In this document: positions 1 to 64,000 of the stretch, piece by piece
Numbering within the stretch: position 1 is the first letter of the stretch
Layout: the number at the start of each line of letters is the position of its first letter
Assembly: GCA_965222615.1 (NCBI GenBank)
Contig: CBDCUI010000009.1
Span: 604,264-668,263, forward strand
Length of the DNA: 64,000 nt
Reading direction: 5' to 3'
From: Gammaproteobacteria bacterium
GTDB lineage: Bacteria > Pseudomonadota > Gammaproteobacteria > UBA4575
Translations under genes and position numbers: made by a program
The notes under the pieces: model-generated
Seen by the model: the letters and a program-made list of their open reading frames with translations, nothing else
What the model was told of the DNA's origin: nothing
Databases searched by the model: none

Positions 1-852
1 CGCTTCATCACGCTCTATATTTTGATGACGATAGATATATTCAACTTCTTTACGTGCCTTTTGCTCTTGTTCACGCAGAGTATTTTTAAGTTTTTCACTC
101 AGTTTTTCGATCACCGGTTCTGCATTGGCATCTTCGGCAATAGTTTTACTTTCCTTAGAGGTTAAAGCCTTAACTAATAAATTGGATATCACCTTAGCTG
201 ATCTTTTTCTTCTTTGAACTAAATCTGCTGTGAGCGCATCGACAGCTCGTAATAAATGAGGTCGCCAATCTTCACTCAGTTCAGCAAAACTTCTCAGTAA
301 AGCCATGCGTTTGCTGGCATCGGCACGCACTGCATCAAACACGCGTACAAGGGCAAAAAATTGATCCAATGCAGTACGCCATTCTTCAACGTAATCGCCT
401 TCACTGATTAAGTTTATTAATGCCATGCGTGGTCGACCTGTCCAACGCAAAATTTCCATTTCTGCTTCGTATTCAGTCCCATAAGGTTTTGAACCATCCA
501 CGACATATAAAATCCCTGCACCATCTAACAAAGGTTGCAGCAATTCGCACTCATCATGAAAGTTTTTATCGTTGCGGTGAGTCTCCACAAATCTTGCTAC
601 GGTTTGTGGTCGATCATCTGCACTGGTACTATTTTTTTCCAACCATGCAAGCACTTTGCGTGGGCGCTGAAAGCCTGGAGTATCAAATAACTCATACAGC
701 ACTTTATTTTTAATGCGCATGGGATACATTTGAGTTTCAACCGTCGTGCCGGGAATATTTGAGATTTGAATATCACTTGTTTCTACTAAAGTAGAAACGA
801 TGCTGCTTTTCCCTTTGTTTGGATGACCGACAACGGCAAACTTCGGAGTCAT
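1..852 (-). CDS. GTPase, DUF3482-like; partial, C-terminus runs off the window's left edge
   Basis: Reverse-strand translation from the ATG at 852-850 gives MTPKFAVVGHPNKGKSSIVSTL (P-loop GxxxxGKS) and a DTPGF G3 motif. The frame stays open to position 1. Its ATG overlaps the stop of the upstream gene (ATGA). Confidence 0.6.
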   Translation of the reverse strand, partial: MTPKFAVVGHPNKGKSSIVSTLVETSDIQISNIPGTTVETQMYPMRIKNKVLYELFDTPGFQRPRKVLAWLEKNSTSADDRPQTVARFVETHRNDKNFHDECELLQPLLDGAGILYVVDGSKPYGTEYEAEMEILRWTGRPRMALINLISEGDYVEEWRTALDQFFALVRVFDAVRADASKRMALLRSFAELSEDWRPHLLRAVDALTADLVQRRKRSAKVISNLLVKALTSKESKTIAEDANAEPVIEKLSEKLKNTLREQEQKARKEVEYIYRHQNIERDEA

Positions 853-2270
853 ATCACATATACCTTTGGATCCTGCAACTTTTCTATACTATGTCGCCAA
901 ATTTCTACATCGGTTGCATCAGGTAACTCATTATTTGCAGAGATAGGCTGAATAGAGATTGAAACTTCGCTACCGAATTTTGTCCGCAATATTTGAATAA
1001 AGTCATGAAATTCCAATAAAGGCGGCTCCCATGCCTTGGTAATAATATGGATTTTCCCGGTTTCATTAACATCAATTTGTCTTATTACCTCACTATCAAT
1101 TTGTAAATCACCATCGCCACTCACTTCGATAATATTTTTATGCTGTAAGTCTTTATTACTTGACCTTGCACTATTCCATAAAATAATGGCATCAGCAGAT
1201 TGAAAATCGAAGGTAGAAGCACTTGTAGTAGTTTGCCTTTCCGCACTAACAATGGGTGCTTGCTCCTGACCTGACCCGATAGGCGCATCAAATCGATCCA
1301 ATAAAGCTGTTACCTCTGAGTGTTGCATCAACATTTCTTGTATCGCCTTTTTATAATTAAAATTGGCAACCCATGTGGCGAGAACTCTAAAACCGATGCC
1401 ATAAACTAATAAACACATGGCGATGAACTTCCACCAACCTGTCAAAGTTTGCGCAGATAACTCACTTGTTCCATTAGCCAATCTAAAATAGCGTGACTGC
1501 TCTATTAAAGAAGTTGAAGGCACAGCTTCAGGAAACCATGTTACCCATGGCCACGCCAATGCTTGCACCCAAGGAGATAAAGTTGAGGCTTCAATATCTA
1601 AAGTAGTACTCCAACCAAATGCCAAATCGCTAAAACTCACTCTTGCCAGCAAGGTCAACAATGCAGCAATAGCCAGTGCCATGCCAAATTGTTGCGAATA
1701 CAATAATAGCCTCCAGCGTAGTAATTTATCTTTAGCTGCATCACTACGACTAGATGAGAAAAACGCTTCTAAGACAGGACTTTTTTTCTTTAAAAAAGAA
1801 AACACCATACTGCCGGCATTAAGGCCACTCACAACGCTGTTACTATTTAGCAATGGCAAAATTAAAGAAACAAAAAACAGTAATAATGGCAGCAGCACTA
1901 GAAAGATTAGTAACACTAAAACATTAATAGGTTGGCTACCGTCGTAATATAAAAGCGCGCTTGCTAATGCTAGACCCGTAAAAAATCCGATTAAGATTAC
2001 GATCCAACTCACACGCTTAAAGAAAGATGCCAGCTCTTGACCAGAACTTTGAGCGTCCGTTTTTGGCTGAATCTGCCTCCACCAATGCAACACGCGTTGG
2101 TAGGGTTGCTGGAATAAAATTCCGGATTGACTGGCTATTTGCTGATCCCGCTGTACACGCGTTTGCCAAGCGTTGCTGCGGTCTTGCTCCAACCAGACGG
2201 GAATATCTATGGCATTAGAAAGTAATGTTTTACGCTCTACCATATCCCTATTCTTCTTTATGTGCTCCAA
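849..2270 (-). CDS. Polytopic membrane protein, DUF2868-like, translationally coupled to the downstream GTPase
   Basis: 473-aa ORF with several long hydrophobic segments. It sits in the arrangement typical of DUF2868/DUF3482 gene pairs. The family assignment is from memory. Confidence 0.45.
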   Translation of the reverse strand: MEHIKKNRDMVERKTLLSNAIDIPVWLEQDRSNAWQTRVQRDQQIASQSGILFQQPYQRVLHWWRQIQPKTDAQSSGQELASFFKRVSWIVILIGFFTGLALASALLYYDGSQPINVLVLLIFLVLLPLLLFFVSLILPLLNSNSVVSGLNAGSMVFSFLKKKSPVLEAFFSSSRSDAAKDKLLRWRLLLYSQQFGMALAIAALLTLLARVSFSDLAFGWSTTLDIEASTLSPWVQALAWPWVTWFPEAVPSTSLIEQSRYFRLANGTSELSAQTLTGWWKFIAMCLLVYGIGFRVLATWVANFNYKKAIQEMLMQHSEVTALLDRFDAPIGSGQEQAPIVSAERQTTTSASTFDFQSADAIILWNSARSSNKDLQHKNIIEVSGDGDLQIDSEVIRQIDVNETGKIHIITKAWEPPLLEFHDFIQILRTKFGSEVSISIQPISANNELPDATDVEIWRHSIEKLQDPKVYVI

Positions 2271-2502
2271 TTTGGCTATTACCCATCACTTTAAGTTTGT
2301 GCATTACCCCGTCCGCTCTATTGCAGCATTCTAATAGATAAGACAGAATTCGCGCCTTTTGCAGTTTCAGAAGCAATTTTGGTGACGAATGGATAGAAAT
2401 TGAGCTGTCTTGTTGCGCACAATGAAGTAGACTTGCCAGCCTTATAATATACCTTATATAAGCTCCAGAACTAACTGAATATATTATATAAAGATAACTG
2501 AT

Positions 2503-4590
2503 ATGAGTAATTTAGATACCTACAGAAATATTGGCATTTTTGCGCACGTGGATGCAGGCAAAACAACTACCACTGAACGCATCCTCAGCCTCACTGGCAA
2601 AATTCACAAAATTGGTGAAGTACACGATGGCGAAGCCACAACCGACTTTATGGATCAAGAACGTGAACGCGGGATTACAATTCAGTCTGCAGCGACTAGT
2701 GCAGTTTGGAATGATCACCGTCTCAACATCATCGATACCCCTGGGCACGTAGACTTTACTATCGAGGTATACCGCTCCTTAAAAGTTCTGGATGGCGGGG
2801 TTGGAGTATTTTGTGGTTCAGGTGGAGTAGAGCCTCAGTCAGAAACCAATTGGCGCTATGCCAATGATTCCAAAGTCGCTCGCATTATTTTTGTTAATAA
2901 ATTAGATCGACTCGGTGCTGATTTTTATCGTGTTGTAGGCCAAATCAAAGATGTATTAGGGGCCAAGCCCTTAGTCATGACTCTTCCAATTGGAACAGAA
3001 GATAACTTCACAGGTGTTGTGGATCTACTGACTCGCAAGGCATGGATATGGGACGGCTCAGATGATCCCATGAAGTACAAGATCGAAGATGTGCCGGCAA
3101 ACATGGTCGACAAAGTCGAACAGTACCGGGAAGAGCTGGTTGAAATGGCACTCGAGCATGATGATGATGCCATGGAAAAATATTTGGATGGCGAAGAACC
3201 TGATATTGATACGCTTAAAGCCTGTATACGCAAAGGCACTATAGCCCTAGACTTTTTCCCAACCTATTGTGGTTCGGCATTTAAGAATAAAGGCATTCAA
3301 TTGGTATTAGATGCCGTCGTGGAATTCTTACCAGATCCAACTGAAGTGGATCCACAGCCTGAAGTGGATTTAGAAGGCAATGAAACAGGCAACTTTGCTG
3401 AAGTGGACCCAAACAAACCGATGCGCGCCTTGGCTTTTAAAATAATGGACGACCGTTATGGCGCTCTTACTTTTATACGTATTTATTCGGGCAAAATTGA
3501 AAAAGGCATGACTGTACTAAATACCTTCACGGGAAAAACCGAACGCATTGGTCGAATTGTAGAAATGCATGCAGATTCACGTGAGGAACTCAATTCCGCA
3601 CAGGCAGGTGATATTGTTGCTGTGCTTGGTATGAAAAATGTGCAAACTGGCCATACCTTATGTGATCAGAACTCACCCGCAACATTAGAACCCATGGTAT
3701 TCCCCGATCCAGTAATCTCCATGGCGGTATCACCTAAAGACAAAGGTGCTTCAGAAAAGATGGGGATAGCCTTAAGCAAAATGGTTGCAGAAGATCCTTC
3801 TTTTCATGTTGCGACCGATGAAGACAGCGGTGAAACTATTCTTAAAGGCATGGGCGAACTGCACTTAGATATCAAAATCGATATTCTAAAACGCACACAT
3901 AATGTAGAAGTAATTGCAGGGGCACCTCAAGTCGCATACCGTGAAACCATCACGCAACGTATCGAAGACAGTTACACACATAAGAAACAATCTGGTGGTG
4001 CAGGACAATTCGGAAAAATTGACTATGTGCTTGAGCCTGGAGAAGTGGGCAGTGGTTATCAATTTGAATCTAAAGTTACAGGCGGTAATGTACCGCGCGA
4101 ATATTGGCCAGCTATCGAAAAAGGCTTTGGCAATATGATGGAAGTCGGTGTCCTGGCGGGCTACCCCTGTCTTGATGTTAAAGTTACTTTAATGGATGGA
4201 GCGTTTCATGCAGTGGACTCCTCAGCGATTGCATTTGAACTTGCTTCCAAAGCGGCTTATCGGCAATCCATGCCCAAAGCAGCCCCACAAATTCTAGAAC
4301 CTATTATGAAAGTGGATGTATTTACTCCGGAAGATCATGTCGGTGATGTGATCGGTGACCTCAATCGACGCCGTGGCATGATCAAATCCCAGGATGCCGG
4401 TACAACTGGCACGCGAGTAAAAGCGGATGTGCCTTTAGCCGAAATGTTTGGTTATATTGGTGACCTGCGCACGATGACTTCAGGACGCGGACAGTTTTCT
4501 ATGGAATTTTCACATTATCTACCCTGCCCTAAAAATGTAGCTGATGAAGTAATCAAAGAAGCAAAAGAGCGCGCAGAAGCGAAATCATAA
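2503..4590 (+). CDS. fusA: Elongation factor G, a stand-alone paralog
   Basis: N-terminus [31 protein letters not shown], and the full five-domain length (695 aa). There is no rpsL/rpsG/tuf context, so this is probably a second EF-G copy. Confidence 0.9.
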
Positions 4591-4988
4591 TAAAGACTAA
4601 GCTTTCAGCATCGATACCAAGAGTTCATGAGCATTCTCTAAAGATTGCACAAGTTTATGTTTTAGCTTAGAAAACTAAATGCAAATAGAGCAGTGCAGCC
4701 GCCTTTTGGTGCATTTAGTAAGAAGCAAATATTTTTTGTAACCAACTGGCATATGGTTTCGGACAGAAATTTTGAAACCAACAAACCCGTAAATACCGAA
4801 ACCTGTGCCCTGACTGGTGAATTCATTATTCTCGGTCATAGCAAACAGAGTCATATTTCACACCAGCCTTATGAATTCTCCACTGATCTTTATGATAAAA
4901 GCGGCAATAACACTTGGTGGGAACATTCCGTTTATGGAAGCAAAGTGGACGTAGTTGCCATCCTAGAAACTAAAATAAGTAATCGCTC

Positions 4989-5537
4989 TTATTCTTCTTC
5001 ATCCAGCACACCAAAAAGTTGATGATATATGGCCACGCTAATATGTATTGCAAATAATGGATAGATGATGATTGATAGGGCGTAGTGAATTCCATTAGAT
5101 GCTTCATATAAGAATTCATTATTATCCATAAACGCCGGAATCTTAAAGAAACTGAAAAATGGGATATCATGCCCCGCAAAGAATAAATTACACAACCCAC
5201 AGAGACTCTGTGTTACAACCACAAAGTAAATCATTCTGTGCAAGAATATCGCTGCAAATTTTTGCCAATCAGGAAGACTGTAGGATGGAACGGGATTCAG
5301 ATTCGTAGCACGCCAGCAGACCCTGAAAGACATCACTAACAGGAATAGTAAACCCCAGGAGGCGTGCTGCTCTATAAGGGTAGTTTTGTTTGAGCCTTCC
5401 TGAAGACCTTCAAAGTCATTGGCAGTAACTATCAATATCACCAACAATATAACACTTGTCCAGTGTAAAATGCGGCCACCAAGCCCGTACTGGGTTCGGG
5501 TATTTCTGAACTTGATTGGCATACAATATGAAAGCAC
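4989..5537 (-). CDS. Cytochrome b561 family protein
   Basis: RILHWTSVILLVIL motif, four predicted TM helices with conserved His, and a size (about 180 aa) typical of CybB-like proteins. Confidence 0.55.
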   Translation of the reverse strand: MLSYCMPIKFRNTRTQYGLGGRILHWTSVILLVILIVTANDFEGLQEGSNKTTLIEQHASWGLLFLLVMSFRVCWRATNLNPVPSYSLPDWQKFAAIFLHRMIYFVVVTQSLCGLCNLFFAGHDIPFFSFFKIPAFMDNNEFLYEASNGIHYALSIIIYPLFAIHISVAIYHQLFGVLDEEE

Positions 5538-5636
5538 TCAGAGATTAGAGCTAAAATTTCACTCAGCCTGTTTCTTTTAATTACTCAAATTCTCTGCAAT
5601 AAACTACTGATACTTTCTTGCAAGATCCCTACTCAT

Positions 5637-6095
5637 TTAATTACTGTGTTTGATAGTCGATCTTAAAATCAATATAGATCCCCTCCCAAACCCATAAGTA
5701 GTTACTATAAGACTAGTATACAAATACACATCGAATACTGAATTGCCGATTGAATCAGGTGCAAAAGACTCTGATAAAGGATCAGTGGAGGGAAAAACTG
5801 CGAATATAAAAAACAAACTGGAATTGGTGAAGGCACCAACGACCATGGCCCAACGCACATGCCATGGTAAGGGAACGCGTGTCGCAAAGAAACCAAGGAT
5901 TAATGCACTCATCAGTAAAAAATCGATATGTGCCTGTAATACACGACGAGGACTGCCTGAAAAAATCTCTTTTAGAAATCCGATATCATTATAAATACCA
6001 ACCAGACTCCAGGCCAAAATCAAAGCCATCAATATCCACAAACAGGCACCTCGAAGCATAACGACATTGCCGTTATTATTATCGCTCTGTAGCAT
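5637..6095 (-). CDS. Hypothetical membrane protein
   Basis: ORF with 3-4 hydrophobic helices. No recognisable motif. Confidence 0.35.
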   Translation of the reverse strand: MLQSDNNNGNVVMLRGACLWILMALILAWSLVGIYNDIGFLKEIFSGSPRRVLQAHIDFLLMSALILGFFATRVPLPWHVRWAMVVGAFTNSSLFFIFAVFPSTDPLSESFAPDSIGNSVFDVYLYTSLIVTTYGFGRGSILILRSTIKHSN

Positions 6096-6198
6096 AATTT
6101 CCCCATACTATTGCTGTGGTGTGACATATTATCCTGCAATAAGGCAAACCAAACTTTGCTTGGTAGGTGGTATTTTTTGACAAGATAGGTGATTAATA

Positions 6199-7218
6199 AT
6201 GAAACAATCGACATTGGCCAATGCAACCGGCTTTAAGATCGATCCAACGGATAACTTGAGACGACTGGGCGGGCTGCGCTATACAACACAGGATCATCCA
6301 GCAGAACATCGCTTGGAATGGTTAACAGAAGTAATTGGAAAAGAATGGGCCGATGTTGAGATTATACCGCCCAAAGATAACAATATATTTAACGACATTT
6401 TGATTTATCCTTGGCGAAATGGGATGCGCCTGTCACCCATCCGTTCTAACCCAGTTTGTCTTTCTCGTATGCGTGAACCTATTAAGTCAACACATGATTG
6501 TTATAACGTGATCTTACTAACATCAGGCCAATACAAACTGGAGCAAAGTGGACGCGAAGTTTTTCTGAAGCCAGGTGAATTAACACTATACGATGTCACT
6601 CAACCTCATCGCATTACCATACCAGACCAATTTTCTAAAATATTGATTTCGATACCACGATCTATATTGCGACATAGAGTTACAAATATAAATGATCTGA
6701 AGGCAACTCGTATTTCTACGAATCAAGGTATTGGTGCTGTTGTCGCATCCTTTATTTACTCAGTAGTCAATCAGTTGCATATGCTTGATCAAGGTCAATA
6801 CATGGAATTAGCGGATCATGTTGTGGAATTATTTGCCTTGTCAACCACTTCACTTAATGATCAGTGTGGGTCAATTAGACTACACAGTAGTTTGGTATTA
6901 ATGCGTGTGAAAGCGTACATCCATCATCATCTGGGTGATTCTGAGCTTGATTCTTCTAGAATTGCTGGTGGTGTTGGCTTATCTGTCAGATATCTTAACA
7001 ACTTGTTTAGTAAAGAAAGTACCTCATTAATGCAATATGTAACGCAACAACGACTGGAATTAAGTCGACGATATTTAGCAAAGCGTATTTATGAAAAAGA
7101 ATCGATAACGACTATCGCTATGCGCTGTGGATTTAATAACATGGCACATTTCAGTCGTGTTTTTAAACAGGCCTATGGACTATCACCACGCGCGTATCGT
7201 CAAGCAAAAATGGATTAA
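6199..7218 (+). CDS. AraC family transcriptional regulator
   Basis: C-terminal AraC-type HTH (IAMRCGFNNMAHFSRVFKQAYGLSPRAYRQ). Confidence 0.8.
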   Translation: MKQSTLANATGFKIDPTDNLRRLGGLRYTTQDHPAEHRLEWLTEVIGKEWADVEIIPPKDNNIFNDILIYPWRNGMRLSPIRSNPVCLSRMREPIKSTHDCYNVILLTSGQYKLEQSGREVFLKPGELTLYDVTQPHRITIPDQFSKILISIPRSILRHRVTNINDLKATRISTNQGIGAVVASFIYSVVNQLHMLDQGQYMELADHVVELFALSTTSLNDQCGSIRLHSSLVLMRVKAYIHHHLGDSELDSSRIAGGVGLSVRYLNNLFSKESTSLMQYVTQQRLELSRRYLAKRIYEKESITTIAMRCGFNNMAHFSRVFKQAYGLSPRAYRQAKMD

Positions 7219-7347
7219 TTTAATGAAATTAATGCGCTCGTTAAACTGAGCACACTTCAAAGATTCAATTTCACTAGCAGTAATATTGCCATCTGCATGT
7301 ATTACATCTATGGCAGTCCGAGTACAAGCACCCTTTTTTATGTCTTA

Positions 7348-7956
7348 CTACTTGACCAATCCGTTTATCTTCGCAAAAGGATCCCAATTAGCTTCACTAT
7401 GCCACTCATATTCGGTCCAAATTGCAATTTCTTCTGCAGCTTCGCGCCCCAAAATTTTTGCAATCACCGCTAATGACATATCTATGCCTGCAGACACGCC
7501 AGAAGATGTAAAAAACTTACCGTCCTCTACCCAACGTGCTTCCTTCTTCCATTTAACTTTGTCGCTTTGCGAAGTAGCCCACTCATATGCCCGTTTGTTC
7601 GTTGTCGCATGAATCCCATCCAATATCCCGGCTTTTGCTAGAAGTGCACTACCTGTACACACCGATGTGACATATTCTGATTTCGCTGACTGGATCCGAA
7701 GCCAATCGAGCAATATTTCATTATCAACTTCTGCGCGTGTACCTTTCCCCCCGGGTACAAGCAAGATGTCAAACTCATGTTCGTCATCCAATTTATAATC
7801 GGCGACCGACTTAGGCCCTTGACGGCTTGCTACTTCGCCTAATTTTTCTGCGATCATGCAAATTTCAAAACTCTCGGGAACCACTCCGTACATCTCCAGC
7901 GGTCCGAACACATCTAATAGCTCAAATTCATGGAAGAGGATGACACCTATTTTCAT
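7348..7956 (-). CDS. DJ-1/PfpI family protein (class I glutamine amidotransferase-like)
   Basis: MKIGVILFHEFELLDVFGP at the N-terminus and a nucleophile-elbow Cys (TSVCTGSALLA). About 200 aa. Confidence 0.75.
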   Translation of the reverse strand: MKIGVILFHEFELLDVFGPLEMYGVVPESFEICMIAEKLGEVASRQGPKSVADYKLDDEHEFDILLVPGGKGTRAEVDNEILLDWLRIQSAKSEYVTSVCTGSALLAKAGILDGIHATTNKRAYEWATSQSDKVKWKKEARWVEDGKFFTSSGVSAGIDMSLAVIAKILGREAAEEIAIWTEYEWHSEANWDPFAKINGLVK

Positions 7957-8266
7957 TTAAAAATATTTATATCGTTAGTTAAATCTTTATCTTCACATAT
8001 ACGCAATTTCTCATTTAAACTAGCAGGCACTTTTCACACTAAGGCAAAACGTCTAACAAAGTAAGTTGTTAGCACAATAGTGAATCATGGTCTTAATATT
8101 CTCCATGTTCTTCACAATGCAAGCAGTTTAAAAACAGATGCTTTCTTCCATAATTCAAATACACCTAACGGTTGAATTCAGCGGGGTGCATTAGCGACCC
8201 ACTGCGGTGGCTTGTTATAAGCCATTTTCACTATTACCCGCACACTTAATTTAATTTTTCTTTTAA

Positions 8267-9010
8267 TCATTGGCTTCTTTGGTTGTTCTTAATAATTTCT
8301 CCCTGAATTGGCTCACCACGTTCGACAAATTTTCCATTAGCATAGTAATTCTGAAACTGCGCAGGAAGTCCTTCGCCATCGAGCCAATTAGGGGTAGTTT
8401 GTAAATGATAATGTAGGTGGGGTAAGTTGGAATGCCCACTATTGCCGCATTGTCCAATGGGATCTCCAGCCCTCACTTTGTCACCTTGCTTTACTAAAAC
8501 TGAATCTTTCTTGAAATGTGCAAGCATAGAGAACTCCCCATTGAGATGATCAATGACGACATAATTACCTGGAATATCTTTTGTATTCTTTTTCCCAGGT
8601 ATATTATCGAAAACTCCATCCTTTGTATCGACTACGACTCCATCTCCTGGAGCAATGATCTGTCTGCCAAAGCAATAGTGATTTTCGTTCTTTTTATAAT
8701 CATTACCTCGGTAAATTTCTAATTTTCCGGAAAGTGCTTTTTCAACTATTCCTTCAAGCTCAGGCGGAGAAGCGCCGGGAGCCGGCGCTACAATATCGAT
8801 TGCGAACCTTTGGTCAACAACGTAAATATGATTCGGGTTTTGTTCTATTGTTCTCCCCCCGGTGCCTATGAGAGATTCACCCGTTAACGGAAAAATTAAA
8901 TCTGTTTTTGTTTGGTAGTCGAGATAGCTGGTTGGTGCAGGCTTAATTACGCAGCCAAAAAAAGCTATGCTACCAATCAATAACCCCAATCGTTCAATTA
9001 ACTTTTTCAT
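8267..9010 (-). CDS. M23 family metallopeptidase lipoprotein
   Basis: Lipoprotein signal (IAFFGC) and M23 motifs (HxxxD ... GNSGHSNLPHLHYHL). Confidence 0.8.
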   Translation of the reverse strand: MKKLIERLGLLIGSIAFFGCVIKPAPTSYLDYQTKTDLIFPLTGESLIGTGGRTIEQNPNHIYVVDQRFAIDIVAPAPGASPPELEGIVEKALSGKLEIYRGNDYKKNENHYCFGRQIIAPGDGVVVDTKDGVFDNIPGKKNTKDIPGNYVVIDHLNGEFSMLAHFKKDSVLVKQGDKVRAGDPIGQCGNSGHSNLPHLHYHLQTTPNWLDGEGLPAQFQNYYANGKFVERGEPIQGEIIKNNQRSQ

Positions 9011-9077
9011 TGTGTTACATTTTACGTATAACGGTTGAATTCAGCCGGCTGCGTTAACGGTCGGCTAGAATGATTTG

Positions 9078-9437
9078 TTAGGCATTACTACCAAGAAGTT
9101 GATAAAACGAAAGTAGATTGCCAAACGGGTCACTAAACTCAAAATAATGGATTGTTTCTGGCACCGTTTCTATTTGCCCAGCATCTCTTCCAAGACTCAA
9201 AACTAACTCATGACTAAGCTCGATATTTTCGGTTTCAAGATTTAAACTTTTAGAACTGGATTCCTTAGTTTCCACCTCAAAAAGCTGTAACCAGAATGAA
9301 GGCATTACTTTCATTTCTATAATACCCTCCATTGGGCTTACTTCCTCAAGCTCGCCCAGTAGTTTACGATACCACTCAACAGCTCGATTTAGATCGGTGA
9401 CAGGTAAGCCGATAGTTATACTATTAATTTTCATCAT
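9078..9437 (-). CDS. VOC (glyoxalase/bleomycin-resistance) family protein
   Basis: ITIGLPVTDLNRAVEWYRKLLG beta-alpha-beta-beta-beta module start. About 120 aa. Confidence 0.55.
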   Translation of the reverse strand: MMKINSITIGLPVTDLNRAVEWYRKLLGELEEVSPMEGIIEMKVMPSFWLQLFEVETKESSSKSLNLETENIELSHELVLSLGRDAGQIETVPETIHYFEFSDPFGNLLSFYQLLGSNA

Positions 9438-9650
9438 TAGTCCCCCTAGAGAAATTGATGCCTAATGGCTGAGCTAACGGGTGTTGAGTACTATCGCGTG
9501 AAGTGTCAGATTAGGTGATTTTAATAAAATCATATTTATTTTTTTGGAATTAATAAACTACCTTAGGTATAAACATCCTAAGTATACCAGTCATCAGATA
9601 TTGTCATATTAGTAAAGACATCAAATTAGTATTTAAGTATTGTAACTACA

Positions 9651-10175
9651 ATGAATAATCAGCCTGTAACAATGATGGGTGTACTTGCTTTTTTGTGGGG
9701 TATAGCTGGATTAATTTTATTACTCGGTTTTGCCAGTTGGCGCTTGTCTGCGTATACGATTGAATCTTTTTCAATGCCTTTAAATTGGATACATTGGATT
9801 GTATTCTTAGGCTTTAGCATTTTCATGGCGCATAGTGAAGGTTATAAAGGATTTCAAAAAAAGTTTTCGCCTCGCTTTGCCGCCCGCTGCAAATATTTGT
9901 TGCACAACACCAACCTATTACAACTGTTATTGGCTCCACTTTTTTGCATGGGCTTCTTCCATGCACCAAAAAAGCGTGTCATCGCAACATTTGCTTTGAC
10001 CATTATGATTATTATTTTCATTCTCACCTTTCGCTTAATTCCTCAACCATGGAAAGGACTTCTCGATGCCGGCGTTGTAATTGGACTCATTTGGGGAATA
10101 CTTTCTAGTTTATACTATTGTTTTAAAGCATTTACCGACAATAATTTTGAATGGGATGCAGAAATTTCTGTCTAA
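9651..10175 (+). CDS. Hypothetical integral membrane protein
   Basis: Four or five hydrophobic helices. No motif. Confidence 0.4.
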   Translation: MNNQPVTMMGVLAFLWGIAGLILLLGFASWRLSAYTIESFSMPLNWIHWIVFLGFSIFMAHSEGYKGFQKKFSPRFAARCKYLLHNTNLLQLLLAPLFCMGFFHAPKKRVIATFALTIMIIIFILTFRLIPQPWKGLLDAGVVIGLIWGILSSLYYCFKAFTDNNFEWDAEISV

Positions 10176-10207
10176 ATAAAAACTAATTTCTTGACGGAGG
10201 ATACTTT

Positions 10208-10510
10208 ATGTTCATCGCAATGAATCGATTTAAAATCATACCTGGATGCGAAGATGATTTTTTAGAAATTTGGAAAAATCGAGAAACCTTTCTTGATGAA
10301 GTACAGGGGTTTAAGGAATTCCATCTTTTAAGTGGGCCTACAACAGACGAATATAGTCTATTTGCTTCACACTCCATTTGGGAATCCAAACAAGCTTTTG
10401 AAAACTGGACTAAATCTGAAGCATTTCGCAAAGCCCATGCTAATGCTGGAGATGCTAAGCCTGTTTATTTGGGTAAACCAGAATTTGAAGGCTTTGAGGT
10501 AGTTCTTTAA
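10208..10510 (+). CDS. Antibiotic-biosynthesis-monooxygenase (ABM) domain protein
   Basis: 100-aa ferredoxin-like ABM pattern (NRFKIIPGCEDDFLEIWKNRETFLDEVQGFKEFHLL). Confidence 0.55.
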   Translation: MFIAMNRFKIIPGCEDDFLEIWKNRETFLDEVQGFKEFHLLSGPTTDEYSLFASHSIWESKQAFENWTKSEAFRKAHANAGDAKPVYLGKPEFEGFEVVL

Positions 10511-10524
10511 TTTAAATCTGCACG

Positions 10525-11703
10525 ATGTTTTTAAAGAAATTAGTTTATTTATGCATACTTTTTATTGTATGCCAAATAAGCTTAGGCGCTAGCTCGCTTG
10601 AAAACTTAAAATCATTACCCTCTTCATCGCTTTTAGTTATCGATGAGAAAAAACAAACTATCCACGCTAAAGATATTCATAAACTGTATATACCGGCTTC
10701 GACTGTAAAGATCCTAACCGCATTAGTTGCATTAGAACACTGGGGCAAGGAGCATCGATTTACAACTGATTTTTTCACCGATACAAAAGCTAATCATTTA
10801 TGGGTTCGTGGTTATGGAGATCCATATTTAATTTCCGAAGAGTTAGACGTAATTGTCGAAAAACTAAAACAGGCAGACATTAGTGAATTAGAAGGGATTG
10901 GCGTTGATAGCACCTACTTTAGCAAAACAATTAAAATAGATGGACAAGGAAAATCACTCAACCCCTATGACGCATCACTGAGTGCGGTAGCAGCAAACTT
11001 TAATACTATAAACGTAAGTGTCTATACCGATTCAATCAGCAGTAGTGAACCGCAAACACCATTAACACCACTTGCCGAAGAACTTGCACAAGGGTTATCT
11101 GTTGGTACACATCGAATAAATCTTGGCGATGTAGAATATGGCCCTAAGTATTTCGCTGAATTACTCAAGTCGAAACTGAACCGTGCTGGAATTCCCACTA
11201 ATGATGTTTTTATAAGTGGTCAAATTTCAAATGACTTGCAACTATTATTCAAGCATCAAAATACTCATACATTAGAACAAGTCATTGCATCAATGCTGAA
11301 ATTTTCGAATAATTTTATTGCTAATCAACTTTATTTAATGCTTGGGGCTGAAGTCCACGATGCCCCAGCTACTATTGAAAAATCACAACTCGTTTTCGCA
11401 GATTATATTAAGCAAAATTTTTCTTGGAGCAAGTATATGCTTGTTGAAGGAGCAGGACTATCAAGGTTAAATCAATTAAGCTCCAAACAATTGATTGATA
11501 TATTAGAACGCTTTAAAACTTATCGTAATTTATTACCTACTCAATCTGAAAAGATTTTTGCGAAATCAGGAACGCTCAAAGATGTAAGTACCTATGCAGG
11601 CTATTTAAATCATCAAAATGAATGGCATAGTTTTGCATTGATGATTAATCAAAAAGTACCATTTCACTTTAGAGAACAAGTTGCGGTTGAACTGCTTGAG
11701 TGA
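10525..11703 (+). CDS. dacB: D-alanyl-D-alanine carboxypeptidase/endopeptidase, PBP4 (peptidase S13) family
   Basis: Signal peptide; STxK (PASTVK), SxN (FSNNF) and KSG (KSGTL) active-site motifs in the expected order. At 392 aa it is shorter than E. coli PBP4. Confidence 0.7.
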   Translation: MFLKKLVYLCILFIVCQISLGASSLENLKSLPSSSLLVIDEKKQTIHAKDIHKLYIPASTVKILTALVALEHWGKEHRFTTDFFTDTKANHLWVRGYGDPYLISEELDVIVEKLKQADISELEGIGVDSTYFSKTIKIDGQGKSLNPYDASLSAVAANFNTINVSVYTDSISSSEPQTPLTPLAEELAQGLSVGTHRINLGDVEYGPKYFAELLKSKLNRAGIPTNDVFISGQISNDLQLLFKHQNTHTLEQVIASMLKFSNNFIANQLYLMLGAEVHDAPATIEKSQLVFADYIKQNFSWSKYMLVEGAGLSRLNQLSSKQLIDILERFKTYRNLLPTQSEKIFAKSGTLKDVSTYAGYLNHQNEWHSFALMINQKVPFHFREQVAVELLE

Positions 11704-11710
11704 TTTATTT

Positions 11711-12316
11711 TTAAGCTACCCATTGTGCAAGATACGAATCAATTAGATCATCGATAAGTATTTTATGATTTTTTTGGCTATCACTAAGACGCTGCTGGGC
11801 ACCTAAAACTGTTATGCCATGTACACCACTCCATAAAACTTGACCGGCTCTTTCTATTTCACTCGCGGACTTATTCGAATCAAGTTCCGCTAACAATGCG
11901 TTTAACAAATCAAATAACCTCTGAACTTTTTCTTCTACCCAATCATAATCTTTCGTTATATCTAATTGAGAAGAAAACATCATTTCCCATACATGTGGTT
12001 GCTTATAAGCAAGCTTTAAATAAGTGTGCCCACAAACACGAATCTTTTCCAGAGGGCTATCGATATTTTTTATTGCCACTACGCAAGCTTTATACAGCTG
12101 ATCTAAGGTTCGTGCATATATATGCATAAACAAATCATTCACGTTGATATATAAGGTGTATAAAGTACCCACGGTATAGCCCATTTCTTTGGCAATTTGC
12201 CTGGCACTGATGTTTGCCATGGGCTTTTTAGCCAATAACTGCTCGGTTTTATCTAAGGCCATGGCCAATAGTTCTTCCCTGCTGTGGTCATTTCTTCGTG
12301 CCATTGAGAACTTCAT
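11711..12316 (-). CDS. TetR/AcrR family transcriptional regulator
   Basis: N-terminal HTH (ISARQIAKEMGYTVGTLYTLY). The listed ORF start (12418) would read through the operator palindromes. Likely starts are the Met codons at 12337, 12316 or 12304. Confidence 0.75.
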   Translation of the reverse strand: MKFSMARRNDHSREELLAMALDKTEQLLAKKPMANISARQIAKEMGYTVGTLYTLYINVNDLFMHIYARTLDQLYKACVVAIKNIDSPLEKIRVCGHTYLKLAYKQPHVWEMMFSSQLDITKDYDWVEEKVQRLFDLLNALLAELDSNKSASEIERAGQVLWSGVHGITVLGAQQRLSDSQKNHKILIDDLIDSYLAQWVA

Positions 12317-12340
12317 CAAAAAAAATCTTAAAGCCATATT

Positions 12341-12439
12341 GACATTTAATTGAACATTGTTCAATATAGTATTTATTGAATGGTGTTCAATTAAGAGGCC
12401 GTTCATTTTTAAAGACATTTAATTAAACAATGTTCAATT
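12341..12439. promoter_or_regulatory. Divergent promoter/operator region with repeated palindrome TTGAACAnTGTTCAA
   Basis: Perfect 7-1-7 inverted repeat at 12350-12364; degenerate copy at 12376-12390; near-perfect copy TTAAACAATGTTCAA at 12423-12437. The longer direct repeat GACATTTAATTRAACAWTGTTCAAT occurs at about 12341 and 12414. The last copy abuts the RBS AAAGGAG of the downstream gene. Confidence 0.5.
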
Positions 12440-12453
12440 AAAAGGAGCTCAAA

Positions 12454-14532
12454 ATGAAATTTTTAAACACTTTCAATAAGTTACGAAATATTAGCTTGGG
12501 ATTTTTGCTTTTGGTGTGTAGTTCTAATGCCTTTTCAGCAGGCCTAATGACCCCTGCTACGGGACAATTGCCGGAACTTAAAATCAAACAACACCACGTA
12601 AAGGTGGTGGTAGAAGACGGATATGCGATTACGCACATCGACCAGACCTTTCACAATCCTCACGACAAAGATTTGGAAGCCATTTATTCCTTTCCCATTC
12701 CATCCAAAGCGGCTGTGGGTGAATTTACCTATTGGATCGATGGCAACCCCGTGACGGGAGAGGTATTAGAAAAACAAACTGCCAGAGACCTGTACGAACA
12801 AGAGAAACAAGCGGGTCGTGAAACGGCTTTAACAGAGCAAGACAGCTATAAAACTTTTGACACCTCTGTTTACCCAGTGCGTGCTCAACAAGATGTGAAA
12901 ATTCGCTTGGTATACATACAACCTGCTCACACTGACACAGGCATTGGGCAATATACTTATCCGTTAGAAGAAGGTGGCGTAGACGAAGAAAAATTGGCTT
13001 TTTGGACATATAACGATGAGGTAACTGAATCGTTCAGTTTCGATATGCAAATACGCTCTTCTTATCCAATTGATAATGTTCGTTTGCCAAAACACCCGCA
13101 AGCCATTATTCAATCTACTTCGAATAAAGAATGGTCCGCATCTTTAACGAATCAAGCAACAGCTAACATTAATGTTGATGATGCTGAAATAAGTAACACC
13201 ACAACAGCGCAAGCACAAAGTAGTAATCCTGTGGTTCATCGCTTAGACCAGGATATTGTTGTGTATTGGCGCCATCAAGAAGGCTTGCTAGGAAGTGTTG
13301 ATATGGTGACATACAAAGAAGATCCGAATAGTCGCGGTACTTTCATGATGACGATTACTCCTGGAGAAGATCTTCCACCCATCACACAAGGACGTGATTG
13401 GATATTTGTGCTTGATCTCTCGGGCTCCATGCAAGGTAAATTTCAAAGTCTAGTTGAAGGTGTAACGAAAGGATTAAATAAATTGAATACCAACGATCGC
13501 TTTCGAATCATTTTATTTAATAATTCTGCACGTGAAGTTACACAGGGCTTTGTTAATGTAACACCGGAAAACATTTCACATTATTCAAATGTGTTGACTA
13601 ACACTGCGCCTAACGGAAGCACAAATTTATACGCAGGCTTAGAAATGGGTTTTAACCGCTTAGATAGTGATCGACCCAGTGCAGTAATATTAGTCACAGA
13701 CGGTGTAGCGAACGTTGGTCTTACTCAAAAGAAAGATTTCTTAAAACTGGTTGAAAAGCATGATGTTCGCTTATTTACGTTCGTGATGGGTAACAGTGCA
13801 AATCGCCCGTTGCTTGAAGGTATGACAAAGGTATCTAATGGTTTTTCTGAAAATATCTCTAACAGCGGTGATATTGTTGGAATATTGCTACTCACTCAAT
13901 CCAAGCTCAATTATGAGGCTTTACGAGATATCGACATCAAAATAAGCGGGGTTAAAGTTAAAGATTTAACTCCTGAGCATGTCGGCAGCTTGTACCGCGG
14001 CCAACAACTTATCGTTTTTGGACATTATTGGGATGGTGGAACAGCAAATGTTGCTATAAATGGCAAAATTTCAGGTCAAGAAAAAACGTACTCTTCTCAG
14101 CTTGAGTTTCCTGATAAAGCCGTTTTGCACCCTGAGCTTGAACGCCTATGGGCTTACGCGACGATAGAAAATATACAAAAACAAATAGACTATCTTGGTG
14201 AAGATGCAGACAGTAAAAAGGCGATTATAGATGTAGCTTTAGAACACAGTTTAGTTACCGATTACACCTCTCTGGTAGTCGTTCGTGATGAAGTTTTTCA
14301 AAGCGAAAACATTGCACGCAACAATGCAGTGAGAGTAGCTAAGGAAGAGCAAGCGCGTGCACAACGTACAACAGGTTCAGTGCGAAATAATCGTCAAGAC
14401 ACCTCACAACCAATGTATAACAACTCTCGTCCTAGCTTAGGAGGCAGTGGAGGTGGAGCTACTGGCCCATGGATGTTGCTCATTTTATTGTTACCGTTAT
14501 TAACCAAGAGATTTAAAAAGATTTTGCATTGA
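12454..14532 (+). CDS. Secreted VIT-domain + von Willebrand factor A protein with a C-terminal GlyGly-CTERM-like sorting signal
   Basis: Signal peptide. VWA MIDAS motif DLSGSM near residue 330, with a VIT-like N-terminal region. C-terminus GGSGGGATGPWMLLILLLPLLTKRFKK (Gly-rich stretch, TM helix, then basic residues) matches the rhombosortase-target architecture. Confidence 0.7.
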   Translation: MKFLNTFNKLRNISLGFLLLVCSSNAFSAGLMTPATGQLPELKIKQHHVKVVVEDGYAITHIDQTFHNPHDKDLEAIYSFPIPSKAAVGEFTYWIDGNPVTGEVLEKQTARDLYEQEKQAGRETALTEQDSYKTFDTSVYPVRAQQDVKIRLVYIQPAHTDTGIGQYTYPLEEGGVDEEKLAFWTYNDEVTESFSFDMQIRSSYPIDNVRLPKHPQAIIQSTSNKEWSASLTNQATANINVDDAEISNTTTAQAQSSNPVVHRLDQDIVVYWRHQEGLLGSVDMVTYKEDPNSRGTFMMTITPGEDLPPITQGRDWIFVLDLSGSMQGKFQSLVEGVTKGLNKLNTNDRFRIILFNNSAREVTQGFVNVTPENISHYSNVLTNTAPNGSTNLYAGLEMGFNRLDSDRPSAVILVTDGVANVGLTQKKDFLKLVEKHDVRLFTFVMGNSANRPLLEGMTKVSNGFSENISNSGDIVGILLLTQSKLNYEALRDIDIKISGVKVKDLTPEHVGSLYRGQQLIVFGHYWDGGTANVAINGKISGQEKTYSSQLEFPDKAVLHPELERLWAYATIENIQKQIDYLGEDADSKKAIIDVALEHSLVTDYTSLVVVRDEVFQSENIARNNAVRVAKEEQARAQRTTGSVRNNRQDTSQPMYNNSRPSLGGSGGGATGPWMLLILLLPLLTKRFKKILH

Positions 14533-14604
14533 TCGCTAATAGTAACAAATAAGCGAGCTGTAACGTTTCATTCTTGCAGCTCGCTTTTTTATTATAAGAG
14601 AATA

Positions 14605-15450
14605 TTAGCTAAGCAGTCGTTCGATATCTCTTGCCAAAGGGTTTAATACATCATTATCGGACCAATAGGTAGTATGACTTAGTGGATTCCAGCTCTTAAT
14701 GAAGTTACCTGTATTAATGGCATTGTCTTCGTTTACCTCAAATTTATAGCTTTGCTTTTCGTTTTTCACGCTCAAATTTTTCAGTGGCCAGCCTAATGGA
14801 TCATCGGGATCGTAAAAGTTCTTCCATTTAAACGAATATCCTTTGCTGGTAGAGGCAATTGCCTTGATTTTATTTTGTGGAATACCGGCTACAAAAACCG
14901 GAATACTGCAACCAGTAAAATATAAATACTTTAGTGTCTTTAACCGACGGAATTTATCCAAAACTGAACCGGGTAGTGAATCATCAAAGCCACCATATCG
15001 CCAAGCACCTTGTTGTGGCTCTTTCGCTTGGGCATCCCAAATAAAATTTGAGATTACATCGCAACCTAAAGATTGGGTAATTAGCACAATATTTGCTTCA
15101 CCGCCTACCGCGTCATAAGCACGATCGAGTGTATTGAGAACAATTTCTTGAACCTCTTCGTAAGGACTGCCTGGCTCATTTGCTTTGCGCAAAAATCCTG
15201 CGGCATCAGAGAACCCAAATAATAAAAATCTCCTAAGCGCTATCCAATCAATATCATCCTTGGCTTTAATACGATCAAAAATTCTAGTTTGATTATTTTG
15301 GAAAACGTTTGCATAGTAGATTGTGTCAAAATACACATTTGACCACGCGCTACCGAGTTTTTTTGCTAGTTTGCCTTGTAATTTTTCAGCAAAATTCGGT
15401 GGAGTGTTCCCCATCCCATGAACCGCTAACACGACAACTTCTTCTGACAC
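14605..15450 (-). CDS. Putative alpha/beta-hydrolase (lipase/esterase-like)
   Basis: VVLAVHGMGN near the N-terminus and a nucleophile-elbow-like ITQSLGC. Weak assignment. Confidence 0.35.
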   Translation of the reverse strand: MSEEVVVLAVHGMGNTPPNFAEKLQGKLAKKLGSAWSNVYFDTIYYANVFQNNQTRIFDRIKAKDDIDWIALRRFLLFGFSDAAGFLRKANEPGSPYEEVQEIVLNTLDRAYDAVGGEANIVLITQSLGCDVISNFIWDAQAKEPQQGAWRYGGFDDSLPGSVLDKFRRLKTLKYLYFTGCSIPVFVAGIPQNKIKAIASTSKGYSFKWKNFYDPDDPLGWPLKNLSVKNEKQSYKFEVNEDNAINTGNFIKSWNPLSHTTYWSDNDVLNPLARDIERLLS

Positions 15451-15730
15451 TACAACACCCCCTTAGTATTTAAAAAATTGTTTTCTATTATAGTAGGTAA
15501 AATAAAATGCCCCAATATTGTGGAATGTTTTTTACCTACGCACTTCATCAAAATCGATATTGACTACATGCTATTTAATTATCAATATCTTTATACATTG
15601 CTTTAACTCTATCATCTAAGCTATTAAATGAACTTCATGATTGATACAGAAAATATAATGACTAAGGGTGCTCGATATTTAATTAATTAAAGAATAATTT
15701 TTTGGATATGCAGGAAAATCTCAAAAGTTT

Positions 15731-15760
15731 AAATAAAAAAGCCCGGCTTTAACCGGGCTT
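15731..15760 (-). terminator. Rho-independent terminator (hairpin GCCCGG-CTTTAA-CCGGGC flanked by A/T runs)
   Basis: Perfect 6-bp GC stem at 15741-15758 followed, on the minus strand, by a T-run. It lies just downstream of the small minus-strand ORF. Confidence 0.6.
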
Positions 15761-15787
15761 GCCTTGCATCAGGATCACTACTATGTC

Positions 15788-15910
15788 TTAGTGATGGCGT
15801 CTAATTTCAGTATCGTGGAAGTAATCTCGATCTTTTAATAATCGCCACATCCCTAAAAGGGTGACACCAACTACTGCTAATTGCAGTCCTATGATAAATA
15901 ATGTTTCCAT
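15788..15910 (-). CDS. Small (40 aa) single-TM protein
   Basis: METLFIIGLQLAVVGVTLLGMWRLLKDRDYFHDTEIRRHH. One TM helix, followed by the terminator. Too short for the ORF track. Confidence 0.3.
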   Translation of the reverse strand: METLFIIGLQLAVVGVTLLGMWRLLKDRDYFHDTEIRRHH

Positions 15911-16042
15911 GTCCAACTCCCTATATATAAGTTATCAGATCTTCTCTAAGAGAAAACGCATTGTCTAATGTGAACTGGTTCACATTTTCGTATAAATGAT
16001 CACTGGTAGATATCTAAGGACGAATGGTAATTTTTTACATTG

Positions 16043-16633
16043 CTAACGTTTATACCAAACCAAGCTTCTGTTATTAATTGGCATGGCATAATCTTGGGCC
16101 AGCTCAAGACCCTGCTGCTGTGCTAAATGATTTACATCGACAAAATCTCTAACACCACTTTGTGGATCGCGTTGTTTGAGGTATTGGTCAAATCTCGCAT
16201 TGCTTAGACTAGTGTGTGCACCGTTATAAGAAAATGGTCCATAAATAAATAAAACTCCGTGCTCATCTAGAACGTTACCTATACCTAAAAAAAATTGTTC
16301 GATCATTTCCCAAGACATAATGTGCAAAGTGTTTGCTGTAAAAATTGCATCTGTTTTGACAATATTCCAAGGATGATCACACACATCTAGTTCGATTGGC
16401 GGATCAACATTTAGCAATCGTGCTTCATTCACCCAAGCCTGAATACCAGAAAGATTCTCATGTAAATCGCTTGGCTGCCATATTAGATGCGGAAGATGTT
16501 CTGCAAAATACACTGCGTGTTGGCCTGTACCACTACCAATCTCAAGCACATGGTGACAATCCTGAAATACCTCTATTAAAACCTTAAGAATTGGGTCTTT
16601 GTTTTGTTCACATGCTTCAGAATATCTTTGCAT
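16043..16633 (-). CDS. Class I SAM-dependent methyltransferase (DUF938-like)
   Basis: LEIGSGTGQHAVYFAE motif I and the about 200-aa size typical of DUF938. Confidence 0.65.
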   Translation of the reverse strand: MQRYSEACEQNKDPILKVLIEVFQDCHHVLEIGSGTGQHAVYFAEHLPHLIWQPSDLHENLSGIQAWVNEARLLNVDPPIELDVCDHPWNIVKTDAIFTANTLHIMSWEMIEQFFLGIGNVLDEHGVLFIYGPFSYNGAHTSLSNARFDQYLKQRDPQSGVRDFVDVNHLAQQQGLELAQDYAMPINNRSLVWYKR

Positions 16634-16643
16634 GATTAAAAAT

Positions 16644-16994
16644 TTAATTAGATCGGTTTTTTAGTGCAGTATGTTCGTATTTTATTCCACCCCACCCTGT
16701 TTTCATAAAACTACGTATATTCTGATGACCTGTGCCATTTGGATTATCTAGGACATCTTTTCGATAGAACTCGCCAAAACAAGCCAGTGTTTCTGCCTTA
16801 CTTAAATTATGTAATTTTGCAAATGCAAATATCTTACAGGACCCTTCATTTTCACCTGCATTATTGTATAAGTCGCCATTTCTAAACGAAGTTGGGAAAT
16901 ATGTATAATTTGCATCAATTAATGCAATGGTTTGTTTGAAATTAATCTTTTCAGGATCTTGAATGAGTAGATGCAAAAACTCTGAAAGCTGCAT
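16644..16994 (-). CDS. HopJ-type conserved protein
   Basis: About 115 aa with NGSCKIFAFA ... LACFGEFYR ... GTGHQNIR pattern, recalled from the HopJ family. From memory. Confidence 0.5.
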   Translation of the reverse strand: MQLSEFLHLLIQDPEKINFKQTIALIDANYTYFPTSFRNGDLYNNAGENEGSCKIFAFAKLHNLSKAETLACFGEFYRKDVLDNPNGTGHQNIRSFMKTGWGGIKYEHTALKNRSN

Positions 16995-17649
16995 GAAGGA
17001 CTAAAGGTGTTATCACCTACCAATTACACCTTGTGGTGGTTCGTTCGAAGTAACATTTGGATCAATTTCGCCTGTCTCAAACAGGTATATAGCAATCGCA
17101 AAGATAGCGATCATGGTACCGATGGTTACTATTTTCTTCATAGATTAATGCAATACACTCATTGCCTGCATGTCGAGGTTTACTAGTTTCCATTTGCCAT
17201 CAGGCTGTTTTTGTTCATCTGCCTCACAATAAAACACCTGGCCAAATTCATTGATTACCGTACAGTATAAATTCGTAGCCTCATGCTTTTCAAAATATAA
17301 TAGCTGATTAATATCCATATATATATCCTTTGACCGTTGGTTATTAGCTATATGGGGCCATTTGGCTAAATTTCAAGTATAAAACCAGTAATTTACCTAC
17401 TTTAACCAGCATATAGATTGCTCTTAATTTAATTAAAAATAGATTCATTTGAGAACAGTTTCAAAATTAACCAAAGCCTTTGTTCTTAATCTGCATTATT
17501 ATTAGTTTGATCTATTAATTAGTAAGAGAAAAACTATACATAGCGCTATGGATCCACAATAACCCAAATATTTACATAATGATAAAGAATTGAATTTCTG
17601 TAATTTTTTAATTTTCCTTCTGCATGACTATATTTAATAGTTTAGATCT

Positions 17650-18045
17650 GTGTGGAAATTGCTATGCTATACAGGTCGTAACACTCATAGAGCTGTCGAG
17701 AAAATAATGGAAGAAGAAAAAGGCTACAGCGTAAATGTCAAAGTTAATGACAAATACTTAGAAAATGTAGATGATAATGTTTTCATCTCTATGAAGCTTC
17801 TATACAAAGAAGGAAAAGTAGATGGACTAAGCTTCGGATCCAATCATGATTTCGTCAATCAGGAACTTTTTACTGCACTTGATCAATTCCAAACTTGGCT
17901 TAAATTAAAATTACCCCCTACCGAAATCATCTCAAAACTGCAAGAGCTTGACAGTTTACAGTATGGACACGAACTCGCGTGTGATCGAATTGGACAAGCT
18001 ATTGCGGAACTTTATTACACATTCTTAATGGATAAGAACAAGTAA
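17650..18045 (+). CDS. Hypothetical protein
   Basis: ORF in an AT-rich region. Likely true start at MEEEKGY (17707). No motif. Confidence 0.3.
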   Translation: MWKLLCYTGRNTHRAVEKIMEEEKGYSVNVKVNDKYLENVDDNVFISMKLLYKEGKVDGLSFGSNHDFVNQELFTALDQFQTWLKLKLPPTEIISKLQELDSLQYGHELACDRIGQAIAELYYTFLMDKNK

Positions 18046-18070
18046 TAAAGAATCATTTAACTTCTACACA

Positions 18071-18889
18071 TCAACAACGATGAATCGCCCATGCAACATC
18101 TAAGGCTTGGCGATTTTGCCAAATATCATGGACACGAAAAATTTTTACCCCAGCTAACACACCGAGTGCTGAAGTTGCACAGGTTGCTGGCATTCTCTCA
18201 CGTGGGTCTTGTTGGTTTGCTATTTCTCCCATAAAACGCTTACGACTGGTCCCAATTAAAACTGGGTAACCTAAAGATGTTATATCAGTGAGATCCCGTA
18301 ATAATTCTAAATTATGTTGAGTACGCTTTCCGAAGCCAATACCAGGATCAAGAATAATATTTTCTTTTTTAATACCTAGGTCTTGAGCATTTGTCGCTTG
18401 GTTAATCAGAAACTCTGATACCTCTTTAGTAACATTCTCATAATTAGGACTATCTTGCATGTTTCCAGGATCTCCCTGCATATGCATGAGGCAAATTGGC
18501 ACATCATTATCTGCTGCAAGTTTTAAAACAGACTTATCTTCACGTCCTGCACTAATGTCGTTAAGCATCGTCGCCCCAGCATCTAATGAAGCTTCAGCGA
18601 CCTCAGACAAAGTCGTATCAATACTTATATGTGTTTGTGCTGGTAATTCTTTGCGTAAACCTGCGATAACATCAAGTACTCTTCTCTTTTGCTCTTTTGC
18701 ATCTATACGTTGTGCTCCTGGGCGTGTAGATTCTCCGCCAACATCAATGATGTCAGCACCCTGCTCTACCATTTCAATACCACGTGTTATTGCATCCTTA
18801 GAAGATGGATACATCCCACCATCAGAAAAGCTATCTGGCGTTACGTTTAATACTCCCATCAGGAGTGGCTTAGAATAATCAAGCTGCAT
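18071..18889 (-). CDS. folP: Dihydropteroate synthase
   Basis: LMGVLNVTPDSFSDGG N-terminus, pterin-binding TIM-barrel motifs, 272 aa. Confidence 0.9.
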   Translation of the reverse strand: MQLDYSKPLLMGVLNVTPDSFSDGGMYPSSKDAITRGIEMVEQGADIIDVGGESTRPGAQRIDAKEQKRRVLDVIAGLRKELPAQTHISIDTTLSEVAEASLDAGATMLNDISAGREDKSVLKLAADNDVPICLMHMQGDPGNMQDSPNYENVTKEVSEFLINQATNAQDLGIKKENIILDPGIGFGKRTQHNLELLRDLTDITSLGYPVLIGTSRKRFMGEIANQQDPRERMPATCATSALGVLAGVKIFRVHDIWQNRQALDVAWAIHRC

Positions 18890-18915
18890 ATATGTATAAG
18901 TTTACAATGTATTTA

Positions 18916-19848
18916 TCAATGTGTTATCACTTGTTTAAATGGTTCTACTTTTATCTTGCTTCCAACTCTTACCACCATTAAATCTTCACCTAGATGAATT
19001 TCACCAGAATAGTTATCTTCAATATCTTTCATGAGCGAGTCCTCATCAATCCCTAAAATAATGGCATGAGTCAGAACTGCTACACGTGGTTTCACTTCAT
19101 TTAATATTTGTGTTAACTGACCAGGGTTAGTGTGATATTGCTCTATCTTTTGTAAACGTGGATTTTTTTCAAGCAAGCTCTCTTTAGCAGCAAAAATTTC
19201 ATGAATCAACACATCTATGTCTTTTGAGTGATCAATTAAATTTTTTGAATATGTTGTATCACCTGATACAACAATAGATCGCTCACCAAAATCAATTCTA
19301 TATCCATAAGCAGGATCCACTGGTTTGTGATTTACTAAAAATGCGGTTACCTTAACATTGCTATCTGTATAAATCACACCAGGTTTAATCTCAACTGCCA
19401 TCAGCTTTGCTGCATTGGGATCTAGTCCAGCATGTTGGTGCCGTAATGAAGCATCGTAGGCATATGCTTGCTGCAAATGTTGCACAAAGGATGCTGTTCC
19501 ACTGGGACCAAAAACCGTAAGAGCTTGAGGCCGTTGATAAATCCACCCCGTTAACCATAAGTCATCAAGCGCAGAAATATGATCCGAGTGCAAATGTGTA
19601 AGAAAGACCTGGTGAATCTTAGTTATTGGAATGTCTAACTGCTCTAATCTCTGTACCACGGTACGCCCTGCATCAAATAATAGATGCTTACCACCTGCTT
19701 CAATTAATACGGCAGGACCTGCTCGCCGAACATCAGGTCTAGGACTGCCAGTACCCAATAATGTTACTTGCACGAAATCAGCAAAAAGTAAGGAGGGGAC
19801 CAATAATAATATAGCCAATATAAAAAACTTATTAAATAACTTCTGCAT
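18916..19848 (-). CDS. MBL-fold metallo-hydrolase (secreted)
   Basis: Signal peptide and HxHxDH motif (THLHSDHISALD). Confidence 0.75.
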   Translation of the reverse strand: MQKLFNKFFILAILLLVPSLLFADFVQVTLLGTGSPRPDVRRAGPAVLIEAGGKHLLFDAGRTVVQRLEQLDIPITKIHQVFLTHLHSDHISALDDLWLTGWIYQRPQALTVFGPSGTASFVQHLQQAYAYDASLRHQHAGLDPNAAKLMAVEIKPGVIYTDSNVKVTAFLVNHKPVDPAYGYRIDFGERSIVVSGDTTYSKNLIDHSKDIDVLIHEIFAAKESLLEKNPRLQKIEQYHTNPGQLTQILNEVKPRVAVLTHAIILGIDEDSLMKDIEDNYSGEIHLGEDLMVVRVGSKIKVEPFKQVITH

Positions 19849-19863
19849 ATATCTTAAATATAG

Positions 19864-21660
19864 CTAATTACCTTTATCTACTCGCAATACGGCTAAAAAC
19901 GCTTCTTGAGGGATTTCCACTTTACCAATTTGCTTCATTCGTTTTTTACCTGCTTTTTGCTTTTCAAGCAGTTTCTTCTTTCGGGTTACATCACCACCAT
20001 AACATTTTGCAGTAACATTCTTCCGCAATGCCTTAGTAGTGGTGCGCGCAATTATTTTTGAACCAATAGCTGCTTGAATCGCTACATCGTACATTTGCCT
20101 TGGTATTATCTCTTTCATCTTCACCGCCAGATCTCTCCCATACGATTGTGCTTGATCCCTATGTACGATTACGGATAGTGCATCGACGCGCTCAGAATTG
20201 ATTAATATATCTAGCTTTACTAACGGCGCTTCTGAAAAATGAGATTGATAGTAATCAAATGATGCATAACCGCGACTTACTGATTTCAATTTATCAAAAA
20301 AGTCCAATACTACTTCACTTAGTGGTAACTCGAATACAACAGAAACTTGCTTGCCGTGATAATGTAAACTTTTTTGAATTCCACGTTTTTCAATACATAA
20401 CGTGATTACATTTCCAACATAATCATGCGGAACTAAAATCGTAGCACGAATGATTGGTTCACGTATCTCCTTAACTTTATTCGTTGGAGGTAAATTAGAA
20501 GGATTGTGAATATAAGTTATTTCGCCATCTGTTGTATGTACTTCGTGTACTACGGTAGGCGCAGTTGTAATTAAATCTAATGCGTACTCACGTTCCAATC
20601 TTTCTTGTACAATTTCCATATGTAGCATGCCCAAAAATCCGCAGCGAAACCCAAACCCCAATGCATCGGAGGTTTCAGGTTCATATGTAAATGCAGAATC
20701 ATTTAAACTAAGCTTTTCCAGAGCATCGCGAAATGACTCATAGTCATCTGAGCTAACAGGAAAAACTCCTGCAAAAACGTTTGGCTGAACCTCTTTAAAT
20801 CCTTCCAGTGGTTGTTCAGCGGGATGTGAAGTTAATGTATAAGTGTCACCTACTTTTGCGGCAGAAATATCTTTTATTCCACAAATGACGTAGCCAACTT
20901 GTCCCGTTTGTAGTGCTTCTTTTTCTGTACGCTTTGGTGTGAACACTCCTAACTTTTCAACTTGGTAATTGCGACCCGATGACATCGCAGTAATCTTTTG
21001 CTTCGGCTTAATGGTTCCATCGATGACTCGTACTAACGATATCACGCCTACATAATTATCAAACCAAGAATCTACGATAAGTGCCTTGAGGGTTCCCGCA
21101 CTATTGCCAGTAGGCGCTGGAAATCGATTCACAATCGCTTCGAGAACATCTTCTACCCCTTCTCCGGTTTTAGCGCTTGCCAATAAAGGTTCAGATGCAT
21201 CAATACCAATAACTTCTTCAATCTCCGTGATGACTCTATCTGGATCTGCTGAGGGGAGATCTATTTTATTTAATACTGGAATAATTTCTAAACCAAGATC
21301 AATAGCGGTATAGCAGTTTGCAACACTTTGTGCCTCAACACCTTGAGATGCATCCACAATCAACAAAGCCCCTTCACAGGCCGCTAAAGATCGTGATACT
21401 TCATAGGAAAAATCAACATGGCCGGGGGTATCGATGAGGTTTAACTGGTAGGTTTCCCCATCTTCAGCCTTATACTCTAGTGAAACACTTTGCGCCTTAA
21501 TCGTGATTCCACGCTCTTTTTCAAGATCCATAGAATCTAACACCTGAGCACTCATCTCACGCTCAGATAAGCCACCACAGTATTGAATAAAGCGATCCGC
21601 TAAAGTGGATTTCCCATGATCAATATGCGCAATAATAGAGAAGTTGCGAATGCGCTCCAT
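19864..21660 (-). CDS. lepA: Elongation factor 4 (LepA)
   Basis: [26 protein letters not shown], about 600 aa. Context is downstream of the rpoE cluster. Confidence 0.95.
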
Positions 21661-21745
21661 AATAGGTATTTAGGAGTTAACTCTAAAGCCAATTTGTAAC
21701 AGCCCTGATTATGGCCTAGTTTGACTTACTTTTGCTAACTTTCCG

Positions 21746-23191
21746 TTATTCTTCTTCAGGTATGCGCATCGCTATAAATTCTGGACCATGAGGGCGCTGC
21801 ACCAATAACGAGACAAATTTTCCTGCAGGCAAACTTTCGACTTGGTCTTTAAAGTCATTCACTTCATCAACAGGTTCACCATTGATCATCTGAATCACAT
21901 CCCCCTTTCGAACACCTGCTGATTTTGCCGAACCTGTACCTACATCTAATACTAAAAGTCCGCCATTATCTAATTCCATTGTTTTCATTTCATCTTCTGT
22001 CAGCGCGCGCAAGGCGAGTCCTAATACTGTATCTTTTGGTTGCTCTTCTGGAGCTTTAATATTACCTGCAATAACCTGATCTTTATCTGGTAGTTGACCA
22101 ATTTTTAACTTAACAGTTTTGGTTGCACCATCCCGCATGACTTTCAACTTAACAACCTCACCTACTCTTGTTCTTCCTACCATGGGCGGCAAAGCTGCTG
22201 AGTTTTTAATTTCCTTTCCATCATAAGTAAGTATGACGTCACCGACTTCTATATCAGATCCCTCAGCAGGACTATTTGGTAAAATTTTTGCCACTAAAGC
22301 ACCCACCGGCTTGTTCATCCCAAATGACTCCGCCAGCTCACGAGTGACTTCTTGTATATACACACCCAACCATCCTCTAGATACATAACCATGCTTTTTA
22401 AGCTGCTCTACTACATCCATAGCATCTTCCATTGGTATCGCAAAGGATAAGCCCATAAAGCCGCCCGAACGCGTATAGATTTGTGAATTGATTCCTACAA
22501 CATTGCCATCCAAATCAAACAATGGACCACCAGAGTTACCCGGATTGATAGCAACATCAGTTTGAATAAAGGGCACATAGTTTTCACTTGGTAAGCTACG
22601 GCCCTTGGCACTAACTATTCCTGCTGTAACTGAGGCGTCAAATCCAAATGGCGAACCTATAGCTAACACCCATTGGCCGACTTTTACATCATTTGATGAC
22701 CCTATTCTTACGGTAGGTAAGTTAGTAGCATCTAGTTTTAAAAGCGCAATATCACTACGTGGATCACTACCTACAATTTCTGCAACAAGTTCTCTACGAT
22801 CATTTAGTTTGACGATAATTTCATCCGCGCCTTTTACAACATGATGATTAGTAATTACGTAACCGTCCTTAGAAATGATAAAACCGGAGCCAAGTGAACG
22901 TGAATTAAAAAATTCTTCCCCGTCTCCGCCATGTTCACCAAAGAATCTTCGTAGTAAATCACCAAATGGGTTGTCTTCCGGGATATCGGGCATCTCCATA
23001 CCCGGTGGTAGCCCTCTTTTGATCTCGGTTTGTTTGCTTGTGCTGATATTTACAACGGCGGGGGCGTTTTCTTCAACTAATTCAGTAAAATTAGGAAGAT
23101 TATAACGAGCATATGATTGTGAAACTGTTAAAAATAATAGCGACATTAACGCTAAAATTTTAATAGGGAAAACACTCCTGCTTTTCATCAT
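21746..23191 (-). CDS. degP: DegP/DegQ/MucD family periplasmic serine endoprotease (HtrA)
   Basis: Signal peptide; trypsin-like catalytic motifs (TNHHVV ... GNSGGPL) and two PDZ domains. It sits directly downstream of rseB. Confidence 0.9.
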   Translation of the reverse strand: MMKSRSVFPIKILALMSLLFLTVSQSYARYNLPNFTELVEENAPAVVNISTSKQTEIKRGLPPGMEMPDIPEDNPFGDLLRRFFGEHGGDGEEFFNSRSLGSGFIISKDGYVITNHHVVKGADEIIVKLNDRRELVAEIVGSDPRSDIALLKLDATNLPTVRIGSSNDVKVGQWVLAIGSPFGFDASVTAGIVSAKGRSLPSENYVPFIQTDVAINPGNSGGPLFDLDGNVVGINSQIYTRSGGFMGLSFAIPMEDAMDVVEQLKKHGYVSRGWLGVYIQEVTRELAESFGMNKPVGALVAKILPNSPAEGSDIEVGDVILTYDGKEIKNSAALPPMVGRTRVGEVVKLKVMRDGATKTVKLKIGQLPDKDQVIAGNIKAPEEQPKDTVLGLALRALTEDEMKTMELDNGGLLVLDVGTGSAKSAGVRKGDVIQMINGEPVDEVNDFKDQVESLPAGKFVSLLVQRPHGPEFIAMRIPEEE

Positions 23192-23321
23192 CTCTAAATT
23201 CTCCTCTTCAGCACAAACAATTCTAGTAAATCATACAGTCTATTTTTAGATGTCCACTGTACATGGACTTATAACTTTCTATGACCCACATAGAAAACAA
23301 AAAGTTCTACATATATAGTTA

Positions 23322-24335
23322 TTACGGGTTTGAATAATAAATCGATTCACCAATCGACTTCACCGTTCCTTCTGGAACTTCACCAACTACTGTGATCTGA
23401 TGTTGATTAAGATCGCGAGCATACGCATTGATGACACCTTTATTATGTGCACCTTTATACACATGTTGAGCATCATCAATCTTACTTATAAATACAGAGA
23501 CTGAAGCCAATCCATCGGTTATCACCATATGCTGAACTGGTTTTTTACTAGCACTCATCAACCGCCTAGTAACGCTACTCAGGGAAAATCCAGGAGGTAA
23601 ATTTTGAACCTGCCAAGCACGATCCGGCTGAAGCTCGCCGTTTAACTCTACGCTTGCAGTTCTCCATGTGTAGTCGTTTAACCTAACACTCGGTTCAAAC
23701 AATTCGTCTGGAACAGATTTCAACATACGAAAACTGGTAAACATCATATTTTCAATGACTTTGCCATTTACTCCAAACGTCTTGGATTTGAGTAACATGC
23801 CAATCTTAGGGTTAACACATAGTTCATGCCCGTAACGAAATTCATCTAACGGTTCAAAACGAATAATTTTACAACTAAAGCCTGCGATTCGATCTGAACC
23901 GACGGCGGTCATTTTGTAATGAAACGCTAGTTCATTGAGATTTTCAGGCAAAGATGAAGGCAGGCCATGGGGTGCCCTGGCAGTTTCAATAACGACCAAT
24001 TTATCTCGTGGCCAAATACAGGTTAGTACATCGTGATCGCGAATTACTTCACGCGCATCTCCAGTTAAAGAGACTAGTTTTTCTTTGATGCCAGAAGGTG
24101 TGTGAGCATGAATGATGCGCATGGTTTCAACACTACCATTATGCATAAAAACGAAAGTACCTCGGTAATTACCCATTTCCAAGGTGTTATTCATATCGTT
24201 TAACAGCTTTTTAACATCATCTTCTGCAAATGCAAAAGAAAAGCTGCCAGCCAAAAAAGCTATGCAAAGAAAACGAATAAAGGATATGTAAGGATTATTT
24301 GACGCTCTCATGGAATTCTTGATCATAACCGACAA
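23322..24335 (-). CDS. rseB: Sigma-E regulatory protein RseB/MucB
   Basis: Signal peptide, about 320-aa RseB-like fold; position immediately after rseA. Confidence 0.8.
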   Translation of the reverse strand: MSVMIKNSMRASNNPYISFIRFLCIAFLAGSFSFAFAEDDVKKLLNDMNNTLEMGNYRGTFVFMHNGSVETMRIIHAHTPSGIKEKLVSLTGDAREVIRDHDVLTCIWPRDKLVVIETARAPHGLPSSLPENLNELAFHYKMTAVGSDRIAGFSCKIIRFEPLDEFRYGHELCVNPKIGMLLKSKTFGVNGKVIENMMFTSFRMLKSVPDELFEPSVRLNDYTWRTASVELNGELQPDRAWQVQNLPPGFSLSSVTRRLMSASKKPVQHMVITDGLASVSVFISKIDDAQHVYKGAHNKGVINAYARDLNQHQITVVGEVPEGTVKSIGESIYYSNP

Positions 24336-24888
24336 TTCTTACATGTGGCATTGAAACTCTCGGTGACGCATACTCTGCATGATTTACAATATAGCTATTA
24401 AACTCTGCAGCAGCCTTAGGATTAGAATAAATGCTTTGCAATTCCTCCGCACTTACACGCTGTATATCACTCTCTTCAATTACTCGTTCCGCAACAACTG
24501 GTGTATTTTCTGTAACTGTGCTCGGTTGCATAAAATTTTGCACTGCAATAAAGGATAAAATAGCTACTGAAGCCGCAATGGCTAGACCTATAGGAGTTGT
24601 ATATTTTTTTGAACTTTCGACAGCAATGGCTGGTGCAGGAGCAATATCTGTTATATCAGGATCAAATACATCTTCATTTGATAATTTATCCATTACCTCT
24701 GCCGTAAAATTTGCATTTAGTTTAGTAGGTAATTCATTACGCAGCGCATGACCAATTATATTATAGCGTTTAAACACTGCTTGAAGTTCCGAGTTTGATT
24801 TATACTCTTTTAAAATTTTTTGTGTTTCAAACTCAGAAACATCTTCATCTAGTATTCTTGATAAGAGTTCCAGATCTTTATCCTTCAT
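24295..24888 (-). CDS. rseA: Anti-sigma-E factor RseA/MucA
   Basis: N-terminal anti-sigma domain (LSRILDEDVSEFE), central TM segment, position directly after rpoE. Confidence 0.75.
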   Translation of the reverse strand: MKDKDLELLSRILDEDVSEFETQKILKEYKSNSELQAVFKRYNIIGHALRNELPTKLNANFTAEVMDKLSNEDVFDPDITDIAPAPAIAVESSKKYTTPIGLAIAASVAILSFIAVQNFMQPSTVTENTPVVAERVIEESDIQRVSAEELQSIYSNPKAAAEFNSYIVNHAEYASPRVSMPHVRIVGYDQEFHESVK

Positions 24889-24908
24889 AATGTGTTCATT
24901 CCATGTAA

Positions 24909-25484
24909 TTAATCTAATAACGGCTTTAGATGTTTATCAATTGCTTCACGTGCACGAAATATTCTAGATCTAACTGTTCCAATTGGACATTCCATTACCG
25001 TTGCAATTTCATCATATGTCATACCTTCAAGCTCTCGTAGCGTTATCGCTGTCTTTAAGTCTTCCGGCAACTCCTTTATTGCATTGTATACCGTTGTCTC
25101 AATTTCACACGTAAGCATACGTCCTTCAGGGGTATCAAACTCTTTTAACGCAGTAGCCGATTCTATATGTTCGGCATCTTCTACATCTACTGCATAGGCT
25201 GGAGTTTTCCTACTTTGCGATACCAAATAATTCTTAGCCGAATTGATCGCAATTCTATACAGCCATGTATAAAAAGCACTATCTCCACGAAACTTTGCTA
25301 GGCCTCGATAGGCTTTTATAAATGCTTCCTGCGCTACGTCCTGAGCTTCATCAGCATCCTTTACAAACCGAGTCACCAAATTGATCACTTTATACTGATA
25401 CTTATTAACTAGCGCATCAAAAGCGACCTTATCCCCTTTTTGAGCTTTTTTTACTAGCTCCTTATCGTTATTATTCTCGCCCAT
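24909..25484 (-). CDS. rpoE: RNA polymerase sigma-E (sigma-24, ECF)
   Basis: ECF sigma regions 2 and 4 (ELVKKAQKGDKVAFDALVNKY ... region 4 HTH). Start placed at MGENNN (25484), which has an AAGGAG RBS 8 nt upstream. The listed ORF start at 25523 lacks an RBS. Confidence 0.9.
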   Translation of the reverse strand: MGENNNDKELVKKAQKGDKVAFDALVNKYQYKVINLVTRFVKDADEAQDVAQEAFIKAYRGLAKFRGDSAFYTWLYRIAINSAKNYLVSQSRKTPAYAVDVEDAEHIESATALKEFDTPEGRMLTCEIETTVYNAIKELPEDLKTAITLRELEGMTYDEIATVMECPIGTVRSRIFRAREAIDKHLKPLLD

Positions 25485-25529
25485 ATGGGCCTGACTCCTT
25501 GTATCACGGATACCCATAGACACCCGTAG

Positions 25530-25562
25530 CTGTATGACAATTTTATCGTGTAAGAGTTCTTG
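25530..25562 (-). promoter_or_regulatory. Putative sigma-E-dependent autoregulatory promoter of rpoE
   Basis: On the minus strand: GAACTC, 16 nt, TCATA. This resembles the sigma-E consensus GGAACTT-N16-TCAAA and lies about 45 nt upstream of the rpoE start. Confidence 0.45.
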
Positions 25563-25667
25563 TTTACGGTCTCCGAGCGGATTCTACCGCTAAGTGGTGC
25601 CATTTTGTTAACTTGATCACCCCAACTATGACACAATGCGTCTAAATTACGGCAATTTCATCTATCT

Positions 25668-27314
25668 ATGCATGACTTCGACATACTAATAATCGGCAGT
25701 GGTGCGGCTGGTTTAAGCCTCGCTTTACGGCTTGATCCGAGCTTTCAAATCGCGGTGATTTCTAAAGGACCTCTTGATGATGGCAGCACGGCCTGGGCTC
25801 AAGGTGGTATTTCTGCAGTCATCGATGAAGGCGATTCTATCGACCAGCATATGGCAGATACTATCGATGCCGGTGCCGGCCTATGCGATGAAGAGGCAGT
25901 ACAACATACTGTTTCTCATGGCAAAGAAATGATCACTTGGCTGACAGAGCTCGGTGTTAAATTCACACGTGAAACCGGTCTTGATGGCAAATCCTATCTA
26001 CATTTAACACGGGAGGGCGGGCATACGCATAGAAGGGTTGTACACGCAGCAGATGCAACCGGCTGGGCAGTGGAAAATGCGCTTATTAAAAATGTATTTG
26101 AGCGAAATAATATCAATATCTTTGAACATTATATTGCTATTGATTTAATTACTACCGGTAAACTCTATAATGAGCGAAAGCAACATAAGAAAAATAAATG
26201 TGTTGGCGCTTATGTTCTAGATACAAGTAAACAACATGTAGATACTTTTCGTACCAAGTACGTAATATTGGCAACCGGCGGCGCTAGCAAAGTATACTTA
26301 TATACTAGTAACCCAGATGGCGCCTCTGGTGATGGCATTGCCATGGCATGGCGGGCTGGTTGTCGCATAGCCAATATGGAATTTATGCAATTCCATCCAA
26401 CATGTCTTTATCATCCTAGTGCTAAATCATATTTAATTACCGAGGCAGTGCGTGGTGAAGGCGGCAAATTATTATTACCTGATGGTTCAGAGTTTGCGCA
26501 TGAATTCGATCCTCGAGGTGTATTAGCGCCTCGAGATATCGTAGCACGTGCAATCGACTATAAAATGAAGCAACTCGGTATCGATTGCGTATACCTAGAC
26601 ATCAGTCATAAACCGAAAAAATTTATTGAATCTCATTTTCCAAATGTATACGCGCGTTGCTTGAAACTCGGCTATGACATGTCAAAAGAACCCGTGCCTG
26701 TCGTACCTGCTGCACATTATACATGCGGCGGTGTGATGACTGACTTACGTGGCAGAACCGATGTAAAAAATTTATATGCAGTTGGAGAAACAACTCATAC
26801 GGGTCTACACGGCGCAAATCGAATGGCGAGTAATTCATTATTAGAATGTTTGGTGTTTGCTGATTCTGCCAGTAAAGATATCAATTCACGTCAAGACCAA
26901 GAATTGATTAATAAAGACATCCCACCTTGGGATGAAAGTCGTGTGACCGAACCTGATGAGGAAATCGTGGTAGCACATAACTGGGATGAGTTGAGAAGAT
27001 TTATGTGGGACTATGTAGGTATCGTGCGCACAGACAAACGCTTACAACGCGCTAAACACCGTGTTGATCTGCTCTCTTCGGAAATAGATGAATACTATAG
27101 TAACTTCCGTGTAAGTGGCGACCTGATTGAGCTAAGAAACTTAACTTTAGTGGCTGACTTAATTATTCGAAGTGCTCTATCAAGAAAAGAAAGCCGCGGT
27201 TTACATTATACGTTAAATTACCCAACACCAGACCTCTCATTAGAAAGTGTAGATACCATCCTCGACCCAAAAAAAGAGCTTGCTTCGACGAAACCTGTGT
27301 ACGCAGCCTCTTAA
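25668..27314 (+). CDS. nadB: L-aspartate oxidase
   Basis: FAD-binding N-terminus DILIIGSGAAGLSLAL, 548 aa, divergent from rpoE as in enterics. Confidence 0.95.
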   Translation: MHDFDILIIGSGAAGLSLALRLDPSFQIAVISKGPLDDGSTAWAQGGISAVIDEGDSIDQHMADTIDAGAGLCDEEAVQHTVSHGKEMITWLTELGVKFTRETGLDGKSYLHLTREGGHTHRRVVHAADATGWAVENALIKNVFERNNINIFEHYIAIDLITTGKLYNERKQHKKNKCVGAYVLDTSKQHVDTFRTKYVILATGGASKVYLYTSNPDGASGDGIAMAWRAGCRIANMEFMQFHPTCLYHPSAKSYLITEAVRGEGGKLLLPDGSEFAHEFDPRGVLAPRDIVARAIDYKMKQLGIDCVYLDISHKPKKFIESHFPNVYARCLKLGYDMSKEPVPVVPAAHYTCGGVMTDLRGRTDVKNLYAVGETTHTGLHGANRMASNSLLECLVFADSASKDINSRQDQELINKDIPPWDESRVTEPDEEIVVAHNWDELRRFMWDYVGIVRTDKRLQRAKHRVDLLSSEIDEYYSNFRVSGDLIELRNLTLVADLIIRSALSRKESRGLHYTLNYPTPDLSLESVDTILDPKKELASTKPVYAAS

Positions 27315-27385
27315 ATGTAAAAGTTTAGCTTTAATCAACCAGGCACTGTAAGACACAATTACAAGCAGGCTAAGATTAAGGAAAG

Positions 27386-27419
27386 CATCATCCCTGATGC
27401 AACTCTCATTCACACATCC
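27386..27419. repeat. 34-nt repeat copy A (CATCATCCCTGATGCAACTCTCATTCACACATCC)
   Basis: Matches 59854-59887 at 31 of 34 positions, in the same orientation. Confidence 0.7.
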
Positions 27420-27733
27420 CGGTGCTCACCATTATTTACTTGACGAGCAAACAGAATAGACGGCTGGCAAATGAACAGGGAGGTTCATTTGAGGCAGGCT
27501 GAGCAGGATGTGAATCCTGCCGGCAGCCATGTCTTTCTGTGTAGCGAGTGTGCCCCGTAAGGGGCAAGGATATTAGGCTGCATTTTCTTGGTGACTTCTT
27601 TGTTGCCACAAAGAAGTCTCTCGCTCTCTTGGCAGAAGATTTAAAAAATAATAGAAGTATTGGGAGAGCGAATAAGTTTCCTAGAGGTTTCTAACTGGAT
27701 TGCCACGTCGTAGCGCTCATCGATAAGAATAAA

Positions 27734-28300
27734 TCAGAGCTTTCTATTAGGTTTTATTAAAAATTTGTCTCGATAGTACTTTAATTCTTCTATCGAATCA
27801 CGAATATCATCTAATGCAAGGTGTTTGGACTCTTTAGTAAAACCATTCGCCACTTCAGGCTGCCAGCGCAATGCCAATTCTTTTAATGTACTGACATCCA
27901 AGTTTCTATAGTGAAAGTAATTTTCTAACTCTGGCATGTGACGCGCAAGAAACCTTCGATCCTGGCAAATACTATTACCACACATTGGTGAACGATTCTG
28001 GGGCACATAGTCTTGCAAAAATTCCAATGTTACTTTTTCAGCTTCTTGTTCCGTGACAGAACTTGCCTTTACACGTTCAGTTAATCCCGATTTCGCATGC
28101 TGCTCAGTATTCCATTCATCCATTGAGTCTAAAATCGAGATTTCTTGGCGAATCGCTAATACAGGTCCTACAGCCACTTCTTGAAGATCCTTATCAGTAA
28201 CAATCGTAGCAATTTCAATAATACGATCTTCAAAAGGATTCAAGCCCGTCATTTCTAAGTCTATCCATATTAGATTATCTGGACCACTTGACATTAGCAT
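27734..28300 (-). CDS. orn: Oligoribonuclease
   Basis: DEDDh exonuclease motifs ([11 protein letters not shown] ... H..ALDD), 188 aa. Confidence 0.9.
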
Positions 28301-28330
28301 TTCCTTATCTGTTTTGTATATGATACACAG

Positions 28331-28660
28331 ATGATGAACAAATTATTATATAAGTCTTGTAATTACTATATGAAAATTTCAATCAATACTATATTTTTAT
28401 TCTTACTAACCTGCATAATTAATACTGCAAATGCCGAAGCAGGTAGTCAACTGCATCAAGATAATTGCATAGCCTGTCATGCTGCAATGACTGGTGGTGA
28501 TGGATCTGTCTTATATACAAGAAAAAATCGTCGTGTAACTTCAATGGAGTCTCTAGGGAAACAAGTCAACCGCTGTCAATCTAGCCTTGGACTTAATTGG
28601 TCCACAAATCAGCAACAAAAAGTTCAACAATATTTAAACCATTCGTTTTATAAATTCTAA
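28331..28660 (+). CDS. Small periplasmic monoheme c-type cytochrome-like protein (DUF1924-like)
   Basis: Signal peptide (probable start [22 protein letters not shown] at 28370) and one CxxCH motif (CIACH). Confidence 0.5.
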
Positions 28661-28748
28661 TTTTCAGCAGCTTACCGTTATCGAAGAGTATCAAGCAAAA
28701 GTCGTTAGCCGTCATGGAGCCCATCTAACCGTAAAAGATGAGAAGGGT

Positions 28749-29555
28749 ATGCTGCATGGCTGCATCTCTGCAAAAAAGTTTAGTCACGTAGTCTGTGGTG
28801 ACCTTGTACGATGTAAAATAATTGACCAAGACCGCGACCAATTGACCAGGCTATTGCCACGAAAAAATGAGTTGTTAAGACAAACTGAGTTTGCAATTAA
28901 AGTAGTTGCAGCTAATATCGACACTATTGCAATCGTTTGTGCAATAGAGCCAGAGCCATCATTAGAATTGATTGATCATTACATCGTTGCAGCAGAAAAT
29001 ATGCCTGCATCAGTAATTATTGTGGCAAACAAAACAGACCTGCCTAATTCACTTACCATTACTCAAGTCTTGACCGATAAATATCAAAATCTTTCTTATC
29101 CTATTATTGAAACAACTGCAAAAGACTCACAAAGCTTGAATAAGCTAATAGAACAATTTAAAAACAGTACTGTTGTGTTTGTTGGACAATCTGGTGTCGG
29201 TAAATCTACATTAATTAGCAAAATTATTCCGTCAGTCAATATAGATACACAATCAATATCTGCAGGTATACAACAGGGTAGGCATACTACCAGTGTCACT
29301 ACTTTATATGACCTTCCCCAAGGTAGTGAATTAATTGATTCACCTGGTGTGAGAGATTTTTTATTACCGAAACTAGACAAAGACAAAATAGAAAAAGGAT
29401 TTTGTGAAATTTATAAACTTAGCAAAAAGTGTAAGTTTCATGATTGTTCCCACCTCACCGAACCCGATTGTGCGGTTAAACGTGCTTTAGAAAATGGCGA
29501 GTTGCACAAATTACGTTATTTATCTTATAAAAAGATGATAGAACAACTTAGTTAA
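28749..29555 (+). CDS. rsgA: Ribosome small-subunit biogenesis GTPase RsgA (YjeQ)
   Basis: Circularly permuted GTPase (NKTDL ... GQSGVGKSTL ... DSPG) and C-terminal zinc finger CKFHDCSHLTEPDC. The OB-fold N-terminus (QAKVVSRHGAHLTVKDEKG) is encoded in-frame upstream of the annotated ATG. Confidence 0.85.
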   Translation: MLHGCISAKKFSHVVCGDLVRCKIIDQDRDQLTRLLPRKNELLRQTEFAIKVVAANIDTIAIVCAIEPEPSLELIDHYIVAAENMPASVIIVANKTDLPNSLTITQVLTDKYQNLSYPIIETTAKDSQSLNKLIEQFKNSTVVFVGQSGVGKSTLISKIIPSVNIDTQSISAGIQQGRHTTSVTTLYDLPQGSELIDSPGVRDFLLPKLDKDKIEKGFCEIYKLSKKCKFHDCSHLTEPDCAVKRALENGELHKLRYLSYKKMIEQLS

Positions 29556-29557
29556 AA

Positions 29558-29735
29558 GGAGCTGTGATTTATTCTGCCATGGTTAAATTTTTTTGGTCGT
29601 TAAAAAATTTCTCAAAATGCGGGGTGGTGGAGCCACAAACTCACTTGTAAACTCCGCTTCTTCAAAATTTTTTGCCTCATCTCAGCCGCCTATTTTAAAT
29701 TCTTAAATAAATATAGGCTAATAAATCACAGCTCC
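29558..29735. repeat. 178-bp element bounded by perfect 16-bp terminal inverted repeats (GGAGCTGTGATTTATT)
   Basis: 29558-29573 is the exact reverse complement of 29720-29735. The element fills the rsgA/recR convergent intergenic region. Confidence 0.6.
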
Positions 29736-29745
29736 CTTTGTTTTT

Positions 29746-30369
29746 TTAGTAGCTTTTTCGACTGGAAAATGCTTCAGCGATCGTATTTTGGTCTACATAG
29801 TCAAGTTCTCCACCTACAGGCACCCCTTGTGCAAGCCTGGTGGTAGTAATGCCGTATTTTTTTGCCATTTCACTTAATACATGAGCGGTAACTTCACCTT
29901 CAACCGTTGAGTTTGTCGCCAAAATTAATTCCTTAACCGAGTCTCTAACCAAGCGATTTTCTAGCAATTCAAGCCCCAATTCTGTGGGGCCTATCCCATC
30001 CAAGGGTGAAAGACGACCCATTAAGACAAAATAAAGACCTCGATAATCTGTACTTTTTTCTATAGTAAATACGTCTGTCGGATTCTCTACCACACAAATT
30101 TGAAAAGTTTGTCGAGATTTATCTGTACATATAGAACACAATTCTTGTTCAGTAAAAATTCGACAATTATTACAGTGTCCTATTTCTTTAACTGCCTTGA
30201 GTAATGTTTCAGCAAGTTGCCTTGCACCGCTACGGTCACGCTGTAATAAATGAAATGCCATACGTTGTGCCGACTTTGGTCCAACACCTGGCAGACACTT
30301 CAAGGAATCAATTAGAGAATCCAATAGTGAAATAGACTTTGCCCCATTACCTTTATTCATCAATGACAC
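29746..30369 (-). CDS. recR: Recombination protein RecR
   Basis: C4 zinc finger (CNNCRIFTEQELCSIC), Toprim domain, 207 aa. Confidence 0.9.
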   Translation of the reverse strand: MSLMNKGNGAKSISLLDSLIDSLKCLPGVGPKSAQRMAFHLLQRDRSGARQLAETLLKAVKEIGHCNNCRIFTEQELCSICTDKSRQTFQICVVENPTDVFTIEKSTDYRGLYFVLMGRLSPLDGIGPTELGLELLENRLVRDSVKELILATNSTVEGEVTAHVLSEMAKKYGITTTRLAQGVPVGGELDYVDQNTIAEAFSSRKSY

Positions 30370-30513
30370 ACCAAAATTCTGGGGAAGCTCCTGATTTATT
30401 AGTGTAACGACTGAGACTAGGCAAAAAATGTCGAGAAAGCGGAGTTTACACGTAAGTAAATGAGCATTTTAAGACATTTTTTAACGAAGTATCAGAATAA
30501 ATCAGGAATTTCC

Positions 30514-30837
30514 CTAAAAAGGCAATTTCATACCCGCAGGCAGATTCAACCCACTAGTCAAATTAGACATATGATCTTTAGTAAGCTGCTCAACTTTATT
30601 GGAAGCATCATTAATAGCTGCGGCAATTAGATCTTCTAACATATCTTTATCATCATTTAATAAACTCTCATCGATATGTACTTTGCGAACTTCATGTTTT
30701 CCGGTCATGGTAACTTTCACCAAACTGCCCCCTGCCTGCCCTTTTACCTCTAAATTTTTTAATTCTTCTTGCGCCTTTTGCATATCTTCTTGCATTTTTT
30801 GCGCTTGTTTCATTAAATTTCCTAATCCACCTTTCAT
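30514..30837 (-). CDS. ybaB: Nucleoid-associated protein YbaB/EbfC
   Basis: 107 aa, [26 protein letters not shown] hallmark, located between dnaX and recR. Confidence 0.9.
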
Positions 30838-30890
30838 ATTATTCTCCTAGGTCTTACTCATTTTCTATTATCCTATGTAATCGAAAAACT

Positions 30891-32471
30891 TTAATCATTG
30901 ATCGGTTTTATCGACCCTTCGATAACTTCCGCTCCAAAACTAGATTTGAATGCTTTAACTACTTCATCTTCTTCAACATATTTCTCGGCACGAGAACGTT
31001 TCTTAGCATCTGCACGATCTTTTTCCTTTGCGGGCGTCTCTATTTCTTTTGCAGAAATTTCTATTACCAATGATAAGTCTTTATCAAAATATAACTGCAG
31101 TGCTTTTTCTAACTTTTGTTTAACATTTGTCGTTGCTATTCCTTCATGCTGCGGTGCAAGATTAAGCACTATCCTATCGTCAGTTGTTTCTTTTAGACTA
31201 CAATTTGAAGCAAGTGAATATGCCACACCTTGTAAGTTAAGATTTTCAATTATTTTTGGCCAGGATTGTTTATTTTCATTTAAGTCCTGTAAATTTTGAT
31301 CCGCTTTTTTTTCATCAGGATTATTTGCGACTTTTTTTTTCGTTTCGATATTTTTCTCTATGCTACTCGGGACATAGTTACTTTTATTTGCTGGCTTAAA
31401 GGAAAGCATGCGCAATAATGTCATTTCTAATGCGCACTGCGAAGAAGTAGACAGATACAAGTCACGCTTGCCTATTAATGCAATTTGATAAAAAAGCTGA
31501 ACATCTTCAGGGCTGATACGTTTACTTAAATCATCAACTAAACTTTTATCGTAATCTATTGTGTTTAAAATATTTGGCACAGCCTGCACCAATGCGACTT
31601 GATGTAAAGTAGTAATAATATCTTCAAAGAAACTCTCAAAATCTGCAGATAATTTTGCTAACTCATGTGTGCATTGCATAATCTCTGCTGCATCTTCGTC
31701 AGCTAAGGCTTGTAATAACTTTTGCAAATACTCCCTTGGCACTGTGCCTAACATTTCGTGAATAGCAGAATCCGTAACATTACCGTCACTATATGCAATG
31801 GCTTGATCTAACAAGCTTAACGCATCACGCATGCTGCCATCGGCACTACGTGCCAATGAGTGTAGCGCCGATGTTTCAAATGATATTTCTTCAGCTTGTA
31901 TAAGTTTTTCTAATTGCTGACTTATCATGTCATCTGATAATTTTTTTAAATTAAACTGCAAACATCTGGAGAGCACCGTAATCGGTAACTTTTGAGAATC
32001 CGTAGTTGCTAAAAGAAACTTAACATGAGGTGGCGGCTCTTCTAGGGTCTTGAGCAAGGCATTAAAACTATGGCCCGAAAGCATATGTACTTCGTCGATT
32101 AAGTAGACCTTATAGTTGCCACGGCTGGGACTATATTGAACATTATCGAGTAGCTCACGTGTATCTTCCACTTTAGTTCGCGAGGCTGCATCTACTTCAA
32201 TTAGATCGATAAAACGACCTTCGTCGATCTCAAGACAAGCCCCGCATTTACCACAAGGAGTTGAATTAACACCTTGTTCACAATTTAGGCATTTGGCAAA
32301 AATCCTTGCTAGGGTGGTCTTACCTACCCCCCGAGTACCTGTGAATAAATACGCATGATGCAAACGTTCTTGATCAAGTGCATTCGCCAATGCCTTAACG
32401 ACATGGCTTTGTCCAACTACCTCAGTAAAATTTTTAGGTCGCCATTTTCTGGCTAACGCTTGATAACTCAT
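30891..32471 (-). CDS. dnaX: DNA polymerase III subunits gamma/tau
   Basis: AAA+ clamp-loader motifs (GTRGVGKTT, zinc module CGKCGAC). Start reassigned to MSYQALARKWRP (32471), because the longer listed ORF would overlap the ffs gene. Confidence 0.9.
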   Translation of the reverse strand: MSYQALARKWRPKNFTEVVGQSHVVKALANALDQERLHHAYLFTGTRGVGKTTLARIFAKCLNCEQGVNSTPCGKCGACLEIDEGRFIDLIEVDAASRTKVEDTRELLDNVQYSPSRGNYKVYLIDEVHMLSGHSFNALLKTLEEPPPHVKFLLATTDSQKLPITVLSRCLQFNLKKLSDDMISQQLEKLIQAEEISFETSALHSLARSADGSMRDALSLLDQAIAYSDGNVTDSAIHEMLGTVPREYLQKLLQALADEDAAEIMQCTHELAKLSADFESFFEDIITTLHQVALVQAVPNILNTIDYDKSLVDDLSKRISPEDVQLFYQIALIGKRDLYLSTSSQCALEMTLLRMLSFKPANKSNYVPSSIEKNIETKKKVANNPDEKKADQNLQDLNENKQSWPKIIENLNLQGVAYSLASNCSLKETTDDRIVLNLAPQHEGIATTNVKQKLEKALQLYFDKDLSLVIEISAKEIETPAKEKDRADAKKRSRAEKYVEEDEVVKAFKSSFGAEVIEGSIKPIND

Positions 32472-32513
32472 TCCTGGATTATACGAGATTATAATATTTC
32501 TAAACTTAAACGA

Positions 32514-32620
32514 CCTGTGCCAGCGATCCCTTTGCACCCGAAGTATACTGTTACCGTTGCTCCCTTCCGGGCCTGGCGGGGTTCACAGCATTTCGTCGCA
32601 AGGGTACTGACACAGACCGC
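32514..32620 (-). ncRNA. ffs: Signal recognition particle RNA (4.5S RNA, ffs)
   Basis: Minus-strand sequence contains the domain IV core CCAGGCCCGGAAGGGAGCAACGG, close to the E. coli GGUCAGGUCCGGAAGGAAGCAGC. Terminal helix GUCUGUGUCAG pairs with CUGGCACAG. About 107 nt, immediately upstream of dnaX, which is the conserved position. Confidence 0.7.
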
Positions 32621-32731
32621 CATAAGACTATAGCCTAGAGCTTAAGTTTTTAAAATACAGCAAAAATTTGATTAAAGCATGATCAAACTAATTAGGGAAA
32701 TTTGATCTTGAAAGCCACACTTTTATAAGGA

Positions 32732-33262
32732 GTGTTTATGTCCTTTTTTTCTTTACTCTCGCCTTCAAAACTGTTCTCAAAAACAAAATCACAAATCCGT
32801 GGTGCAAATTGGGAATTTTGGATTGGAAACTTTTTTGTTGTCTTTTCAACTGTCTTAGGTGTGTATCTAGCTGCTCACGCAGCATTAGAAACTGCTATCA
32901 AATATGATGCGGTCCGCACTGATCGAGATAATTACTATATGAGATCATCTTTATATAACGAACTCAATCATAATATTAGTGCCTTAGAAAAAATCATTGA
33001 AAATTTAAGAGAGGGGCGTAGATACCGTATACAAGATCAATATACTATTCATCCCCGATATTTTGTATGGGAGTCATTAAAATCTTCTCCATCTGCACTT
33101 ACTACACCTCCTAAGATTTTAGCAGGCGTAAGTGAGTTCTATGGGAACTCACAAATTGTGCTAAATAAAGTCAGTGGGAGAAGAGATTTTAAAATGGGAA
33201 TATCTGCTAATGATTTAGAGAAACAAGTTGAAAAACTAAAAAAACAACCCTACCCCCTTTAG
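32732..33262 (+). CDS. Hypothetical membrane-anchored protein
   Basis: ORF with an N-terminal TM helix. No motif. Confidence 0.35.
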   Translation: MFMSFFSLLSPSKLFSKTKSQIRGANWEFWIGNFFVVFSTVLGVYLAAHAALETAIKYDAVRTDRDNYYMRSSLYNELNHNISALEKIIENLREGRRYRIQDQYTIHPRYFVWESLKSSPSALTTPPKILAGVSEFYGNSQIVLNKVSGRRDFKMGISANDLEKQVEKLKKQPYPL

Positions 33263-33502
33263 AACAAAACTTAAAAGAGCTTAGAGAAGAATTGATTGAA
33301 AGTGAGATTGAGTTTGAGTAGTAATTACAAACGTCTTTAATCAATTATACACATAATAAGGAGACTATTGATCTACTTTACTATTGTGTATTAGACAAAA
33401 ACTCTGTACCGACTGTATTGATTATCAAGGAAAGAGTGGATGGAAGGGGGCGGAGTGATCATACCCTGGTTTGGTGGAGTCCAAGAAAGAGGATGGTTTA
33501 GT

Positions 33503-34366
33503 TTAACTGCTTGCATGTTGTCGTTCAAATTGTACAGGTGTTAAGTAATTCAAGTAACTGTGTCTACGCTGTCGATTGTAAAAAATCTCTATATATTCAA
33601 AGATACTGCGTTTAGCTTGTTCGCGTGTTTTATACTGACAATGATGAGTCAGCTCTGTCTTTAGTGTATGAAAGAAACTCTCCATCGCTGCATTATCTAA
33701 ACAATTGCCTTTACGGCTCATACTACAAGTCATGCGATGGTCTTTCAGTAGTTGATGATATTCAGAGGTGCGATATTCCATGCCTTGATCCGAGTGAATC
33801 AGTAAGTCTCGTTTGCGTGAGCGTTGACTTAAAGCCATCCTAAGCGCATCCAACGTTAAGTGTTTATTACGTTTGTCTGACATCGACCAACCAATGATTT
33901 TTCTAGAAAATAAATCCATAATCACTGCGACATATAACCAACCGGCCCGAGTGGGCACATAGGTGTAATCGGATACCCAGCGTTGATTCGTGTGTTGCGC
34001 AGAGAAGTCACGTTGCAATTGATTGGTTTCTATATGTTCAAACGTCTTACCTCGCTTGCTTCGCTCCCATAAACATTTCATGCGCGTCTTTAACCCGGCT
34101 TGCTTCATCAAGCGTGCCACACGATGTTTGCCACATGGAACACCTGAGGCGTTCAGCTCAGCATGAATTCTAGGATAACCGTATGTCTGTCTTGAAGATT
34201 GATGAATATCGATAATCAGCTTCAGCAATTGTCGATTGGCTTTAGTACGCGCACTCATCGGCCGATCTCGCCATGCATAGTAACCACTCTCAGAGACTTG
34301 CAGTGCACGACATATCCAAGCAATTGGATAATCATGGCGATGCTGATGAACCCACTCAAACTTCAT
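33503..34366 (-). CDS. IS3-family transposase OrfB (DDE integrase core)
   Basis: rve domain with D..D..E (HSDQGMEY ... E). Expressed as an OrfAB fusion by -1 frameshift. Confidence 0.85.
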   Translation of the reverse strand: MKFEWVHQHRHDYPIAWICRALQVSESGYYAWRDRPMSARTKANRQLLKLIIDIHQSSRQTYGYPRIHAELNASGVPCGKHRVARLMKQAGLKTRMKCLWERSKRGKTFEHIETNQLQRDFSAQHTNQRWVSDYTYVPTRAGWLYVAVIMDLFSRKIIGWSMSDKRNKHLTLDALRMALSQRSRKRDLLIHSDQGMEYRTSEYHQLLKDHRMTCSMSRKGNCLDNAAMESFFHTLKTELTHHCQYKTREQAKRSIFEYIEIFYNRQRRHSYLNYLTPVQFERQHASS

Positions 34367-34659
34367 TCCGATAGCTTGGTGAAGTGGTGGGTCGCTTTTT
34401 TTAAAATCTCATTCTCTGCACGCAAACGTTCGTTCTCTTTACGCAGTTTCGTTAATTGCGCAGCTTCACCACTTTGTTGACCTTTACCAGGAAAGGAATC
34501 TTCGCCTTTAATGGCCAATTGCTCTTTCCATTTGTATATTTGATTGACGCGAATACCAAGTTCACGCGCCACTTGAGTGACTGATTGGTCACTTTCTTCC
34601 GCTAATCGAATCGCTTCTAACTTAAATTCTTTTGTGTATTGACGATATTGTCGTGGCAT
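34363..34659 (-). CDS. IS3-family transposase OrfA (HTH)
   Basis: MPRQYRQYTKEFKLEAIRL ... leucine-zipper region. Slippery A-run AAAAAAAG at about 34380-34390, at the orfA/orfB overlap. Confidence 0.85.
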   Translation of the reverse strand: MPRQYRQYTKEFKLEAIRLAEESDQSVTQVARELGIRVNQIYKWKEQLAIKGEDSFPGKGQQSGEAAQLTKLRKENERLRAENEILKKATHHFTKLSE

Positions 34660-34805
34660 TGAGTTCTCCTTATCAGGGTAGTTTAACCCCTTTCAAGAAC
34701 TCCATTAAACCGGGGGAAGATCAGAGCACGTTACCCCCTTGCTTTTTCCGACTAAGATCGTACTGATGAATAAAACTTTTCGGACTGTACCTCCATTAAT
34801 CCCAT

Positions 34806-36392
34806 TTATTTATATGTGTATTGGAGCATTAACCAGAATTTTTCGGTATCGACGCAAAATAGAGGATCGCTACCAGCGCCAGTACCACAGTCTTCACTGT
34901 AATCCGCGTATTTTATTACTCCAAGTAAACCCTTCTTGCCAAAGAGATCCGGTTTACCCCATAGCAGATTCCATTCTTTACCATAGTCCGAAATTCTGCC
35001 ATTAGGGCCCGTGAAAGTTTTATCTGTTTCAAAGTCATGATAAGAGACAACAATCTTGTTTTTACCAATTACATTACCGAAAAGGCCCAAAATTGTAAGA
35101 TTGACACTAGTATCTTCGATACCTCCTACAGGGGTTGCTGAACCGCCAGTGGGTCCAATGAATTTGTCTGCCCAACCCTGGAATGCATGAAATGTGGCAA
35201 GAGGAGTTTGCAAGGCATTCCCTCCATCACCCTGACCTTCCAGGACTTCCTTTCCTACTGTAATTTGGAATGTAGGCTCACCAATAGGCATGAGACCTAA
35301 ACCATCGACCCGGGTGCCACCAAATCTCACACCTAGCTCAATGTTGTAATAATCATTGTCGTCAAAATCGACGACTTCTACACCTGCACCGTTCTCACCT
35401 GCATCACCCTTTGGATCTTGGTTGGCCCATTCGAACTCAGTTAATAAATCAAGTGAGTCACCCAAAGCATGTTTGCCCGTCCATCTGGCACCAATAGTAT
35501 CGGAATCAAATACAACGGGTGGCACAGGGCCTAGTGCAAATGGCACTCCTCCACCCTCTTGAAATGGTGTTCTATCATTATCTTCGAAATCGAGTAAATA
35601 ACCATATGCTACAAGCTTACCGATATCCGGGAAAGTATAGGAAGCATTTATAAGATGTGCGTCATCCATTTTCCATTCATTAAAAACGGATTTCTCACCA
35701 AAAGTACGCTTAACCTTATTGAGATAGGAATAGGATAGACTAAGGTTTTTGATTGATGTGTTGTCTATACGCAAAGCATCAATGGACACAAAATTATTGC
35801 GCCAAAGAATGTTACCCACCCAGCGATGATTATCATATATGATTTCTTGGCGTCCTAGTTTGAATGAGGTGTTACCACTACAAGGGTCTGGCGAATTTGG
35901 ACAACCTCCTGTATGGCTGCGCCAGCCAAGGTAGAATTCGTTTATTTCTTCATATTCATTGTCAGGAATAATGGAATGGCCTGCTGCTATACGAGATCCG
36001 ACTGGACCTGGTGGAATCCTGAAATCGTCATCGAGATTGAGAGCATTGTCATCACCTAAAGGTCTACCTGCTTCAAACTCACCACGAAGATAAAAGCCGT
36101 GGTAACGGGCCGTAGTCCACCCCCCCACAACACGAGCAGTTAACTGTTCCGCTGTATCCGCACTGGCAATGGGTGATCCTGCCGATATGTCATCATCCAC
36201 CTCTTCGTGTCGAAGCCTTAACCTCATATGCGGTTCGCCATGAACGAGTGCCCTACCTAAAGAATCAGCGGCCGGTAAAAATTTTCCTCGATGTGTATTA
36301 GGAATATCAGTCAGGCCCACTGCTGAAACTCCCTGAGCGATTAAAAAGATGGTGGTTGCCACCAGATAAGAAAGGGGTGTAAATTTGGCCAT
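34806..36392 (-). CDS. Putative outer-membrane beta-barrel/porin-like protein
   Basis: Signal peptide, alternating amphipathic beta-strand character, Gly/Asp/Asn-rich loops. 528 aa. Family not identified. Confidence 0.4.
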   Translation of the reverse strand: MAKFTPLSYLVATTIFLIAQGVSAVGLTDIPNTHRGKFLPAADSLGRALVHGEPHMRLRLRHEEVDDDISAGSPIASADTAEQLTARVVGGWTTARYHGFYLRGEFEAGRPLGDDNALNLDDDFRIPPGPVGSRIAAGHSIIPDNEYEEINEFYLGWRSHTGGCPNSPDPCSGNTSFKLGRQEIIYDNHRWVGNILWRNNFVSIDALRIDNTSIKNLSLSYSYLNKVKRTFGEKSVFNEWKMDDAHLINASYTFPDIGKLVAYGYLLDFEDNDRTPFQEGGGVPFALGPVPPVVFDSDTIGARWTGKHALGDSLDLLTEFEWANQDPKGDAGENGAGVEVVDFDDNDYYNIELGVRFGGTRVDGLGLMPIGEPTFQITVGKEVLEGQGDGGNALQTPLATFHAFQGWADKFIGPTGGSATPVGGIEDTSVNLTILGLFGNVIGKNKIVVSYHDFETDKTFTGPNGRISDYGKEWNLLWGKPDLFGKKGLLGVIKYADYSEDCGTGAGSDPLFCVDTEKFWLMLQYTYK

Positions 36393-36792
36393 GAATGCTT
36401 CTCCTCCCTTGAAGATTTAAGCCGGATCTTTCACGTATTTACCCGGCCACGTACAGTCGATTGAATCTGATTTTTTTATATTTTTTATATACTGACTTTA
36501 TGGGTCATAACATTTACTTAATGATCAATATAAAAGAATAGCGCGTTATTCGTCCAAGACTTTGTTGTTATTGAACCCATAGGAGTTGACTATAGTTCTA
36601 AGGAATGCACTGCAGATTTGATGACGGCAGCCAGGATTTAAATGTAATTACAGCTTTTTCATCATTAGGGCATCATACTCATAATTTATGTGCCTAAATA
36701 TAAAATTTACAATCAAATGAAGTCGATACTTCTGAATCAATAACTCAATTTTGCAACTAACTTAAAAATTTAATCTACGGAAACACGCCAAT

Positions 36793-37677
36793 ATGACGCA
36801 CCGTTTTTATATAGTTGATGTGTTTACTGAACAACCTTACACCGGAAACCCGCTTGCGGTTGTTGTTATGGCAAAATCACTATCAGACGAAACCATGCAA
36901 AAAATTGCAGCGGAGATGAATTTTTCTGAAACCACTTTCGTGGCAACAACACCAGAAGATAATGGTGGATATCGTGTGCGAATATTTACACCTGCACGAG
37001 AAATTGATTTTGCTGGACACCCAATTCTCGGTACAGCACAAGTCATTCGCCAATATCTTACTAATGAATCAAGTTCACAAATATTATTAAATCTCTCTAA
37101 GAGTCTGATACCAGTTAACTTTGAACATTTCAGCAATGAGAGTGAAGTTGCCTGGTTTCTTGCACCACCAATGAAACTTGGCAAGGAATCTGCTCGCGAG
37201 CCTGTCGCAACTGCACTTGATTTAGCACCTGATGACATTGATATCAGAACACCAATACAAGTAGTTTCTGCAGGTACTTCGGCGATGATTGTTCCACTAA
37301 ATACTATGCAAGCACTACAGCATAGCCAACTAAATTTAGAAAAATTTGCCGTTTTAGCTGCTGAAGGTTTTCCACCTTTAATATATCTTTTTTGCCAACA
37401 AACACATCACCCCGAGAATGATTTATGTGCAAGATTTTTCTTTGAGGCGCATGGAGTACGTGAAGATCCAGCAACCGGAAATGGCGCAGCCTTTCTTGGA
37501 GCATATCTGTTGAAACATCGTTATTTCTCTAAATCCGATTTATCACTACGAATTGAACAAGGTTATGAAATTCACCGGCCATCGTTGGTGAGGTTACGTG
37601 CACGAATACAAAATGGAAGTAGTGATATACAGGTTGGCGGTCATGTCATTCCAACAGTGCAAGGTCAACTTCTTTAA
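36793..37677 (+). CDS. PhzF family phenazine-biosynthesis-like isomerase
   Basis: N-terminus FYIVDVFTEQPYTGNPLAVV, about 290 aa, two-domain DAP-epimerase-like fold. Confidence 0.8.
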   Translation: MTHRFYIVDVFTEQPYTGNPLAVVVMAKSLSDETMQKIAAEMNFSETTFVATTPEDNGGYRVRIFTPAREIDFAGHPILGTAQVIRQYLTNESSSQILLNLSKSLIPVNFEHFSNESEVAWFLAPPMKLGKESAREPVATALDLAPDDIDIRTPIQVVSAGTSAMIVPLNTMQALQHSQLNLEKFAVLAAEGFPPLIYLFCQQTHHPENDLCARFFFEAHGVREDPATGNGAAFLGAYLLKHRYFSKSDLSLRIEQGYEIHRPSLVRLRARIQNGSSDIQVGGHVIPTVQGQLL

Positions 37678-37945
37678 CACCGTTTTGAATACCAAGCAAT
37701 GTCAAACACGATAAGAACCTATAGTACTTATACACAACTTTACCTTATGCTAAATTTCATATTAATTGGAGTTTTACATACGCTAATTAAAATATATTTA
37801 TTAAAGAATAAGTGCATGTATGACTCTTGACTGGTAAAATTTAACCTAGTTCAGATAGCAATTAGTAACTTAGAGTACAACCTATTTTTTTAGGTACTTT
37901 GATAAAATCAAGAGTAACGAGCAAGATAATATCTTGTAATAACTT

Positions 37946-38962
37946 GTGCTCATTTTAGGTTGGGAGATGATAGGAGGTGTAAGAATGTTTAAAAATAAAA
38001 CGAACGGGTCCACCTTTTTTCTTGCATTAGGATTAATTTTTCTTGTCCTCCCTTCAACTGGGCAAACTGGAGATAAGAATTTTGCGCCAACTATCGCATA
38101 CCAAATGGTCGAGTTAGTACACGATGAAATTGAGCTAATACGAAAACACAAACAAACGCCTGTTGATACACGTGCTAGTTTTCCTGTAGAACATGTTTTC
38201 CCCAGAGAAGTGTATTTCCAAGCCCTTACCTTACGACAAAAGGCAGGGCGCCTTTGTCATGAAACCACTCAATTTTTATTAGCGCCTCCCGCTGCTGTAC
38301 AGTTTTCGATTCCAAAAACAATCACTCCTGAAGACGTATACGATATTGTCAATGACGCGTGGAGCCAAATTCGTTGTGCTAAGGCTGGCCTAAACATAAG
38401 TGAAGAAATCCAGCAATCGGCAAAACAAGGCACGGCTAAGACACTCACAGATGTGTTTAAGTCAATTGTTCAAGCGAATCGGCAGTTAAATTTAATATTA
38501 GAACAACCTATTGAACCAGGAGATGTATATGCCGTCGTTCAACATGCGAATGCGTATATAGTTGATATACTTGACAAATTAGCACCGGTGTGGAGTTTAA
38601 CCGCACCCACACTTCCAGAGTATCAAGCAGGTAAAAGGCCCATCGATATCTACAAACAAATGCTAAAGAACTTCAGGATTATCGAACAAATATCAAAGGA
38701 TTCTGGAATCGATATGCTGAGTTTAGGACCAGAAATACAAACACCGATTACAACTACAGATGTTTTTGATTTGAGTTCTCTTATCCTTTCTGAACTAAGT
38801 TATTTTGCAACACAACTTGGCATAAATCGGATTTACAGATTGGAATCTCATCCTGACAAAGTTCCTTCTGATGTGTATCAGCAAGCACAAATTGTAGAGG
38901 CTCATCTAGAAATATTGGAGGGTTTTACCAAGAAGTATCCGACTTGGACTAAATTAGAGTAA
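37946..38962 (+). CDS. Hypothetical secreted protein
   Basis: Signal peptide (probable start MFKNKTNG at 37985). No recognisable motifs. Confidence 0.4.
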   Translation: MLILGWEMIGGVRMFKNKTNGSTFFLALGLIFLVLPSTGQTGDKNFAPTIAYQMVELVHDEIELIRKHKQTPVDTRASFPVEHVFPREVYFQALTLRQKAGRLCHETTQFLLAPPAAVQFSIPKTITPEDVYDIVNDAWSQIRCAKAGLNISEEIQQSAKQGTAKTLTDVFKSIVQANRQLNLILEQPIEPGDVYAVVQHANAYIVDILDKLAPVWSLTAPTLPEYQAGKRPIDIYKQMLKNFRIIEQISKDSGIDMLSLGPEIQTPITTTDVFDLSSLILSELSYFATQLGINRIYRLESHPDKVPSDVYQQAQIVEAHLEILEGFTKKYPTWTKLE

Positions 38963-39095
38963 TATAACTTTTAGTTAAACAACAATTTAATTTTACTTTT
39001 GTATAAGAAAGCTTAATGCCATAAATCTAATTAGCTGATAGTAAGCATGCGTGACTGAATATCTATCCATAGGGATCTAAACTAAAATCAGGTAT

Positions 39096-39476
39096 ATGGA
39101 CAGCTATACCGTCTTAAAAAATATTCATATCGCGACTGTATTGATTTCAATTGCAGGATTTTTTTTACGCGGAATTTGGATGATGCAATCTTCTTCCAAA
39201 CTACTACATCGTTGGACAAAAATTGCACCACATATTAACGATACAATTTTACTATTATCTGCAATTGCCTTAGTTTTTATTACAGCTCAATATCCAGGGC
39301 CAACAACGTGGCTAAATACAAAAATTATAGCTTTAGTAGTCTATATAATATTAGGAACAATTGCTCTTAAGCGCGGCAAGACGATGAGAACACGTGTTAT
39401 TGCATGGTGTCTAGCATTGATGACGTTTATATATATTATTATGGTAGCAATCAACAAAAACTCTTTGCCAATTTAA
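39096..39476 (+). CDS. SirB2-family small inner-membrane protein
   Basis: 126 aa, four TM helices. Matches the SirB2 pattern from memory. Confidence 0.45.
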   Translation: MDSYTVLKNIHIATVLISIAGFFLRGIWMMQSSSKLLHRWTKIAPHINDTILLLSAIALVFITAQYPGPTTWLNTKIIALVVYIILGTIALKRGKTMRTRVIAWCLALMTFIYIIMVAINKNSLPI

Positions 39477-39607
39477 ACGTCGACAAAAACAGCGTATAAC
39501 AAACTCGATAGATAGCTTGTACTAAACCTCCAGAAAAGTTTTTCGTAAAACTTGCTCTTATTACAACCTTTACAGCATCCCGTTAAGAAACTGTAACTAT
39601 AAAAGCT

Positions 39608-39790
39608 TTAGTGACAAGGAAAACCTTGCGAATGGCGAATATCATGTGCCGCATTATGCATAGCTGCTGTGTTTACAAAACCCGCACCATACAAAATGAC
39701 ACAGCCAAGTAAAAACGCACATGCAATCTGCAACGGTTTCGAAATCGACCTTGTATGCAAAATAGTTTCAGTTGTAGTCTGATTCTGCAT
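39608..39790 (-). CDS. cbtB: Cobalt transporter subunit CbtB (orphan copy at the operon end)
   Basis: 60 aa, one TM helix, C-terminal HNAAHDIRHSQGFPCH. Paralogous to the cbtB at 50802 (HNAAHDIRHGLAFPCH). Confidence 0.7.
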   Translation of the reverse strand: MQNQTTTETILHTRSISKPLQIACAFLLGCVILYGAGFVNTAAMHNAAHDIRHSQGFPCH

Positions 39791-39840
39791 ATTTACTCCT
39801 TACTTAAAAAAATTAAAAAATTCGATACACTTGTTGGACA

Positions 39841-40683
39841 TCACGTATGGTGCCAACTAAAACGTTTAATGAGCATTGAACACGAACTATCTAAAATGTA
39901 ACCCATTATTCCAATGGTTAGCACCATTGCGGTGAGGTGGTCATAGGATAAAGTTTCACGCGCATCTGCGATAGAGTAGCCTAGGCCTGAAGTCACACCC
40001 AAAAATTCTGCTGGGACAAGTACAATCCAAGCAACACCAAGCGCAAGACGTACACCTGTCAGAATATCGAACATAATTGCAGGCAAAATAATTTGCGTGA
40101 CCATATGCCAAGGCTTAGCCCCTAAATTACGCGCAACTTTGAACCACGCAGGATCTACCTTGGCGAGCCCTGCAGCAGTTGCAAACACGATTGGCCATAC
40201 TGCTGCAATTGCAATAAGAAATACGATTGCGCCATTCCAGGTAGTAAACACAATTACCGCAATCGGCTCCCAGGAAAGCGGGCTGATCATACGAATCAAT
40301 TGAAATGGGGAGTTGCTTAGTTCTCGGAATATTTTGCTACGCCCTAGGAGAATACCGATCGGTACTCCAACGATGATAGCAATAAGTAATCCAATACCTA
40401 GTCGATAACCACTAGTTTTAACTGCTGCTTGGATCTTACCTTCTGCCAATAATTCCGGAAATGCTTGGAACGTTGGAATAGGCCCGAAATCTTTAAAGTT
40501 TGTAGTATTGGGATTTATCTCAATTAAATAACCACCAATCCACCAAAGCACAAATAAAATCGCAAGGCCCGCAGCCCAATTAAACAAGCTCCTACCCATC
40601 GACTTGGCAATAGCCGAGCTTTGAACAGCATTTATAGATTCAATAGCACCTATTTCAGCTGTTTTATCAGTTCCATTACTCAA
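39841..40683 (-). CDS. ABC transporter permease (NrtB/SsuC/TauC type)
   Basis: Six TM helices with an EAA-like loop. Its stop overlaps the upstream substrate-binding-protein gene. Confidence 0.85.
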   Translation of the reverse strand: MSNGTDKTAEIGAIESINAVQSSAIAKSMGRSLFNWAAGLAILFVLWWIGGYLIEINPNTTNFKDFGPIPTFQAFPELLAEGKIQAAVKTSGYRLGIGLLIAIIVGVPIGILLGRSKIFRELSNSPFQLIRMISPLSWEPIAVIVFTTWNGAIVFLIAIAAVWPIVFATAAGLAKVDPAWFKVARNLGAKPWHMVTQIILPAIMFDILTGVRLALGVAWIVLVPAEFLGVTSGLGYSIADARETLSYDHLTAMVLTIGIMGYILDSSCSMLIKRFSWHHT

Positions 40684-41975
40684 AGCTCAAATACCTCGGT
40701 ACGAATGTATGGATCACCTTCTTTGGGTACGCTAGCGTCGTTTCTCCATTTTGGATTCGCTTCAAGAGCGGTCTTGATAAAATCATAATTAACCAAGTCA
40801 TCCGAAACATGTTCTGGAGTAAGCGTATCAAGAAACTTAGCGTCACCTGTAACCACAGTCTCTTTTAAGTCACTAACCACTAACTCGGTAGCAGATCTAT
40901 ATGGCCATGCTTGAAAATCGATGCGGTTTTGATCCCATTCAGGATGTTTAATCGCAAGAGGATTTTGATAGTAAGCAGGATCGTAAAACATCATAGCCCT
41001 TTTCACTACTTCTTTCGGAACTGGCAAATACCCTTTACCATCTTTAGAAAGTCGTTCAGCCATTGCCTCTCTATTTTCAGCAAGATGAATCTGAGCTTTT
41101 ACTACAGCATTATGCACACCTTGTGCCCATGCAGCACGATCAGGATCCATTGCATCTTCCTCATGCATAACAACGACACAACATGGATGTCCTTTCCATG
41201 CATCACCAGTGAAACGTAAAACTTTACCACCGGCTTTAAGCTCACCTAAAGCATTGAATGGTTCTGCCACGCAATAACCATCAATGGTTCCTGCTGCAAG
41301 CGCGGGTGGCATAGACGGTGGCGCCAATACTAAGAAATTACACTCGTCGGGTTCGAGCTTGGCACTTTGCGGTTTAATCACCGGTTTAATCCCAGCCGCT
41401 TTCATAATTCTTTGGGATACGATGTTATGAATCGAATACCAATACGGTACTGCAAACTGTTTACCACCAAAATCTTTTGGCTCATTAATGCCGCTATTCT
41501 TACCGACAAGGACCGCAGAACCATTAGTATGATCCCACGCCGTAATCTTAATTGGATATTTGTTGTTATAACGCATCCAAACTGGAATAGGGATTAACAT
41601 GTGCGTAAGGTTGAAACGATGCGCGGCAAAGGCCTCTACCAAAGGTGACCAACCACGAATAAGTGTAGGCTTAACCGACTCAAGACCTTCATCTTTAAAA
41701 TAACCTTGGTCATGCGCGATCAACAAAGCTGCCGCATCGGTAATGGGTATGTAACCGATTTTAATCACCGGATCCCATTTTTTCTTTGCTGCAAAAATAG
41801 GCATAGGCAATGAGCTCGCACCTCCCGCCAGTGCCGCGAGACCTCCTACTTGTAACAGTTCACGCCGGTTAATACCGGTACCTAAAACACCTTTAAAAAG
41901 TGGATCAAATTCTATAGCAAGTTTAGGATCATCATTTTGGATCCCATCACCATGTTTCTGGTAAATTTTCTTCAT
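40680..41975 (-). CDS. ABC transporter periplasmic substrate-binding protein, NrtA/CmpA/CynA-like (twin-arginine signal)
   Basis: RRELLQVGGLAALAGGA Tat motif and NMT1/NrtA-like fold, about 430 aa. Confidence 0.8.
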   Translation of the reverse strand: MKKIYQKHGDGIQNDDPKLAIEFDPLFKGVLGTGINRRELLQVGGLAALAGGASSLPMPIFAAKKKWDPVIKIGYIPITDAAALLIAHDQGYFKDEGLESVKPTLIRGWSPLVEAFAAHRFNLTHMLIPIPVWMRYNNKYPIKITAWDHTNGSAVLVGKNSGINEPKDFGGKQFAVPYWYSIHNIVSQRIMKAAGIKPVIKPQSAKLEPDECNFLVLAPPSMPPALAAGTIDGYCVAEPFNALGELKAGGKVLRFTGDAWKGHPCCVVVMHEEDAMDPDRAAWAQGVHNAVVKAQIHLAENREAMAERLSKDGKGYLPVPKEVVKRAMMFYDPAYYQNPLAIKHPEWDQNRIDFQAWPYRSATELVVSDLKETVVTGDAKFLDTLTPEHVSDDLVNYDFIKTALEANPKWRNDASVPKEGDPYIRTEVFEL

Positions 41976-42075
41976 AGCGGAATTCCTCTCATCGTTACTC
42001 TAAATAGTAGTTTCTCTTATCTAGTTTCTATCAACGTTAAAAAATCAAATGTACACTTAACTATCATTTTTTTAA

Positions 42076-42906
42076 TCAATTGCCAGCAAACTCGGCATTT
42101 GATGCAGAAGTATCCCCATTATCCATCTGGGCATTTTCTTTTGGCGCCCCCGCTGCATCGTGAAAAATTTGCATAAGGTGAGTACGCATTTTCTGAACTG
42201 CAGGATCTTGTCGATCACGTGGATCTGGAAGATCCACTCTGAGATCATGAACCATCTTGCCGGGCGAACCGGCCATCACTAGCGCACGATCTGCCATGAT
42301 TACTGCTTCGTCTATATCATGTGTCACCATGACTAAGTTAAAACCTAGCTGTTTAGAAATTGCGCGAACATCTTTTTGCAAAGATGCACGAGTAAACGCA
42401 TCTAATGCAGAAAACGGTTCATCCAAAAGAAGCATTTCAGGCTCCATTACTAAAGAACGTGCTAAAGCTACTCGTTGTTGTTGCCCACCTGAGAGATCTT
42501 GAGTATTTTTTTTCGTATACTCTTCCATGTTAACCAAACTAATTGCTTCGTTAACACGATCACGAATTTTATTTTTTGACCAACCAGCAAAACGTAATCC
42601 GGTACCGACATTTTGTTCAACCGTCATCCAGGGAAATAGATGTGGAGCCTGAAACATCATCACCCATTTTGATGAAGGGTCTTTAACATCTTTATTATTT
42701 AACTGCACGGTACCACTGTAATTTCCCAACAAACCAGCGACGATGTGAAGTAAAGTGGACTTACCGCACCCGGAGCGACCGATAATGACAAGTGACTCAC
42801 CGGGTTGTGCCTCCATATCCACTTTGTCAAAAGTAAGTGGACACTTTGAGTTATATCGGTGGGTAAGATCCTTTACATTAATATGTACACCATTGCGTTC
42901 TGCCAT
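42076..42906 (-). CDS. ABC transporter ATP-binding protein (NrtD/SsuB type)
   Basis: Walker A GRSGCGKST, signature LSGGQQQRVALARSL, Walker B LLLDEPFSALD. Start placed at MAERNG (42906). Confidence 0.85.
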   Translation of the reverse strand: MAERNGVHINVKDLTHRYNSKCPLTFDKVDMEAQPGESLVIIGRSGCGKSTLLHIVAGLLGNYSGTVQLNNKDVKDPSSKWVMMFQAPHLFPWMTVEQNVGTGLRFAGWSKNKIRDRVNEAISLVNMEEYTKKNTQDLSGGQQQRVALARSLVMEPEMLLLDEPFSALDAFTRASLQKDVRAISKQLGFNLVMVTHDIDEAVIMADRALVMAGSPGKMVHDLRVDLPDPRDRQDPAVQKMRTHLMQIFHDAAGAPKENAQMDNGDTSASNAEFAGN

Positions 42907-43071
42907 GTGTAATCCCTTCTGTAATATCGTAGTTTCGGACTGCCAACTACCTGGTTCAACGCTTAACCGGGAATTGAGCGCTCCCTTCAAACTGTGTTGA
43001 TACATCAAGTAAGCTGCTCCATTCGACCTGTGTGGATATACTTGTTAATAAGACCGCTCTTTTTCATGAAA

Positions 43072-43434
43072 TTATTCAGCAATAATCTTGTCAGACCATT
43101 CAACGTCTTCAACAAAAGTATCAGGATTACCTGGTTGTGCACCTGCTTTTGCCATATCATCTTCTGTAACACCTCGTGCTCTTGAACATGCACCGCAACA
43201 TTCAATTCGTACACCATTCTCAATAGCTTCATTCCACTGCTCAGCCACCGAGGGCCACCCAAGTGGAACCATATTCTCACGAACCACTGGCCGTGCAAGA
43301 CATACTGCTTCGCCTAGCAGAAATATTCGAATCTCATGGCCCTTACCAGCCAATGCGTTAGCATGTCCAAACACCATCGCTGCTCGTGTTGGATCATCAC
43401 TCCCCCATGATGACTTCATAAAAATCTTTGCCAT
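43072..43434 (-). CDS. DsrE/DsrF-like (YchN/TusD fold) sulfur-relay family protein
   Basis: 120 aa, pattern AAMVFGHANALAGKGHEIRIFLLGEAV ... CCGAC conserved Cys pair. Assigned by recall. Confidence 0.5.
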   Translation of the reverse strand: MAKIFMKSSWGSDDPTRAAMVFGHANALAGKGHEIRIFLLGEAVCLARPVVRENMVPLGWPSVAEQWNEAIENGVRIECCGACSRARGVTEDDMAKAGAQPGNPDTFVEDVEWSDKIIAE

Positions 43435-43528
43435 GACTCCTTCCTAATTTTCACTACTTAGTTATTATTTTTTTATTAACCAAAACTTTTTTCTGGTCTG
43501 TCGATACAAATTCGAAGCAGGTTTTGTA

Positions 43529-43930
43529 TCACACCATATTGAGACGTTTATCAACCTCCTTTATACGACGCTTGAGTTCATCTTCATCAATAAGGCCTCT
43601 ACGAATCATGGAATGGACCAGTGCTAATAGTTGCCGTTCTGGAAATGGGACATCTGCATAGTGATCTTCAGATAATTCATCTTCTTCCCAACGACGTTCT
43701 AGTGCCGGTAATGCACAAGCAACTTCAGATAAAACATCACAGGTCGCTTCTAGCGTAATCTTCCAAGGTGGGTCAGGATTATCCACGCCATATTGTTCAC
43801 ATAAATCGCCCCAGACTCTTCCTTCCTTTTTAATTTCTTCAAGTAACGAAATTGGAGATTTATCCAAATTCCGATTTGTCATTTCTTCATCTAGTTTGAT
43901 TTTCTCAGGATTGATTTCGACCATCATCAT
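43529..43930 (-). CDS. Small acidic accessory protein, putative metallochaperone/activator for the adjacent enzyme
   Basis: 133-aa Glu/Asp-rich protein immediately downstream of the catalytic subunit gene (stop/start 2 bp apart). This is the position of NHase/SCNase activator genes. No diagnostic motif. Confidence 0.35.
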   Translation of the reverse strand: MMMVEINPEKIKLDEEMTNRNLDKSPISLLEEIKKEGRVWGDLCEQYGVDNPDPPWKITLEATCDVLSEVACALPALERRWEEDELSEDHYADVPFPERQLLALVHSMIRRGLIDEDELKRRIKEVDKRLNMV

Positions 43931-43932
43931 TC

Positions 43933-44628
43933 CTAGTGTTTGTAAGGCTTAATGGCTTTTCGAATCGGTCGTGGGTCGTTTGTAGTCTTACCTGGTTTCG
44001 GTAACGCTACGCCAATTAAACAATCCCGTGTAACAATTTCGGTTAATTGATCTTCAGTCCAACCCTCTGTTCCCTCAGGACGTACTGGCATCACAATAAA
44101 CCGAGACTTCTGATTCGAGTCTTCAACTCTCACTTCAACGTCTGCTGGAAGCTGCAAACCAAACTCTGCAAGTACTTGGCGCGGCCAGCGTACTAAGCGT
44201 CGTCGATAGTTCGGTGTTCGATACCACTCTGGAGATTGACCAAGAATCGGTCGTGGGTAACAGGAACACAGTGTACACACCACCACGTGATGTAGCTTCG
44301 GTGTATCCTCAAGAACACGTAAATTGCAATAATCACTAGGTGTACCAAACTTAGTAGGCATTTGATTAACCCAGTCGATACCTACTTCCAGACTGGCTTT
44401 AACACCGTCTTCCACAGCCAACTTTTTGAATTCAGGATCCAACCATGCTTTGGCAACTAGACGCGCAGCAGGTGTTGGCCCCAGTGTGTGCATATATTCT
44501 GTCCACGCCTGATGATCTTCCGCAGTGAACAGACCTTTCTCAATAGCAAGTTCGCGAACCGCAATTTCAAGTATCTCAAACTCACTGACTTCATCCACCA
44601 TTGGTGCGGGTTTATGCTTCTCTGCCAT
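43933..44628 (-). CDS. scnC: Cobalt-type nitrile hydratase alpha-subunit family protein; thiocyanate hydrolase gamma subunit-like
   Basis: Metal-binding claw VVCTLCSCYP (Co-type CTLCSCY, not the Fe-type CSLCSCT), 231 aa. Confidence 0.85.
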   Translation of the reverse strand: MAEKHKPAPMVDEVSEFEILEIAVRELAIEKGLFTAEDHQAWTEYMHTLGPTPAARLVAKAWLDPEFKKLAVEDGVKASLEVGIDWVNQMPTKFGTPSDYCNLRVLEDTPKLHHVVVCTLCSCYPRPILGQSPEWYRTPNYRRRLVRWPRQVLAEFGLQLPADVEVRVEDSNQKSRFIVMPVRPEGTEGWTEDQLTEIVTRDCLIGVALPKPGKTTNDPRPIRKAIKPYKH

Positions 44629-44686
44629 TTGTTCTTCCTCTTCTAATAATTAAGTTCTGATTGTTCTGCTGTATCGCTGTTGTTTT

Positions 44687-45055
44687 TTAAAGAGGCTCTA
44701 GCCATCGCTCGGGTAACTCAGTCTCTAAAGTATCGTTTGCAAATGTATCTGGATAATCCGGCCAAAGATCCTTTTGCTTGAATACCAAACTATAAAACCA
44801 TTCAGGATTTTCCGTGTTATCCCAAGCCTCATCTTCTGCAGGAGGGCTTTCATAGACCAATGCAACAACAACTGCAGGAGCGCCACGTGTATAAGCTTGA
44901 GTGCGGGTATAAAAAATATCTGGCAGATCTCTGATACGTACTTTATCGCCTACTTTAAATTTAGGTTTGCTAGCTTCACCTTTAAAGCATTGTGGATCAC
45001 CTATTCCAGTAGCTTTTTTGACATGATGCTCTCTATCGTAATGTGGCTTACTCAT
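44687..45055 (-). CDS. scnA: Nitrile hydratase beta-subunit C-terminal-half homolog; thiocyanate hydrolase alpha subunit-like
   Basis: KFKVGDKVRIRDLP ... YTRG ... LWPDYPD ... WLEPL matches the C-terminal half of NHase beta. Start at MSKPHYD (45055). Confidence 0.75.
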   Translation of the reverse strand: MSKPHYDREHHVKKATGIGDPQCFKGEASKPKFKVGDKVRIRDLPDIFYTRTQAYTRGAPAVVVALVYESPPAEDEAWDNTENPEWFYSLVFKQKDLWPDYPDTFANDTLETELPERWLEPL

Positions 45056-45479
45056 AACGTTTTTTAACCTCGTCAATCTTGTCCTGAAGTTCAGTAAGTG
45101 TGACGTATTGCTTATCAACTAATATCAATGCAGCGGTAAGCAACCACCGACCATAATAAGGAAGACCCAAATATTGCGTCTGACCTACATCTACGTTTTG
45201 GCGACGCCGTCTTTCCTCTGCATTCCAAACACCGCGCCAAGCTAAAACTTCACAAGTTACAAAGGTATTGTGTTCCCACACTTCCTCTTCCTTTTCTTCC
45301 CAAGGAATGGGCACATCTCGTTCACCGCCTACGTCATGTGCTGCTCGTGTATAGGCACGATATTGTTCGTTAGTAACCTCATCGGGAGATGGGGCATGTG
45401 TTTCTTGATGCAACGCTGGCTGTAACAGACCGACAAGATTAAGATGGCTTAGAACTCGATCTCTAGTAGAAGATGACAT
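45048..45479 (-). CDS. scnB: Nitrile hydratase beta-subunit N-terminal-half homolog; thiocyanate hydrolase beta subunit-like
   Basis: AHDVGG motif characteristic of the NHase beta N-terminus, 143 aa. First gene of the operon. Confidence 0.75.
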   Translation of the reverse strand: MSSSTRDRVLSHLNLVGLLQPALHQETHAPSPDEVTNEQYRAYTRAAHDVGGERDVPIPWEEKEEEVWEHNTFVTCEVLAWRGVWNAEERRRRQNVDVGQTQYLGLPYYGRWLLTAALILVDKQYVTLTELQDKIDEVKKRYE

Positions 45480-45500
45480 GGCCTTGTACTCCTTCTTCCG

Positions 45501-45518
45501 ATTATTTTTTTAAATAAT
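45501..45518. promoter_or_regulatory. Putative LysR-type T-N11-A box (ATTATTTTTTTAAATAAT palindrome) in the divergent intergenic region
   Basis: Interrupted dyad between the divergent lysR and scnB starts. Confidence 0.35.
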
Positions 45519-45676
45519 TTTTGGCAAGTTGTCTTGCAGCTCAAGCGATACGCACTGTTTTAGAATTTGGTTATATACTTATTTTATAAGGTATTCACTT
45601 GACCTGATGACAAGTCTAATGGAGATGTGTTATTAATCCCAAGACTTTGTATTTATAAATCCTATAGGAGTTACCT

Positions 45677-46717
45677 ATGGATAGACGACATATCTTCCCG
45701 CGATCTCTTCAATATTTGATCGCAATTGCTGAACATGGCAGCTATACCCGTGCCGCCGAGGTATTACACGTCTCTCAGCCAACTTTATCGCAACAAATTA
45801 AGCAATTAGAAGGATCATTGGGATCGCCGCTATTAGACCGTTCCGGTAGAACAGTACGCTTAACTGATGCCGGAAAAATTTATCTACATCATGTGCGTCG
45901 TGCTTGGGGCGAACTCGATGCAGGAACTCGCGCAATTAACGATGTGCAAGATTTAACCCGTGGCTTTTTGCGTTTGGGATGGACTCCAATCACCGACTAC
46001 ATGACTTGTTCCTTATTGGAAAACTTTAACAGTCGCTATCCCGGCATCACATTAAGCACTTTGGAAATGCCTCAAGATGATATTGAAGTGGCCGTATCTG
46101 AAGCCCATATCGATGTCGGTATTGTTTTCAGTAAACCATTTTCGCCTGAAGCAAGACCAACCGAAATTGTTACTGACATGTTGTTTAAAGAACCACTATG
46201 CGTTGCCGTAGGTAATGCACATCCTCTTGCTGGAAAGCAGGAAACCATGAGTGTAGAAGAACTTGGCGAAGAATCTTTGGTTTTACTCAATACTCACTTC
46301 GCGATGCGGCGCCACCTTGATCTGTATTGCCGCAATCAAGACATTTCACCGCGCATTGCAATCGAAACAAATTCTCTTAGCGTAATTATAGAACTGATTC
46401 AGCTCGGTGCACTTGCGACTATACTACCTATCAGTATCATTCATTCACAGTATGGTCTTTATGCAATTAATGTTTCACCCGAAATACCACCTAAAGCAAT
46501 CACCTTAATTTACCGTAAAGGTGCTTACAGAAGTCCAGCCTGTCTAGCTTTTTCAGAATTGGCTGCAGATTGGTCTGCGCGCAGACTTCAGGAAATTCCG
46601 ATTCGAAGACGACTACCTTATCCACTACCTGAAAAATATTATCAAAACAAAAATCAACAAAATCCTAAAGAAGAGCCGTTGGCAAAGAAGGTGCAAAACA
46701 TTATGAAAATAGATTGA
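45677..46717 (+). CDS. LysR family transcriptional regulator, divergent from the scn-like operon
   Basis: N-terminal wHTH (LQYLIAIAEHGSYTRAAEVLHVSQPTLSQQIKQLE), LysR substrate-binding domain. Confidence 0.85.
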   Translation: MDRRHIFPRSLQYLIAIAEHGSYTRAAEVLHVSQPTLSQQIKQLEGSLGSPLLDRSGRTVRLTDAGKIYLHHVRRAWGELDAGTRAINDVQDLTRGFLRLGWTPITDYMTCSLLENFNSRYPGITLSTLEMPQDDIEVAVSEAHIDVGIVFSKPFSPEARPTEIVTDMLFKEPLCVAVGNAHPLAGKQETMSVEELGEESLVLLNTHFAMRRHLDLYCRNQDISPRIAIETNSLSVIIELIQLGALATILPISIIHSQYGLYAINVSPEIPPKAITLIYRKGAYRSPACLAFSELAADWSARRLQEIPIRRRLPYPLPEKYYQNKNQQNPKEEPLAKKVQNIMKID

Positions 46718-46751
46718 GATAATTGTTAGATACGCTAAACATTACACATGA

Positions 46752-48065
46752 TTATTTATTTGTAACCGCTACGTGAACTTCACCCTCTAAGACAGGCGGT
46801 AATGGCCCGCCCGTTGCCCAATCTAATAATTCAACAGTATGCACCACCGGTATTTTCGTAGCAGAGCCAATCTGTAACATACACCCTATATTACCTGCAG
46901 CAATGACATGTGGCGCACCAAGCTGCAGTGACTCAACTTTACGCGCTCTTAACTGCTTTGAAATTTCGGGCTGCAAAAGGTTATAGGTACCAGCAGAACC
47001 ACAACATGTGTGTGGATCTTTTGGTTCGAGTACAGTAAAACCCGCTGCTTTTAATAGCTTTTTTGGTGTAAACCTAATTCGCTGCCCAAATTGTAGTGAG
47101 CATGTGGCATGATAAGCCACGCGTAAATTGGGCATTGCCTTATAGTCCAAGTCGATTTTCGACAAAACTTCGGTAATGTCTTGAGCTAACGCAGAAATCG
47201 TCGCAGCATCTTGTGATAAATCACTATTTCGAAATATCTCGACATAGTTTTTCACCATGACTCCACAGCCGCTAGCGTTGATCACCACTGCATCCAATCC
47301 TGCATCATTTACTTCTTTCATCCAGGCGCGAATGTTTTTCGCCGCCATCGCAAGACTTGGTTGAGACTTGCCCATATGGTAAGTCAACGCACCACAACAA
47401 CTAGCGCCATCAGCAACGACCACTTCGCATCCATGACGACGTAAAATGCGAATGGTTGCATTATTGATATTCGTATTCAGTGCCTTTTGCGCACAACCAG
47501 TCATCAAGACTACGCGACGCTTACATTCACCTTTTGCTGGAACAACTTGTGGTTCATCATTTGGGTTTGATGGCGATAACGTATTGGGCACCAACTCCAG
47601 CATTGCGCGCATTCTCTTGGGCAACGGACTGCTCGGCAATGACTTAGCTAATTGCCCCAAACGCATCATTATTCGCAAGCGTTTCGAGTAGGGCAAAATT
47701 TGTGCCAGGACCCAACGTTGGATGCGGTCAAATAGTGGGCGGTCATAGTTGTCCTCGATATATTCTCGGGCATGATCCACTAAATGCATATAGTTCACAC
47801 TCGACGGACAGGTAGACATACACACTAAACAAGACAAGCAACGATCAATATGGTTGACGGTCTTTTTACTTGGCTCACCCCCATTCTCTAACATTTCCTT
47901 AATAAGATAAATGCGCCCACGTGGGCTATCAAATTCGTCTCCCAATAACTGATAAGTCGGACAGTTATTAATACAGTAACCACATTGCAAGCAGGCACTT
48001 AGCTCCACGTTAGACTGGGCCATAATAGGATTAGCCAGTTGTTCGGAAGTAAAATTGGTTTGCAT
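46752..48065 (-). CDS. GlcF/GlpC/HdrD-like iron-sulfur protein (two 4Fe-4S motifs plus two CCG domains)
   Basis: CLQCGYCINNCP and CLSCLVCMSTCP ferredoxin motifs; CCG motifs (ASCCGA, HTCCGSAG). No glcD/glcE partner adjacent. Confidence 0.75.
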   Translation of the reverse strand: MQTNFTSEQLANPIMAQSNVELSACLQCGYCINNCPTYQLLGDEFDSPRGRIYLIKEMLENGGEPSKKTVNHIDRCLSCLVCMSTCPSSVNYMHLVDHAREYIEDNYDRPLFDRIQRWVLAQILPYSKRLRIMMRLGQLAKSLPSSPLPKRMRAMLELVPNTLSPSNPNDEPQVVPAKGECKRRVVLMTGCAQKALNTNINNATIRILRRHGCEVVVADGASCCGALTYHMGKSQPSLAMAAKNIRAWMKEVNDAGLDAVVINASGCGVMVKNYVEIFRNSDLSQDAATISALAQDITEVLSKIDLDYKAMPNLRVAYHATCSLQFGQRIRFTPKKLLKAAGFTVLEPKDPHTCCGSAGTYNLLQPEISKQLRARKVESLQLGAPHVIAAGNIGCMLQIGSATKIPVVHTVELLDWATGGPLPPVLEGEVHVAVTNK

Positions 48066-48449
48066 TGACCTATTCCATTTACTTATCAGAAAAACTTAAC
48101 TTAACTATGAATTGTATTTTATAGCGCCACTTTAAAAAACTCATTTGACAAAATTTACAATCTATTTTTTCAACATTATTTAAAACTTTAAGAACAGATT
48201 CAAACCTATTAGCTATCGCTTAGGAAATAGAAACATTGGAGGAAACAACTAACTTTACACCCTATTGTTAATCTCTATAGAGCTAATAAGAACAAAGTCT
48301 TTGATTTATACAGCCGTATCCCTAAAACTAGAATTACCTGGCAAATTAGATTACTCAAATTTATTTAAATTTCCTCAAAAATAAATATTGGGATTGAGTT
48401 GCTATGTGATACCTGGCTATTGAAGATTACTTTTCAGCGAGGAGTCGAT

Positions 48450-48890
48450 ATGAATAAAGAAGAAATGACCGACTGCATTATTGCAGCAAAAAAAGCTAAA
48501 GGTCTCACCTGGGAAACCATTGCTCACAAAGTTGGTAAAGGCACAACCTGGGTAACCTCTGCTTGTTTAGGAATGAACAGCACCACTGAGGAAGTCGCAA
48601 AAAGCTTATGCGAAATTCTTGGGCTCGATGAAGATGTTTGTACAACATTACAAGAATATCCACACAAGGCATGGGACAAAACGATACCGCAAGATCCAGT
48701 AGTCTATCGATTTTATGAAATCGTTGGTGTCTATGGCGATACTATTAAAGAAATTATAGCTGAGAAGTTTGGGGATGGAATTATGAGTGCTATCGATTTT
48801 TCTATGGATATTGACAAAGAAGAAAACCCTAAAGGCGATCGAGTGGTAATCACCATGAATGGTAAATTCTTAAAATATACTTCGTGGTAA
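48450..48890 (+). CDS. cynS: Cyanase (cyanate hydratase)
   Basis: Strong match to E. coli CynS along its length (DPVVYRFYEIVGVYGDTIKEIIAEKFGDGIMSAIDF ... VVITMNGKFLKY). Start at MNKEEMTD (48450). Confidence 0.9.
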   Translation: MNKEEMTDCIIAAKKAKGLTWETIAHKVGKGTTWVTSACLGMNSTTEEVAKSLCEILGLDEDVCTTLQEYPHKAWDKTIPQDPVVYRFYEIVGVYGDTIKEIIAEKFGDGIMSAIDFSMDIDKEENPKGDRVVITMNGKFLKYTSW

Positions 48891-49204
48891 TTGAACAAAC
48901 GCTGATTTCTTTTTTTGAGCAAGTAGCTCAAAAAGATACAAGTCAATTAAACAAATTAAAACAAAATAAGTATTTCAGTGTAGAAAAGGAGCGCTGGTGT
49001 TTTACTTTGCCTGATTTATATGCCTTTCTGCGATTACAAAATGATGACTTAAACGACATTGATTACCAACAATTTCGAAAATTAATTTTTAACAGTCCTA
49101 TTAATCAAACCATTAAATCATATGGAGCTGAAATTACGATTACAGACAATCAAACCAATGTCGATAAATCAAGCTATGCACTAGTCTGGAAAAGTATGAA
49201 ATAA
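48884..49204 (+). CDS. Hypothetical small protein
   Basis: 106-aa ORF overlapping the cynS stop. No motif. Confidence 0.25.
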   Translation: MVIEQTLISFFEQVAQKDTSQLNKLKQNKYFSVEKERWCFTLPDLYAFLRLQNDDLNDIDYQQFRKLIFNSPINQTIKSYGAEITITDNQTNVDKSSYALVWKSMK

Positions 49205-49275
49205 GTTTTTATTTAATCTTAAGAATAAGTGAATTAAGCTCAAATTAATATTTTTCTCAGAACAGTTGACTATCA

Positions 49276-49545
49276 TTAATCCTCAGTACGACGTCGTTTG
49301 CTAGCATCTGCAAGATGCACAATTCCGTAAGAAATACCAAAACCAATAAACAAAGATATTATAATCAAGACAATATTTGCTAAATTGATATCCCCGCCAA
49401 GTTTCGTATTCACATCAAAAATATTGGCTAAAATATTCATAGTCAGCAAAGCAATAAAAATACCTCCAAAAAAGAAAATGCGGAACGGCCTAGTGCCTGT
49501 TGTTATCACATCGACGACTATATCCCGCATTTTTCGTTTCATCAC
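49276..49545 (-). CDS. Small two-TM membrane protein
   Basis: 89-aa ORF with two hydrophobic helices. Confidence 0.35.
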   Translation of the reverse strand: MMKRKMRDIVVDVITTGTRPFRIFFFGGIFIALLTMNILANIFDVNTKLGGDINLANIVLIIISLFIGFGISYGIVHLADASKRRRTED

Positions 49546-49660
49546 GTGTTTCGCTTTAACTCAAAAAACGTCTCCCGAAATATTATATTTATATTTACAT
49601 GGTACAGTAATCGCTTATAAACCACATTTAGTAATCTAACAAGCGGCACTATTTTTACAT

Positions 49661-50443
49661 ATGTCCAACAAATTACAGAATACTAAAACTGATGTTCTAC
49701 AGTTTGTTCATATCACAGATACTCATCTGCTGAATCAAGCAAATGAAACTTTTCATGGTTTAAATACAAAAAAAAATTTAGAGGCGGTTTTAAACCATTG
49801 TCAAATACGCTATCCAAACATAGATTTTTTGCTGTTTACGGGTGATATTTCTCAAACAGGCGATGAGGCAAGTTATACAATCTTCAACTCAATAATACGC
49901 CAATATAAAATCCCCATTTACTGTATTCCAGGCAATCACGACATCCCAAAATTTTTACAGCATATTATTCCAAGTTGTCCAAAGGAGACAATTAGAACGA
50001 TTCAATTCGGTAAGTTTTCACTAATTTTATTAAACAGCTGGGTAGAAAACCAACACCACGGAATGATCTCTCAACATTGTCTGTTGGAATTAAAAAGTTT
50101 CCTGCAAAAAAATAGTGGACAATTTAATATTATAGCGATTCATCACCCGCCCATAATAATTAACAGTAAGTGGCTTGATGAAATTGGCTTACAGAATAAA
50201 GCGGATTTTTTACAAGTCATTCATAAATATGCGCCAAATTCATTACTGATATTTGGACATATTCATCAAGAAATCGACCAGCAGCAAGACTCACTGCGTT
50301 TCCTTTCTACACCATCTACCTGTCATCAATACAAAGCGAATTCTGAGTGCATGCAGTGTATTTTCACACCACCGCCTACATATCGATTTATAAAGCTAAA
50401 CCCAACACATCATATTGAAACAAATCTTCATTATATTGAATAA
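49661..50443 (+). CDS. cpdA: 3',5'-cyclic-nucleotide phosphodiesterase (CpdA/Icc), class III metallophosphoesterase
   Basis: Aligns along its length with E. coli CpdA: FVHITDTHL, GDISQTGD, GNHD, IAIHHPP, GHIHQE, STPSTC. Confidence 0.8.
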   Translation: MSNKLQNTKTDVLQFVHITDTHLLNQANETFHGLNTKKNLEAVLNHCQIRYPNIDFLLFTGDISQTGDEASYTIFNSIIRQYKIPIYCIPGNHDIPKFLQHIIPSCPKETIRTIQFGKFSLILLNSWVENQHHGMISQHCLLELKSFLQKNSGQFNIIAIHHPPIIINSKWLDEIGLQNKADFLQVIHKYAPNSLLIFGHIHQEIDQQQDSLRFLSTPSTCHQYKANSECMQCIFTPPPTYRFIKLNPTHHIETNLHYIE

Positions 50444-50801
50444 GATAACCGCATGATTTAAACCAGAATCCTAACCCGTCTTCTACTGCCCACCATTAAA
50501 AACTTCTTGTCATAGCAGTCATTGACAAGACCTAGCATATTTATGATCACAAGTAATAACGTAATTTCGATCTATAGCCAATACCTATAGGTTTAATAAA
50601 TACAAAGTATTCGGATTAATAAAACTTCTCCTTTAGACTTAACCATTAGCTCAATTGAACAATCGATTAAATAAGTATATAAGCGAATTCTTAAATTTAA
50701 CAGACAGCTCTTGATCTCAAAAAGTAAACAGATCTGCATTTAGATTCGCGCCAAGATTTGTTTTAGATAATTTTAAGAATCAGAAGGAAGGAGAATTAGC
50801 G

Positions 50802-50999
50802 ATGAGTACAGTCAAAGAGGCAACCAGCTTGCTAACTCAAATCCAAACTGGTGAGATACCTTGGTCAACTATATATGCCGTTAGTGCAGCCATTCTCACT
50901 GGTGTATTCATTATTGCAGCCGTAGGTTTTGCTGGACCAGAAGTTTTGCATAATGCTGCTCATGACATTCGTCATGGATTAGCTTTTCCTTGTCACTAA
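50802..50999 (+). CDS. cbtB: Cobalt transporter subunit CbtB
   Basis: 65 aa, one TM helix, C-terminal HNAAHDIRHGLAFPCH. Confidence 0.75.
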   Translation: MSTVKEATSLLTQIQTGEIPWSTIYAVSAAILTGVFIIAAVGFAGPEVLHNAAHDIRHGLAFPCH

Positions 51000-51020
51000 A
51001 CTTTTACAACCTCAATAACA

Positions 51021-51728
51021 ATGAAAACCTTTAATAGGATTTTTTTGTCGGCGCTATTTTCTGGTGTACTAGCCGGTCTAGTACTCGCAGGAATCCAACA
51101 CTTTACCGTCATCCCAATGATTCTAGAAGCCGAAACCTATGAGACAACCGATACAAATGAAAATACAACTGCAATGAATCAAGAGGAAGAAGCCTGGGCA
51201 CCTGAAGATGGTGCTGAAAGAACTTTTTATACGGCTACGAATAGTATGATTGTTGGTATCGGGTTTGGTCTACTATTAGCAGCATGCTATGCATTTCGAG
51301 GCAGTGTTACTTGGGGCAAGGGCCTGTTATGGGGGCTTGCTGGTTTTGCCACATTTCACCTCGCGCCTTCTTTTGGTTTACCTCCAGAACTTCCTGGAGA
51401 TGCTGCCGCTGGTTTGGAACAAAGACAAATTTGGTGGTTATTAACCGTAATTGTTACAGCAATGGGGCTTTGGATCATTGCTTTTCAACCAAAACATTAT
51501 CTTAAATTATTCGGTGTAGCATTAATCATATTGCCGCATATATTTGGTGCACCACAACCTGAAGTGCATGGAGGCTTAGCTCCGGAAGAGCTTAGAAATA
51601 CTTTTATGTATACCTCTCTTGCTACAAACGCAATTTTCTGGATTGTGTTAGGAATGCTTAGCGCCTATTTTTACAATAGATTTGATAAACCTATAGAAAA
51701 TACAGCAGTGAACGCTGCATTGAGTTAA
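51021..51728 (+). CDS. cbtA: Cobalt transporter subunit CbtA
   Basis: 235-aa, five-TM protein with a His/Asp/Glu-rich periplasmic loop, directly after cbtB. Confidence 0.7.
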   Translation: MKTFNRIFLSALFSGVLAGLVLAGIQHFTVIPMILEAETYETTDTNENTTAMNQEEEAWAPEDGAERTFYTATNSMIVGIGFGLLLAACYAFRGSVTWGKGLLWGLAGFATFHLAPSFGLPPELPGDAAAGLEQRQIWWLLTVIVTAMGLWIIAFQPKHYLKLFGVALIILPHIFGAPQPEVHGGLAPEELRNTFMYTSLATNAIFWIVLGMLSAYFYNRFDKPIENTAVNAALS

Positions 51729-52074
51729 CTGAAAAAGAGTAATAAGAACAGATTTGAGTAGCTAGGTCTTTTATCTATTCAAGAATAAGAATATTCATTA
51801 GAGAACTAAATCTAGCTTTTTAAAATATTTGAAGAAAAATTATTTTCCCAATACTCAGAGCGTACTTGGTCTAAGTACGCATACGCACGCTAATTAAACA
51901 AAGGAGTTTAGTGTGGTAACAACTAGACTTCTTCATTAGCGAGAATAACTATAGATAATAACTATGGGAACATATTGAATAATAGGTAAAAACTAATAAA
52001 AAATACGCGCAAAAACTTAACAAATGTTTCTGCGGTGAGTATCACGACCACTTAAATGGTATGAGGAACTATAC

Positions 52075-54408
52075 ATGCCTTTGGAAAATAACAATAAATT
52101 AAAATTTAATTTTTTAAAATTCGTCATCGCTATATTTTTTAAACGAAAAAAAATATTAGTAGTTCATAATACTTACATTAAAAACGTATCTTTTTTTTCT
52201 GTAGTCATAATTTTTTCATTTGTAAGTTTAAGCACAGTCGCAATTGCAGAAGAAAGTGTCCAACTAGAAGATATGATAGTTGAAGACACTAAAATCCTAG
52301 AGTTCGACCAGCCAGGTGAGTTGCATCTTGTAACTCCAAGTGAAACAGGGACAAGGTTAGGCTTAACTCCATTAGAAACACCAGCTTCTGTTGAAATAAT
52401 TGATCAAACAAACATAGAACGAATAGGTGCGCAGAGTATCGGGGATGCATTAATTACGCTTCCAGGAGTGACGGTGGGTGAATCTCCCGCAGCACCTTCA
52501 AGCTTTTCTATGCGTGGATTTACTAGAAGCCAAATTACTTTATTACGAGATGGAATATGGTTAGGGCCCGCAAATATGGTAAGTAGGCCACAGAACGCAT
52601 GTAATTTGGATCGTCTTGAATTAATCCGAGGTCCAGCATCTGGTTTACACGGACAAGGATCAGTTGCAGGTGCTATAAATTCGGTAACGAAAAAGGCACG
52701 TGAAACAGATAATTATAATCATGGTGCGCAATTGTTCTATGGTCGGTGGGACACTTACCAAGTGTGTGGTGGTAGTGCAGGACCAGTTGCGGATTCTCTT
52801 TGGTATCAATTTGATATTAGTCAAAATGGGGCTGATGGCTTTGTTGATGATATGGATCCTGAATCGACAAATATTAATGGCAGTTTATTGTGGAAACCTA
52901 AAAATAATCTTTCTGTCAGATTTAGTGCGGACTACTTAGATGATGAATTAGCAAACTACTGGGGTACACCTCTAGTGCCTGCAAGTGTCGGCACAGATCG
53001 AATAAGTGGTGTCATCGAAACGGCTGCGGGTGAAGTATTAGATGAGCGCACTCGTGATGAAAATTACAATGTGTCTGATTATGAAGCTGAGTCCGATCAA
53101 ATATTGATGCGCACAGATTTGGAATGGATGCCACTAAGCAATGTTCGTGTAAGAAACACGCTGTACTACTTTGATGCGGATCGCGATTGGTTTAACGCAG
53201 AAGGATTTATTTATAATGATTTGACTGACTTGATTGACCGAACGAATGGATTTTTCTTTGTTCAACATGAACAAGAAATGTGGGGTGGCAAGCTAGATAT
53301 CACCACTGATCACCAATTATTTGGCAAAGATAATCAATTTGTATTTGGTGTTGATTATCAGGATCTTGATTTTGAACGCACACGTGGGTTTCGTTTCTCT
53401 GCAGTACCAGGTGACTCTGTCGATCTATTTGATCCGGTTCAAGGTGTCTATGGACCGGTGGAACCAAGAGGGGTTAGTCCTACAGATATAAATACCTGGG
53501 GAGTGTTTTTTGAAGATGCATTGCAAGTAACTGATAGATTCAGTTTAGTCACCGGGCTACGTTATGAGCAACTACATTTACGACGGCAAAATTTTGATTT
53601 ACGCCCGGGGAATGTCGGAAATGATGAGGGAAGTGGATTTACACGCAACTTTGATTCTGTGGGTTGGCGTGTTGGTGGTGTGTTTTCTTTAACACCTAAT
53701 ATAAATGTTTATGCACAATACAGTAATGCACAAGACCCAGTGAATTCTAATATTTTTCTTGTGAATGATGGTGAAGATTTTGATCTCACTGATGCTGAGC
53801 AGTGGGAAGTCGGATTAAAAGCGAGGAATATTGATAATTCATTAAATTTTACAATCGCATACTTTGACATTGAGCGAGATGATGTCTCTGAACTCATTGG
53901 TGTTGATAGTGCAGTGAATGTGGGTGGCAGAAAATCCAAAGGATTTGAAGCAGCAATTAATTATGCACCAACTTCCTATCTAGATGTGGCTGCGAATATC
54001 GCCTATGTTGATGCGGAATTCGAAGACTCTGTGAACTTTGTAACATTTGCTGGTAATACACCACCCAACGTACCGGATTGGACAGCAAATGCCTGGGTCA
54101 ATGTCCGGCCCTTTCAAACGTTTCCAATAGAATTTGGTGCATGGTATCGCTATGTGGATGATCGCTATGGTACAAATGATAATACTGCAATTTTGAAAGA
54201 TTATTCATTACTAGATCTGTCTGCAACCTACAGGTTTCGAGATAATTTAGATATCACAGCTCGTGTGCGAAATGCCATGGATGAAGATTATGTTGCTTGG
54301 GCTGATGTATTTTATTTTCAACAGACTGATCCTGGTTTTCCATTTGCCAATCAAGTCTTGTTGGGCGAACCAAGAAGTTATGAGTTAAATCTTGTGTTAC
54401 GGTATTAG
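52075..54408 (+). CDS. TonB-dependent outer-membrane receptor
   Basis: Plug domain (ETPASVEIIDQTNIERIGAQSIGDALITLPGV), about 22-strand barrel length, C-terminal LNLVLRY. The start is probably downstream of the listed Met, since the signal peptide begins at about residue 40. Confidence 0.85.
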   Translation: MPLENNNKLKFNFLKFVIAIFFKRKKILVVHNTYIKNVSFFSVVIIFSFVSLSTVAIAEESVQLEDMIVEDTKILEFDQPGELHLVTPSETGTRLGLTPLETPASVEIIDQTNIERIGAQSIGDALITLPGVTVGESPAAPSSFSMRGFTRSQITLLRDGIWLGPANMVSRPQNACNLDRLELIRGPASGLHGQGSVAGAINSVTKKARETDNYNHGAQLFYGRWDTYQVCGGSAGPVADSLWYQFDISQNGADGFVDDMDPESTNINGSLLWKPKNNLSVRFSADYLDDELANYWGTPLVPASVGTDRISGVIETAAGEVLDERTRDENYNVSDYEAESDQILMRTDLEWMPLSNVRVRNTLYYFDADRDWFNAEGFIYNDLTDLIDRTNGFFFVQHEQEMWGGKLDITTDHQLFGKDNQFVFGVDYQDLDFERTRGFRFSAVPGDSVDLFDPVQGVYGPVEPRGVSPTDINTWGVFFEDALQVTDRFSLVTGLRYEQLHLRRQNFDLRPGNVGNDEGSGFTRNFDSVGWRVGGVFSLTPNINVYAQYSNAQDPVNSNIFLVNDGEDFDLTDAEQWEVGLKARNIDNSLNFTIAYFDIERDDVSELIGVDSAVNVGGRKSKGFEAAINYAPTSYLDVAANIAYVDAEFEDSVNFVTFAGNTPPNVPDWTANAWVNVRPFQTFPIEFGAWYRYVDDRYGTNDNTAILKDYSLLDLSATYRFRDNLDITARVRNAMDEDYVAWADVFYFQQTDPGFPFANQVLLGEPRSYELNLVLRY

Positions 54409-54416
54409 TATGCAAA

Positions 54417-55856
54417 ATGCAGTATTTTATACTCATTCATCGCTGGATCGGGGTAGGATTATGTTTATTTTTTTCTGCTTGGTTTTTGAGTGGTATGGTT
54501 ATGATATTTCAACCATACCCCTCGCTAAGTGAAGCCGAAAGACTTAAACGCAGTGAAGTAACCCAGTATTCGAAAGACTTATTATCGATATCTGAACTAA
54601 AGTCTTTTCAACAAGAAAGCCCATCTAAGGTTACGCTGATCAGTAAGCTCGATGAGCCTTATTTTTGGTGGAAAAGCGAAGCAAATTCGCGAATTACTGT
54701 GGTTAATGCGATCACAGGTGATACGCCCAATTTTAAACCAGATCAAATACATAAGATAGCAAATAACTTTTATCCAGACAAAACCGTTGAAACAATTAAT
54801 GTTGGAATTGAATATGATCAATGGATTGTTAGCAACCGTTTTGATCCTTACCGGCCTTTTTATCGAGTTGAGTTTGATGATGTAGCGCGTACAAACATTT
54901 ATATCTCAAGCCGCAATGGTCAAATTTTGCAAGAAACTAATCGATCGCAGCGCATATGGAATTATTTTGGAGCCGTTGTTCATTGGATTTATCCTACTGT
55001 CATACGTAAAAACTGGATCCTGTGGGATCAACTTGTATGGTGGTTAGCTTTAGCAGGTATTGTCAGTGCAATTACAGGGTTAACGTTGGGATTGATTAAA
55101 TCTATTCGTGCACAAAGTGGATGGTCAGATTATAGCGGTTGGCTATATTGGCACCATTTAGGCGGGCTTATTGTTGGATTGTTAGTTTTAAGCTGGATAT
55201 TTAGTGGTTGGTTATCCATGGATCATGGACGCATATTTTCAAAACCGAATCCAACAACTGAACAAATACAGGCATTCCACGGTGTACCGCTGAGTGGAGT
55301 GGTAAATAGTTTGCCGGAATTTGAACCAGCTTATTCTTCCAATATTAATGAAATTGAATTGCGAGTCATTGCAGGAGAACCTTATTTATTGAGCAAGTCT
55401 TACACTGAAGGTAACCAAACCTGGTTGTTAAATTCAGAAGGTCATTGGCAGCAGCAAGACCAAGGATTGCCATATCAATTATTACGCAAAGCTGTTATGT
55501 CTACATGGCCTGATTTAGAAATAGCTGGATTCTTTAAAATCGAAAATGATGATGTCTATGCTCATCTACGCGAAAGTCAAATGTCATCAAATGTTCTACG
55601 AGTCGTATTAAGTGATCCTGAAAAAACCTGGGTCCATGTTGACAGTATTTCGGGCGAAATAATCTCAATAATGGATTCTGGACGTAGAACTTATAGATGG
55701 TTATTCAATGGACTGCACAGTCTTGATTTCCCTAGTTTAATTTCGCGGCCTGCGTTGTGGTACTGCGTAATATTGAGTTTACTCGGGCTGGGCACATTAT
55801 TCAGTTTTACTGGTGCAATAGTTGGTATCCGCCGCCTATTAAAAGGCAGATTCTAG
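54417..55856 (+). CDS. PepSY-associated TM helix (PiuB-like) membrane protein
   Basis: N-terminal IHRWIGVGLCLFFSAWFLSGM motif. The typical partner of TonB-dependent receptors. Confidence 0.7.
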   Translation: MQYFILIHRWIGVGLCLFFSAWFLSGMVMIFQPYPSLSEAERLKRSEVTQYSKDLLSISELKSFQQESPSKVTLISKLDEPYFWWKSEANSRITVVNAITGDTPNFKPDQIHKIANNFYPDKTVETINVGIEYDQWIVSNRFDPYRPFYRVEFDDVARTNIYISSRNGQILQETNRSQRIWNYFGAVVHWIYPTVIRKNWILWDQLVWWLALAGIVSAITGLTLGLIKSIRAQSGWSDYSGWLYWHHLGGLIVGLLVLSWIFSGWLSMDHGRIFSKPNPTTEQIQAFHGVPLSGVVNSLPEFEPAYSSNINEIELRVIAGEPYLLSKSYTEGNQTWLLNSEGHWQQQDQGLPYQLLRKAVMSTWPDLEIAGFFKIENDDVYAHLRESQMSSNVLRVVLSDPEKTWVHVDSISGEIISIMDSGRRTYRWLFNGLHSLDFPSLISRPALWYCVILSLLGLGTLFSFTGAIVGIRRLLKGRF

Positions 55857-55914
55857 ATCCAAGTGCACCACTAACTTAAGTGGCAGGACATGAATTCTTA
55901 TCCAAGTAAAATGA

Positions 55915-56980
55915 GGTTTTCGAGATCTTATTTTAGCAGGAGGGATTCATGTCCTACGTACATGTTAGCGCAAAAGAACGTCATACATTAATGTATTTGT
56001 TGCATCTTCGTTTCAGTTATCGAGAGATTGGACGTCGATTAGGCCGTCATCACAGCACCATCTCAAGAGAAGTCAAACGTAATGGTCGCAGGTCTGGTTG
56101 GAGTTATTGGGATGAATACGCGCAGTGCCAAGCGCAACAGCGTAAACGTCAGCCTCGTCATCGGAGAAGACGAGATCATCAAACACTCTATAACAAGGTC
56201 ATCGCGTACTTACGCCAAGGCTGGTCCCCGGATGCCATCAGTGGCTGGTTGCGCAGACATTACAAGAAGCGTTCTCGCGTACAGGTCTGCACAGAAACGA
56301 TTTATCAGTGGATCTATTGTGATGCCCAAACAGGCGGCACGTTATATCACTATTTAGCCTCGCAGCATAAGAAGCGCAAACGACAGCCTTTGAATAGGCT
56401 CAAAACGATCGGCATTTCACATCGAGTAGGGATTGAACATCGTCCTGATCATATTGAAAAAAGACAACGACTAGGCCATTGGGAAGGCGATACGGTGGAA
56501 GGGGCCAAAGGCTGTGGCGGTGTGGTGACCTTAGTCGAACGTAAAAGCCGGTTTCTTCTTGCAGGTTTGCTTAAAGACAAACAAGCCCTCACCTTTAGTC
56601 AAGTTTCACAACAAGCACTTAAAAACATTCCAAGTACACTATGCAAAACATTGACCTTGGACAATGGGAAAGAAAATGTCCTGCATCAACAAATCAGCCA
56701 ATCAAAAAAGATGAAGATCTATTTCACCGATCCGTATTCACCTTGGCAACGCGGTACCAATGAACAAACCAATGGTTTATTGAGAAGAACCTTTCCTAAA
56801 GGAACTGATTTTCGTAAAGTATCTAAACAACAACTTAAAAAAGCCGTTAAACGCATTAATCAACGACCTCGTAAAATACTCAACTACTTAACACCTGAGG
56901 AAGTTTTTATGAATGCCGTGAATGGTGCACTTTGAATTGGAACTCGCCAAATAACTATTTGACTAGATAGCAAAATAAAA
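55915..56980 (+). mobile_element. IS30-family insertion sequence (approximate ends)
   Basis: Single transposase ORF. Weak terminal inverted-repeat candidates GATCTTATTTTAGCAGG and GCAAAATAAAACT. Confidence 0.5.
55949..56935 (+). CDS. IS30-family transposase
   Basis: N-terminal HTH (SYREIGRRLGRHHSTISREVKRN) and DDE region (HWEGDTV ... D ... E). Confidence 0.85.
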   Translation: MSYVHVSAKERHTLMYLLHLRFSYREIGRRLGRHHSTISREVKRNGRRSGWSYWDEYAQCQAQQRKRQPRHRRRRDHQTLYNKVIAYLRQGWSPDAISGWLRRHYKKRSRVQVCTETIYQWIYCDAQTGGTLYHYLASQHKKRKRQPLNRLKTIGISHRVGIEHRPDHIEKRQRLGHWEGDTVEGAKGCGGVVTLVERKSRFLLAGLLKDKQALTFSQVSQQALKNIPSTLCKTLTLDNGKENVLHQQISQSKKMKIYFTDPYSPWQRGTNEQTNGLLRRTFPKGTDFRKVSKQQLKKAVKRINQRPRKILNYLTPEEVFMNAVNGAL

Positions 56981-57021
56981 CTTAACAATGAGAAAAAGAA
57001 CCGTATGAAAAGATCAGTAAA

Positions 57022-57465
57022 TTATATAAATGTCTGCAAACACTTAGCTACCCCCTTGAATTTGCCATTTTCAAACTGATGCCACTTACAACGAATATGA
57101 TTATATTTCCAGCGCGATACATACTTTATATCATCACCCCAACCAGGTTCTTTCCAATATTTCCCATCTATAAAACCAAATTTATTATCACCCGTTCCAT
57201 CAATATATTGGCATTCCCAGTTTTTTTTGTTGAGTATTGTACAATCCTCATACTCATCTACCAAACTAGCTACTTCACTGATAACTTTGTTCTTACCTAC
57301 TCTGAAAGTTACTCGCATCACTGGACGCCATTCGCTTACATCGTTTTGTTCAGGCACAGGTTTTACAACAACATATGCATATATAATCTGGCCATCATCA
57401 CAGCTAGTAATACCAGCAAATGTTAATAAGGTTATTAAAAAGATGCGTATGTTCATTTCTACCAA
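57022..57465 (-). CDS. Hypothetical lipoprotein
   Basis: Lipobox LTFAGITSC. No other motifs. AT-rich. Confidence 0.4.
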   Translation of the reverse strand: MVEMNIRIFLITLLTFAGITSCDDGQIIYAYVVVKPVPEQNDVSEWRPVMRVTFRVGKNKVISEVASLVDEYEDCTILNKKNWECQYIDGTGDNKFGFIDGKYWKEPGWGDDIKYVSRWKYNHIRCKWHQFENGKFKGVAKCLQTFI

Positions 57466-57522
57466 CTATTAGTAAATATGTAGTTTTTTATTTTATCACT
57501 AAATCATTAGCTCGCAGGATGG

Positions 57523-57936
57523 TTGAAAATGTCTTCAAATAACAACTCTGATTTTATTCTTTTATCCACGCTAATTAATAAACTAAAAGATAATAACTAT
57601 TATCGTACATTTGCTAAATCATTACTACGAGCAAACATCGAAGAACATAATTTACCATCTGATAATGAGCTTGTCGCAGAGATGTTTCGTTATTTTATCA
57701 AGGAAAATGAGCTATATATGTTTCACAATAGTTCAAAAGTATCTGCAGATTATATTGAGTCCGAAGCAAACCGAAGAATTTTAGAGAAAACTAAAGAAAA
57801 AAAAGATATAGAACTTATGAAGGAATTAGAACAAAAATTAATTTGGGAGAAAGAAATTTACATAAACATAAAAGATTTAAAGAAATTATATGCGAATAAA
57901 TGTATCGTGTTTCCGAAGTCATTGTTAAATGGCTAA
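57523..57936 (+). CDS. Hypothetical protein
   Basis: ORF in AT-rich accessory DNA. Lys/Glu-rich. Confidence 0.3.
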   Translation: MKMSSNNNSDFILLSTLINKLKDNNYYRTFAKSLLRANIEEHNLPSDNELVAEMFRYFIKENELYMFHNSSKVSADYIESEANRRILEKTKEKKDIELMKELEQKLIWEKEIYINIKDLKKLYANKCIVFPKSLLNG

Positions 57937-58325
57937 CCTTTAGCTTCAAAATCATCTTCTCTAAGTTTTGCTGTCCCATCTTCTTGCAATATCCAGAGCT
58001 CTTTATAAATAACACCACTGGCCTTATTCATTTTCCAATTTGAAGTTAATATCGCACTTTTGTCATCAACTACTTCAATTTTTGGACCCACATATTCAAC
58101 ATCTGAAAATCCCTGGTCTATGAGATTTTGCCAAAATCCTTGAATCTCCACTGTTCCTGTAAACGTACCAAATGGCCTAGCGTTCATTACTGCATCTTCT
58201 TCATATTGGGATACACAACCCACCGCATCACCTGAATTAAAGGACTTTTTCCATAATTCGCTTGCTGTGTTAATTGCATTCAAAACCATAGCTTTTTGCT
58301 CATCAGTAACCATATGCTTTCTCAC
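57933..58325 (-). CDS. NTF2-like/SnoaL-like small protein
   Basis: 130 aa, alpha+beta cone pattern. Assigned by fold-level resemblance only. Confidence 0.4.
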   Translation of the reverse strand: MRKHMVTDEQKAMVLNAINTASELWKKSFNSGDAVGCVSQYEEDAVMNARPFGTFTGTVEIQGFWQNLIDQGFSDVEYVGPKIEVVDDKSAILTSNWKMNKASGVIYKELWILQEDGTAKLREDDFEAKG

Positions 58326-58340
58326 TTCATAAGTTAAATT

Positions 58341-58409
58341 GCCCGCAAATTAATTACCGCGAAGCGATTCCTTAGGGTTCGGCTCCACTTTTCACGTTCA
58401 ATTACTCAA
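58341..58409. repeat. Composite short repeat (R1 58341-58371 plus R2 58372-58409)
   Basis: R1 GCCCGCAAATTAATTACCGCGAAGCGATTCC recurs at 59932-59962. R2 TTAGGGTTCGGCTCCACTTTTCACGTTCAATTACTCAA recurs at 59432-59470. Each copy has only a few mismatches. Confidence 0.65.
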
Positions 58410-59238
58410 ATAATTTAAACCGTACCCAAGTTAGATCAACTTTATCAAAATCTAAGTTAGGAACTACACTCAAATTTAAATCAGTAAATAATTCATGTTT
58501 TGTTATTTTATTAATGCTTTGGTCAAATGATAACAACTTGTTAATCGAAACTGCTAATTGTGTGTGGTGTGCTACTAAAGCAACCATATTACGCGTCAAA
58601 ACAGGTTGATTATCTATATCTATTCTTAAAGTTCCACCTTTATGTTTAATTAGCCGCAGATGCAATAGTTGATGAAATTCTTGACAGTTATCAGATATAT
58701 TTTTAACAATATTTTTCCACTCATTACTACTTAAATATGGATCTTCAAACTTCTCAAAATTAACTTTTGCAGTAATAAAAAAATTTTCTATTTCATCAAC
58801 TAATTTTTTAGAAATATCATATGACCCATTTTTTGAATCTGGAAAAAGTTTAGAATGAAGTTCACGTACATTATCAAAATGCAAATGACTATTTTCAATA
58901 TTTATCATAGAACTAACATAGTCTTCAAATTCTTCAACATGCCTATAATAATTAGAAAATATATTTTGACTTTTTGATTCATGAATCTGTGCTTTTGTTT
59001 GCTCTGACCGATGATTTGATGCTAGTAGTGCAATTGTTGGAATTAATAATGCTAAAATACCAAGAGGTAATTTGTAATATGAAAATAGATTATTGAAACA
59101 TTCAACTTCGGGACAAAATCTAAATTCATTCAAAAGTAATATTGCAATCGCAGATATCAGTGCAAATAATAGTATTATCCATACAACATATTTGAAAACT
59201 GCAAGTTCAAATAAACTTTTATTCGGATCGAACATCAT
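58402..59238 (-). CDS. Hypothetical membrane-anchored protein
   Basis: Two N-terminal TM helices, then an Asn/Lys-rich soluble domain. AT-rich. Confidence 0.35.
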   Translation of the reverse strand: MMFDPNKSLFELAVFKYVVWIILLFALISAIAILLLNEFRFCPEVECFNNLFSYYKLPLGILALLIPTIALLASNHRSEQTKAQIHESKSQNIFSNYYRHVEEFEDYVSSMINIENSHLHFDNVRELHSKLFPDSKNGSYDISKKLVDEIENFFITAKVNFEKFEDPYLSSNEWKNIVKNISDNCQEFHQLLHLRLIKHKGGTLRIDIDNQPVLTRNMVALVAHHTQLAVSINKLLSFDQSINKITKHELFTDLNLSVVPNLDFDKVDLTWVRFKLFE

Positions 59239-59316
59239 ATGTTTATTATTATTAAACTTTGCTAGTCATATTAGCCAGATTTTCTGTTCCCCAATAGCAA
59301 TAGAATCATAGGCCTA

Positions 59317-59665
59317 TGGTGGAAAGAGGGATTACAAAATACTTCCTTGTATTTTGCCCTTCGGGCCGGTGTCGCTACGCTCCCCCGTTCAAATTTGTTC
59401 CAGACAAATTTGTCGACCCTCTCCTCGGGTTCGACTCCACTTTTCACCTTCAATTATCAAAGACGGGATAAATACCGTCTTTGATAATTGTGGCGGAGAG
59501 AGAGGGATTACAAAATACTTCCTGTATTTTGCCCTTCGGGCCATCGCCTACGGCGATGTTCAAAATCGTTCCTGACGATTTTGTCGAACCTTATTATTTA
59601 TTCCGAGGGTTCGAACACAATCATCAATAATTATTTGGGGGAGCGTAGCTCCCCCAAATAATTAT
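59317..59665. repeat. Two tandem ~180-bp structured units, each beginning with a copy of the tRNA-Ser 3' end
   Basis: TGGTGGAAAGAGGGATT (59317) and TGGCGGAGAGAGAGGGATT (59501) copy the tRNA 3' end found at 59666. Each is followed by the hairpin ACAAAATAC-TTCC(T)T-GTATTTTG and a second hairpin with compensatory changes (CAAATTTG/CAAATTTG versus AAAATCGT/ACGATTTT). Confidence 0.6.
59633..59659 (-). terminator. Hairpin terminator downstream of tRNA-Ser (ATTTGGGGGA-GCGTAGC-TCCCCCAAAT)
   Basis: Perfect 10-bp stem followed, on the minus strand, by an A/T-rich tract. Confidence 0.5.
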
Positions 59666-59757
59666 TGGCGGAGAGAGAGGGATTCGAACCCTCGGTGCCC
59701 CGTTGAGGACACACTCACTTTCCAGGCGAGCCCGTTCGACCACTCCGGCATCTCTCC
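59666..59757 (-). tRNA. tRNA-Ser (anticodon GGA)
   Basis: Minus strand: GGAGAGATGCCGGAGTGGTCGAACGG ... CCTGGAAAG ... long variable arm ... GAGGGTTCGAATCCCTCTCTCTCCGCCA. The sequence folds as a cloverleaf with a class II variable arm and an encoded CCA. Confidence 0.85.
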
Positions 59758-59853
59758 AAATAAAAACATTTACTACGAGCACTTATAATAGATTAAGTGC
59801 TTAAAATTGTAGTACTCAGCACCTTTTAAGTTTACCTAACTTTAATCTGTTTG

Positions 59854-59887
59854 CATCGTCCCTGATGCAACTCTTACTCACACATCC
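59854..59887. repeat. 34-nt repeat copy B, flanked by a 13-nt fragment of the tRNA-Ser 5' end (59900-59912)
   Basis: CATCGTCCCTGATGCAACTCTTACTCACACATCC matches 27386-27419 at 31 of 34 positions. CCGGCATCTCTCC exactly matches the tRNA 5' end. Confidence 0.7.
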
Positions 59888-60117
59888 ATGTGTTCGCTAC
59901 CGGCATCTCTCCACACTTGTGAGCGGGTATTGCTCGCAAATTAATTATCGCGTAGCGATTCAATACTCTATCTTATGCAAATTAAGTATATCGCAGCTAC
60001 TCCACTTTAATAATAGTTATTGGAGGATTGCAAAACATTCCCACGAAAATTACTCAACAGTCGTGCACATCATCCATGATGCGATCTTTCTCGTGAATCC
60101 ATTCACTTGTAATTGAG

Positions 60118-60456
60118 TCAGGAACTTTTGCCTTTGTCGTTGCTTGGATTATATATAGAAGATGGGAAATGAGCGACATTTTCACCGGCGTCAGATATTT
60201 TTGCGACACCTTGCTTGTCGACTTCATCAATTCGAATAATGGCATGCATCGGAACAAAAAAACGTTTAACCTGATCAAATTCAGACTTGAGCTTTTCTTC
60301 ACTAGGATCAACTACAACACTAGTCCGTTCGTCAAATGTCAGACCTTCTATGGTAATGAAACCATACAAATCTGATTGATACACTTGCTGTGCGTAAATC
60401 TCAAAAACTTTGTTTTGATTATAAAAACTTATTTTATAGATCGTCTTTTTTGGCAT
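60118..60456 (-). CDS. Hypothetical protein
   Basis: 112-aa ORF. No motif. Confidence 0.3.
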   Translation of the reverse strand: MPKKTIYKISFYNQNKVFEIYAQQVYQSDLYGFITIEGLTFDERTSVVVDPSEEKLKSEFDQVKRFFVPMHAIIRIDEVDKQGVAKISDAGENVAHFPSSIYNPSNDKGKSS

Positions 60457-60492
60457 AAGAAATATTAAGCACTCATTTTTTCTAAAAGACTA

Positions 60493-61224
60493 TTAAACCG
60501 CAATTGTCTTCTTAGGATCAAATCTCTTAACTAATTGATAGCCTTTATAACCGCGTGGATTACATACTACACGGACCCCATGTTTTGTATAGTCACAGGA
60601 GCGGTGTATATGTCCATGCACCCATAAATCTATTTGTTTATCCTTTAACATTGGTTCTAATTCATTGCAATAAGCATATTTTATATAATCATCTTCTTCT
60701 GATTCCCAACTTTTCAATGAAGGGGCATGGTGTGTAACGACTACTGTGGATCCTTGATGTGGTTTACTCAGCTCTCTTTCTAACCATTTTTTTGAGCTTT
60801 GATTTAATTTCATTAGCTGTTGTGGCGTAACGAGGTCTTCATCCAAAAAAATATAGCGAAAGTCATTCATTACACTTTGAAGTTCTTCTAACTGTTCTTT
60901 ATCACCACATTCATTAAAATCTGCCCAAAGTGTACAGCCAATAAACCTAACACCATCAATTTCCACACTATCTTTTTCTAGATAATGTACATTACTGCCT
61001 TTGCTACTATTAATTAGGACATTATTTAAGTCTTTAATTTCAAATCCCCAATATTCATGATTTCCCGCCACATAAATAATCGGCACATTCAAGGTTTGCA
61101 ACCATTCTAAGCCTTCTGTACCGACACCTATGTCACCTGCTGCAATTACCACATCACACCCATTGATTGGTAATTCAAACTTACCAAATTCCAGATGAAC
61201 ATCAGAAATAACCTGTATTTTCAT
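60493..61224 (-). CDS. Calcineurin-like metallophosphoesterase
   Basis: VISDVHLE, GDIGVG, GNHEYW, HHAP, GHIH motifs. Confidence 0.7.
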   Translation of the reverse strand: MKIQVISDVHLEFGKFELPINGCDVVIAAGDIGVGTEGLEWLQTLNVPIIYVAGNHEYWGFEIKDLNNVLINSSKGSNVHYLEKDSVEIDGVRFIGCTLWADFNECGDKEQLEELQSVMNDFRYIFLDEDLVTPQQLMKLNQSSKKWLERELSKPHQGSTVVVTHHAPSLKSWESEEDDYIKYAYCNELEPMLKDKQIDLWVHGHIHRSCDYTKHGVRVVCNPRGYKGYQLVKRFDPKKTIAV

Positions 61225-61395
61225 TAATACTAGTGATTTAAGTAGCTATTGTTTGGATAAAACAAATTAGTTGATAATCAATGTCTTATTGATGCCTGAG
61301 AGCATATATTAAAACAGATATCGTGGGCTTGAGGAGAAAAAAAACACTAACTGAGGGATAAGCCAGACTAAGTGCTTAATTATCCTTATCTGCAA

Positions 61396-61430
61396 AGAAA
61401 AAACGCCACGCAAAAGCGTGGCGTTTTTTC
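61396..61430. terminator. Bidirectional rho-independent terminator (AAAAAACGCCACGC-AAAA-GCGTGGCGTTTTTT)
   Basis: Perfect 8-bp GC-rich stem with an A-run before and a T-run after. Lies between convergent genes. Confidence 0.75.
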
Positions 61431-61451
61431 TAGAAAATATTTAATAATCGC

Positions 61452-62516
61452 TTAGAACTTCAGACCCAAGGCGTTAATAGTCTCCAAAGTCACAAAGTTA
61501 GTGCCATATGCAAGGCCCTTACGTTTAGCAAAACATTGTGCGCCTCTAAAAGTACATGGTCCCATAATTCCATCGACTTCACACTGGTAACAACCATGTT
61601 TCTTCAAAGCTCTTTGTAATTGAGTTACATTTTGGGTAGTCATGTTAACCTGACACAGTACTGGCGCCCAGGTTAACTGTTCTTGCCGAACCATTTCAGT
61701 ACGTGTAACGGTTCCATATTCTTCTGGAACTTTAATGCGCTTTTCTTGTGCAGCTGTAACTAACTCAGTTACCTCTACTGTTTTATATTCCGCAGGTGTA
61801 GTTACCTTTTTAGTAGTAGCAGGACTAACCAAAACAGTCTTTGTAACAGTCTTGTACTCAGCAGGAATTTCAACAAGACACATTAATTCACCGGTATCAG
61901 TCACCCTGGTACCGACAACTTTTTGGTTTCCAAATCGACTTTGTATCGCAGCAGCACTATCACCACCTGCTGCGCCTACTCCTGCACCTGCAGCATCAAT
62001 GCCAGCACCTTTCTTCCAGACAGTACGCGCAGGCGAAACTTGTACACGTTCAGTTTTGGTTCCATATTTAGCTGGCACCTGTACCAGTTTTGTTGTTTCC
62101 GGTTTCACCATAACTCGTTTAGTAACGGTCCTATAGGTAGCAGGAATAATCTGTATTTTTTCTGATGCTTCTTTTTTAACAACTTTTTCTGTCACAGTAC
62201 GATGTTCAGCAGGAACTAGCATACGTGCATAACATTCACCCGGGCGCGCATTCGGTGGATATAAATCCCCAGATGCAGCAGCAGGTGCAGTTTCTTGTGA
62301 TCCAGCGCTTTGCTCTGCCATCATTCTTTCTTTTTTTGCAAGCTCATGCTCTCGCATATTGAGCTCACGTTCACGTTCCATCATTTCAGCTTCAGAAGCT
62401 GTCATTTCTGCATCGCCTTCCGCTTCCATTGATTCAGCTGTTTCAGTGGTAGTCTGACAAGATGCTAGGAACAAAGCAGCTAATAATGCTGCAATTAGCA
62501 TGCTAATTCGTTTCAT
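61452..62516 (-). CDS. Repeat-containing lipoprotein with a C-terminal peptidoglycan-binding (PG_binding_1-like) domain
   Basis: Lipobox LASC; acidic Met/Glu-rich coiled segment; at least five tandem P-A-x-Y-x-T-V-T-x-x-V units; C-terminal LQRALKKHG..VDGIMGPCT motif. Confidence 0.55.
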   Translation of the reverse strand: MKRISMLIAALLAALFLASCQTTTETAESMEAEGDAEMTASEAEMMERERELNMREHELAKKERMMAEQSAGSQETAPAAASGDLYPPNARPGECYARMLVPAEHRTVTEKVVKKEASEKIQIIPATYRTVTKRVMVKPETTKLVQVPAKYGTKTERVQVSPARTVWKKGAGIDAAGAGVGAAGGDSAAAIQSRFGNQKVVGTRVTDTGELMCLVEIPAEYKTVTKTVLVSPATTKKVTTPAEYKTVEVTELVTAAQEKRIKVPEEYGTVTRTEMVRQEQLTWAPVLCQVNMTTQNVTQLQRALKKHGCYQCEVDGIMGPCTFRGAQCFAKRKGLAYGTNFVTLETINALGLKF

Positions 62517-62807
62517 AGTTAGTAGTCTCCCTAGGGATTAATTATTGAATTTTCTATTGTTTTAGAAATATATCATTCAAGAAATATTTTTAAGATCCAG
62601 CTATTGTAAACTAAAGTTAAAACTTATTTAATAACAAAATTAATCATTGCCACAAAATTATTTACTGTGAATACATGATGTTAGACAATTTATGCAGAAT
62701 TAGCAGAAAATAAATATAAGACATAATATCATTCAAACGCGTTGCTAGAGTATGAGGTTAGCCGGAAAAGGAAAGTAATTAAACAACCAAACTATTTATG
62801 ATTATAA

Positions 62808-63155
62808 TCATTTACTGGTCTGCCTGACCAATACCACTAGTTTCTGATAGCAGGGACCGATACTTTTAATTATCTCCTGCTGAGTCTTTGTCGACCGTAA
62901 TATTTCCAGACATAACTCTTCCAAACTTCGCGCAGTATTGGATATTTTATCTAAACCATAAGAACCTGCCGAACCGGCTAGTTTATGACTGTGAGTACGT
63001 AACAACTCTAAATGAGTCATTTCAAATGATCCATCAATAATCTTTTGCCAATTTTCATCTAAAATAGCCAACTTTTTCGGTAACGAAGCAACATATTCTC
63101 GCTTGAGCTGGGAAATTTTTTGTTGCGCATCTGGTGATAAGTTAGGCATTTTCAA
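62808..63155 (-). CDS. Hpt (histidine phosphotransfer) domain protein
   Basis: HSHKLAGSAGSYGL phospho-His motif, 115 aa. Confidence 0.65.
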   Translation of the reverse strand: MKMPNLSPDAQQKISQLKREYVASLPKKLAILDENWQKIIDGSFEMTHLELLRTHSHKLAGSAGSYGLDKISNTARSLEELCLEILRSTKTQQEIIKSIGPCYQKLVVLVRQTSK

Positions 63156-64000
63156 CTAGCAATTTATTGATAGCATTAAACAATGATGTCGCTTGTATAG
63201 GTTTTACAATGAAGTCATCACAACCTGCTGCGAGAGCATTTACTTTGTCTTCGCCATTGGTTGATGCAGTCATGCCGATTATCGGGATCTTAGTCTCTGA
63301 CTTACTCAACTGCTTCGCGACATCAATACCATTTAACTTTGGCAACTGCAGATCTAATAGCATTAGATTAAAGTTTCCAGTTTTACATTGCTCCAATGCA
63401 TCATCCCCATCAAAAACTGCAAAACTAGAATACCCAAATTCATGCAAATAAATTTTTAACAGCTCAACTAAATCTTCATCGTCTTCAACAACTAAAATTT
63501 TAATTTCATTATTTGCTGAAAGCTTACTAACCTGTTCAGATACTACCGTAGATACTTGTTTAGCCGGTATCGAAATTGTAAAAACCGAACCTACTCCAAC
63601 CTCAGACTGCAATTCAAGCTCGCCACCTAATTTTTCAACCAGTTGTTTACTAATGGAAAGTCCTAATCCTGCCCCCTTTTGTCCACTAGATTGAATTCGA
63701 CTGAATGCTTCAAATACTGATTGTTTATATTCATCTGAAATGCCTGGACCGGTGTCTACAATACTTACAATAAGCTTATTATCGACCCAATCGACTTTTA
63801 CACTGACTGAACCTTCTCTTGTATATTTAATCGCATTGCTGAAAATATTTATTAATACTTGTTGCAGTCTAATGCGGTCAGATTCTATAACTTTAGGCAA
63901 TTCGTCAACTACTTCAAAAACAAAATTTAATTCTGCTTCTTTTGCCTGTGCTGCAAACATCACCTTAAGGTCATCAAGCAATTCCTCTAAATGAAACGGA
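63142..64000 (-). CDS. Hybrid sensor histidine kinase, partial (HATPase_c plus receiver domain; N-terminus beyond the window end)
   Basis: N, G1 and G2 boxes (NAIKYT, DTGPGI, GLGLSI) and a REC domain (ILVVEDDEDL ... LLDLQLPKLNG ... K). The frame stays open to position 64000. Confidence 0.75.
   Translation of the reverse strand, partial: PFHLEELLDDLKVMFAAQAKEAELNFVFEVVDELPKVIESDRIRLQQVLINIFSNAIKYTREGSVSVKVDWVDNKLIVSIVDTGPGISDEYKQSVFEAFSRIQSSGQKGAGLGLSISKQLVEKLGGELELQSEVGVGSVFTISIPAKQVSTVVSEQVSKLSANNEIKILVVEDDEDLVELLKIYLHEFGYSSFAVFDGDDALEQCKTGNFNLMLLDLQLPKLNGIDVAKQLSKSETKIPIIGMTASTNGEDKVNALAAGCDDFIVKPIQATSLFNAINKLLVENA

Follow-up and report, generated by a model that had tools for sequence, protein, structure and literature searches.

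A predicted scn-type thiocyanate-utilisation operon in an uncultured low-GC gammaproteobacterium and its cyanase-linked DsrE-fold protein

The locus at 39608-46717 of the window (the whole stretch of 64,000 nucleotides that was analysed) is a genuine thiocyanate-degrading cluster, featuring a cobalt enzyme, a helper protein, an importer and a regulator (Table 1). Taken as a whole, it is very probably an scn operon of the known type, serving thiocyanate utilisation in an uncultured low-GC gammaproteobacterium. All genes of the initial annotation, nine on the minus strand and a divergent LysR gene, lie where it had placed them, and every one of its family calls passes profile search (Pfam, NCBIfam). 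None of the observations that it had named as contrary to its reading, from nitrile-type pocket residues to failing DsrE and CbtB profiles, was made. Its description of the combination as undescribed has to be withdrawn. [quoted passage not shown] 2017 (PMC5328954) had already reported this combination of modules, with scnABC accompanied by a hypothetical gene and by genes for a NitT/TauT ABC transporter, for a DsrE-like protein, for a cyanase and for a cobalt-transporter subunit. Since the gene combination has already been published, the locus is an ordinary further example and no new system.

The scn layout is carried by hundreds of public genomes. A passage of Rahman et al. 2017 (PMC5458468) cites the "conserved operon" of Kantor et al. 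2015, and in a Thiodiazotropha symbiont thiocyanate hydrolase (SCNase) and cyanase are both transcribed (PMC11171427). Relatives were sampled as the scn loci of 80 species-level genomes, in which loci "with room" are those long enough to contain the layout in question. The set scnBAC-P15K-ATPase-binding protein-permease is complete in 64 of the 70 loci with room, and the nine-gene order together with the divergent cynR is identical in four genomes. The one real lead of the locus is its DsrE-fold protein, which is linked to both cyanase and SCNase.

Table 1. Features of the scn locus and its surroundings (positions in the window)
Feature	Position	Strand	Evidence
CbtB, scn-linked (second copy in window)	39608-39790	-	TIGR02459 68.2 bits (cut-off 64.4); PF09489, E 2e-19
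ABC transporter permease	39841-40683	-	PF00528, E 5e-22; start overlaps binding-protein stop by 4 nt
Periplasmic substrate-binding protein, NMT1_2 (NrtA/CmpA-like), candidate thiocyanate binder	40680-41975	-	PF13379, E 7e-37
ABC transporter ATPase, NitT/TauT type	42076-43008	-	PF00005, E 3e-35
DsrE-fold protein, 120 aa, C80-G-A-C83 (CxxC) motif	43072-43434	-	PF02635 55.3 bits (cut-off 22.7)
P15K-type SCNase activator / cobalt-insertion helper (small acidic protein)	43529-43930	-	63% identity to DSM 505 homologue
scnC, predicted SCNase gamma (catalytic, cobalt-binding) subunit, VCTLCSCYPRP	43933-44628	-	NHase_alpha, E 3.5e-72
scnA, predicted SCNase alpha subunit (~ C-terminal half of nitrile-hydratase beta)	44687-45055	-	PF02211 NHase_beta_C, E 5e-21
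scnB, predicted SCNase beta subunit (~ N-terminal half of nitrile-hydratase beta)	45048-45479	-	PF21006 NHase_beta_N, E 4e-18
LysR-type T-N11-A box (TAT-N7-ATA), TATAGGATTTATA on scn strand	45654-45666	.	alignment of 41 homologous intergenic regions
cynR-type LysR regulator, divergent from scnB	45677-46717	+	NF008416 CynR, 356.6 bits (cut-off 277)
cynS, cyanase	48450-48890	+	NF002773 210.3 bits (cut-off 150); TIGR00673 175.5 bits (cut-off 113.3)
cbtB-cbtA pair, canonical	50802-51728 (cbtB 50802-50999, cbtA 51021-51728)	+	PF09489; TIGR02458

Enzyme, activator and probable cobalt supply

Sequence comparison identifies the enzyme as an SCNase orthologous to the crystallised one of Thiobacillus thioparus, and not as an ordinary nitrile hydratase, in agreement with the ScnB-ScnA-ScnC assignment made at the outset. 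The equivalent of the nitrile-hydratase beta subunit is split, with NHase_beta_N and NHase_beta_C on separate overlapping ORFs. The ORF of scnA spans 44687-45118, and reading of the junction sequence places the real ATG at 45055, overlapping the scnB stop in ATGAGTAA. The scnB product aligns with PDB 2dd4_B over residues 1-141 (E 2.6e-67) and keeps its RRR stretch (EERRRRQN here versus EERRRKQN in 2dd4_B), while the scnA and scnC products match 2dd4_A (E 9.4e-60) and 2dd4_C (E 1.1e-128), respectively. Moreover, the scnC product passes TIGR03887, thiocyanate hydrolase gamma (392.7 bits, cut-off 291.45), and fails TIGR01323, nitrile_alph (207.6 bits, cut-off 249.85). Its VCTLCSCYPRP is identical in 2dd4_C, whereas nitrile hydratases carry YPWP instead of YPRP; PDB 3vyg is an R-to-W variant. 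At this position the enzyme has the SCNase-type Arg and not the Trp of nitrile hydratases. Arakawa et al. 2007 reportedly assigned functional roles to the SCNase-specific gamma Arg136 (after YP) and to a pair of Arg residues in the beta subunit.

A rival reading takes the enzyme for an ordinary Co-type nitrile hydratase with organic nitriles as substrates, set among coincidental neighbours. In its favour, the Pfam families are nitrile-hydratase families and VCTLCSCY is also a Co-NHase motif. This reading is nonetheless extremely improbable. The gamma subunit stays below the nitrile_alph cut-off but above that of the SCNase equivalog, and its score is 431 bits with the crystallised SCNase but no more than 192 bits with any nitrile hydratase. 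Furthermore, the beta subunit is split in two, Arg replaces the nitrile-hydratase Trp, and the neighbouring genes are kept in 64 of 70 loci.

The activator call was also borne out. The P15K-type protein has its orthologue in T. thioparus DSM 505, encoded immediately after scnC (63% identity, E 1e-53), and a homologue occupies the same position in 76 of the 80 loci. It shows weak NHase_beta_N similarity (Pfam). Kataoka et al. 2006, a reference of PMC3511329, names in its title a role of P15K in functional expression. The "orphan cbtB" of the initial annotation proved right in its family and in having no adjoining cbtA, but not in its isolation, as a separate cbtB-cbtA pair lies 11 kb from the locus in the same window. 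In this pair, CbtB matches PF09489 (E 3.4e-16) and CbtA passes TIGR02458 (252 bits, cut-off 182.9); it likely provides the CbtA partner for cobalt supply. The two cbtB products are 49% identical and have the C-terminal HNAAHDIRHxxxFPCH in common. Downstream of the transporter, 25 of the 68 loci with room carry a cbtB gene; other scn loci have cbtA and cbtB together after the transporter, and the separate pair is syntenic in the low-GC relatives L002, L007, L012, L016, L018, and L037. By their NCBIfam definitions (hypoth_equivalog), CbtB and CbtA are only "proposed" cobalt transporters.

Importer, regulation and proposed pathway

The importer set is complete within the operon, consisting of an NMT1_2 binding protein, a BPD_transp_1 permease, and an ABC ATPase. 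In the binding protein, a hydrophobic stretch follows the twin-arginine motif RRELL, and the PDB matches of this protein are NrtA (E 7.7e-12), CmpA, and the C-terminal domain of NrtC/CmpC. Together with the Pfam assignments, these features confirm an NrtA/CynA-like (NitT/TauT) importer with a Tat-signal binding protein, as first proposed. All NCBIfam nitrate, sulfonate, and taurine equivalogs were failed (ntrB 123 versus 209, SsuA_fam 83 versus 163, ntrCD 196 versus 292), the ATPase lying below every NCBIfam equivalog cut-off; its orthologues are syntenic in 72 of 80 loci. The scn-linked binding protein forms an orthologous group of its own, with identities of 55-91% within scn loci and only 27-28% to the cynA-type binding proteins of cynS operons. 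Gene context suggests thiocyanate as the substrate of the importer.

The divergent LysR gene and its T-N11-A dyad, both noted earlier, are substantiated by the CynR equivalog and by conservation of the box among relatives. The box sits within the 197-bp intergenic region shared by cynR and scnB, and its TAT-N7-AT(A) columns are kept in at least 80% of the 41 homologous intergenic regions aligned. A divergent cynR adjoins scnB in 42 of the 80 loci, and in 47 of them cynS is found no more than 10 kb from scnC. Intergenic gaps in the scn operon range from -8 to about 100 nt, with no terminator-like site in any of them; this spacing and the conserved order suggest that all nine genes are co-transcribed.

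The pathway proposed for the cluster would begin in the periplasm, where the Tat-exported NMT1_2 protein may bind SCN- for import by the ABC permease and ATPase. By orthology to the T. thioparus enzyme, which has been crystallised and assayed, ScnB, ScnA, and ScnC would then form a Co(III) enzyme catalysing SCN- + 2 H2O -> COS + NH3 + OH-, with its cobalt centre matured, likewise by orthology, by the P15K-type protein. CbtB may aid the cobalt supply, probably with the separately encoded CbtA. CynR, acting at the conserved T-N11-A box, would control the divergent scn operon and probably cynS too. Cyanase is encoded in the same neighbourhood. The linkage of CynR and CynS points to a module that scavenges nitrogen from cyanate and thiocyanate. 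The window yielded no COS hydrolase, beta-carbonic anhydrase, SQR or TusA.

The DsrE-fold protein

Fold matches of the DsrE-fold protein are limited to DsrE/YchN proteins, and an alignment places a Cys at the position of the TusD active-site Cys78 and DsrE Cys78. D13, H24, and C83 never vary among its homologues, and C80 hardly does. The TusD equivalog TIGR03012 is failed (23.3 bits, cut-off 89.25), and the operon contains no DsrF/H, TusB/C or TusA partner genes. A sister clade of 61-66% identity, with one further member at 57%, is encoded directly after cynS in cynABD-cynS cyanate operons that have no SCNase. Overall, the gene stands directly beside cynS (gaps of 7-60 nt) in at least seven loci without SCNase and beside SCNase in at least 13 loci, the latter with three types of transporter (ABC, FNT channel, and with NicO). 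The searchable literature yielded no paper on this association of the CxxC subfamily with cyanase or SCNase. Separately, a large soil clade of homologues has signal peptides and unrelated neighbours, and the homologue L097 adjoins an ArsR-rhodanese regulator.

The initial annotation regarded the operon type as undescribed and let sulfur released from COS or sulfide enter a sulfur-trafficking route by way of the DsrE-like protein. Its family call stands, and the confirmed fold and PF02635 membership, the Cys aligned with that of TusD, and the rhodanese-linked homologue would all suit such a relay. Moreover, the T. thioparus cluster has a DsrE_2 protein, albeit a different one, with TusA and SQR (PMC5328954). 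The relay is nevertheless improbable. With 30% identity over 56 residues (E 0.007), the window protein is no orthologue of that DsrE_2 protein, it falls short of the TusD equivalog, it has no TusA, DsrF, DsrH or SQR partner nearby, and the combination of modules is published and widespread. Its sister clade follows cyanase in operons that lack an enzyme for a sulfur substrate, which weakens the inference of a relay from COS and links the DsrE-fold protein to a cyanate/thiocyanate nitrogen-release module, not demonstrably to sulfur.

On this analysis the CxxC protein is probably an accessory of that nitrogen-release module. We tentatively suggest, with more doubt than confidence, that the cytoplasmic members of this uncharacterised subfamily are dedicated partners of cyanase (cynABD-cynS-dsrE) and thiocyanate hydrolase (ABC/FNT scn operons), doing a job that is common to both reactions, otherwise unprovided in these loci, and no classical sulfur relay. 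If this is true, candidate jobs are CO2/bicarbonate/COS conversion, in which the protein might stand in for CynT or a COS hydrolase, or the shielding of thiols from (thio)carbamoylation and their repair; a shared need of this kind is possible, though doubtful. Its placement beside both enzymes and the invariant residues are consistent with it, and a motif scan run without a positive control found no beta-carbonic anhydrase in 174 loci. On the other hand, the suggestion is drawn from gene context, the fold matches are those of DsrE/YchN proteins, and neither the soil clade with its signal peptides and unrelated neighbours nor the rhodanese-domain regulator beside L097 fits it well.

Comparison with known systems

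Cobalt nitrile hydratases (Pseudonocardia thermophila 1IRE, Bacillus 1V29) belong to the same superfamily, share the VCTLCSCY cobalt claw, and have a downstream activator gene as in the present cluster. However, their beta subunit is a single polypeptide of about 220 aa where the present one is split in two, and their alpha subunit has YPWP and passes TIGR01323, unlike the present gamma subunit with its YPRP. The E. coli cyn operon and cyanobacterial cynABDS resemble the locus in combining a CynR-type LysR regulator and T-N11-A box, a cyanase, and a NitT/TauT-type ABC transporter, but the divergently regulated operon encodes a predicted SCNase here, and binding proteins of cynS-linked operons are only distantly similar to the scn-linked one (27-28% identity).

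The closest characterised system is that of T. thioparus THI115 / DSM 505 (scnBAC-P15K, PDB 2DD4; context in PMC5328954), with the same three-subunit Co(III) enzyme type. The beta, alpha, and gamma subunits of the window are 77%, 71%, and 83% identical to those of DSM 505 (tblastn). Both clusters have the order scnB-scnA-scnC-P15K-ATPase-binding protein-permease, include a DsrE-superfamily gene and a component for cobalt uptake, and have a cyanase and a cynR-type regulator nearby. For cobalt, the window cluster has CbtB and the T. thioparus cluster CbiM. The DsrE-superfamily gene of the window encodes a PF02635 protein with CxxC and lies between P15K and the ATPase, whereas that of T. thioparus (PF13686, DsrE_2) comes after the transporter and is followed by TusA and SQR. 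Additionally, the window has one permease gene instead of two, no methyltransferase gene in the cluster, and a cynR directly divergent from scnB.

Also close are four loci from uncultured low-GC Gammaproteobacteria/Thiotrichales MAGs, L012 (OZ241890.1), L016, L018, and L038, for which no annotation was found in the searchable literature. They have the identical nine-gene order with divergent cynR and cynS, and cbtB-cbtA, cpdA, and a 106-aa gene are nearby as in the window. Their proteins are 65-93% identical to those of the window and their GC content is 0.38-0.40; the window differs from them in a lone glcF-like gene between cynR and cynS.

Thiocyanate hydrolase and layout of the scn operon

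On the minus strand, nine genes succeed one another between 39608 and 45479 in the order scnB-scnA-scnC-P15K-dsrE-ATPase-binding protein-permease-cbtB, with a divergent neighbour on the plus strand (see table). This arrangement, read from the ORF table, agrees with the initial annotation. Judged by sequence, the encoded enzyme is a thiocyanate hydrolase (SCNase) orthologous to the characterised enzyme of Thiobacillus thioparus. Its gamma subunit scores 392.7 bits against the NCBIfam model TIGR03887, 'thiocyanate hydrolase subunit gamma' (cut-off 291.45), and 207.6 bits against the nitrile hydratase alpha equivalog, which is below the NCBIfam cut-off of 249.85. In the PDB, T. thioparus SCNase (2DD4) is the top match of all three subunits (E 1e-128, 3e-67 and 9e-60), the gamma subunit reaching 431 bits to SCNase versus 192 bits to the best nitrile hydratase alpha. 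Moreover, the metal claw and the residues after it, VCTLCSCYPRP, are the same in the window gamma subunit and SCNase, whereas cobalt nitrile hydratases read YPWP in place of YPRP; PDB 3VYG is an engineered R-to-W variant of SCNase. The arginine stretch of the beta subunit is also kept with respect to the T. thioparus enzyme. An ordinary nitrile hydratase is ruled out by the failed alpha cut-off and by YPRP, and the initial annotation was right to prefer SCNase, since both the substrate-type residues and the equivalog of the gamma subunit are of that type. Profile searches also support its DsrE-like and CbtB calls.

The 133-aa acidic protein shares 63% identity with the product of the gene 3' of scnC in T. 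thioparus DSM 505, which is the position of the P15K activator; the role of P15K is taken from the title of Kataoka et al. 2006, as cited in PMC3511329. The scnB stop codon and the true scnA start overlap within ATGAGTAA, a 4-nt overlap joins the binding-protein stop to the permease start, and the other gaps of the operon measure 2-100 nt. A terminator scan found no terminator-like hairpin in any scn-operon gap and placed sites only within coding regions, and a promoter scan found fewer promoter-like sites than in shuffled sequence; apart from the terminator-free gaps, these scans carry no information. The scn genes are presumably co-transcribed.

Features of the window and of compared loci (L-numbered loci come from other public genomes or metagenomes)
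Feature	Position or loci	Strand	Remark
scnB (NHase_beta_N)	45048-45479	-	Pfam
scnA ORF (NHase_beta_C)	44687-45118	-	Pfam; real ATG at 45055
scnC (NHase_alpha)	43933-44628	-	Pfam
P15K-type activator gene	43529-43930	-	
dsrE (DsrE)	43072-43434	-	Pfam
ATPase (ABC_tran)	42076-43008	-	Pfam
Binding protein (NMT1_2)	40680-41975	-	Pfam
Permease (BPD_transp_1)	39841-40683	-	Pfam
cbtB (CbtB)	39608-39790	-	Pfam
cynR, LysR (HTH_1 + LysR_substrate)	45677-46717	+	Pfam
glcF-like gene	46752-48065	-	
cynS (cyanase)	48450-48890	+	
106-aa ORF	48884-49204	+	
Second cbtB	50802-50999	+	
cbtA	51021-51728	+	TIGR02458, 252 bits, cut-off 182.9
TonB-dependent siderophore-type receptor	52075-54408	+	3' of cbtB-cbtA pair
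PepSY_TM protein	54417-55856	+	after TonB-dependent receptor
528-aa ORF	34806-36392	-	
338-aa ORF	37946-38962	+	
IS3-type transposase/integrase	33503-34366	-	
IS30-type transposase/integrase	55949-56935	+	
CbiM and methyltransferase region upstream of scn	L003 4253-5862; L020 4161-4985; L064 6209-8653		L064 is T. thioparus DSM 505
cynA-permease-ATPase-cynS-DsrE operons	L083-L085, L089-L094, L098-L101		high-GC bacteria
DsrE homologue and its neighbours	L097 5359-7363		
SCNase-like locus of Acidithiobacillus sp. M4-SHS-6	L081 4013-10497		CP175559.1

Distribution, regulation and chromosomal setting

Kantor et al. 2015, cited by Rahman et al. 2017 (PMC5458468), is said to be the first report of the scn 'conserved operon'. 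The scn cluster of T. thioparus DSM 505 has already been described, with a like layout in Thioalkalivibrio thiocyanodenitrificans, and a DsrE/F-like 'peroxiredoxin', TusA and SQR are among the products encoded 3' of scnABC in the published cluster (Berben et al. 2017, PMC5328954). Re-derived from DNA, the T. thioparus order is CbiM, cynS, methyltransferase, scnBAC, P15K, ATPase, binding protein, two permeases, DsrE_2, TusA and SQR. A scan for ScnC, with one genome per species, found a relative encoded in at least 572 stretches; thus, relatives occur in at least several hundred species-level genomes. With the combination both published and so widespread, the earlier claim that it was undescribed does not hold. 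The locus is a further member of a known system type, and the initial annotation was right on the gene identities but wrong on their novelty.

Loci were surveyed in the best 80 of the at least 572 stretches (ScnC identity 79-93%). Among these best 80, scnB-scnA-scnC is present in all, P15K in 76, cynS within 10 kb in 47, a divergent cynR in 42 and a DsrE gene between P15K and the ATPase in 10, while the full seven-gene core occurs in 64 of the 70 whose downstream sequence is long enough and cbtB lies 3' of the transporter in 25 of the 68 with room for it. Hosts of the scnBAC-P15K-ABC core include lucinid symbionts, Sedimenticolaceae, Thiotrichales, Thiobacillus, Hyphomicrobiaceae and others. 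The exact nine-gene order of the window with divergent cynR recurs in L012 (OZ241890.1), L016, L018 and L038, low-GC MAG loci among the best 80. The first three also share with the window a cbtB-cbtA pair, a cpdA-like gene and a 106-aa gene after cynS, and L012 and L016 the TonB-dependent receptor as well. As an SCNase cluster the locus adds little, because the enzyme and activator, like the transporter, cobalt, sulfur and cyanase genes around them, have been published before; the survey of the spread and conservation of the scnBAC-P15K-ABC core is of relevance to the supply of nitrogen from thiocyanate in marine and engineered systems.

The divergent LysR protein scores 356.6 bits on the CynR equivalog model, above the cut-off of 277. 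In an alignment of the cynR-proximal 80 nt from 41 homologous intergenic regions, a CC-TAT-N7-AT(A) element of T-N11-A form is conserved, the window copy being TATAGGATTTATA (45654-45666). Thus, the T-N11-A dyad noticed earlier is real and conserved, although part of the conservation, that of the CC (GG on the cynR strand), may stem from the cynR ribosome-binding site. CynR would be the likely regulator of the scn operon.

Between cynR and cynS lies a lone gene for a glcF-equivalog Fe-S/CCG-domain protein (NF008434, 426.7 bits, cut-off 333). Its homologues (62-74% identity) adjoin cynR in at least 17 of the best 80 scn loci (of at least 572), next to CbiM, methyltransferase, alpha/beta hydrolase or MauG-like proteins. 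Membership of a glcDEF operon was rejected, as neither glcD nor glcE adjoins it in the window or the relatives, and the gene is a conserved, unexplained neighbour of scn clusters. The 106-aa ORF, sharing its first 7 nt with the end of cynS and matching no Pfam or NCBIfam family, has homologues in 24 of the best 80 scn loci (of at least 572), in L012 directly 3' of cynS on the same strand.

The host is an uncultured low-GC gammaproteobacterium, and the window is chromosomal, carrying rpoE-rseAB-degP-lepA, fusA, folP, dnaX and SRP RNA. GC content is 0.39 for the whole window versus 0.43 in the scn region, and transposase/integrase genes of IS3 and IS30 type flank the 34-56 kb region with the scn, cyn and cbt genes. 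The GC contrast and flanking transposases fit horizontal acquisition. For a putative SCNase of Legionella pneumophila Paris and Lorraine, horizontal acquisition was proposed and the same GC contrast reported, 41-43% versus 38% (PMC3218107), and in a Thiodiazotropha symbiont SCNase and cyanase are reported to be both encoded and transcribed (PMC11171427). Just downstream of the operon are ORFs of 528 and 338 aa, neither with a Pfam or NCBIfam match; the former may encode an outer-membrane protein because of its signal-peptide-like start and aromatic-rich end.

Transporter, DsrE-fold protein and fate of COS

The ORF translation of the binding protein contains NRRELL and then a hydrophobic stretch, consistent with a Tat signal. 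Together with the permease and ATPase it is of NitT/TauT type, and all three fall under every NCBIfam nitrate, sulfonate and taurine cut-off. Binding proteins of scn loci share 55-91% identity, versus only 27-28% with those of cynS-linked operons, and this separate identity group is in keeping with a specificity of its own. The most evident candidate substrate for import by the transporter is thiocyanate.

The DsrE-like protein has a Pfam match (55.3 bits) and an AF2 model of pLDDT 93.7, and its C80 aligns with TusD Cys78. The former DsrE/TusD-like call therefore stands for family and fold, but the protein is no TusD/DsrE orthologue, scoring 23 bits against an equivalog cut-off of 89. Among 21 aligned homologues, D13, H24 and C83 are invariant and C80 is nearly so (CxxC motif), and a MKSxWGSDDPT motif is found. 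The DsrE_2 protein of the T. thioparus cluster is unrelated at the orthologue level.

The Acidithiobacillus homologue (63% identity) is encoded 3' of a fused-beta SCNase-like enzyme and its activator. A sister clade (61-66% identity to the window protein, one member 57%; GC 0.60-0.66) has CDAC replacing CGAC, and its genes lie 7-60 nt after cynS in cynA(NMT1_2)-permease-ATPase-cynS-dsrE operons without SCNase, in seven loci or locus groups. Since cyanate contains no sulfur, there is little support for the suggested relay of sulfur from COS by the DsrE-like gene. The protein instead tracks the ammonia-releasing step common to the cyanate and thiocyanate pathways. A metagenome scan with the DsrE alignment yielded only 5 further informative loci, as its hits came predominantly from a large soil clade whose members carry signal peptides and have unrelated neighbours. 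At L097, a metagenome or genome locus, the neighbours of a homologue (70% identity) are MsrB, a fatty-acid hydroxylase and an ArsR-family regulator that includes a rhodanese domain, with neither scn nor cynS within 7 kb.

COS hydrolase, beta-carbonic anhydrase, SQR and TusA were not seen within the window, so the fate of COS is unexplained by the scn locus. The beta-carbonic anhydrase/COS hydrolase motif C[SAGIVM]D[SA]R...HxxCG was absent from the window and 174 loci, a weak negative without a positive control. No paper describing an association of this DsrE-fold protein with cyanase or SCNase was found in the searchable literature. The remaining point of interest is this cyanase/SCNase-associated CxxC protein; should it prove to have a specific biochemical function, it would supply a missing piece of cyanate and thiocyanate metabolism.

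Cobalt supply and comparison with known clusters

Family models confirm the scn-linked CbtB. It had been called an orphan; no cbtA indeed adjoins it, but a cbtB-cbtA pair lies elsewhere in the window, making 'orphan' the wrong word. The two CbtB copies share 49% identity and a C-terminal HNAAHDIRH..FPCH motif. Synteny of cbtBA is kept in the low-GC relatives L002, L007, L012, L016, L018 and L037, and that of the TonB-dependent receptor in L007, L012 and L016. Additionally, cbtA and cbtB occur together 3' of the transporter in many other scn loci. An Rfam search around both cbtB genes detected no riboswitch, with none of the cobalamin type reaching the gathering threshold. CbiM and a class-I SAM methyltransferase recur 5' of scn clusters in Thiodiazotropha, other gammaproteobacteria and T. 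thioparus; neither is in the window.

The scn clusters of T. thioparus and Thiodiazotropha have CbiM instead of CbtAB, and the Acidithiobacillus locus has NicO as its cobalt component. Thus, a cobalt-uptake component is recurrent but interchangeable in scn clusters, and in the window CbtB would probably serve the cobalt route of the operon. In Acidithiobacillus sp. M4-SHS-6, the SCNase-like beta subunit is unsplit (276 aa, with both beta domains), and the alpha subunit has 72% identity to ScnC. The enzyme genes there are followed by an activator-like gene, a DsrE-fold gene, an FNT channel, a porin-like gene, cynS and NicO. The functional modules of this locus and of the window are alike, whereas their transporter and cobalt parts differ.

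Follow-up and report, generated by a model that had tools for sequence, protein, structure and literature searches.

A tRNA-Ser(GGA) gene followed by repeated structured units, probable members of the TLR family of RtT and RrB, in a gammaproteobacterial contig

In the 64-kb stretch of DNA analysed here (the window), a tRNA-Ser(GGA) gene is followed by repeats which very probably form an array of tRNA-linked repeats (TLRs), composed of two complete units and the relic of a third, and belonging to the same family as RtT and RrA/RrB/RrF: the probability of this reading is set at about 85%. The units are new members of a known family, and do not represent a new kind of element. TLRs were first described in 1978; they occur at the E. 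coli tyrT locus (RtT RNA) and in the T1-T2 spacer of rrnB (RrB), and are defined by an 18-19-bp 3' identity with the upstream tRNA or rRNA (PMC8144298). The RtT, or rttR, literature includes Egan & Landy 1978, Rudd 1999 and Bosl & Kersten 1991 (as cited in PMC8144298); RtT is no longer mentioned in the CoCoNuT preprint. A family of small, structured, RNA-like repeats had been proposed for this locus in an earlier note: structure and covariation are upheld by the present results, while the novelty is lost.

All features described below are on the minus strand. The tRNA-Ser(GGA) gene, already recognized in the earlier note, is located at 59666-59757, and is called by both ARAGORN and the Rfam tRNA model (55.9 bits). 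The repeats linked to it start directly downstream, on the same strand, the units spanning 59317-59631. Unit 2 (59491-59631) is identified by covariance model R1 (105 bits), by Rfam RtT and by an exact 19-mer; unit 1 (59317-59450) by the same covariance model (94 bits) and by its minimum free energy (MFE) fold. Hairpin A (59625-59667) and hairpin B (59451-59490), the latter lying between units 2 and 1, were found by inverted-repeat search and fold energy. The units, about 175 bp each, are 71% identical to each other: because of this divergence, the array is not reported by Tandem Repeats Finder. Each contains about 130-140 nt of structured RNA, with a strong hairpin ahead of it. The 19 nt of the tRNA 3' end (TGGCGGAGAGAGAGGGATT on the plus strand) occur in exact copies at 59491-59509 and 59666-59684, where 0.02 are expected; a third, degenerate copy, 68% identical, is at 59315-59333. 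An exact 20-mer, common to both units, is found at 59348-59367 and 59523-59542 (0 expected).

The order of the blocks is the same in both units. From 5' to 3', a part resembling the antisense of the T arm is followed by the sense 5' half of the T arm (AAGGUUCGA or GAGGGUCGA), by three variable hairpins, a CCC-GAA-GGG hairpin, the sequence UAAUCC and the terminal 19 nt of the tRNA. Because of this order, a unit looks like the 3' half of a tRNA in which about 65 nt interrupt the T loop. The tRNA 3'-end copy, previously described as the start of each unit, is indeed present, and is located at the unit end on the transcribed strand. Both units also carry the two hairpins of the earlier note, one conserved and one maintained by compensatory changes. 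The anticodon-like UUCCNGA loops attributed to the latter derive from reading the wrong strand, as the transcribed one features UCAGGAA and UCUGGAA.

In unit 2, the antisense T-arm segment UUCGAACCCUCGG precedes helix P2. This 5' arm is antisense to the T arm of the tRNA over 13 out of 13 nt, forming a 13-nt inverted repeat, and does not pair with the 3' end of the unit, so that the closing helix P1 is absent. H1 (CAAAAUCGU-CAGGA-ACGAUUUUG), H2 (AUCGCC-GUA-GGCGAU), H3 (CCC-GAA-GGG) and H4 (CAAAAUAC-AGGAA-GUAUUUUG) are followed by UAAUCC and by the terminal 19 nt, all of which (19/19, at 59491-59509) match the 3' end of tRNA-Ser. Unit 1 is, by its sequence, a diverged paralogue: H1 is CAAAUUUGU-CUGGA-ACAAAUUUG, H2 is of the GGAGCG-UAGCGAC type, and H4 has the loop ACAAGGAAGU. 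The 3' end of the unit is degenerate (CCCUCUUUCCACCA), being 68% identical to that of the tRNA with a 2-nt deletion, and pairs with the 5' arm of the same unit (GGUGAAAAG), 8 of the 9 pairs being formed. The MFE fold of unit 1 reproduces P1, P2 and all of H1-H4 (-45 kcal/mol, z = -3.4).

Hairpin A, directly 3' of the tRNA CCA, has a stem of 20 bp without mismatch and a loop of 3 nt (-30.3 kcal/mol, z = -9.5). In rrnB this position is taken by terminator T1, and in Idiomarina by the post-tRNA terminator; hairpin A lacks a canonical U-run and is not called by the terminator scan. Hairpin B, with a 16-bp stem (-21.6 kcal/mol, z = -8.3), occupies the position of T2 in rrnB, and also lacks a U-run. 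Weak Rfam matches in the region, such as psRNA14 and mir-101, only reflect hairpin B and were discarded. A promoter scan at the locus gave no convincing candidate.

Compensatory changes, taken in the earlier note as the sign of a selected secondary structure, extend well beyond the two units, to more than 200 related copies. RNAalifold, run on a plain MAFFT alignment of 56 units, returned nearly no structure, because of hairpin indels; it was replaced by a hand-specified structure on a cleaner alignment of 19 sequences, and then by model-based alignments. Six helices have strong covariation support: paired cells amount to 86.8%, with a covariation score of 0.348, versus 0.127 for shuffled alignments and 0.05-0.09 for slid partners. 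For 123 distinct sequences, the corresponding scores are 0.385 and 0.113. The folding and covariance analysis that had been suggested for the repeats thus supports them as structured RNAs, and the helices are kept by covariation across Gammaproteobacteria.

The assignment to the TLR family rests on matches obtained with different models. Covariance model R1, built from 19 units of this subtype, including those of the window, finds the four E. coli RtT copies with 58-62 bits and rrB with 73.9 bits (E = 3e-22). The Rfam RtT model (RF00391) aligns with unit 2 over its full length (positions 1-130 of 130), with a score of 28.6 bits (E = 0.001-0.005), below the gathering threshold of 45 bits, and does not report unit 1. 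Other units with GGA loops also fall below the RtT threshold (L004, L009, L030, L041, L118 and others). Units linked to tRNA-Lys, -Gln and -Arg, with a short H1, pass the gathering score and bridge the two subtypes. The AaHKsRNA22 model (RF02902) also aligns with unit 2 from end to end (positions 1-101 of 101, 28.5 bits, below its gathering score of 39.8).

A genome scan produced 152 pattern matches across Gammaproteobacteria. An upstream tRNA on the same strand (Tyr, Gln, Lys, Ser or Arg) is present for 123 of them, and in 102 of these all 19 terminal nt are those of the cognate tRNA: the 3' end of a unit tracks whichever tRNA is upstream. The GGA-loop subtype, missed by the Rfam RtT model, is common, since the Ser-type junction alone, located after tRNA-Ser genes, is present in at least 120 metagenome contigs, with 93 covariance-model matches on the contigs listed. 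These loci share only tRNA and unit with the window, not the flanks, and are therefore uninformative on synteny. In Idiomarina, a unit is found between the tRNA and a core gene, without any island.

Comparison with related tRNA-Ser loci, also suggested earlier, shows that the unit architecture follows tRNAs in many genomes, and that the units are missing from relative L241. This relative, whose flanking protein is 85% identical, has the tRNA and no units, which makes the latter dispensable; its downstream genes differ, and synteny stops at the tRNA. In L243, the closest relative found, the DUF1820 protein is 88% identical to that of the window, and the contig ends 93 nt past that gene. The window also encodes a metallophosphoesterase; neither this protein nor the DUF1820 one has an exact counterpart on record.

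Other repeats mark the same locus as rearranged, and variable between relatives. The two short repeats R1 and R2, said to link the locus to DNA about 1.5 kb away, do so, with 91% and 93% identity respectively, and within the window they are confined to this locus. R1 occurs at 58338-58370 (R1a) and 59929-59961 (R1b), with a weak third copy at 59970-60002. R1b is the native copy, between the DUF1820 gene and the tRNA, and its region is recognisably conserved in L241, so that the possibility that R1 is a shortened unit was rejected. R1a, judged by its sequence, is a duplicate of this intergenic stretch from upstream of the tRNA; within it, AAUUAAUUUG follows a terminator-like hairpin of 5 bp (AUCGC-UUC-GCGGU). 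R2 occurs at 58375-58404 (R2a) and at 59427-59456, the 5' arm of unit 1. The 93% match to this arm suggests that R2a, which is truncated after GAACCC, is the relic of a third unit; covariance model R1 calls no unit either at R2a-R1a, R2a being too short for the model, or upstream of the tRNA. The copy of the tRNA 5' end (UGGAGAGAUGCCGG, at 59900-59913) is real and exact, and 14 nt long rather than 13: it is left over from a partial duplication or rearrangement in the past.

Between unit 1 and the relic lies an ORF of 278 aa (58402-59238), with a GC content of about 31%, in agreement with the AT-rich genes reported as adjoining the repeats. It has no match in a Pfam search, matches PADLOC 2TM_IV (E = 4.5e-9), and, lying outside the TLRs proper, marks an interruption of the array. 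The nearby IS30 element is also borne out: among 17 selected ORFs between 43.9 and 62.5 kb, the only recombinase found by Pfam is an IS30 DDE transposase.

Such a disturbed array might consist of true TLRs that are decaying and functionless at this locus, neutral or selfish sequences kept only by unequal crossing-over and by gene conversion with the tRNA gene. The absence of P1 in unit 2, the degenerate 3' copy of unit 1, a third unit reduced to 30 nt, the interruption by an unrelated AT-rich ORF and the absence of units in a close relative all fit with it, as do the tRNA::TLR fusions seen in other genomes, which indicate that recombination at GGTTCGA does occur, and the lack of a firm phenotype for tRNA-linked TLRs (PMC8144298). 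Despite a divergence of 29%, however, both units have all four internal hairpins fully paired and the invariant GGA loops in place; unit 1, whose 3' end is altered, carries a 5' arm that matches it, and the two units score as well as those of other genomes. Functionless decay is considered possible, though rather unlikely.

The block repeated here runs from T loop to CCA, and is the classic identity block of att sites. The other explanation offered in the earlier note is a series of integrase-mediated insertions and deletions at tRNA-Ser that left att scars; each event, an insertion or an excision, would have left such a core together with a stub of element DNA. [quoted passage not shown] What separates the copies, however, is no random debris: in the window only a TLR body is present between the 19-nt copies (L241 is not close enough to define an empty site), and this conserved, covarying RNA fold of only about 150 nt recurs in hundreds of genomes after tRNA-Tyr, -Gln, -Lys, -Ser and -Arg, and also after 5S rRNA. 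No tyrosine or serine integrase of phage type was found among the same 17 ORFs scanned with Pfam (43.9-62.5 kb); the Idiomarina unit is not accompanied by an island, and the two units of the window, at 71% identity, are old paralogues rather than recent scars. As the 19-nt 3'-end copy is a defining feature of TLRs, the att-scar explanation is unsupported for the units, and has very little probability, while the view of the locus as rearranged and variable, taken in the earlier note, holds. Where tRNA 3'-end copies are arrayed beside a tRNA gene, they can readily be taken for att sites or for the boundary of an island, and their recognition as TLRs prevents false island calls.

That the units might be pseudogenes of a tRNA or unusual tRNA-like genes, or might carry a gene for a small basic protein comparable to E. 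coli tpr, which is annotated inside an RtT repeat, is hardly conceivable: T-arm-like and acceptor-like sequences, a hairpin with a 7-nt loop and overlapping small ORFs of 51-73 aa are present, but ARAGORN and the Rfam tRNA model call a single tRNA, the UCAGGAA or UCUGGAA loop of the transcribed strand has neither U33 nor anticodon geometry, and the copies vary by compensatory changes and hairpin indels, which point to selection at the RNA level and would wreck a reading frame.

For units interpreted as TLRs, the GGA loops suggest a possible role. The H1 loop, CAGGA in unit 2 and CUGGA in unit 1, exposes a GGA, as do the H4 loops, AGGAA and AAGGAA (within ACAGGAAGU and ACAAGGAAGU); rrB has GGA loops in the same helices. 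Out of 123 distinct units, 32 carry GGA in the H1 as well as in the H4 loop, as do 25 out of 90, the two co-occurring. RrB is transcribed by terminator read-through, has its ends at RNase E sites and, by means of GGA motifs, binds Hfq and CsrA in vitro (PMC8144298). As fold and GGA loops are shared with RrB, the units of the window may bind CsrA in the same way. Within the GGA-loop subtype, CsrA binding is established only for the three rRNA-linked copies of E. coli, and physical binding dependent on GGA only for RrB-short; the 19 TLRs located in E. coli tRNA operons are predicted not to bind it, and the phenotype formerly ascribed to RtT has been retracted (PMC8144298). No csrA gene is present in the 64 kb of the window, a result with no bearing on the whole genome.

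By analogy with E. coli, read-through of hairpin A would allow transcription of the units from the tRNA promoter. Cleavage just after each tRNA-like 3' end, by the machinery processing tRNA and 5S 3' ends (RNase E and exonucleases), would then release stable small RNAs, whose amount would report transcription of the tRNA operon. Homology to RrB and the motifs themselves suggest that the two GGA loops, H1 (CAGGA or CUGGA) and H4, could bind a CsrA/RsmA dimer; unequal recombination between the repeated 3'-end copies would explain growth and decay of the array. GGA-loop TLRs could be widespread tRNA-linked (Ser, Gln, Lys, Tyr) small RNAs titrating CsrA/RsmA in Gammaproteobacteria, and coupling transcription of stable-RNA operons to the Csr regulon; the 5' arm, antisense to the T arm, might also pair with precursor tRNA and influence its processing. 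The proposal is speculative, and the odds are against it. The fold and GGA loops shared with RrB provide a concrete and testable hypothesis for tRNA-linked TLRs.

Some features of the units recall known regulatory RNAs. The repeat consensus of CsrB, reportedly from Liu et al. 1997, is CAGGA(A/U/C)G, and this motif is found in the unit loops, which in this respect resemble the CsrB, CsrC and RsmZ sponges. CsrC and CsrB contain roughly 9-18 CsrA-binding motifs (PMC8144298), whereas each unit of the window has two GGA loops and no sequence homology to them. Like 3'ETS-leuZ, the units would be regulatory RNAs released from a tRNA precursor; 3'ETS-leuZ acts by base-pairing, whereas protein binding is proposed here, and again sequence homology is absent. 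The consensus of AaHKsRNA22 (Aggregatibacter sRNA 22) has the H1-to-H4 layout of the window units and, given also its alignment to unit 2, RF02902 appears to describe a TLR of this subtype.

Similarity to RtT is extensive. In both cases, units of about 175 bp are arranged in tandem immediately 3' of a tRNA, on its strand, and end in the terminal 19 nt of that tRNA; their common block order is AAGGUUCGA, hairpins, CCCGAAGGG, a hairpin, and UAAUCC with the 3' end, and covariance-model matches are reciprocal. The four RtT copies of the E. coli tyrT-tyrV locus each end in the 3' end of tRNA-Tyr, and the annotated rttR 3' end falls exactly at the CCA of the copy. The window units differ in their linkage to tRNA-Ser(GGA) rather than tRNA-Tyr, in the long, 9-bp H1 and in the GGA of the H1 and H4 loops, both missing in RtT, as well as in the absence of P1 from unit 2 and in its score under the Rfam gathering threshold. 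At the base of H4, they have an A-U pair, where most family members have a tandem G.A.

RrA, RrB and RrF are TLR small RNAs, located between T1 and T2 of rrnA, rrnB and rrnD (Stenum et al. 2021, PMC8144298). The linkage of RrB is to 5S rRNA, whose 3' end it carries, whereas the units of the window are linked to a tRNA, and carry the tRNA 3' end along with T-arm-like segments. The subtype is the same: RrB features an H1 with a GGA loop (CAAAUCCGC-CGGGA-GCGGAUUUG), H2 (GUUGC-GAA-GCAAC), H3 (CCC-GGA-GGG) and an H4 with a CAGGAC loop, and its layout corresponds to that of the window, with the gene followed by a hairpin, the unit, the 3' copy and a second hairpin.

The tRNA-Ser(GGA) gene (59666-59757, minus strand) is the sole tRNA found in the 64-kb window, by ARAGORN and by Rfam; the source appears to be a gammaproteobacterium, uncultured, of about 39% GC. 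Its 19-nt 3' end (reverse complement TGGCGGAGAGAGAGGGATT) occurs exactly twice (0.02 expected), within the tRNA at 59666-59684 and at 59491-59509; a third copy, degenerate, is found at 59315-59333. The two tandem units described in the earlier note as adjoining the tRNA are present: an exact 20-mer is common to their intervals (about 175 bp each), and both described hairpins are found in each. The copy of the tRNA 3' end is real, but on the tRNA strand it is the last element of a unit, not the first; the hairpin loops, previously given as UUCCNGA, are UCAGGAA and UCUGGAA when read on that strand. Also present are the short repeats R1 (58338-58370 and 59929-59961, 91% identical) and R2 (58375-58404 and 59427-59456, 93% identical), both absent from the rest of the window, and the copy of the tRNA 5' end, which is 14 nt long (59900-59913).

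Unit 2 (59491-59631) and unit 1 (59317-59450), both on the minus strand, constitute a Ser(GGA)-linked, RrB-like array of tRNA-linked repeats (TLRs): they belong to a real structured RNA family, and are neither a novel element nor integration scars. Of the proposal of a novel structured element, the conserved, covarying structure is thus retained, while the novelty is lost, the family being already described. The class was named by Stenum et al. 2021 (PMC8144298), and its earliest description is that of Egan and Landy, 1978; what defines a member is that its 3' terminal 18-19 bp repeat exactly those of the tRNA or rRNA upstream, and 22 copies, at ten loci, were catalogued in E. coli K-12 by Rudd (1999). 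For TLRs within tRNA operons there is no established function, and the phenotype formerly ascribed to RtT has been retracted (PMC8144298).

In a permissive Rfam scan, unit 2 aligned with the whole model of the RtT RNA family RF00391 (positions 1-130 of 130; 28.6 bits, E = 0.001-0.005), below its curated threshold of 45 bits. The four RtT copies of the E. coli K-12 tyrT-tyrV-rttR locus, which score 133-137 bits, each end with UAAUCC and the tRNA-Tyr 3' end. Their block order is that of the window units (AAGGUUCGA, hairpin, second hairpin, (G/A)CCCGAAGGG, third hairpin, GUAAUCC and the 3' end of the upstream tRNA), while the stems differ through compensatory changes. Units linked to tRNA-Lys, -Gln and -Arg exceed the Rfam threshold and connect the RtT type of enterics with that of the window.

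A clean alignment of 19 window-subtype units served to specify six helices: P1, the closing helix, pairs the 5' arm with the tRNA-like 3' end, P2 pairs GAACC with GGUUC, and H1-H4 are hairpins. In this alignment 86.8% of cells pair, and covariation is 0.348, versus 0.127 when shuffled (0 of 500 reach it) and 0.05-0.09 with partners slid; pairing in H1 is 100%, and eight of its nine pairs show double changes. The compensatory stem changes reported earlier are thus borne out. When folded alone, unit 1 gives P1, P2 and H1-H4 as its minimum-free-energy structure (-45 kcal/mol, z = -3.4), its degenerate 3' end pairing with its own 5' arm at eight of nine positions; unit 2 folds with z = -2.9. A covariance model built from the alignment picks out these two units in the window and no others; their scores, 105 and 94 bits, are not independent, both units being in the training alignment. 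On the genome loci listed it finds 128 units, including all four E. coli RtT copies (58-62 bits). Over the 123 distinct sequences among the matches listed, covariation is 0.385 versus 0.113, in an alignment biased towards the structure by its fitting to the model. At the base of H4 (columns 195/235 and 196/234 of unit alignment A4), about 110 of these 123 feature conserved non-Watson-Crick G.A/A.G juxtapositions, possibly a sheared-GA or kink-like motif; A-U pairs take their place in the window units and in locus L069.

E. coli rrB, from rrnB, matches the model over its full length (73.9 bits, E = 3e-22), and its GGA loops (H1 CGGGA, H4 CAGGAC) are carried by the same helices as those of the window units. 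On these two grounds the window units can be assigned to an RrB-like, GGA-loop subtype of TLR, joined, however, to a tRNA. GGA is present in both the H1 and H4 loops in 32 of 123 and 25 of 90 distinct units among the matches listed, and the two loops co-occur. The layout of Aggregatibacter sRNA 22, in Rfam, is also the same.

A scan of 185,579 species genomes with three conserved blocks (AAGGTTCG..CCCGAAGGG..TAATCC) yielded at least 119 loci, and the Ser-type junction TAATCCCTCTCTCTCCGCCA is present in at least 120 metagenome contigs: the units, therefore, do not occur only here, an outcome that the earlier note had named as refuting. The genome matches listed are mostly from Enterobacterales, with Idiomarina, Thioalkalivibrio, Salinisphaera, Sedimenticola, and MAGs labelled Ectothiorhodospiraceae, Granulosicoccaceae, Chromatiales, Aeromonadales and Xanthomonadales. 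Among them are 123 complete-tail units: according to the nearest upstream same-strand tRNA, 82 are linked to Tyr, 22 to Gln(UUG), 3 to Gln(CUG), 9 to Lys, 3 to Ser(GGA) (the window and two Idiomarina species), and one each to Ser(CGA), Ser(GCU), Arg and Val. For 102 of these 123, the terminal 19 nt are that tRNA's own 3' end. The Ser-junction contigs listed contain 93 model-detectable units, at a median of 160 nt downstream of tRNA-Ser genes with four anticodons. Enterobacterial-type tyrT-RtT, with an E. coli-type tRNA-Tyr 3' end, is also found under Vagococcus sp., Paenibacillus camelliae (a 426-bp contig) and Pseudomonas lundensis, likely because of contamination or mislabelled public assemblies.

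The 5' arm of a unit is similar to the tRNA T arm in antisense: it reads, for example, GGCAGGAUGAGAACC where the linked tRNA is Gln, GAGAGAGGGAUUCGAACCC in many units linked to Ser, and UUCGAACCCUCGG in unit 2. In unit 2 it is a perfect 13-nt complement (59603-59615; inverted repeat I23) of the T-arm 5' half of the adjacent tRNA (59683-59695), with which, in a common precursor, it could pair, competing with T-arm folding. There follow a sense T stem and T-loop 5' half, a hairpin-bearing insert of about 65 nt, the remaining T loop, T stem, acceptor strand and CCA, so that a unit resembles the 3' half of a tRNA whose T loop carries an insert. Direct fusions of a tRNA 5' part (Tyr in three cases, Lys in three) to a unit body, joined at GGTTCGA, are seen in six other genomes, Yersinia pestis and Kosakonia among them, and give a tRNA interrupted in its T loop; they show that recombination occurs at that common motif and are evidence that it recurs between tRNA genes and TLRs. 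Each window unit is preceded by a strong hairpin, A (59625-59667, -30.3 kcal/mol) or B (59451-59490, -21.6 kcal/mol), where Idiomarina features canonical U-run terminators, duplicated together with the unit.

Units 1 and 2 are 71% identical, and unit 1 is equally close (70%) to a Gln-linked unit of an unrelated MAG; they are not recent duplicates. R2a, one copy of R2, is a putative 30-nt relic of the 5' arm of a third unit. Between it and unit 1 lies an AT-rich ORF (58402-59238, minus strand, 278 aa, about 31% GC) with N-terminal hydrophobic segments, which matched no Pfam family and matched PADLOC 2TM_IV, a membrane-effector type from defence systems (E = 4.5e-9); it appears to be an orphan inside a broken TLR array. 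R1 contains a small terminator-like hairpin; since the region of R1b can be recognised in relative L241 and is native to the intergenic stretch, R1a is the copy that was duplicated and displaced. Further on, two ORFans at 57022-57936 (147 aa, minus strand; 137 aa, plus strand), with no Pfam and no convincing PADLOC match, occupy a stretch of 31-32% GC flanked by an IS30 element (55949-56935) on one side and by a SnoaL-like gene (57933-58325) on the other, probably a small acquired islet. The window also includes a bacterial small SRP RNA (32515-32612, minus strand; RF00169, 70.5 bits) and a metallophosphoesterase gene (49661-50443, plus strand), within a low-GC stretch (32-35% GC at 48-51 kb), with matches to two candidate-defence models of PADLOC, PDC-S10 (E = 1e-10) and PDC-S60.

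Relatives, located via the adjacent DUF1820 protein, keep the order metallophosphoesterase, then DUF1820. The next gene is tRNA-Ser(GGA) both in the window (DUF1820 at 60118-60456, minus strand) and in L241 (5001-5645), where no TLR is present; L244 to L246 have no tRNA at all, and the downstream genes of relatives are unlike those of the window, indicating a rearranged and variable site. In a 61% GC MAG (L109, about 3265-3850) the order is tRNA-Ser(CGA), TLR, DUF1820. In the closest relative found (L243, DUF1820 88% identical), the contig ends 93 nt past DUF1820 (5339-5432), in sequence that includes CCGGAGTGGTCGAA, similar to the D arm of a tRNA-Ser; a repeat at the same locus probably caused the break in the assembly.

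Unit 2 is without P1, the array is interrupted and one relative is without units, as expected if these particular copies were decaying and inert; this is the more serious alternative, yet an unlikely one, all internal helices and both GGA loops being intact in both units. Scars of integrase events at att sites would suit the variability of the site, but are very improbable for the units themselves, since the ORFs scanned in the 44-64 kb part revealed no integrase, only the IS30 transposase, and a conserved RNA body lies between the 19-nt copies.

For a functional TLR array, the E. coli rrA, rrB and rrF offer a model: these three TLRs, between T1 and T2 of rrnA/B/D, are transcribed by T1 read-through, their termini lie at RNase E sites, and they bind Hfq and CsrA in vitro, CsrA binding being abolished when three GGA motifs are changed (PMC8144298). 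By analogy, the window units would be co-transcribed with the tRNA through hairpin A, and cleavage after each tRNA-like 3' end would release stable small RNAs; the annotated 3' end of E. coli rttR is exactly the CCA of the tRNA 3'-end copy. Homology and motif suggest that the two GGA loops might bind a CsrA dimer, whereby the output of the tRNA operon would tune CsrA activity. This step is doubtful: the tRNA-linked TLRs of E. coli, copies without GGA loops, are predicted non-binders (PMC8144298). Two modest points go further than the TLR literature located: the GGA-loop subtype has a wide distribution on tRNA genes beyond E. coli, and the Rfam RtT threshold misses it. In unit 1, the H4 loop AUACAAGGAAGUAU is close to the SELEX consensus for CsrA, which Dubey et al. 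are said to have given in 2005 as RUACARGGAUGU.
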